This document shows, piece by piece, positions 1-28,089 of a stretch of 28,089 bases of DNA. Both the position numbers and the translations under genes were made by a program. The notes below the pieces were generated by a model, which saw nothing but the letters and a program-made list of their open reading frames with translations, searched no databases and was not told the origin of the DNA. Each line of letters begins with the position of its first letter. Within the stretch, counting starts at the first letter, position 1. The DNA is taken from assembly GCA_041736305.1 (NCBI GenBank), contig JBGSTX010000050.1:1-28089 (forward strand), given 5' to 3'. This stretch comes from Oligoflexus sp. GTDB taxonomy: Bacteria; Bdellovibrionota_B; Oligoflexia; Oligoflexales; Oligoflexaceae.

Positions 1-504
1 CAGGAGTTGCTTTTCGAAAGTCAGTAGATCCTGATATTCGTTCATCTGGGCTAGACACTGCCTGAGGTAGGAGCCACTCAGATTGGTCGCCTGCCAGCGG
101 AAGGACTCATAGCGAATAAAAAAATCCTTGAGATCTGCATTGATAGAATCTTTGGTAAAAGGCTTTCTATGGTATGAAACGAGCCCTTTCTCAAATGCAT
201 GAGGCAGGAGATCAAATTCGCTTTCCTCAACCAGCGCAGAGACGCGCAGCTGCTTGAGCTCTGGATGCGTGCAAAAAAGTTTGAGCACCTGCAAGAGATT
301 CTCAGATTGGTCGGAGAAAAATGAGGAAATTAGCCAGCGGACAGGCTCGACTTCCATGACCCCCAGGGCATCCTTGAGGGTCGGGACCCCATGGACATCG
401 GCGAACCCTAATGCTCTGACGACTTCAGTGAGAAGAGTCCTCGATGCACCGGAACTATCCACCACCAATACCTTGGCTGTTCGATCTCGCAAATGGCTGT
501 CCAT
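1..504 (-). CDS. Partial (runs off the window) protein with N-terminal degenerate receiver (pseudo-REC) domain
   Basis: Not in the ORF track; translated by hand. ATG at 504 with GAGGA SD, open to base 1: MDSHLRDRTAKVLVVDSSGASRTLLTEVVRALGF...RWLISSFF...YHRKPFT. REC-like beta1 (VLVVD) and KPF are present, but the phospho-Asp position reads Ser. Confidence 0.8.
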   Translation of the reverse strand, partial: MDSHLRDRTAKVLVVDSSGASRTLLTEVVRALGFADVHGVPTLKDALGVMEVEPVRWLISSFFSDQSENLLQVLKLFCTHPELKQLRVSALVEESEFDLLPHAFEKGLVSYHRKPFTKDSINADLKDFFIRYESFRWQATNLSGSYLRQCLAQMNEYQDLLTFEKQLL

Positions 505-537
505 ATTTCCTCGTCTCGACTTGAGTAGTCGTGGGTC

Positions 538-564
538 CTATCGGTAGAAAAATAAAGGAATTGA
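538..564 (-). promoter_or_regulatory. Putative sigma28 (FliA) promoter
   Basis: Minus strand reads TCAA-N15-ACCGATAG, against the consensus TAAA-N15-GCCGATAA; 33 bp upstream of the ATG at 504. Confidence 0.55.
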
Positions 565-661
565 GTTGCATCGGCCTTTTCATTCAAGACAAAATACAAA
601 GATTCTTCTAGTATCTTGCCCTCTACCTCTCTAATTGTCCCGATTTCAACAAGGTAGCGCC

Positions 662-1666
662 ATGAGACTGAAAAGCACCTTCCTTACCCTATTGAAATTG
701 TTGTTCGCAGCCCTGCTGCTCTTGTGGCTGATGCGCTCCGGACAATTGGACTTTAGCCAGCTTAATAAACTTCTGGTGGAAGGGGACCTGGCTCTTGCCA
801 CCGTGGGCTACTTCCTAATTGGCCCCGTACTTTTGACAACTATGCGTTGGAAACTCCTCCTCGAGGCCGCCGACTATGTCATAGGTTGGAAGCGGGCTTT
901 TCAGCTCCAGTTGACCGGGTTTTTTTTCAATACGGTAATGCCTGGAGCAGTAGGTGGCGATCTTGTCAAAACAGCATATGTAATTCGTGATAATCCCGAT
1001 AAATCAAAAGCTCTGGCAATGATGACTGTGGTTTTGGATCGAATTATCGGTCTCTCGGGATTGTTTTTCGTTGGCTGGTTGCTAGTCATGATCAATTATC
1101 GGCAAATAGTTGCGGCACCCAAACTCTGGCCGCTCATTACCCTGATGAGTTTGATTAGTCTTGGCTTTGTGGTGTTTTTTACGACTGCGCTCTACCATTA
1201 TAAGAAAAGCGATCCGATACTCAAACTTTTAGCTTACCCAATTCCCGGTTTTAGCCTAATTCTAAAGCTCTATAATGCACTACGCACCTATCGCTACGCG
1301 CGCGGAGCGATACTGAAGTGTCTCGTTTATTCCTTTCTTGTACAGATTGCCAGCCTTCTGCTCTTCTATTTCATGACTATTAAAGTCCTAGGCTACGCTC
1401 CAGCTTTTGGACCTATTGCCACGATCTTTCCGATGGGTATCCTCACGACCGCTATTCCCATCACTCCGGGGGGATTGGGCGTGGGCCATGTGGCTTTCGA
1501 TCGACTTTTCAATATGATTAACCTTAGCCACGGTGCTACGGTTTTCAACCTATATGTCCTATCCCAACTTTTCTTGAATCTAAGCGGTATCATAAGCTAT
1601 CTCAGTCTCAAGAAAACTCCCCAGTCTTTAGGACTATCGAGCAATGCCGCCCATCCTTCGGCCTAG
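662..1666 (+). CDS. Lysylphosphatidylglycerol-synthase TM-domain / flippase-like membrane protein (UPF0104/YbhN family)
   Basis: Multi-TM protein with family motifs RWKLLL, GFFFNTVMPGAVGGD, LDRIIGL and IPITPGGLGV. ATG 662 preferred over TTG 635. Confidence 0.85.
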   Translation: MRLKSTFLTLLKLLFAALLLLWLMRSGQLDFSQLNKLLVEGDLALATVGYFLIGPVLLTTMRWKLLLEAADYVIGWKRAFQLQLTGFFFNTVMPGAVGGDLVKTAYVIRDNPDKSKALAMMTVVLDRIIGLSGLFFVGWLLVMINYRQIVAAPKLWPLITLMSLISLGFVVFFTTALYHYKKSDPILKLLAYPIPGFSLILKLYNALRTYRYARGAILKCLVYSFLVQIASLLLFYFMTIKVLGYAPAFGPIATIFPMGILTTAIPITPGGLGVGHVAFDRLFNMINLSHGATVFNLYVLSQLFLNLSGIISYLSLKKTPQSLGLSSNAAHPSA

Positions 1667-1809
1667 ATATTTCACTGGATGCTTATAAAGTATTCTGTTT
1701 TTAGGGATCTATCGCCTTATTCAGAAACATCACAATTTTCCTCTCACTTTTATACTGCCATCGATCGAAGAGGCTTCTGTGGGTATCTTTAATTATTTGT
1801 GCGGACTTT

Positions 1810-2193
1810 ATGCAGAAGAATGGCCCGTTTTCGATTCTCGTGGTCGAAGATATCGAACTTAACAAGATCATAGCGATCAAAATGCTCGAAAAAATGGGCT
1901 ATCGGACCTACTCCGTATCCAATGGAATCGAAGCCATAGCTGCTCTCGAAGCGCAACACTTCGACCTTGTGCTGATGGACTGCCTGATGCCTTTGATGGA
2001 TGGCTATACGGCAACAGAATCGATTCGCAAAAGGTCGAGCCGAATGTTCCCGATAATTGCGATGACAGCCAACGCTTCGCGAGGTGATCGCGAAAGGTGT
2101 CTAGCTGTCGGGATGAATGACTATCTGCGAAAGCCTTTCCAAGCTCTGCAACTCGATGAAGTCCTCCAGAGATGGCTTATCCGAGGTCTCTAA
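1810..2193 (+). CDS. Single-domain response regulator receiver
   Basis: Intact REC motifs VED, LMDCLMPLMDG, MTANA, RKPF; the sequence style resembles receivers of hybrid histidine kinases. Confidence 0.9.
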   Translation: MQKNGPFSILVVEDIELNKIIAIKMLEKMGYRTYSVSNGIEAIAALEAQHFDLVLMDCLMPLMDGYTATESIRKRSSRMFPIIAMTANASRGDRERCLAVGMNDYLRKPFQALQLDEVLQRWLIRGL

Positions 2194-2238
2194 CAGCAAA
2201 GCTCCATCGAAGAGCTTTGCCATCCAGACGTTAGGCTC

Positions 2239-2658
2239 TCAGTTCATTTTTTCTAGCTTCTCGCCTGAATCTTTCCAAACTTTGATGCCGCCCTTATAAT
2301 GCTTCACGTTGGTGTAGCCCAGCTTTTCGGCTTCCGCGGCAGCTGATTCCCAAGCAGTACACTTTGGTCCGCCGCAATAGGCGACGATCGGAGCAGCCTT
2401 GTCGGCTGGCAAGACCTGAGCCAACTTACCTTCATTTTTTGCGAAGCTGATCGCTCCGGGAACGTGGCCATCCTTGTACATATCAGCGCTGTTTGCATCG
2501 ATGATAGTCGCCGACTTGCTAGTGACCATCTTCTTGAATTCGTCGAGAGTAACTTCGGGAGCCTTGCTGCTGGCGGCATGAGCCAAAGGAACCGAAATGG
2601 CCAGACTCAGAGGGGCAAGTTGCAGACAGAGAGCTAGAAGAGTGCGAATCGGTTTCAT
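2239..2658 (-). CDS. Exported rhodanese-like domain protein
   Basis: Signal peptide ending AHA; IIDAN, GHVPGA, active-site loop YCGGPKC, LGYTNV..YKGGIKVW; GAGGA SD. Confidence 0.88.
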   Translation of the reverse strand: MKPIRTLLALCLQLAPLSLAISVPLAHAASSKAPEVTLDEFKKMVTSKSATIIDANSADMYKDGHVPGAISFAKNEGKLAQVLPADKAAPIVAYCGGPKCTAWESAAAEAEKLGYTNVKHYKGGIKVWKDSGEKLEKMN

Positions 2659-2789
2659 AAGATAGTCCTCAAGAGAATTTTTACTTCAGTGACTGTCCGT
2701 CAGTCTAAGTGCTAGGCGCAAGAAATTCTAGACATTTTGAGCTTCTCTCATTAGCATTTGTGCAGTTCTTATACAGAAAGAGGTACTTT

Positions 2790-3215
2790 ATGCGCTTCAC
2801 TTCACTCTTAGCTTTAGCCCTGAGCCTGGGGACGGGGTCTATGGCCCAGGCCGCAGCCGAGAAAATCGCGACTCTGGAGGTCAGTCTGGATGATGCTAAT
2901 CTCATCAAGAAAAACACCGGTATTAGGACCCTCTTTATTATCCTCTACGATGCTGACAATCCCATGCCTAGGCCTTATGGAGCGATGAAGGTTGATCTGA
3001 AGGCTGACGCTAGTGGAAGCATTTACAAAGGCGATCTAACCACAGAAAACGTCCAGGCTATGGCCGGCGGACCGGTGCCTAAGAATCTCAAAATAAAGGC
3101 CCGACTCGACAAAGATGGATCCGCTGGTAAAGATCAAGCAGGTGACCTCGTCGGTACCCAAGAAAAAGTGAAAGCCGGAGATGCTACCAAGATAGTAATC
3201 AATACTGCAATCTAG
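2790..3215 (+). CDS. Secreted protein resembling the C-terminal Ig-like domain of CcmI/CycH
   Basis: ATG 2790 with GAGGT SD; signal peptide (AQA). TLFII..P.P.GA, AM.GG and KARLDKDG.A....GDLVG match the recalled CycH C-terminal pattern. Confidence 0.6.
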   Translation: MRFTSLLALALSLGTGSMAQAAAEKIATLEVSLDDANLIKKNTGIRTLFIILYDADNPMPRPYGAMKVDLKADASGSIYKGDLTTENVQAMAGGPVPKNLKIKARLDKDGSAGKDQAGDLVGTQEKVKAGDATKIVINTAI

Positions 3216-3232
3216 GCTGCCATCGCCATCAG

Positions 3233-3252
3233 GATCGCCGCGAGCGGCGGTC
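3233..3252 (+). terminator. GC-rich hairpin after 2790..3215 (possible terminator or stabiliser)
   Basis: GATCGCCG-CGAG-CGGCGGTC, an 8 bp stem with one G-U pair; no clear U-tract. Confidence 0.35.
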
Positions 3253-3268
3253 TGCCCTCATTCAATAA

Positions 3269-3307
3269 TTTACAGACTCTTTATCTACATTTTAATCCTC
3301 CTTCAAT
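3269..3307 (+). promoter_or_regulatory. Four 11-bp-phased direct repeats (Pho-box/OmpR-family-like)
   Basis: TTTACA (3269), TTTATC (3280), TTTAAT (3291), TTCAAT (3302), followed by TAAGCT/TAGACT -10-like hexamers. Confidence 0.4.
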
Positions 3308-3338
3308 GTGAAGAGCTAAGCTAGACTATATCCAAAGT

Positions 3339-4208
3339 ATGCGATCGCTTAAGAGGATGAGCCCAATGCTGACTCATGAAAGTGTGCTCCCAGGCAGCTG
3401 GTCGTCTCTTTTTCTTCAATCTCACCCCGATGCGCCCCGTAGCTGGCAAGCAAAGGTCCCTTTCGAAATCAAGCAAGGCAGCTATATCGTCAAGACAGCA
3501 GGAACGCTTGAAGAGTTTCAGGCAGTGATAGCCCTGAGGACTTCGGTTTTTCTCAAGGAATTTGCCGGCAAAGATACGGAAGACTTCGATTTTGATGCCA
3601 TTGACAGCGACAGTGACTTTCTGATCATAAAGGATGCAAGGTCTGGCGATATTCTTGCTTCTTATCGACTCATTTCCTCGCGGTTTTCCAACAAATTCTA
3701 CTCTAGCTCTGAGTTCACTCTCGATGAATTTCTGAGGACGCCCGATTCTAAGCTCGAACTCAGCCGCGCCTGCGTTCGGGCTGACAAGCGTTCCTCGGGA
3801 ATATTCGTCCACCTGCTATGGCGGGGAATAGCTGAATATGCAAGTCGCACGGACACACGCTATCTATTTGGCTGTAGCAGTGTCCAGACTCTCGATCTTC
3901 GTCAGCTCGTCTCAGTCTATCGCTACCTACACAGTGAGAAAGCTTTGGATACCAGCTTCGGTATCAACCCTCTGGACGCGTTCAAGATCATCGATATGAA
4001 CGGGCTACTGAGCTTTGGGACAGCTCATGTATCAACAGCCTCAGCCCAGCTACTCCCCCCTCTCCTCCTTGCCTACCTCAAAGCTGGGGCGCGAGTCTAC
4101 GGTGCACCGGCCTTCGATCAGGACTTCAATTGTCTCGATCTCCTGACCATACTTGATTTCCAGCAGCTCTCTGGAGCCCATGCTAGGAAATACGTCTTAT
4201 CTTCTTGA
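3339..4208 (+). CDS. olsB: GNAT N-acyltransferase, OlsB-like (N-acyl-ornithine/aminolipid synthase)
   Basis: ALRTSVF..E, D.D..D, ASYRL, FYSSSEF, LELSRACV, LLWRGI, YLFGCSS, LPPLL.AYL..GA, PAFDQDFNCLD: typical of the OlsB/Acetyltransf_5 family. The true start may be ATG 3366 (AAGAGGA SD). Confidence 0.8.
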   Translation: MRSLKRMSPMLTHESVLPGSWSSLFLQSHPDAPRSWQAKVPFEIKQGSYIVKTAGTLEEFQAVIALRTSVFLKEFAGKDTEDFDFDAIDSDSDFLIIKDARSGDILASYRLISSRFSNKFYSSSEFTLDEFLRTPDSKLELSRACVRADKRSSGIFVHLLWRGIAEYASRTDTRYLFGCSSVQTLDLRQLVSVYRYLHSEKALDTSFGINPLDAFKIIDMNGLLSFGTAHVSTASAQLLPPLLLAYLKAGARVYGAPAFDQDFNCLDLLTILDFQQLSGAHARKYVLSS

Positions 4209-4220
4209 GGGCAGATAGAC

Positions 4221-5264
4221 GTGAGAGATAAGTCTGGCATCGATTACTTTCCAGAACTTCTGGAGCTCTTCAAATGCGCTGAAAACTTGGGCCATTCGGG
4301 AGTCGTGCGTGAAGAGCAGCGCGTTTCCTTTGAGAAACATACCTTCCCTATACTCAGCTTTCGCTTTGGCCCCGATGATGTCACGCTACCGACCCTAGTA
4401 TTCGTTGCTGGGGTCCACGGGCTCGAAAAAATCGGGACGCAAATCGTAACGTCTTTCTTGAAGTCCTTCATTCATCTGCTCGCCTGGGACCGATCGCTCA
4501 TCAACCTTTTAAAAGATTGCCGAATTCTCTTCTATCCCCTCGTGAATCCAGTAGGCATGTACAAAAATTTGCGGTCGAATGGCAATGGGGTCGACCTCAT
4601 GCGGAACGCTCCTATCGATGCCCTTCGCGAAGGATTGCCGCTGGTTCGCGGTCATCGACTCAGCCCCAAGCTTCCTTGGTACCGAGGCAAATTAGAAGAC
4701 CCGATGGAATTAGAAGCAGAGACTCTCTGTGAATTTATTCGGCGTGACTGCTTTGGCTCAAGCTGTTCCTTGGTCCTAGATGTCCACTCGGGATTCGGTC
4801 TGATCGATCGCCTGTGGTTTCCCTACGCATACTCTCAAGAATTTTTTCCTGACGCATCGCGGGTTCTAGCTCTCAAAAAGCTCTTCGACAAGAGCTTTCC
4901 GCATCATGTTTATACGATAGAGCCCCAGCACCACTCCTATACGACCCATGGCGACCTCTGGGACTACCTTTATCTCGAACACCGAAAACGCTCGCAAGAA
5001 GGCATTTTCATCCCTCTTTCGCTCGAGATGGGATCATGGCATTGGGTTCGTAAGAATCCTCGGCAAATATTCAGTAGTTTTGGAATTTTCAATCCCGTCC
5101 TCCCGCACCGGATCAAGCGGGCTGAACGCCGTCACTTTTTGCTTCTTAATTTCTTACTCAAAGCTATCGTATCGACTGATCAGTGGGCTTTTATCGATGC
5201 TAAGCGCCTCGCATTCTTCGAAAAATGCTCCGAGCAGCTCTGGTATTCGGTTCGCGGCCGCTGA
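4221..5264 (+). CDS. M14-family zinc carboxypeptidase/amidohydrolase (DUF2817-like)
   Basis: GVHGLE (HxxE), VNPVG, RSNGNGVDLMRN, LDVHSG (third Zn ligand), LEMG (catalytic Glu); no signal peptide. Confidence 0.85.
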   Translation: MRDKSGIDYFPELLELFKCAENLGHSGVVREEQRVSFEKHTFPILSFRFGPDDVTLPTLVFVAGVHGLEKIGTQIVTSFLKSFIHLLAWDRSLINLLKDCRILFYPLVNPVGMYKNLRSNGNGVDLMRNAPIDALREGLPLVRGHRLSPKLPWYRGKLEDPMELEAETLCEFIRRDCFGSSCSLVLDVHSGFGLIDRLWFPYAYSQEFFPDASRVLALKKLFDKSFPHHVYTIEPQHHSYTTHGDLWDYLYLEHRKRSQEGIFIPLSLEMGSWHWVRKNPRQIFSSFGIFNPVLPHRIKRAERRHFLLLNFLLKAIVSTDQWAFIDAKRLAFFEKCSEQLWYSVRGR

Positions 5265-5273
5265 GATTAAAGC

Positions 5274-6110
5274 GTGGAAACACCAATGCCCTTTCTTGAG
5301 ACCGACAAAGGCAAAATATTTTTCGCAGAGCTAGGGAGCGGCCCCCCACTCTTGCTTCTGCGCGGCTTAGGTCGATCGTCGCGCTACTGGCTAGGATTCG
5401 AGGAAATCTTAGCTAATAGTTTTCACGTGATCTTGATGGACCAGCGCGGGCTGGGACGCACCAGCGTCCCAGCTGCATGGACTGATTCGACAGCAGAACT
5501 AGCTAGGGACGTTCTCGACTTGATGGACCATCTCGATATCCAGGCCTTTCATGTTTTCGGCCTTTCCCTTGGCGGCATGATCGCTTTGGAACTAGCTGCA
5601 ACAGCTCCCAGGCGTATCCTCAGTATGATAGTCGCCAACAGCTCCTCTCAGGGAGGCTGGTCCTGGCGCATCAACCCCTGCGTGCTGCCTTCCCTGATCT
5701 ATGGCGGCTGTCGAGGCCGTTTTCATCAGAGCCTCGTCCGAGTTCTTTTAGGATCGTCGACGAAAGAAGAATTGGTGGAAAGCATTCTCAAGAAATGGCA
5801 GGACATCCGTGAGGACGAAGGATTCCCGCTTCTGACCATTGCCAAGCAACTTTGCATGGCCCATAGATTCTCTGTTGGCGCCCTTTTTCAAGAAAGCTCG
5901 GTCCCGATTCGCCTTCTCATACTTTCGGGAGACAGAGATCGTCTCGTGCCGGCAAGAAATAGCGATATTCTTCATAGCAAGCTGCCAGGCTCCCTCCGAA
6001 TGATACTCAGGGGTGCTGGTCATGAAATCGCTGTGCAGCATGAAAATGAGCTGGAACAAATAATTCAGGACTTTTCGGAAGAACTCTTTACTGCAAAGGG
6101 GACAGTGTGA
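5274..6110 (+). CDS. Alpha/beta fold hydrolase
   Basis: LRGLG, DQRGLGRT, nucleophile GLSLGG, GDRDRLVP, GAGH. Start possibly ATG 5286 (MPFL...). Confidence 0.9.
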   Translation: METPMPFLETDKGKIFFAELGSGPPLLLLRGLGRSSRYWLGFEEILANSFHVILMDQRGLGRTSVPAAWTDSTAELARDVLDLMDHLDIQAFHVFGLSLGGMIALELAATAPRRILSMIVANSSSQGGWSWRINPCVLPSLIYGGCRGRFHQSLVRVLLGSSTKEELVESILKKWQDIREDEGFPLLTIAKQLCMAHRFSVGALFQESSVPIRLLILSGDRDRLVPARNSDILHSKLPGSLRMILRGAGHEIAVQHENELEQIIQDFSEELFTAKGTV

Positions 6111-6964
6111 ATCTCCGTCTCTGCTATCGGGTATTCTTCATAGCTGGGTTTCTCATCAACTGCTTCCTTCTGCTGGCTTTTCTGAGTTTGCTGGGACTGA
6201 TTCCGTCTCCGCTCTGGAAATCATTGCCGATTTACTTGAGCCAAGCGAAAACCTGGATCACTCATAAAAGCTTTCGAATTATCGCCAACATTGCCGGTCT
6301 TTCAGTAACAAGCGAGGGCTTCAGCGAGCTTCCCGACCAGCCTTACATTCTGCTAGCCAACCACGTGTCATACTGGGATATTATTGCTATTATTAGCATA
6401 ACCCCCATAAATTTTATTGCCAAAGAGGAAGTTCGGTCTTGGCCCTTTTTTGGCCCTTTCGCGCGGATGTGCGAGGTTATCTTCGTGCGGAGAGATTCGG
6501 CTCTCAGTCGGGCCCAGGCACTCTTCTCGCTGGCCACTCGGAGCCGTCGTCAGGCCTATTGCATATTTCCCGAAGGGACAACCACAGCCGCTGACTTCCC
6601 TGTTTGGGAAAACTGGTTTCGTGGCAATATATCCTTGGCTGTTCGGCCGGGCCTCCCCATCTATACGCTCGGTCTCCATTACCGCAAGCAACGCGAGCAG
6701 GCCGCCTGGATAGGGGAAGTAAGCTTTTTTCCTCACCTACTCGCGAGTCTGGGTCGTCCTCGAACTGAAATATTCATCTCACTATCCCGTTTGGATTTAG
6801 ATGCTCCAGACTCTCAAAAGAGCAGCCTGCACGATCTGGCTCATCGAGCCTTTTTGCAGGTGAGAGCCCATTGCGAAGCAGCCAAGTCGCTGGCCCTGCT
6901 TTCGGAACCTAGAGCCCTCGAAAGCTTTCCAAGGCCTGGGCTTTGGATCCAAAGATCACAGTAG
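6107..6964 (+). CDS. PlsC-type lysolipid O-acyltransferase, OlsA-like
   Basis: NHVSYWD (HX4D), FIAKEEV..WP, FVRRD, IFPEGTT, W.G...F.PHL. The GTG start overlaps the upstream TGA (GTGA). Confidence 0.85.
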   Translation: MNLRLCYRVFFIAGFLINCFLLLAFLSLLGLIPSPLWKSLPIYLSQAKTWITHKSFRIIANIAGLSVTSEGFSELPDQPYILLANHVSYWDIIAIISITPINFIAKEEVRSWPFFGPFARMCEVIFVRRDSALSRAQALFSLATRSRRQAYCIFPEGTTTAADFPVWENWFRGNISLAVRPGLPIYTLGLHYRKQREQAAWIGEVSFFPHLLASLGRPRTEIFISLSRLDLDAPDSQKSSLHDLAHRAFLQVRAHCEAAKSLALLSEPRALESFPRPGLWIQRSQ

Positions 6965-7028
6965 GGCCTGAAGCGTCTTGCTTGGCCCCAGTTAGTGTCG
7001 ATAGCTTTCCGCATAGCCGAAGAATAAC

Positions 7029-7055
7029 TCAAGTAAAGTGAAAGATATCCGAAGA
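7029..7055 (+). promoter_or_regulatory. Putative sigma28 (FliA) promoter
   Basis: TCAA-N15-TCCGAAGA, 28 bp upstream of ATG 7084. Confidence 0.45.
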
Positions 7056-7083
7056 AGAAGCGTTGTAAAACCAGGGATGGTCT

Positions 7084-8319
7084 ATGGCTATCGAACGCTT
7101 TCTCATAGTTGATGACAATACAGGCAATGCGCTGTTTTTCGAGATGATTCTCAAAGAACTTGGCTATTCTAAAATATTTACTTCGCCAACTGGCGACGAT
7201 GCTTTTATACAGGCTGACAAGAATCATATTCAGTTCTTCATCGTCGCCTGGGAACTCAGAGGGCTTCCTGGGACAATATATGTCCAGAAAGTCCGCTCTA
7301 AGCGCAAACGGCGTTTTGCTCCCTGTATTATTTATTCGAAGCGCATGGCGAACGATGACGTAGCTTTGACCAAAGAACTCGGATTTAAAGACATTCTAGG
7401 CATGCCCTTCGACCGAAATGCTGCCAAGGACTTGATTAAAAATATCATCGACTACGAATCCAATATTCATCCTCGCGAAAACCAGCTTAGAAAAATCGAA
7501 ATGTATCATCTTGAAGGTCACCCTATGGAGGCTTTCAAGCTCTTCAGCGATGACCTTTTTTCACCCGGCCCTTTTCAAACCCGAGCACTGCTCTCTGGGG
7601 CCGAAGTTATGATGTCTCTTTCGAAGTACGATAAAGCTGAAAAATGCATTGCTGACGCACTGCGGAATTTGCCAGACAATAATCGCGCTCTGCAACTCAA
7701 AGCCAAGCTTTTTTCCCGCAAAGGCATGCACGCCGAAGCGGTCGGCATCCTTGAGAAGCTCGTTAGTGTTTCTCCACGTAATCTTTCGAATAAGATTACT
7801 CTCGGCTCAGCCTACATAGATGCAGATCGCCACGAGGATGCTCGCCGTGTTTTTGCGGATGTAATGAAGGATGATCCAAACAGTCAAGACGCCAAAGATC
7901 AGATGGCTACTTTGGAATTCAAAGAAGGCAATTTTACCTTAGCTGAGCAGCTTATTGCTGAGACTGAAAATGGCAACGAGCTAGCCCGAGCATTCAATAA
8001 TCTCGCCATCTCCCAGGTGAGCAAAGGTCTCTTCGACGAGGGCATCGCGACCTATAGCAACTCCATGCGCATGCTGGCCGACAAAGCCCGGCTCTACCTC
8101 CTTTACTATAACCTTGGACTTGCTTATCGCAAAAAAGGCGAGCTCGAAAAGAGCTTTGACGCACTTGGAAAAAGCTACATCGCAGACCCCAGCTACGAGA
8201 AAGCCTACGTCGCTATCGCCAGGGTTGCACAAGAGCTCAAGGCCAAGGGGATAAAACCCAAACCAGAATTAGTTAAGGAAATCAAAGGAGCTCGCCAGAC
8301 TCTTAAGCAATCTGCGTAG
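7084..8319 (+). CDS. Pseudo-receiver domain plus tetratricopeptide repeat protein
   Basis: N-terminal FLIVDD, with beta3 FFIVAWEL (Asp->Ala) and LGMPF (Lys->Met). C-terminal TPR motifs LGSAYIDA, FNNLAI, YYNLGLAY. Confidence 0.85.
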   Translation: MAIERFLIVDDNTGNALFFEMILKELGYSKIFTSPTGDDAFIQADKNHIQFFIVAWELRGLPGTIYVQKVRSKRKRRFAPCIIYSKRMANDDVALTKELGFKDILGMPFDRNAAKDLIKNIIDYESNIHPRENQLRKIEMYHLEGHPMEAFKLFSDDLFSPGPFQTRALLSGAEVMMSLSKYDKAEKCIADALRNLPDNNRALQLKAKLFSRKGMHAEAVGILEKLVSVSPRNLSNKITLGSAYIDADRHEDARRVFADVMKDDPNSQDAKDQMATLEFKEGNFTLAEQLIAETENGNELARAFNNLAISQVSKGLFDEGIATYSNSMRMLADKARLYLLYYNLGLAYRKKGELEKSFDALGKSYIADPSYEKAYVAIARVAQELKAKGIKPKPELVKEIKGARQTLKQSA

Positions 8320-8389
8320 CCCGAGAGACCGCTCGCAAGCATTTTTTGCTTGAGGCATAATCGGGACCCTGACTGCAAAGGAGCTTCCG

Positions 8390-9184
8390 ATGCCTTTTCT
8401 TACCCAAACTCAAGCCACCCTCTACTACGAAATCGCCGGGCAAGAAAACGATGGCCCATGGATCACCATGATCAACGGCCATACGCGCAGCAGCCGAGAT
8501 TTCAAAATCATTGCTAAGGCACTTAGTGCACAAGGATATCGCTGCCTAATTTTTGACAATCGGGGCTCCGGCCTCAGTAGCTACGAGGGGAAGCTTTCTT
8601 GGGATCAACTGCTAGGCGACGGGTTTGCTCTCTGGGAAGCCTGCAAGATCACCCAGACCCACCTGATCGGAATATCGATGGGGGGGATGATCTGCCAGGC
8701 CTTAGCTGCCAAGTATCCCGAACGCGTGAAGAGCCTACTTCTCATTTCGACCGCTGCCACCGTGGAGCATCTTCAGTCCTTGGATTTTGCTCCCTGGGGC
8801 AATACCCTAGAAAGCGTGCTCGCCCGCTATGCTCAGTACTTGACTCCTAGCTTTCTTGAGAGAAATCGCCCTCTCGTCAAAGCTATTGCCAAGCAGACCT
8901 TGGACGCGATCGAAAACCATGGGTTTCTTGAGAAGGCTCAGGCGCAGCATGATGCAATTCGCACGCTGGATAATCGAGATATTCTAGCTCAGATAAAAGC
9001 CCCAACTCTCATCATTCATGGTCTCGACGATGCGGTGATACCAGCGGCTGCGGGCCGGGAGTTGGCCGCTGCTATACCCGAGGCGCAGATCAAGCTCATT
9101 CCTGGGGCCGGCCACCTCCTTCTCGCAGAAAATGGTAAAGGTCTTGGGGAGGACATTCTGAACTGGGTCGGTCAATTTCCATAA
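8390..9184 (+). CDS. Alpha/beta fold hydrolase (enol-lactonase-like)
   Basis: AAGGAG SD; DNRGSGLS, GISMGG, PTLIIHGLDDAVIP, GAGH. Confidence 0.9.
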   Translation: MPFLTQTQATLYYEIAGQENDGPWITMINGHTRSSRDFKIIAKALSAQGYRCLIFDNRGSGLSSYEGKLSWDQLLGDGFALWEACKITQTHLIGISMGGMICQALAAKYPERVKSLLLISTAATVEHLQSLDFAPWGNTLESVLARYAQYLTPSFLERNRPLVKAIAKQTLDAIENHGFLEKAQAQHDAIRTLDNRDILAQIKAPTLIIHGLDDAVIPAAAGRELAAAIPEAQIKLIPGAGHLLLAENGKGLGEDILNWVGQFP

Positions 9185-9217
9185 AAAAAACCTGCTGGAG
9201 CTATTGCTCCAACAGGT
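9183..9217 (-). terminator. Rho-independent terminator of 9239..10231
   Basis: Minus strand reads ACCTGTTGGAGC-AATA-GCTCCAGCAGGT followed by a T-run; 12 bp stem with one G-U pair. Confidence 0.85.
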
Positions 9218-9238
9218 ACTGATTAATGGGGGGTGATA

Positions 9239-10231
9239 TTACAGACCAGCGGCAGCGTTAGCCGCTCTTTCGTTCGCAAGCGCTCGTCTGAGATCAGCGT
9301 TTTCACGAGCTAGCTGCTGTCTTGCCGCTTCTGCGACTGCTAATTTACGCTCAGCTTCTTTATGTGCAGCAAGGGCTTTATCGCGCTCAGCTGCCAGGCG
9401 GTTTACCTGCATCTGGAGTTCGTCAACTTCCGCTCTCGCGGATCCTAGTTGGCCATTTACCTGATCTAGTCGCTCAGCTGCTTCAGCCGAATTCAACTTG
9501 AGATCTTCATAGCGGCCCTGGAGCTCAGCAAGTTGTTGCTTCAGGATGACGATGCGATCTTGGGCATCGACTAAGTCGCTTTGCAGGCGGCTATTGAGTG
9601 CGAGCAGGCTCTGGCTAATTTCGCCGAGTTTAGAGTTGGAATCTTTAGTTTCCTGCAGCGACTTCAAGGTCTTTACATGCTGGGTCCTTGAAGTATTAAG
9701 AACTGTCAGAGTAGTGTTATAGGTGACTTGAAAAGTATTGATTTTATCGACGATAGCCTGGGCACTTCTTTCCTCTTCCTTACGAGCCGCATCGACTTCA
9801 ACTCGGATTTCGTCAATTTTCTGAACAAGCTGATCTTCGGCAACATCACCTTGGTCGATTTGCGATTGTAAGCTCGACTGCTCGTTAGGATTCGTCGATG
9901 CGGCTAGTTGCGCCCGCAGGACCCCCAGCTCCTTGGCGAGGTTAGCTTTATTTTTGAGCTCAGCATCTAGATCAGGGAGCAAGGTGGAATCGGTCAAAGC
10001 CTTTTGCTCGTCGAGCGCATCTATCATGATCTCTATTTTACTAGCGTCGATATTGGTAGCAGCCAAGTCCGCAGCAGCTTTCTCTATATCGCCACGCATT
10101 TTGGTAACTTCACCGGCAAGCTCTTCATTCATAGAGAATTTCTGCAAAACAACATCGGAGGAAGGCTTAACTTGCGATCCGCATGCTGCATGAAAAACTG
10201 TGCTTAGTAAAATCAAATGTGTAAACTTCAT
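9239..10231 (-). CDS. Putative lipoprotein, almost entirely coiled coil
   Basis: ATG 10231 with GAGGGG SD; MKFTHLILLSTVFHAA-C lipobox-like signal; about 300 aa rich in E/Q/L/A/K heptads with few Pro/Gly. Confidence 0.75.
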   Translation of the reverse strand: MKFTHLILLSTVFHAACGSQVKPSSDVVLQKFSMNEELAGEVTKMRGDIEKAAADLAATNIDASKIEIMIDALDEQKALTDSTLLPDLDAELKNKANLAKELGVLRAQLAASTNPNEQSSLQSQIDQGDVAEDQLVQKIDEIRVEVDAARKEEERSAQAIVDKINTFQVTYNTTLTVLNTSRTQHVKTLKSLQETKDSNSKLGEISQSLLALNSRLQSDLVDAQDRIVILKQQLAELQGRYEDLKLNSAEAAERLDQVNGQLGSARAEVDELQMQVNRLAAERDKALAAHKEAERKLAVAEAARQQLARENADLRRALANERAANAAAGL

Positions 10232-10285
10232 GATTCCCCTCATCCCTCTATTAACTCAGCTTAGACCTGTATTTGCTGAGTACTT

Positions 10286-10302
10286 TGCAAGGACCAAGCC
10301 GG
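10286..10302 (-). promoter_or_regulatory. Putative sigma54 promoter
   Basis: Minus strand CCGGCTTGGTCCTTGCA = GG-N10-GC with TTGCA at -12; about 55 bp upstream of the start, with an AT-rich tract further upstream. Confidence 0.55.
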
Positions 10303-10534
10303 ATTGGGGATTTAGCCAGGAATGATATTATTATCTATATTAACTAAATGTTAGATCGATGAACCTGAAGAGCACTTCGTCGCTGAACTGTCCAAAAACT
10401 TAGTATTTGTATACAGACTTACCTTATGACGATAGTAAGAAAAGTAATTTTTCGCCGAATATCTGAGGTCTACCTAAACATGCCTTTAAGTAAAGCAGCG
10501 CTTTGAATTTGGACAGTAAAAGAAAGGCTAAATT

Positions 10535-11380
10535 CTAGAAGGACTTATGGAAGACGACCGAATAGTGATCATTGATTAGCTCACCGAATTCCCAGCCGAA
10601 TGATAGGTCTATTGCATCCCATCGAGCCAGTGGCAATACACCTGGCAGTTCGCTTCGCTTGTTCTTGGTGGCTGCGTCCGGAGGAAAATAGCCTGCTTCA
10701 TAGACGCTGGCCCCGTAGACGAGAAGGGTTCCTGCCAAAGAAAGAAAGGCAGAAGTCTGGCTCTGCTTAATGAATTTAAGACTCTCTTTCTCATAGTCTA
10801 AAAAGGTGGGACTATTCTGGTCTCCGGTGCTAGCGGCTCTCTGAGCGACTTTATCGAGCGATGCTACCTCTTGGTTCGCGTCGCTCAAATTCTTAAAGAA
10901 ACTAAAAATTCCTGCTACCTGTATGACACCCACTGTAGATCCAAGAAAAATTTTATCTTGAAGGACTTGGTTTACTCCAAACGGCAGGTAAGTGGTCAAT
11001 TCAGAGAAACTTGTCGGACCACTATCAGCAGATAAGGTCTTTTTAACTTTAGAGAACAATCGCTTTGCGTCCTTGTTCCTAACAAAACTCGGTAGCAGTG
11101 CTTCTTGGTCAGATTTAAAGGCTCTGCTAAAGTATTGCTTAGCTTGAGATTTTCTTCCTATCTCTATATAGGCTGCTCCGGCAATAACGTAGGCCCTGGC
11201 CTGTTCTGTATCTGTAGATACTTTAGCCACCTTAGCTGCAATTTCTATAGCCTTTTTATAATTCTCAGTCCGATAAGCTTTTACCGCTTGCTCGTAGGTC
11301 AAGGCTATAGCCACCTCAGATCTCAAGCAAAAGCCTGAAACAATAAAGATAACAATGGCTGTCTTGAACAAGCTCAGCAT
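10535..11380 (-). CDS. Exported/membrane TPR-like hypothetical protein
   Basis: Signal-like N-terminus; TPR-like helices (YEQAVKAY..ENYKKA, AYVIAGAAY..IG....AKQYF..A); two hydrophobic segments in the C-terminal half. Confidence 0.65.
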   Translation of the reverse strand: MLSLFKTAIVIFIVSGFCLRSEVAIALTYEQAVKAYRTENYKKAIEIAAKVAKVSTDTEQARAYVIAGAAYIEIGRKSQAKQYFSRAFKSDQEALLPSFVRNKDAKRLFSKVKKTLSADSGPTSFSELTTYLPFGVNQVLQDKIFLGSTVGVIQVAGIFSFFKNLSDANQEVASLDKVAQRAASTGDQNSPTFLDYEKESLKFIKQSQTSAFLSLAGTLLVYGASVYEAGYFPPDAATKNKRSELPGVLPLARWDAIDLSFGWEFGELINDHYSVVFHKSF

Positions 11381-11460
11381 GGGCGCCTTTCGCCTTGAGG
11401 ACGTTCTCTATCTATTCTAAATTTTTGTGGGTGTTTGTAGGAGATGAAGGAAATGCCTAA

Positions 11461-11480
11461 AGCTGAAAAAGCCTTCAGCT
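11461..11480 (-). terminator. Possible terminator hairpin at the end of the flagellar operon
   Basis: AGCTGAA-N6-TTCAGCT, 11 bp after the stop at 11492; weak U-tract. Confidence 0.4.
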
Positions 11481-11491
11481 CGTTGGATCTC

Positions 11492-12088
11492 TCAGGTCAT
11501 GGAGGCGATAAGCTGGATATCAGATTCGGGCATCCCCAGCTCAGAGGCTACCTGCGAAGGTTTGAGGCCCTTCGAAAGTAAAAAGCGAGCATCGCTGTAC
11601 TTTTTGTCTTCAATTTCGGCAAGAACTTCTTCGTAGGGTATGCGTTTATCAAAAAATCGGCTGAGCTTCTCGGCCCGAGCCACGGATTTTTGAAGAATTT
11701 GGCGCTCTTCCTGGCTTTTCTGAACTAGGGCACTGAGTCGGGTGCGATGCTTTGCTATCAAGTCTAAGGGGGCCTCAAGCTGCTGCCGCGCCTCAGCTAA
11801 GGCGACTTCAACTTCTTTGGAGACGAAACTTGAACCCGACTTCAGCTCCATCTCTGCCTCAGTGGCAATGACGGTGACCCGTTCGTAAAGCTGCTTCATC
11901 TCGGTCTGTTTTTGGTCCATCTCGTCGTTTATCGCGATCCGCAGCTCTTTAAGAAGCCTATGCTCATGATCAATTTCGCGCAAGACACCCATTACATCGG
12001 GACTTTGGCGCCGACGCAAGGCAATGGAAACGAGACCGATAAGGACCAGGTCTATGGCTATGAGCGCGATTAAAAAGAGATTGTTCAT
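11492..12088 (-). CDS. Membrane-anchored coiled-coil protein with DUF2802-like C-terminal helical domain
   Basis: N-terminal TM, coiled coil, C-terminal YSDARFLLSKG...VASELGMPESDIQLI; last gene of the flagellar operon. Confidence 0.65.
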   Translation of the reverse strand: MNNLFLIALIAIDLVLIGLVSIALRRRQSPDVMGVLREIDHEHRLLKELRIAINDEMDQKQTEMKQLYERVTVIATEAEMELKSGSSFVSKEVEVALAEARQQLEAPLDLIAKHRTRLSALVQKSQEERQILQKSVARAEKLSRFFDKRIPYEEVLAEIEDKKYSDARFLLSKGLKPSQVASELGMPESDIQLIASMT

Positions 12089-12097
12089 GAAAGAGCC

Positions 12098-12523
12098 TCA
12101 GCCTTCTTGTAGAAACGCCTTGAGAACCTGCTCGTCAACCTCGTCCATATTTACGGTGCGAGCCAGTACGATTTTCTTTTTGCCGCGCTTTCCGACTTCT
12201 TCGGTCGACACGACCTTGGCCAGGATCTTAAAATTTCCTGGAGTATCGATGCGACTGTAGTCGACGAAGCGTTGCTTGCGCTCCCAATAATCCGGAATAT
12301 TGATATGGATCTTGAGGAGCTGCCCTTCCTCATAGGCTTCGCTCGCACGAAACTGGATACCGTAGGGGCTGATATGCACCGTCTGAGCCTCGTCTTGATT
12401 GAGTTCAGGACTAAGACCGTAACGGGCAACAGCTAAGGAAAGCCGGCGATTCGAACGCGGGTACTTTTTCACAAGATCTTCGTTGAAAGAAGGATTCGAG
12501 TTTTCTTCCGGTTCTACACTCAT
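12098..12523 (-). CDS. PilZ-like domain protein
   Basis: RxxxR (RSNRR) and a variant DxSxxG (HISPYG), followed by a PilZ-like beta pattern (YEEGQLLKIHI, AKVV). Confidence 0.6.
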   Translation of the reverse strand: MSVEPEENSNPSFNEDLVKKYPRSNRRLSLAVARYGLSPELNQDEAQTVHISPYGIQFRASEAYEEGQLLKIHINIPDYWERKQRFVDYSRIDTPGNFKILAKVVSTEEVGKRGKKKIVLARTVNMDEVDEQVLKAFLQEG

Positions 12524-12561
12524 ACTGCCACCTTTCAGCGGGTAAAGAGACGCTTGCGAAG

Positions 12562-12975
12562 TTATTTTGCAGCGTTCTGTTTTTTGACCATCTGATCTAT
12601 TTTATCCAACTTGTCTTTCAAAGCCTGGCCCGTAAAAGGCTTGACGATGTAATTGCTAACCCCAGCTTTGACGGCTTCGATTATGTTTTCTTTTTCAGCT
12701 TCAGCCGTCACCATCAGGAAAGGGAGATGCTTGAACTTGGGGTCGGCTCGTACCGTTTTCAAAAACTCAAGACCCGTCATGTTCGGCATATTCCAGTCAG
12801 AAACGATCATTTCAAAGTCACCGTGGTTTTGCACCAGGCGATAGGCTTCCTGGCCATCTTCAGCTTCTGTAAAATTGTTGAAGCCGTTTTGCTTCAAAAG
12901 AGTCTTGACGATGCGGCGCATGGTTGGAAAGTCATCTACTACGAGAATCTTCAGATCGGGCTTCATGATGGTCAT
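12562..12975 (-). CDS. cheY: Chemotaxis response regulator CheY
   Basis: [39 protein letters not shown]. Confidence 0.95.
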
Positions 12976-12994
12976 AGCGTACTCCTGGGCGTTC

Positions 12995-13753
12995 TTAGTC
13001 TGAAAGAAGTGGCTTAAGCTTCGAGCGTAATTTTTCGACGGCCTGCGTATGTAGCTGGCTCACCCTTGATTCAGTAACTTCGAGGATCTTACCAATTTCC
13101 TTAAGGTTGAGATCTTCGTAGTAGTAGAGCGATAGGACAAGCTTTTGCTTTTCAGGGAGTTCTTCTATGTGTTTGACCAGAAGATCCCGAACGCCTTTGC
13201 TTTTCAGCTGCGTGAAAGGATTTTTAGAGTTGACGTTTTCCAGACTCTCGAGCAAGCTCTTGCGATCCTGCTGATTAGGTCCCGAAAGTTCATCGATCGA
13301 AAGCAGCGTGACTGCCTTAACCTTGGCAATCATATCGTAGTATTCTTCGAGCTCGATACCGAGGGCGGATGATACCTCCTCATCGGAAACAGCTCGACCT
13401 AGCTTCTGCTCCAGCTCAGCATAGGTTTTTTCGATTTTCTTGGCTTTATCGCGGACTGAGCGAGGCACCCAATCCTGCGATCGAAGTTCATCGAGGATGG
13501 CTCCCCTGATTCTGAACTCCGCATAGGTTTTGAATTTGTTATCCCGCGAAGGATCGTACTTCTCGATCGCATCCATGAGACCGATAACACCAGCGCTGAT
13601 GAGGTCGTCGATGTCGATGTTCGAAGGAAGACGCGCAGCGATTCGCTGAGCCACAAAGCGGATCAAGGGAGCATAGTCCATGATCAGCTGATCTCGCAGC
13701 TTCCCATCGACTCCCTTAGTGTCCTGCTTATAGCGTTTGACCAGCCCTTTCAT
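12995..13753 (-). CDS. fliA: RNA polymerase sigma factor FliA (sigma28)
   Basis: [44 protein letters not shown]. Confidence 0.97.
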
Positions 13754-13780
13754 CGAAATATCTCCCTTCCTGAGTGCAAT

Positions 13781-14635
13781 TTAGAGGATACTGACGGATT
13801 GCAGGGCGGCTTTTGGAAACATGAGATTTTGAAAGCCTCGACGGCCCGCCTGCTGCGATCTCTTCTGCAACTGCTCGAGTATCCGCCTGGTAATTTCGTT
13901 CCAGGCTTGACCCGAGCGCGTATGGGCAATGTGATCTCCAGCAGCTCTCTGTGCCATGACTGATCTCTCGAGGAGATCATCTCGTGGCACGGTTCCTCCA
14001 AGCATGACTTCACTGTAAGAATTTCTCTTGGCTACGTCGGCGAAATTTTGGAATATCTTGAGCCCCTGGCCTTCATTCAGAACTTTATTGATCACCATAT
14101 AGAAGTTCTTAGCCCCGTGAGTCTCGCACATTATCTTAATGAAAGCGTAGGCGTCGGTAAGGGCATGGGGTTCGGGAGTCGTCACAACGACTACCGCGTC
14201 GGCTATCGAATTGAGATGAATCACGTTCGTGGAAATACCGGCTCCCGTATCGACTATGAGCAAATCATAGTTTCGCGCAACTTCGTCAATTTTTTCGAGC
14301 AGGTTGATGCGTTGAGCAAGGCTCAGTTCGGCCAGTCCGGAAATGCCTGAACCACCGGGAATGATATGGATTCCACGGGGGCCCTCGAGGACCACTTCCT
14401 TCATGCTGACTCTTTCGTTTAATGCATCACTTATATTGTACCGGGCGCTGAGCCCAAGGACAATGTTCACATTCGAAAGCCCGAGATCACCGTCAAGAAT
14501 GAGGGTTTTGTAACCCATCGCCTGGGCATTCATAGCCATGTTCACAGCCGTAATCGTTTTTCCTACCCCACCCTTGCCGCTCGCTACGCTGATCACTGAG
14601 GGACTTTTCGGACTTTGAATCATAGATCTTTGCAT
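13781..14635 (-). CDS. flhG: MinD-like flagellar number regulator FlhG/FleN
   Basis: Deviant Walker A SGKGGVGKT, DGDLGLSN, VDTGAGI, TPEPHALTDAYA; lies between flhF and fliA. Confidence 0.93.
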   Translation of the reverse strand: MQRSMIQSPKSPSVISVASGKGGVGKTITAVNMAMNAQAMGYKTLILDGDLGLSNVNIVLGLSARYNISDALNERVSMKEVVLEGPRGIHIIPGGSGISGLAELSLAQRINLLEKIDEVARNYDLLIVDTGAGISTNVIHLNSIADAVVVVTTPEPHALTDAYAFIKIMCETHGAKNFYMVINKVLNEGQGLKIFQNFADVAKRNSYSEVMLGGTVPRDDLLERSVMAQRAAGDHIAHTRSGQAWNEITRRILEQLQKRSQQAGRRGFQNLMFPKAALQSVSIL

Positions 14636-14641
14636 TCCTTC

Positions 14642-15826
14642 TTAAAGACCAAAAATTCTCTCGACCACTCGCTCGCGACTCGCTTTTTCCAAATCTTCAG
14701 GGACAGAGCGTCCTACCCCAAAGTAGCTCAAGGGTAAGCCCCAGCGCAGACAGAGATTAAATATTTCGCCGAAACTCCACGACTCATCCAATCGATTGAA
14801 GATGAGACTCTGAATGCCCAGCGGAGAAAAGCCCCGGATCATCCGGTCCATTTGGCTTTCTTTTTCGGTAATTGAAAGAGCTAGGTGGAAGCGGATGGGG
14901 AGATCCATGTCTTTAATACTGAGAAGATCGCCCAAATCATCTTTAATCCTGGGGCATTCGGCAGTGGTATCGACCAGGCAAAGATCCCAATCCTGTGATC
15001 TTTCGCCCAAACTGGCTATCTGACTCGCGTCGTCTATCGACTCATAGCGGATATTTAATACCTTAGCTAGAATCCGCATCTGTTCTCGTGCCGCCAGACG
15101 ACGATTATCGTAGGAGAGCAGGAGGAGTCGATTGCCGTATTTTTGCTGGTAGTGAGCGGCTATCTTAGCCACCGATGAGGTCTTACCGCTGCCGGACGGA
15201 CCCACGACGACGTGGATCGAACGTTCACCAGCTTCTGGACTCCATGAGGCGCTAATCTTCAGCCGTTTCATCATCCAGCGGATGGCCTGGGCTTGATAGT
15301 ATTCATGGTGCTGATCAGGATTTTCTCCTTCAGGAGGCGGCAGGCCTTTAAGGTACTCGCCTAAGCGGTTCAGCTCCGCCTCATCCACTCCCATGAGCTG
15401 GAGTCGCTGAAAGATCTTCCGCATAGCAGCCGGTGCATCACCGAGGAAACTACCTTTCCGCTTTACATATTCATCGAAGACGAAGGTTCGCAGTTCCTGA
15501 AGACCTGCATCGATCCTGAACAGATCGTTCTTTTTCGCCAGATCTTCGCCTAAGGTTTTGATGCTTCGCTCAATACCGCGAAAGTAGTCGACCATTTCGA
15601 TCAAATTATCTTTGATGCCACTATTATCATGGCCCCTATCACGCGTCGCTCCCGACTTGCTGGTGGCTTCGTTGTTGGCGGCTGCGGTCACTTCGTAGAT
15701 CTTGCCCTTCGAACCCTCGAGGCGCTTTTCACGAGTGTTGAGTATGACAGCATCCTGGCCGAAATGATTTTTGACCGCTTTCAATGCATCGCGCATCGTG
15801 AATGCTTCGAAGGTCTTCATTTCCAT
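14642..15826 (-). CDS. flhF: Flagellar SRP-type GTPase FlhF (atypical G motifs)
   Basis: N-terminal KTFEA..M..AL..VK..FG.DAVIL, GPSGSGKT, VPEDL; position after flhA. Confidence 0.92.
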   Translation of the reverse strand: MEMKTFEAFTMRDALKAVKNHFGQDAVILNTREKRLEGSKGKIYEVTAAANNEATSKSGATRDRGHDNSGIKDNLIEMVDYFRGIERSIKTLGEDLAKKNDLFRIDAGLQELRTFVFDEYVKRKGSFLGDAPAAMRKIFQRLQLMGVDEAELNRLGEYLKGLPPPEGENPDQHHEYYQAQAIRWMMKRLKISASWSPEAGERSIHVVVGPSGSGKTSSVAKIAAHYQQKYGNRLLLLSYDNRRLAAREQMRILAKVLNIRYESIDDASQIASLGERSQDWDLCLVDTTAECPRIKDDLGDLLSIKDMDLPIRFHLALSITEKESQMDRMIRGFSPLGIQSLIFNRLDESWSFGEIFNLCLRWGLPLSYFGVGRSVPEDLEKASRERVVERIFGL

Positions 15827-15869
15827 TTATATGCTCCTGTCAAACTCTGTACCGATTGACGCCTAGGCC

Positions 15870-17981
15870 TTAGAGAGAAACTATTCCAATGGACTTGGTC
15901 TGGATACCAGCCGGTATTTCATCAAAAGCCAGGACGACTACCCCCGGTATGAAACGATTTACCAGCTGGCGTATATCCCAACGAATGAGCGATCCACAGA
16001 GTATGATGGGTTGCGTACCAGTCGATTGGAAAGTTTCGAGAGCTTCCGCTATGCGATTGAGTATGCGCTGAGCGATTTCGGGCTCAAGCTGCAGAGAGGT
16101 TGAACCGTCCTCCCGGTGCTGTAAACCGGCCACTATAAGGTCTTCGACCGCCCTATCGAGGGTGATCACAACCAAGCGATCGTCTGGCGACAGGTACTTT
16201 CTCATGATACCACGACCCAGCGCTTTACGTACATAACGGGTCAGGAGATCCGGGTTCTTGATCGAGCGGCAATGATCGGCTAAGGTCTCGAAAATAGAGC
16301 GAAGGTCACGGATGCTTACCCTCTCAATCAGTAGATTCTGTAGCACCTTCACGACCTCACCTAGGCTGAGTCGGTCACCCGCGATCACTTCTTCTACAAC
16401 CTTAGGCGCTTCTTCTTTCAATCCTTCAATGAGGTTTTGAGCTTCCTGGCGACCGAGGAGTTCAGCTGCATGTTCCTCAATGAGCTTGGTCAGGTGAGTA
16501 ACCACGACTGTAGCGCAGTTAACGACAGTATAACCGCGGAAGCTAGCTTCCTCTCTTTGGCTTGATCTGATCCAGATCGCATCGAGCCCATAGGCAGGTT
16601 CTTTGCCCGGGATGCCAGGAATAGGTTCGACGATATCGCCGGGATCCATAGCTAGATAGTAATCTGCCATGAGACTGCCTTTGCCGATAGCATTGCCCTT
16701 CAAGAGGATCTGGTAGTCGCCTGGCTTCAGCTGAATGTTGTCTTTGACCATGACCATAGGCACCACGATACCCATTTCCTGGGCAAACTGCTTGCGAGCA
16801 GAAACTATGCGTTCCAGGACTTCCCCGTCCTGCTGTGCATCGACCAGAGGAATGAGCCCCACTCCGACTTCAAGTGATAGTGTTTCTATATGGAGGAGAG
16901 ATTCAACGGCATCTTTTTTAGTGTTTTCTTGCTGTCCGGCTTCTTGCTCTTTGACAGCAGCAGCTTCCTTCTTTTCAACCAGATTGCGAGCCGCATATCT
17001 GCCAAGGAAAAACAGCACTACAGATAAAAGCCCAAAGGGCACAAGCGGAAGACCCGGAACGATAGCCATCATCCCCAAAAGGACCGCACACATATAAAGA
17101 GCACGTGGATTATTAAAAAGCTGGTTATTCATGGTCTGACTGAGACCCTCGTCAATCGCTCCGGCCCGAGTAACGACGATACCAGCAGCGGTCGAAATGA
17201 TCAGGGCCGGAATCTGGGAAACAAGTCCGTCACCGACCGTCAAGAGAGTGTAGAGCTGAGCCGATTCCGCAAAGCTCATTCCATGCGTCATAACACCAAG
17301 AATCAGGCCAACGATGATGTTGATCGCTGTGATAATGATACCGGCAATTGCATCCCCACGGACAAATTTAGACGCACCGTCCATGGCCCCGAAAAAGTCA
17401 GCTGACTGCTCAACTTTTTGCCGTCTCTCCCTCGCCTCTTTGCGATCAATCAAACCGGCGTTCAGTTCGGCGTCTATGGCCATTTGCTTGCCCGGCATCG
17501 CGTCCAAGGTGAAGCGCGCTCCTACTTCCGCAACGCGCCCAGCACCTTTGGTGATTACGATGAAATTGATAACGACCAGAATGGCAAAGAGAACGAAACC
17601 GACAAAGTAGTTGCCACCAATAACGAAATCACCGAACGAGGTAATGACTGCACTGACGTGACCGGTATGGGCGTGCAGAAGAATGGCCCGTGTGGTGGCT
17701 ACGTTCAGAGCAAGACGAAAGAGAGTGGTGATGAGAAGAAGGGTTGGAAAAGTCGAAAATTCCAGGGGCTCTCTCACATAGACTGCTACCATGAGAATCA
17801 CGAGCGAGGAAGCCACTGAGGTGGCAAGCAGCATGTCGAGCATCCAGCTCGGCATGGGCAGGATCATCGTGAAGATGATCGCAACCAAAGCCAATGCGAA
17901 TTGAATATCGGGCGACTGCATGATCGTCACCCAGGCTGGCTTCGCCTTATCTCGGCTCTTCGCTGCCACCGTACTTGCCAT
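15870..17981 (-). CDS. flhA: Flagellar export gate protein FlhA
   Basis: RVAEVGARFTLDAMPGKQMAIDA, FFGAMDGASKFVRGDAIAG, GDGLVSQIPAL. Confidence 0.98.
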   Translation of the reverse strand: MASTVAAKSRDKAKPAWVTIMQSPDIQFALALVAIIFTMILPMPSWMLDMLLATSVASSLVILMVAVYVREPLEFSTFPTLLLITTLFRLALNVATTRAILLHAHTGHVSAVITSFGDFVIGGNYFVGFVLFAILVVINFIVITKGAGRVAEVGARFTLDAMPGKQMAIDAELNAGLIDRKEARERRQKVEQSADFFGAMDGASKFVRGDAIAGIIITAINIIVGLILGVMTHGMSFAESAQLYTLLTVGDGLVSQIPALIISTAAGIVVTRAGAIDEGLSQTMNNQLFNNPRALYMCAVLLGMMAIVPGLPLVPFGLLSVVLFFLGRYAARNLVEKKEAAAVKEQEAGQQENTKKDAVESLLHIETLSLEVGVGLIPLVDAQQDGEVLERIVSARKQFAQEMGIVVPMVMVKDNIQLKPGDYQILLKGNAIGKGSLMADYYLAMDPGDIVEPIPGIPGKEPAYGLDAIWIRSSQREEASFRGYTVVNCATVVVTHLTKLIEEHAAELLGRQEAQNLIEGLKEEAPKVVEEVIAGDRLSLGEVVKVLQNLLIERVSIRDLRSIFETLADHCRSIKNPDLLTRYVRKALGRGIMRKYLSPDDRLVVITLDRAVEDLIVAGLQHREDGSTSLQLEPEIAQRILNRIAEALETFQSTGTQPIILCGSLIRWDIRQLVNRFIPGVVVLAFDEIPAGIQTKSIGIVSL

Positions 17982-17993
17982 TTACGAGAACTC

Positions 17994-19073
17994 CTAGCTG
18001 TTGCGCGTGATCTTTTTACCCTTGAGCAAGAATACGTAGCGAATGACCTCTGAGACGGCTCGGTAGAGGGATTCAGGGATTTCTTGGCCTTCTTTACAGA
18101 TTTTGTAGAGAGTTCGGGCCAGAGGTTTGTTTTCGATAATGGGAATATTATTCTCCTTAGCGACCTCTTTCATACGCAGAGCGATGAAGTCTTGCCCTTT
18201 CGCTAGCACTATCGGAGCTGACATACCGAGCTCGTAACGGATAGCAACGGCGAAGTGAGTCGGGTTGGTGATGACGGCCGTCGCTCCTTTAGTCGCGGTT
18301 ACAGCCTTCGCCATCGCTATCTCACGCTGCATCCGCTTCATTTTAGCTTTGACATGCGGATCCGATTCACGGTTCTTGTATTCTTGCTTAAGCTCTTGCA
18401 TGGTCATTTTCAGCTTTTGCTCAAGGGAGAAGAAGCTATAGATGAAGTCACCCGCTGCGATGAAGACCATCATCCCCATAACCGACCACATGAGGTTCCA
18501 GGAGATAGAAGCCCAGTAGTGCCAGGCATCTATAAAGGGCATGCGCATGAGACCTGGAACCTTTGTCCACTCGCTTTTCAGACTGAGAAAGGTCACTGAA
18601 CTAATGATAATCAGTTTGCCAATGCTCTTAAGCAGCTCGACCACTGTTTCCCAGCTCACCATTTTGGTGATGCCAGTTATCGGATTCATCTTGGAAAAGT
18701 CTGGACTTAGACGCTTCCATGACCAATTCAGTCGAGTCTGTGAAAAGGTTATGAAAACAGATGAAATTATCAGCACCGCAAACAGGGGAGCGATCATAAT
18801 GAAGAATTCTCGTGCTACTCCTGCTAGATAGAAGTAGGCGGTTTGCTCGCTCATGACCGAAATATCGAGATGCTGGAACCTCGCCGTGAGAAAATGCTGG
18901 AGAAGTTCGACAAGATGCACGAGATATAGGCCCAACAGCCCCGTCACTGATGCCAGGACGAAGACGGAAGTAACTTCGCGAGAGACCGCTATCTGCCCCT
19001 TTTCCCGGAACTCTTCTCGTCGCTCCGGTGTGGCTTCTTCGGTCTTGTCCTGACCACTTTCTTCTTCTGCCAT
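17994..19073 (-). CDS. flhB: Flagellar export switch protein FlhB
   Basis: DKTEEATP.R, NPTH autocleavage motif, ENKPLARTLY. Confidence 0.97.
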   Translation of the reverse strand: MAEEESGQDKTEEATPERREEFREKGQIAVSREVTSVFVLASVTGLLGLYLVHLVELLQHFLTARFQHLDISVMSEQTAYFYLAGVAREFFIMIAPLFAVLIISSVFITFSQTRLNWSWKRLSPDFSKMNPITGITKMVSWETVVELLKSIGKLIIISSVTFLSLKSEWTKVPGLMRMPFIDAWHYWASISWNLMWSVMGMMVFIAAGDFIYSFFSLEQKLKMTMQELKQEYKNRESDPHVKAKMKRMQREIAMAKAVTATKGATAVITNPTHFAVAIRYELGMSAPIVLAKGQDFIALRMKEVAKENNIPIIENKPLARTLYKICKEGQEIPESLYRAVSEVIRYVFLLKGKKITRNS

Positions 19074-19082
19074 AGAAACCTC

Positions 19083-19865
19083 TTAGGGGGTCAATCCAGC
19101 CATTACACTCGCGATCTGCAGACGAGCTCCTTCAAAATGGTGACCAGCCCACTCAGGAAAGAAAGGAAGGCACGCTAAATAGACAAAGAGGCCGACGAAA
19201 AAACCAACCGGAAAGCTCATGGTGAAAATATTGATCTGGGGCACGGCTCGGGCGATGAGGCCCATGGCCGTATTGGTAAACATAAGTGCAACTAGGACCG
19301 GCGCCCCGAGCTGGATGGCAATCCGGAATACGTCTGCCGTCCCTTGGATCATGAGGGTACCTAGACCCTTACTCGGTATGGCGCCTCCTGCGGGAATAAG
19401 CGCAAAAGTACGTGCGATCGCATCAAGATACATGTGGTGTAGATTGAGGCTTAGAAAAATCAGCATCATCACTACGCGATGAAAGGCTGTGAAGGCATTC
19501 ATTTGCACATCGGCATCAGGCATGAAGAGGTCAGCCAAGCCAAAGCCCATCTGATAGCCGACGATGCTAGCTGCCATAACGATAGCATCGAACGCCAGAC
19601 GGCCGACAAAGCCCATGAAGAGGCCGATGCAAACTTCGCGTACGATAAGCGCGACGAACTCGATCGTGTCAGTGGGAAAGGCCTTGATCCAGCCCAAAGG
19701 AACAATGCCATAGATGGCGCATGAAATGGCTACTCCCAGAAGTATACGTACTTGGACGGGAGTAGGAGAATCGCCAAAAAAAGGCAGCGCAAAAATCAGC
19801 GCGCTGACGCGGGTAAAGATGATGGCGCCAGTTAAGACAAACTCGACGCTGAGGCCGTAGATCAT
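19083..19865 (-). CDS. fliR: Flagellar export protein FliR
   Basis: LPFFG...P..VR, GYQMGFG, RAVPQINIF..FP. Confidence 0.95.
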   Translation of the reverse strand: MIYGLSVEFVLTGAIIFTRVSALIFALPFFGDSPTPVQVRILLGVAISCAIYGIVPLGWIKAFPTDTIEFVALIVREVCIGLFMGFVGRLAFDAIVMAASIVGYQMGFGLADLFMPDADVQMNAFTAFHRVVMMLIFLSLNLHHMYLDAIARTFALIPAGGAIPSKGLGTLMIQGTADVFRIAIQLGAPVLVALMFTNTAMGLIARAVPQINIFTMSFPVGFFVGLFVYLACLPFFPEWAGHHFEGARLQIASVMAGLTP

Positions 19866-19874
19866 AACTGCCTA

Positions 19875-20144
19875 TTAGTGACTTACGTTGGAGATCTCTC
19901 GAAACATGCTGATAGTAAAGTTCATCAGCAGGCGCAGAATCCAGGGTCCACAAACGACTATTGCAGCCCCCATGGCGACAACTTTGGGGATGAAGGCAAG
20001 GTTCTGCTCGTTGATTTGAGTCGCCGCTTGAAAAATAGACACAAGAATACCCACCACAAGAGTAGCGATCAGGGCAGGCGCTGCCGTCTTCATGGTAATC
20101 AGAATAGTTTTCCAAGCGATGTCGAGAACCATTTGTTCTGTCAT
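19875..20144 (-). CDS. fliQ: Flagellar export protein FliQ
   Basis: VSIFQAATQINEQNLAFIPK. Confidence 0.96.
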   Translation of the reverse strand: MTEQMVLDIAWKTILITMKTAAPALIATLVVGILVSIFQAATQINEQNLAFIPKVVAMGAAIVVCGPWILRLLMNFTISMFREISNVSH

Positions 20145-20158
20145 CAGATTCTCCTTCT

Positions 20159-20926
20159 CTATCCGAAGCTGCGGACCAAAGATTCAACTATGAGCCCCCA
20201 GCCGTCGACCAGAACGAATAAGACCAATTTAAAGGGAAGCGCCACCACCGTTGGTGGTAGCATCATCATCCCCATCGCCATAAGTAGTGCGGAAACCACC
20301 ATATCGATGACGAGGAATGGGATATAAATGAGGAAGCCTATCTGAAAAGCCGTCTTCAGTTCAGAGACCACGAAAGAGGGGATAAGCACCCGCAGCGGCA
20401 CATCATCAGGAGACTTAGGCTTTGGCAACTTGGCGATATTAAAGAACACGCCAAGGTCAGGTTCCTTCACCTGGCTCATCATGAACTTCCTCAGCGGGTT
20501 GATTGCTTCCTTGACGGCCTGTTCCTGCGTGATAGCTTTCTCGATGTAGGGCGTGTAGGCCTTTTCATTGATGGAGTCGATCACCGGACCCATAGTAAAG
20601 AACGTCAAAAACAGCGAAAGCCCCAGTATAACTTGGTTAGGGGGCATGCTTTGCGTGCCGAGTGCCTGTCTCACAAAGCTCAACACTACGACGATGCGCG
20701 TGAACGAGCTCATCATGAGGAGTATGGCCGGAGCAACCGCGAGAATCGTGAGAAGAGCTATGATCTTGAGCGCTGGTACAAAAGCTTCTGGGTCATCAAC
20801 GTCATTAAAGTCAATGCTGACGCCGGGCAGCTTGCTTTCGGCATAAAGAGCCTTTGGCACAAGTACGCTGCCCATGGTGAAAAATAGCATAAAGCAGCGC
20901 AGCCATTTGACGATAGACATCCACAT
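20159..20926 (-). CDS. fliP: Flagellar export protein FliP
   Basis: SFTRIVVV..RQALG.Q.MPPNQ, SELKTAFQIGF, LPFKLVLFVLVDGW. Confidence 0.97.
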   Translation of the reverse strand: MWMSIVKWLRCFMLFFTMGSVLVPKALYAESKLPGVSIDFNDVDDPEAFVPALKIIALLTILAVAPAILLMMSSFTRIVVVLSFVRQALGTQSMPPNQVILGLSLFLTFFTMGPVIDSINEKAYTPYIEKAITQEQAVKEAINPLRKFMMSQVKEPDLGVFFNIAKLPKPKSPDDVPLRVLIPSFVVSELKTAFQIGFLIYIPFLVIDMVVSALLMAMGMMMLPPTVVALPFKLVLFVLVDGWGLIVESLVRSFG

Positions 20927-20940
20927 GATGACCTTCTTTC

Positions 20941-22143
20941 CTAGACCTTAGGGAGGTCACGTAATTTTTTACGGATCAACTTGGTCACGTCATCCATGGC
21001 ATTAGCGTCGGCTGCAGATCGATTTTGCGGCTGTGCTTGCCCTTTGAAATTTTTTACACCTTGATCGGAGATGCCATAGGAAATCGAACTACCAGGTTCT
21101 GGCATTTTTTCGACGCCGCGGCTGCTCCTGGATAATGGTTTTGAACCTGCGTCGTCTAAGGAAGGTGGACGACGTGGAACCGCTGCTTGAGGCCGTAGAG
21201 GACTGTGCGTAGGCTCTAGGGTCAGCCCATTCGCTGCGTCCCCTTTTTTAAGGGACGTTAAAAAGCTGATCTGATCTGCAGATACTCCGAGTAGAATTTG
21301 CTCGCCGCCCACTTGAACAACCGTGATCTTTTGTTTAGGGCCTAGGGTATGAGTGGCCAGAGTCTTCAGACTCATGTCGTTGCTCGGGGCCAGAGGCCAC
21401 TTGCGGGCTGCAATGTTACGCCATGACTTGATAACGATGAGGAGCAGCAGCATGACCGCGACAAAGACGGTGACAGGAACGAGCTTCTGATCAAGGCCTT
21501 CAGACCAAGAGCTTGGTGCGGCATCGGGTGCTGGCGCCACCTTTTTGGCCTTAGCATCTAGACCCTCCGCTTTGGATTTTTCAACTGTTGCCGCAGCGAG
21601 CGCTCCCTCACCTTTCGTCACGGCGATCGGATCCGGAATATCTGTGCGTATTGCAGTTCGCTGCACAATTTCTTCAGGAGAAGGACCACCGCTCACCGGG
21701 GCACCTTCAAAATGAGCAATCAAATTCTTTTCCGCTATCGCGTGATTGAGCATGAGAACGACTCGATTTTCGAGAATATCGGTCGTAATCGCTGGAAGAA
21801 ATTCGGCCGCTTCTTTGGTAACAAAGAGGCGAAGACCTGCGGTGTTTTCGTCAATCTGGAAGGCAGCCATTTTGCGAATATAGGGACTATTGGCCTCAAT
21901 AAACTGGCCTGGGTGAGTCACTAGAGTCTGTGGAAGTACCAGCTGGAGGAAGCTGCCGTGGGCTTCGACCTTGGGTTTTTCAAATCCCGGTTTTGTTTCG
22001 TAGCGAATGGTTATGATTGAGTTCTTACCATCTGATTCACCATCGATCGGTCCGATCGTCATCAGCATGGAACTAGCCGGTGCTTCTTGAGCCAGTACAT
22101 GGGAACCCCAAAGGCTCAGAAGCAGACAAAGAAAGCGTAGCAT
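20941..22143 (-). CDS. fliO: Long-form FliO with signal peptide and periplasmic (AMIN-like) N-terminal domain
   Basis: Lies between fliN and fliP; single TM followed by the FliO core TLGPKQKITVVQVGGEQILLGVS..QISFL. Confidence 0.85.
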   Translation of the reverse strand: MLRFLCLLLSLWGSHVLAQEAPASSMLMTIGPIDGESDGKNSIITIRYETKPGFEKPKVEAHGSFLQLVLPQTLVTHPGQFIEANSPYIRKMAAFQIDENTAGLRLFVTKEAAEFLPAITTDILENRVVLMLNHAIAEKNLIAHFEGAPVSGGPSPEEIVQRTAIRTDIPDPIAVTKGEGALAAATVEKSKAEGLDAKAKKVAPAPDAAPSSWSEGLDQKLVPVTVFVAVMLLLLIVIKSWRNIAARKWPLAPSNDMSLKTLATHTLGPKQKITVVQVGGEQILLGVSADQISFLTSLKKGDAANGLTLEPTHSPLRPQAAVPRRPPSLDDAGSKPLSRSSRGVEKMPEPGSSISYGISDQGVKNFKGQAQPQNRSAADANAMDDVTKLIRKKLRDLPKV

Positions 22144-22167
22144 CCGGAAATCTCCCTTTGAGGGCGT

Positions 22168-22590
22168 TTAAGGTGTGTTGCTCATATCGCCAAGACCAAA
22201 CTGCGAAACAACATCGGTCAGACGAACGCCAAACTTCTCATTGACGACGACAACTTCACCCATCGCCACTAATTTATCGTTGATGAGGATTTCCATCGGT
22301 TCACCGGCGATTTTGTCCAGTTCGATAACCGAACCTTGTCCGAGCTGGAGCAGGTCATTGACCAGCATCTTGGTCCGGCCCAGTTCGACAGATACCTTAA
22401 GAGGTACGTCGAGAATCATCTTCAGCTTGGAAAAATCCGTTCGGGCGAGACGTGAATCTTCGGGCGTCATCACCACATTTTCGTCTTTGTCACCGCCCTT
22501 GCCATCGCCATCGCCATTGGCCTGTGCCAGTGCTTCGTCAAAGTCGGTACCAAGACCAAAATCTTCCGCATTGAGATCCTGCTCAGCCAT
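22168..22590 (-). CDS. fliN: Flagellar motor switch protein FliN
   Basis: [43 protein letters not shown]. Confidence 0.97.
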
Positions 22591-22623
22591 ATGCTTTATC
22601 CCTCTTAAATTTGGAACAGCTTA

Positions 22624-23607
22624 TCAAGTATCAAACATCGATTCGGTGACACGGATTGCGCGACTGCCCCGGAGGAGACCGGGAATGCCTTTAAATTTGG
22701 GAATACCCTCGACCATGACGCTGAGCGGCATAGTCGCATCGGTGTCGAGTTGGATGATGTCGCCGATTTCTAGATTCAAGAGATCGCGGACCTGAATTTG
22801 CGCTTCACCGAGCTTGACGACGATGTTAGCCGTGGTCTGCATAATTTGTTCTTTGACCCGGTTGATCCAAATAAAATCGACTTCGAGTTGTTCGCTCTGG
22901 AAGCCGACGGAGAGTTTGGATTTGATCGGTTCCAGCGTAGAGTAAGGGATGACTATCTTGATAGTTCCCGAGACTTTTTCAAGTTCGACATCAAATGTAG
23001 TCGCAATAACCACATCGGAAGGCGGGACAACCGCGACGAACTGCGGGTTGATCTCGGTACGGCTATAACCAATTTTTAGGGGATATACAGGTTCCCAAGC
23101 CTTTTCAAGATCGTCGATGGCTGAAAGCACAACGCGACGGGCTATCTTGATCTCAATCTGGGTAAAATCTTTTCCTTCGATCTTCGTATAGGGGACGTCA
23201 TTGCCACCAAAGAAGCTATCGACTAGAGCATAAAGAAGCTTGGATTCGATAACCATGACAGCTGCTCCACGCAGCGGGTCGAGGCGCAATATATTGAGGC
23301 ACGATGGCAGGGGCAGAGAGTTCATGAACTCCGAAAACTTCAGTGGACCCGTGGAGTTCACACTGAGGTTAGCCATTTTTCTTAGAGCGTTTGATAAGGT
23401 GACCCTAAAGAGGCGAATAAAGCGATCGTGAATGATATCCAGGGTCGGCATACGGCCCCGGATGATTCTATCTTGATTGGCTAGATCGTACTGGACGACG
23501 CCGCTCTGCAGATTTTCGCCGCCACCTTCCTCATCGGAATCGACTCGGTTGTCTGAAACCGCTGACAGCAGTGCATCTACTTCGCTCTGCGACAACACCT
23601 GACTCAT
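22624..23607 (-). CDS. fliM: Flagellar motor switch protein FliM
   Basis: CheY-binding LSQSEVDALL, GRMPTL, EINPQF, C-terminal SpoA domain. Confidence 0.97.
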   Translation of the reverse strand: MSQVLSQSEVDALLSAVSDNRVDSDEEGGGENLQSGVVQYDLANQDRIIRGRMPTLDIIHDRFIRLFRVTLSNALRKMANLSVNSTGPLKFSEFMNSLPLPSCLNILRLDPLRGAAVMVIESKLLYALVDSFFGGNDVPYTKIEGKDFTQIEIKIARRVVLSAIDDLEKAWEPVYPLKIGYSRTEINPQFVAVVPPSDVVIATTFDVELEKVSGTIKIVIPYSTLEPIKSKLSVGFQSEQLEVDFIWINRVKEQIMQTTANIVVKLGEAQIQVRDLLNLEIGDIIQLDTDATMPLSVMVEGIPKFKGIPGLLRGSRAIRVTESMFDT

Positions 23608-23619
23608 CGAAGACGCTCC

Positions 23620-24351
23620 TTATTCGATCAGAAGATCGGTGATGTATACAGATTCAATGCGCGTTTTCATGTAGCGGTTGATACGAGTCAGCACCTCTTT
23701 GCGCAGCGATTCTTTGCCGTCTGGCGAAAGAAGGAATTCCCGCGTCTTGCGCTGCACGATGCTGATCACCGCGTCACGCAACTGCGGCATTCTTCGCTCT
23801 ATTTCTTGTTTTTGGGTCTCGCCGCCGCGGTATTCGAGAGTCACTTCCAGCCGAATATAGCGGTTTTCAAGCGCGTTCCCTAGGTTAAGGTTGAAGGTCT
23901 GCATTTTAAAGGTTTCGCCAAAATCGATATCGATTTGAGGCTTTTTCTCTGCAGCCTCAGCCTCTTTGCTCGCTGCTTCACCTTTGCCTTTATCTTTACC
24001 TTTGTCTTCACCATGGGCATCTTTTTTCTCATCTTTAGCGCCCTTACCCTTGTCATCAGCAGTTGGGTCGGCAGCTTTTTTTGCGTCGTGCCCATCGGAA
24101 CCTTTTTCGGCTTCTACACTATCTTTGGAAATAACTTCTTCGTGACCTGCCGTACCAGCGTCACCAGCATCCTTCTTGCCACCGGATAGGAAGAGAAAGG
24201 CTCCAGCTCCCCCACCGAGGACCAAAACAGCTGCAACTACGGCGAGGATCAAGCGCTTCTTTTTACGCTTCTTTGCATCCTGTTCCGGAGTTTCCTCAGC
24301 TACTTCCTGAGGCTTTTTTTCTTTCTCGTCTTTTTTGGCTTCTTCTGCCAT
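23620..24351 (-). CDS. fliL: Flagellar basal body-associated protein FliL
   Basis: ATG 24351 with GGGGGA SD; KKKK + TM, long charged linker, FNLNL, PQLRDAVI, GKESLRKE, VYITDLLIE. Confidence 0.92.
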   Translation of the reverse strand: MAEEAKKDEKEKKPQEVAEETPEQDAKKRKKKRLILAVVAAVLVLGGGAGAFLFLSGGKKDAGDAGTAGHEEVISKDSVEAEKGSDGHDAKKAADPTADDKGKGAKDEKKDAHGEDKGKDKGKGEAASKEAEAAEKKPQIDIDFGETFKMQTFNLNLGNALENRYIRLEVTLEYRGGETQKQEIERRMPQLRDAVISIVQRKTREFLLSPDGKESLRKEVLTRINRYMKTRIESVYITDLLIE

Positions 24352-24380
24352 CTGAAGTCCCCCCACGCCAGAGGCAAGGT

Positions 24381-24397
24381 TACAAGACCCGTGCCAG
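24381..24397 (-). promoter_or_regulatory. sigma54 promoter of the fliL operon
   Basis: Minus strand CTGGCACGGGTCTTGTA: perfect -24 TGGCACG and -12 TTGT variant, 29 bp upstream of the fliL ATG. Confidence 0.8.
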
Positions 24398-24538
24398 AAA
24401 GCTGGCGGCCTCGCGCCTTAGCTATAAGCTCGAAAAGATGGGAAAGAAAGATTCAGTTCATAGGCTTAATCGTGATATAGAAGCCGCGTCGAATTTTATT
24501 TCAGAAAGCTCGGGCCTTTGTCGAATGACCAAGTCTGA

Positions 24539-24575
24539 GCGTCAGATGGTTGACGCGAAGAGTCAAATGAATGAC
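24539..24575. promoter_or_regulatory. Tandem GTCA-N6-TGAC palindromes, candidate enhancer (FleQ/FlrA-type) sites
   Basis: GCGTCA-GATGGT-TGACGC (24539-24556) and GTCA-AATGAA-TGAC (24562-24575), 21 bp apart. Confidence 0.6.
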
Positions 24576-24606
24576 AGAGAGTCAAAATTCATACGTTAGA
24601 GACAAA

Positions 24607-25851
24607 ATGATGGCGCTGCGTTTTCGAGAAGCCTTGCTCATAGTCCTTTTGTGGGGAAGCGGACCGAGTCTACTCCAAGCAGAAGCAGATTTTTTCAGTT
24701 TTGACTTCGAACCCGATGTCGTATGCCGCCGTATCCAAAATCCGGCGCGATCGCTCTGCCCAAAACTCGAGCATCTCAAGCTGCGACTAGGTCTCGATTT
24801 CGGTCAAGGCACTAGTATTCGACTTGGCTACGACCCCCAACACGTATCAAAGGCCACCTGGTTTAACACCTACGATCTTGGAGTGCAGAAGCTAGCTCCT
24901 CAGAAGTCTTGGCTCGATGACTATGCAATTCGTATAGACCTCGGCAGCGAGTGGGAGTTGAGCATCGAAGACTGGGTGGGAGTGACGCTGCTTCCAGACG
25001 CGAGTGGTTTGGGCTTCTCCCATGCATTGCAGGATACTGGCTGGAATCAGACGGCGCTCCGTCTCACTTGGTTAAACCCTGAAGTAAAAGTCTTAGCTGC
25101 GAGCCTCATCGTCGGTCAAGGAGAGGGAGAGCGCCTTGAGGAAGACGATAAGACTCCTTACTGGGGAGCCCTGGCGCGGATTGAGCTAGCTGACTCACTA
25201 GCTCTACAGGCTGGTATTTCCTATGACGAGGACAGCCAGACTCCAGCCAGCCTTTTCTGGCTCAATCGAGATGAAAGGCATAGAGCAGCCGAAGGCTTTC
25301 GCACGACCCGCCAGGCCGTGTCCCTATTTTTTGATGGCAATCACGCTTCGGCCCGGGGCTTGCGCTTGAGCACAGGATGGCAGCAGAGCCGCATCCGAGG
25401 CCCCCGCTCACCGGATCCCCTTCTTGTGTTAGATCCCGCACTGGGGGCCTTAGACCCTACAGAACTGCTTGCGGAATTTCTGGGAGGACGCAGCCGAGTC
25501 GAGCGTAGCACCTTGGGTGTAAGTGGCTCTTATCTCATCCTTGCCGAATATATCCTTGCGTTCAATTATCAAGAGTTGACGGTCGATCTTCACGAAGCTT
25601 TGCTTCGATCCTGCCAAAGTATCGAAGCATCCGGCTACTGCACTACAGAGGCAACGAATAGAAGCAAGCTGCGTTTGAAGGCCTTAACCTATGGATTCGG
25701 CAAGAAATCGGATAGTGGTTGGAGTTTGATGGTGGAGGCTTTTCGGGAAAGTTATGATAGCCTTTATGAGCTTTATCACTTCGCCCCTACTACCGAGCGG
25801 AGGCAAAAATCTTTGCAGCTCCTCCAACTTCGCCTCAGTTGGATTTTATGA
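24607..25851 (+). CDS. Hypothetical exported protein, probable outer-membrane beta-barrel
   Basis: Signal-like N-terminus ending LQA; alternating beta-strand patterns (LALQAGISY, LRLSTGWQ, WSLMVEAF); C-terminal LQLRLSWIL. Start uncertain (24571/24607/24610). Confidence 0.55.
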   Translation: MMALRFREALLIVLLWGSGPSLLQAEADFFSFDFEPDVVCRRIQNPARSLCPKLEHLKLRLGLDFGQGTSIRLGYDPQHVSKATWFNTYDLGVQKLAPQKSWLDDYAIRIDLGSEWELSIEDWVGVTLLPDASGLGFSHALQDTGWNQTALRLTWLNPEVKVLAASLIVGQGEGERLEEDDKTPYWGALARIELADSLALQAGISYDEDSQTPASLFWLNRDERHRAAEGFRTTRQAVSLFFDGNHASARGLRLSTGWQQSRIRGPRSPDPLLVLDPALGALDPTELLAEFLGGRSRVERSTLGVSGSYLILAEYILAFNYQELTVDLHEALLRSCQSIEASGYCTTEATNRSKLRLKALTYGFGKKSDSGWSLMVEAFRESYDSLYELYHFAPTTERRQKSLQLLQLRLSWIL

Positions 25852-25961
25852 GGAACTTTAGCTGGAGAGTTTTCTACGGCGACTTTTGCCCGTATTTTGC
25901 TTTAGACCCATTGGCAGATATGGTATAAGTGGCTCCCTGTTCGGCATTTAAAGGAGATGAC

Positions 25962-26465
25962 ATGAAAATAGGACGCACTCTTCTGGTCTTGGCAACTTTC
26001 GCCTTTGGGCTGACTCTCTCGGCATGCAAATCTTGCGTAGAACAACATGATCCTCGCCCGATTCAAGCCCAGATCAGTGATGAGGCTGCGCGCGCTAATG
26101 CCCCCCTTGAAAAACTTAATGCTGATGGGACCGCCCCTGCTCCTGTGGCGACCGAAGCTCTTGCTGCAGCGGGCGGTGGGTCAGCACAAAACGCTGGGGT
26201 TCAGAAATATGAGCAGTTCTGTGTTGCTTGCCACGGAGCCGACGGCAAAGCAGATGGCCCGAGCGCTTTAGCTTTGAATCCTAAGCCACGTAAGTTCACA
26301 GATGCCAAGTGGCAAGACTCTGTCGACGATGCTCATATCGCTAAGGTTATCAAAGAGGGCGGAGCCGCTGTAGGACTAAGCCCGACCATGGCACCCTGGG
26401 GTTCGGTTCTAAATGATCAGGAACTACAAGAAATGGTAGCCCACGTACGTTCTTTCAAGCAATAA
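25962..26465 (+). CDS. Lipoprotein monoheme cytochrome c
   Basis: AAGGAG SD; lipobox LSA-C; CVACH heme motif; LNPKPR.F; axial Met in MAPW. Confidence 0.9.
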   Translation: MKIGRTLLVLATFAFGLTLSACKSCVEQHDPRPIQAQISDEAARANAPLEKLNADGTAPAPVATEALAAAGGGSAQNAGVQKYEQFCVACHGADGKADGPSALALNPKPRKFTDAKWQDSVDDAHIAKVIKEGGAAVGLSPTMAPWGSVLNDQELQEMVAHVRSFKQ

Positions 26466-26473
26466 ACCCCTTT

Positions 26474-27100
26474 TTACCCCAGGCTCACTACCTCTTCTGC
26501 AGCTGCACCCACCCACTGCCGCATCGCCGGCAGTTGGGCGATCGCCAGCATATAAAGATCGAGATCCCGATCGACTGCTACTGAGTAGGATGTAAATCGC
26601 GTGACTACCGGTGCATACATCGCGTCTGCAATGGAGAAGGCTCCGAACAGAAAGGGGCCTCCTGAATTTTCGAGGCTCTCCTTCCAGATAGCTTCGATCC
26701 GCTTGATGTCAGCAAGTGTATCCGGACGCAGAGGAGGGCAAGGCCCTTTGTAGCTCAGATTCATAGGTAGCTGCTGCCGGAGACTAGCGAAGCCAGCGTG
26801 CATCTCAGCACTGAGGGAGCGGGCCTGAGCCCTGAGCTTTTTATCGCCCGGCCACAATTCAGCTTCGGGAAAATGCTCGGCTACGTATTCGCAGATAGCT
26901 AGTGAATCCCAGATAGTCAAAGGGCCATCGATCAGAATAGGCACGCGTCCTGAAGGAGCATATCTAAGTATCTGCTCATGCGTGTTCGCTTTGTTGAGAG
27001 GTATCATGATTTCTTCGAATACCGCACCCGCATGCTTCAAAGCCAACCAAGGGCGGAGCGACCACGAAGATAGATTCTTATTGCCGATTACCAGCTTCAA
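26474..27100 (-). CDS. Glutathione S-transferase family protein
   Basis: TTG start overlapping the lysC stop; KLVIGNKNLSSWSLRPWL, PSGRVP, WDSLAI.EY, EMHAGF..LR, FSIADAMYAPV. Confidence 0.92.
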   Translation of the reverse strand: MKLVIGNKNLSSWSLRPWLALKHAGAVFEEIMIPLNKANTHEQILRYAPSGRVPILIDGPLTIWDSLAICEYVAEHFPEAELWPGDKKLRAQARSLSAEMHAGFASLRQQLPMNLSYKGPCPPLRPDTLADIKRIEAIWKESLENSGGPFLFGAFSIADAMYAPVVTRFTSYSVAVDRDLDLYMLAIAQLPAMRQWVGAAAEEVVSLG

Positions 27101-28089
27101 TTGACTTCGTCCTCGATGAAGGTCCGATGCAAGATTCTTGCAGCATTTTCGCCGTCTTCTTCCGGAACTACGCAAGAGATCTTAATTTCTGAAGTTGATA
27201 TCATATGAATCACGATGCCTTCAGACTCCAGCGCCGAAAACACTCGACTCGCCACACCTGGATGACTTTGCATACCGAGACCAACGACTGAAACTTTGGC
27301 AAGGCCCTGTTCAGCGGTACAGATGCTTTCAGGATCCAGTTCACGCGACCAACGATCGAGCATATGCTGCGTGCGCACAAGGTCGGCTGTTCCAATCGTA
27401 AAGCCAAGCCGCATGTGCCCACTTTGATCTTGTCGATTATGGACTATGATATCGACATTGACGCCGCTCTCAGCGATCGTTTTAAAAAGCGCAGCAATGG
27501 TTCCGGGTTTTGCTGGTAGATGGGTCAGACTCAGGCGGACGACGTTGCGATCGAGAGTCACGCCGGAAACTAGGGGGGCTTCCAATTTACGCTGCGGGCT
27601 GAAGCTCATAATGCGAGTCCTTTGCTGATCGTCAGGCTTAAACGTATTCCGAACTACGATGGGCATCTGGTATTTGGCTCCCAGCTCCACACAGCGGCTA
27701 TGCAAGACCTTGCTTCCCAGAGAAGCCATCTCGAGCGCGACCTCAAAATCCATTTCTTCGACGAGGCGAGCTTGGGGTACTACGCGAGGATCGGCGGTGT
27801 AGACGCCGTCTACATCGGTATTTATCTCACAGAATTCAGCGTCGAGAGCAACTGCTAGTGCAACAGCACTGGTATCGCTACCGCCGCGTCCGAGAGTAGT
27901 GATTTCAAGATTTTCGGTTACACCCTGAAACCCGGCTACGACCGGTATAATACCTTTGTCCCAGCACTCGTGGAGCCGTTTACAGTTAATAGCGTTGATA
28001 CGGGCTTTGGAGTGCAGGCTATCTGTAAATATCCCGAGCTGATAGGCGAGCAGGCCGATGGCATCTAAGCCTTCTTTTTCTAGAGCAGC
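27097..28089 (-). CDS. lysC: Aspartate kinase (5' end outside the window)
   Basis: Frame open to the window edge: PVVAGFQG, TTLGRGGSDTSAVALA, TDVDGVYTADPR, EMASLGSKVLH, two ACT domains ending ISTSEIKIS. Confidence 0.96.
   Translation of the reverse strand, partial: AALEKEGLDAIGLLAYQLGIFTDSLHSKARINAINCKRLHECWDKGIIPVVAGFQGVTENLEITTLGRGGSDTSAVALAVALDAEFCEINTDVDGVYTADPRVVPQARLVEEMDFEVALEMASLGSKVLHSRCVELGAKYQMPIVVRNTFKPDDQQRTRIMSFSPQRKLEAPLVSGVTLDRNVVRLSLTHLPAKPGTIAALFKTIAESGVNVDIIVHNRQDQSGHMRLGFTIGTADLVRTQHMLDRWSRELDPESICTAEQGLAKVSVVGLGMQSHPGVASRVFSALESEGIVIHMISTSEIKISCVVPEEDGENAARILHRTFIEDEVN

Follow-up and report, generated by a model that had tools for sequence, protein, structure and literature searches.

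The Oligoflexus sp. locus at coordinates 3339–6964 of contig JBGSTX010000050.1 may encode a two-step acyloxyacyl-aminolipid synthase and, between its two genes, a pair of soluble cytoplasmic hydrolases directed at the lipid it makes, a reading that we regard as evenly balanced between right and wrong. The window analysed here is the whole 28,089 nucleotide stretch of the contig in which this locus lies. All four genes are on the + strand and encode, in order, an OlsB-like N-acyltransferase of the GNAT type (Acetyltransf_5; coordinates 3339–4208, 289 aa), an M14 zinc carboxypeptidase homologue (4221–5264, 347 aa), an alpha/beta-fold serine hydrolase (ABH; 5274–6110, 278 aa), and an OlsA-like PlsC-family O-acyltransferase (6107–6964, 285 aa). 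Gaps of 12 nt and 9 nt separate GNAT from M14 and M14 from ABH, and the ABH and PlsC genes share a 4-nt GTGA overlap that comes after AAAGGGGA; a consensus scan for terminator-like sites drew a blank at all three junctions and picked up weak ones solely within genes. The catalytic residues are intact in all four predicted proteins, as judged by sequence inspection and alignments, and a hydrophobic-segment scan finds an anchor in the PlsC-type protein and no hydrophobic segments in the other three. The co-oriented arrangement with its two short gaps and GTGA overlap, and the four families with intact catalytic motifs, were both features of the original prediction; the open reading frames and junctions bear out the first, and Pfam matches and residues invariant in the alignments bear out the second.

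The two outer genes belong to the same families as OlsB/OlsA and OlsF, namely the PF13444 N-acyltransferases and the PF01553 PlsC-type O-acyltransferases. The GNAT protein matches PF13444 at 63.4 bits (cut-off 22.4), retains the residues that are invariant with the N-acyltransferase C-domain of bona fide OlsF, and is the product of the sole PF13444 gene in the genome (92.7% complete). Its best named NCBIfam match is to OlsB, at 94.6 bits against an equivalog cut-off of 350, with a second OlsB equivalog at 90.8 bits against 320, and by these sequence scores it is OlsB-like, below the equivalog level. The true start is probably M10 at coordinate 3366, which has AAGAGG 9 nt upstream. The PlsC-type protein (PF01553, 65.5 bits) has OlsA as its best named NCBIfam match, with equivalogs at 88.8 and 72 bits that do not reach the cut-off of 300. 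It contains NHVSYWD, an HX4D motif, and FPEGT, and residues 3–38 are a hydrophobic segment forming an N-terminal membrane anchor. The predicted role of the GNAT protein is formation of the amide in an N-(3-hydroxyacyl) amino acid (a lyso-aminolipid), and that of the PlsC-type protein is attachment of the ester-linked second acyl chain, but because both proteins fall far short of the OlsB and OlsA equivalog cut-offs, the scores argue against a firm assignment of the head group. As with OlsB/OlsA, both synthase genes are in one operon, but the window differs in having two hydrolase genes between them.

The M14 protein matches Peptidase_M14 (PF00246) at 54.4 bits (cut-off 21.6) and has a marginal match to DUF2817 (24.5 bits, cut-off 23). 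All 16 aligned orthologues keep the zinc ligands H66, E69 and H189 and the catalytic E269 without change, and their equivalents are invariant in all 19 sequences of a further alignment; R118, R128 and Y240 are likewise invariant in the orthologue alignments. Foldseek comparison of the structural model (pLDDT 84.8) identifies the carboxypeptidases CPA4, CPB and carboxypeptidase T as the nearest structures (TM 0.62–0.67, E 7e-13, probability 1.00), and these have in common with the window protein the fold, the HxxE...H zinc ligands, the general-base Glu, and the carboxylate-binding Arg and Tyr, at 16–19% identity. In the DLNRN-type motif, Met stands in place of Asn. The alignment to CPA4 begins near the mature enzyme, and the secretion signal and pro-segment that M14A enzymes usually have were not found in the window protein, for which the hydrophobic-segment scan gave no signal, transmembrane segment or hydrophobic N-terminus; it also differs from the M14A enzymes in a C-terminal helical extension (residues 295–342 of the model). 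The M14A enzymes act on peptides, whereas the substrate proposed here is a lipid. We found 5862 homologues, all of them generically named, and this is an uncharacterised family.

The M14 protein had been likened to amidohydrolases of the AstE/aspartoacylase type, but this likeness does not hold, as it has no Pfam match to PF04952 at E ≤ 0.01 and both its sequence and fold are nearest to carboxypeptidases A4, B and T. AstE/aspartoacylase, which are of the M14 clan, do perform the reaction that we propose, hydrolysis of the amide of an N-acyl amino acid, as do PM20D1 and NAAA. The latter two are mammalian enzymes (of the M20 and Ntn hydrolase types respectively) with folds unrelated to M14; neither is known to be bacterial, and none of these enzymes is known to be encoded beside an aminolipid synthase. 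Lyso-ornithine lipid, being an N-acyl amino acid whose alpha-carboxylate is free, represents the minimal carboxypeptidase substrate; the M14 protein is predicted to be a cytoplasmic amidohydrolase acting on a lyso-aminolipid of this form.

The third gene product matches Abhydrolase_1 (PF00561) at 99.1 bits and its S98/D222/H250 triad is invariant in 20 of 20 sequences; the true start is probably M5 at coordinate 5286, where the orthologue alignments begin. The model (pLDDT 82.7) is structurally closest to carboxylesterases and lipid esterases, the nearest being the carboxylesterases 8v16 and 6eb3 (TM 0.76), and we predict that ABH is an esterase acting on the O-linked acyl chain. The proposal that the serine hydrolase cleaves the ester is in line with its nearest structures, but this is not the sole reading, since OlsI, an alpha/beta-fold protein, is a known ornithine-lipid O-acyltransferase (excerpts of PMC12493201). 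A profile was built from hydrolases encoded directly after M14 genes (alignment A3), and ABH is the genome's best match to it at 87.9 bits, whereas scores of true members exceed 200 bits; it shares 22–30% identity with these members. Orthologues of ABH in sister genomes (41–46% identity) sit at unrelated loci. Strong-tier members of the M14-linked hydrolase family are present in all four genomes of one family, which lack both M14 and PF13444; at both loci examined (L125 and L126) the gene adjoins one of PlsC-like type. The hydrolase family is therefore not aminolipid-specific, contrary to the expectation that it would be dedicated to these lipids.

The M14 family is strongly coupled, by both phyletic distribution and neighbourhood, to OlsB/OlsF genes. 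Among 104 genomes of the window's phylum, each at least 85% complete, M14 is present in 65 and PF13444 in 72, and PF13444 accompanies M14 in 65 of 65 holders compared with 7 of the 39 genomes without it; in the order to which Moritella belongs (201 genomes; M14 in 44, PF13444 in 126) the corresponding counts are 44 of 44 and 82 of 157, and all ten further genomes picked for M14 carriage contain PF13444, although related genomes are not independent and these counts overstate the statistical support. In the same order, PF13444 lies within 3 kb of M14 in 14 of the 44 M14 genomes, and in Moritella the M14-ABH pair abuts a bona fide OlsF (819.4 bits, cut-off 620).

At least six distinct gene orders in two phyla join the M14, hydrolase, GNAT, PlsC and OlsF components. 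Besides the GNAT-M14-ABH-PlsC order of the window these include GNAT-PlsC-M14-ABH (L028), M14 followed by PlsC facing leftwards ABH and GNAT (L026, with the same four genes at L049 but M14 on the other flank), an OlsF-like gene followed by M14 and ABH (L052, L053, L058 and L066), M14 and ABH followed by OlsF (L072 and L080), M14 and ABH facing leftwards GNAT and PlsC (L071), and M14 facing a leftwards GNAT in a sister order. In 16 of 53 pairs the M14 stop and the start of the hydrolase gene share a 4-nt overlap (with heuristic start choice), and in these pairs the two genes may be translationally coupled. The remaining M14 neighbours are not conserved. These patterns argue against a chance association of the two hydrolases with the lipid genes and bear out the functional link that had been proposed from the window; in the genomes counted, M14 is present only in holders of OlsB/OlsF-type genes. 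The search for synteny that had been advised gave a divided answer: the components are rejoined repeatedly, but among the genomes searched the exact four-gene order is confined to that of the window. Conservation as a single operon fails, in that all ten same-genus loci with enough flanking sequence have PlsC divergent from GNAT-M14 and no hydrolase, with the ABH orthologues located elsewhere.

Synthesis plus hydrolytic turnover is, we infer, the most likely mechanism. The GNAT protein would form an N-(3-hydroxyacyl) amino acid, the head group being most likely ornithine or lysine, and the PlsC-type protein would esterify its 3-hydroxyl. ABH would then take the ester-linked chain off again, and M14 would grip the free alpha-carboxylate in the manner of a carboxypeptidase and cut the amide, freeing the amino acid together with a 3-hydroxy fatty acid. 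Synthases and hydrolases might jointly govern how much of the aminolipid and its detergent-like lyso form is present, and permit removal and recycling. The CPA/CPB/CPT fold of M14 counts towards turnover, as do the residues that bind zinc and carboxylate and supply the general base, but a synthase and hydrolase sharing one compartment and one operon would run a futile cycle unless regulated or selective.

Systems of this general type may provide precedents. The PA0920-PA0919 genes of Pseudomonas reportedly form an aminoacyl-phosphatidylglycerol synthase/hydrolase operon; compared with such operons, two bonds would be cut here by two enzymes. The lpiA-acvB operon of Agrobacterium likewise places a lipid-modifying synthase beside a hydrolase that removes the modification, pairing a lysyl-PG synthase with its hydrolase and thereby controlling the lipid level (excerpts of PMC13197417), although the lipid is a tRNA-dependent aminoacyl ester on PG, the enzyme families differ from those of the window, and AcvB is periplasmic whereas the window M14 and ABH proteins lack a signal or transmembrane segment. 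Macrophages are described as degrading ornithine lipid in two steps, cutting first the ester and then the amide, the second attributed to NAAA (excerpts of PMC12710885).

A different role for M14, unlikely in our estimation yet the first to be weighed, is the hydrolysis of mis-made or surplus N-acyl amino acids, guarding the membrane from detergent-like lyso species, with the esterase having a minor or separate role. Targets could be lyso-lipid that is not promptly O-acylated or compounds made by a promiscuous N-acyltransferase. Within 4 kb of M14, the 20 Oligoflexales loci contain GNAT in 19, PlsC in 15, a hydrolase in 4 and all four components in 3, so that the adjacency of M14 to the OlsB-like gene (19/20) is tighter than that of GNAT to PlsC or of M14 to the hydrolase. 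M14 and the hydrolase are also cytoplasmic like the synthase, which fits editing better than bulk degradation, and OlsF and OlsBA enzymes accept lysine besides ornithine (excerpts of PMC12971839, a 2026 review). Outside the Oligoflexales, however, M14 is mostly far from the synthase and coupled to the hydrolase: among the best 80 M14 loci in species-representative genomes, M14 is followed by the alpha/beta hydrolase in 63, with GNAT in 23, all components in 10 and none in 9. A separately regulated two-step breakdown fits this arrangement better, and synthesis with hydrolytic turnover remains our preferred reading.

It is distinctly improbable that the inserted genes serve biosynthetic tailoring, with ABH acting as an OlsI-like O-acyltransferase or transacylase and M14 trimming or remodelling the head group to yield a distinct aminolipid. 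Removal of a C-terminal residue from an N-acyl peptide by M14 would be an example. The OlsI protein of planctomycetes has an alpha/beta-hydrolase fold, is encoded in an ornithine-lipid operon and serves as O-acyltransferase in a third pathway to these lipids (excerpts of PMC12493201); some aminolipids carry di- and tripeptide head groups (excerpts of PMC12971839); and the hydrolase family adjoins PlsC-like genes in some genomes. But the ABH match to the OlsI equivalog, 34.9 bits where the cut-off is 385, falls behind its matches to generic esterases, and OlsI partners the GH3-like OlsH rather than OlsB or OlsF, whereas a PlsC-type O-acyltransferase is already present both in the window and in OlsF. 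The conserved M14 neighbourhoods showed no peptide-forming enzyme.

A role in head-group supply, in which M14 would deacylate small molecules such as N-acetyl- or N-succinyl-ornithine to provide free ornithine to the N-acyltransferase, is very improbable: M14 chemistry suits every N-acyl amino acid whose carboxylate is free and the family strictly co-occurs with PF13444, but the conserved and often overlapping pairing of M14 with an esterase-like hydrolase would be left unexplained, the AstE/aspartoacylase family is not matched, and genes of arginine or ornithine metabolism are not recurrent in M14 neighbourhoods. Least probable of all is that two housekeeping hydrolases sit by chance between the lipid genes, as the uniqueness of the exact gene order to the Oligoflexus sp. 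genome, the displaced ABH orthologues and the occurrence of the hydrolase family without aminolipid genes might suggest, since not one M14 holder lacks PF13444 among 65 and 44 genomes and the adjacency recurs in varied orders across two phyla amid otherwise unconserved neighbours.

The original interpretation is thus partly supported overall, including its remark that no pathway of this kind had been characterised, as a literature search found no paper describing such a bacterial route of aminolipid breakdown; in the two aminolipid reviews covered by a text search, 'peptidase' is absent and the one mention of 'hydrolase' refers to OlsI. M14 and ABH could constitute an undescribed bacterial route for degrading or balancing ornithine-type aminolipids, consisting of an O-deacylase and a carboxypeptidase-fold lyso-aminolipid amidohydrolase, and in the Oligoflexus-like genome forming one operon with the synthases, a proposal for which the balance tips slightly to the unfavourable side. 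If true, this pathway would be widespread in the Bdellovibrionota and in the beta- and gammaproteobacteria.

Four co-oriented genes lie on the forward strand: a GNAT-type OlsB-like gene (3339-4208; Pfam Acetyltransf_5, 63.4 bits), an M14 gene (4221-5264; Peptidase_M14, 54.4 bits, plus a marginal DUF2817 match), an alpha/beta hydrolase gene (5274-6110; Abhydrolase_1, 99.1 bits) and an OlsA-like plsC gene (6107-6964; PlsC-type Acyltransferase, 65.5 bits). Read directly, the first two junctions are gaps of 12 and 9 nt; at the third the genes overlap by GTGA, which follows AAAGGGGA. A site scan of the window finds no terminator-like sites at any of the three. Translation likely starts at 3366 for the GNAT and at 5286 for the hydrolase. 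The co-orientation, gaps, overlap and intact motifs of the original prediction are thus borne out by the open reading frames, junctions, Pfam matches and residues. A hydropathy scan of the four proteins places a membrane segment in PlsC (residues 3-38) and none in the GNAT, M14 or hydrolase.

The remainder of the window is unrelated to this locus. A membrane protein with an MprF flippase-like LPG_synthase_TM domain (635-1666, forward; 117.6 bits, lacking the synthase domain) precedes the aminolipid genes by 1.7 kb, and we exclude it from the system because none of 20 related loci has a counterpart of it near GNAT-M14; a response regulator and a rhodanese are also encoded upstream. Downstream are a protein joining a response-regulator receiver to TPR repeats (7084-8319, forward), a second alpha/beta hydrolase resembling PcaD (8390-9184, forward; 130.8 bits, below the 255.85 cut-off), a strong terminator-like hairpin (9190-9217) and a cluster of ordinary flagellar export and switch genes on the reverse strand (11492-24366). 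The last includes FliL, FliM, FliN, FliO, FliP, FliR-type, FlhB and FlhA genes, together with those for an SRP54-type FlhF-like GTPase, a MinD/ParA-type ATPase, a sigma-70-family (FliA-like) factor and a CheY-like receiver.

The synthase pair is a new member of an already known kind of system. The top named NCBIfam matches are OlsB for the GNAT (94.6 bits; equivalog cut-off 350) and OlsA for PlsC (88.8 bits; equivalog cut-off 300). Both fall far short, and these genes are therefore OlsB-like and OlsA-like rather than equivalogs. The GNAT retains the residues common to the true OlsF domain and is the sole PF13444 (OlsB/OlsF-type) gene in the 92.7% complete genome; the PlsC translation contains NHVSYWD and FPEGT, which we take to correspond to the named PlsC motifs.

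The M14 protein belongs to a family of 5862 proteins (E <= 1e-20) named only as 'M14 family zinc carboxypeptidase', 'DUF2817 domain-containing protein' or 'hypothetical'; its closest relatives among the matches listed, 66% and 59% identical to it, are from metagenome-assembled genomes labelled Oligoflexus sp., which places the window in an Oligoflexus-like member of Oligoflexales, and culturable carriers include Moritella, Herbaspirillum, Undibacterium, Amphritea and Bdellovibrio. The zinc ligands and general-base Glu are present, with H66, E69, H189 and E269 invariant in 16 of 16 orthologues. Its AlphaFold model (pLDDT 84.8, pTM 0.88) has Foldseek matches to carboxypeptidases A4, B and T (probability 1.00, TM 0.62-0.67, 16-19% identity), a search of PDB sequences with the M14 profile recovers CPA4 at E 1e-11, and there is no Pfam match to AstE/aspartoacylase. 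Arg and Tyr residues appear to align with the carboxylate-binding residues of carboxypeptidases, judged partly from a profile alignment to PDB sequences and partly from established motifs; their matching to CPA positions 253, 255 and 256 relies on a single HMM alignment and is tentative. The protein has neither signal peptide nor pro-segment, and carries a C-terminal helical extension.

Among 104 genomes of the window's phylum (at least 85% complete), 65 encode the M14 protein and 72 a PF13444 protein, the latter being present in 65 of 65 M14 holders and 7 of 39 non-holders; in the order of Moritella (201 genomes) the numbers are 44 and 126, with PF13444 in 44 of 44 holders and 82 of 157 non-holders, and all of these counts, from genome lists compared by eye, overstate the statistical strength since related genomes are not independent. 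Of 10 more genomes with M14, drawn from other lineages, all 10 have PF13444 too. A PF13444 gene is within 3 kb of M14 in 14 of the 44 M14 genomes in the order of Moritella, and the M14 neighbour in Moritella itself is a true OlsF (819.4 bits; cut-off 620). A functional link between the M14 family and OlsB/OlsF-type enzymes is well supported, and we regard it as very probable. Some M14 orthologues in sister-order genomes (G304, G312 and G313) contain one or two in-frame stops, and a TAG interrupts one M14-adjacent hydrolase gene (G023:C5:264887-265614); either gene decay or faulty assembly may account for these.

Gene neighbourhoods within 4 kb of M14 were tallied with several queries per family for two sets of loci, which overlap in that some loci are on the same contig (L023 and L039, for example). 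Among 20 picked Oligoflexales loci the GNAT is present in 19, PlsC in 15, the hydrolase in four, all components in three and none in no locus. The best 80 of at least 588 relatives from a scan of species-representative genomes, 60 of which have at least 3 kb on each side of M14, include 23 with the GNAT, 63 with the hydrolase, 10 with all components and nine with none, PlsC not being tallied. A same-strand homologue of the window's hydrolase follows M14 in 53 of 100 loci, and in 16 of these 53 pairs it overlaps the M14 stop by 4 nt, the choice of start being heuristic. What look like M14-hydrolase fusions (about 573 aa) in high-GC Burkholderiales (L054, L063 and L079) are artefacts: the hydrolase frame is open far upstream across M14 in a frame other than that of M14, and Pfam matches only the hydrolase part. 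None of the remaining M14 neighbours is conserved in the loci compared.

The order of these genes varies. The window has GNAT-M14-hydrolase-PlsC, and locus L028 has GNAT-PlsC-M14-hydrolase; in L026, M14 and PlsC converge on leftwards hydrolase and GNAT genes, and L049 shares these four genes, M14 being on the opposite flank. The order is OlsF-like, M14, hydrolase in four loci (L052, L053, L058 and L066) and M14, hydrolase, OlsF in two (L072 and L080), all co-oriented; in L071 M14 and the hydrolase face leftwards GNAT and PlsC genes, and in sister-order genomes M14 and the GNAT are convergent. Every one of the 10 same-genus loci whose flanks are long enough to tell has PlsC divergent from GNAT-M14 and no hydrolase, and sister-genome orthologues of the window's hydrolase (41-46% identity) are at unrelated loci with no nearby GNAT, M14 or PlsC. 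Both observations tell against simple orthology with the M14-linked hydrolases; the exact four-gene order is therefore specific to the window's genome among those searched. Metagenome contigs queried with this hydrolase yielded one distant relative (32% identity) and no second instance of the order. The arrangement looks like a recent relocation recreating an adjacency common elsewhere. The proposed aminolipid synthesis and turnover operon is partly supported: the coupling of M14 to OlsB/OlsF genes stands, but the exact operon is absent from the other genomes searched.

The hydrolase family also occurs in genomes without M14. In the window's hydrolase the residues S98, D222 and H250 are unchanged across 20 of 20 aligned sequences, and the protein's model (pLDDT 82.7) is nearest to the carboxylesterases 8v16 and 6eb3 (TM 0.76), with further matches to Est816, RutD, ABHD6 and the phospholipase A PlaF. 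A profile of 19 M14-following hydrolases (alignment A3), run over 61 related genomes, gives two score tiers. Strong-tier hits (>200 bits) lie no more than about 1 kb from M14 in seven genomes (G022, G023, G035, G037, G038, G047 and G057), directly downstream of it in six, and are away from M14 or in genomes lacking it in another seven (G019, G024, G025, G040, G046, G049 and G053). The middle tier (75-135 bits) includes the window's hydrolase (87.9 bits, the best match in its genome), which is also the sole match there, among 13 candidates, to an M14-linked Amphritea hydrolase. In locus L119 (G042:C50; genome 82% complete, no M14), PlsC-like, GNAT-like and middle-tier hydrolase genes are co-oriented. 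All four genomes of one Oligoflexales family without M14 and PF13444 (G025, G040, G049 and G053) carry a strong-tier hydrolase, so the enzyme probably hydrolyses lipid esters more generally and is not confined to aminolipids. A PlsC-like acyltransferase gene is directly beside it in two loci (L125 and L126), where the two may form a deacylation/reacylation pair acting on another lipid; a third (L130) has no PlsC-like match nearby. A complex prediction for the Amphritea M14 and hydrolase (alignments A4 and A3) scored 0.00 and is counted neither way.

Ornithine and related aminolipids, made by three known routes and subject to several modifications, stand in for phospholipids when phosphate is scarce and under stress. 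Lyso-ornithine lipid, being an N-acyl amino acid whose alpha-carboxylate is free, is the minimal carboxypeptidase substrate, and the second acyl chain of ornithine lipid is held by an ordinary carboxylic ester. The GNAT and PlsC would build an aminolipid, the esterase-like hydrolase would cleave its ester and M14 its amide, giving turnover or homeostasis of the lipid and its lyso form. Hydrolytic turnover is the best-supported reading of the mechanism, with our confidence in it evenly balanced. This logic fits the lpiA-acvB operon, which controls lysyl-PG levels according to one report (PMC13197417), and ornithine lipid breakdown in macrophages by ester and then amide cleavage, as described in another (PMC12710885). 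With synthases and hydrolases in one compartment and operon, a futile cycle could be avoided only by regulation or selectivity, and this favours editing, with M14 clearing mis-made or surplus N-acyl amino acids, over bulk turnover. The hydrolase may alternatively be an O-acyltransferase instead of an esterase, as is the alpha/beta-fold protein OlsI (PMC12493201).

About half of sequenced bacteria are predicted producers of ornithine or related aminolipids, according to that paper (PMC12493201). Searches of the literature outside subscription journals turned up neither a report of a bacterial enzyme hydrolysing aminolipids nor one connecting OlsB with M14, in agreement with the original prediction, which knew of no characterised pathway. 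A 2026 ornithine-lipid review (PMC12971839) and a 2024 aminolipid review (PMC11631085) return no mention of degradation, turnover, catabolism or peptidase in a term search, so bacterial aminolipid removal or recycling appears to be undescribed in them. The conserved coupling to OlsB/OlsF of this uncharacterised M14 family, in most cases accompanied by an esterase-like partner, is as far as we have found also undescribed. Present only with an OlsB/OlsF gene in the genomes compared, and usually coupled to that partner, the M14 family is a concrete, testable candidate for bacterial aminolipid breakdown. If this is true, it would give an enzyme of carboxypeptidase fold a lipid as its substrate and extend the 'synthase plus hydrolase' logic of aminoacyl-phosphatidylglycerol to phosphorus-free lipids.
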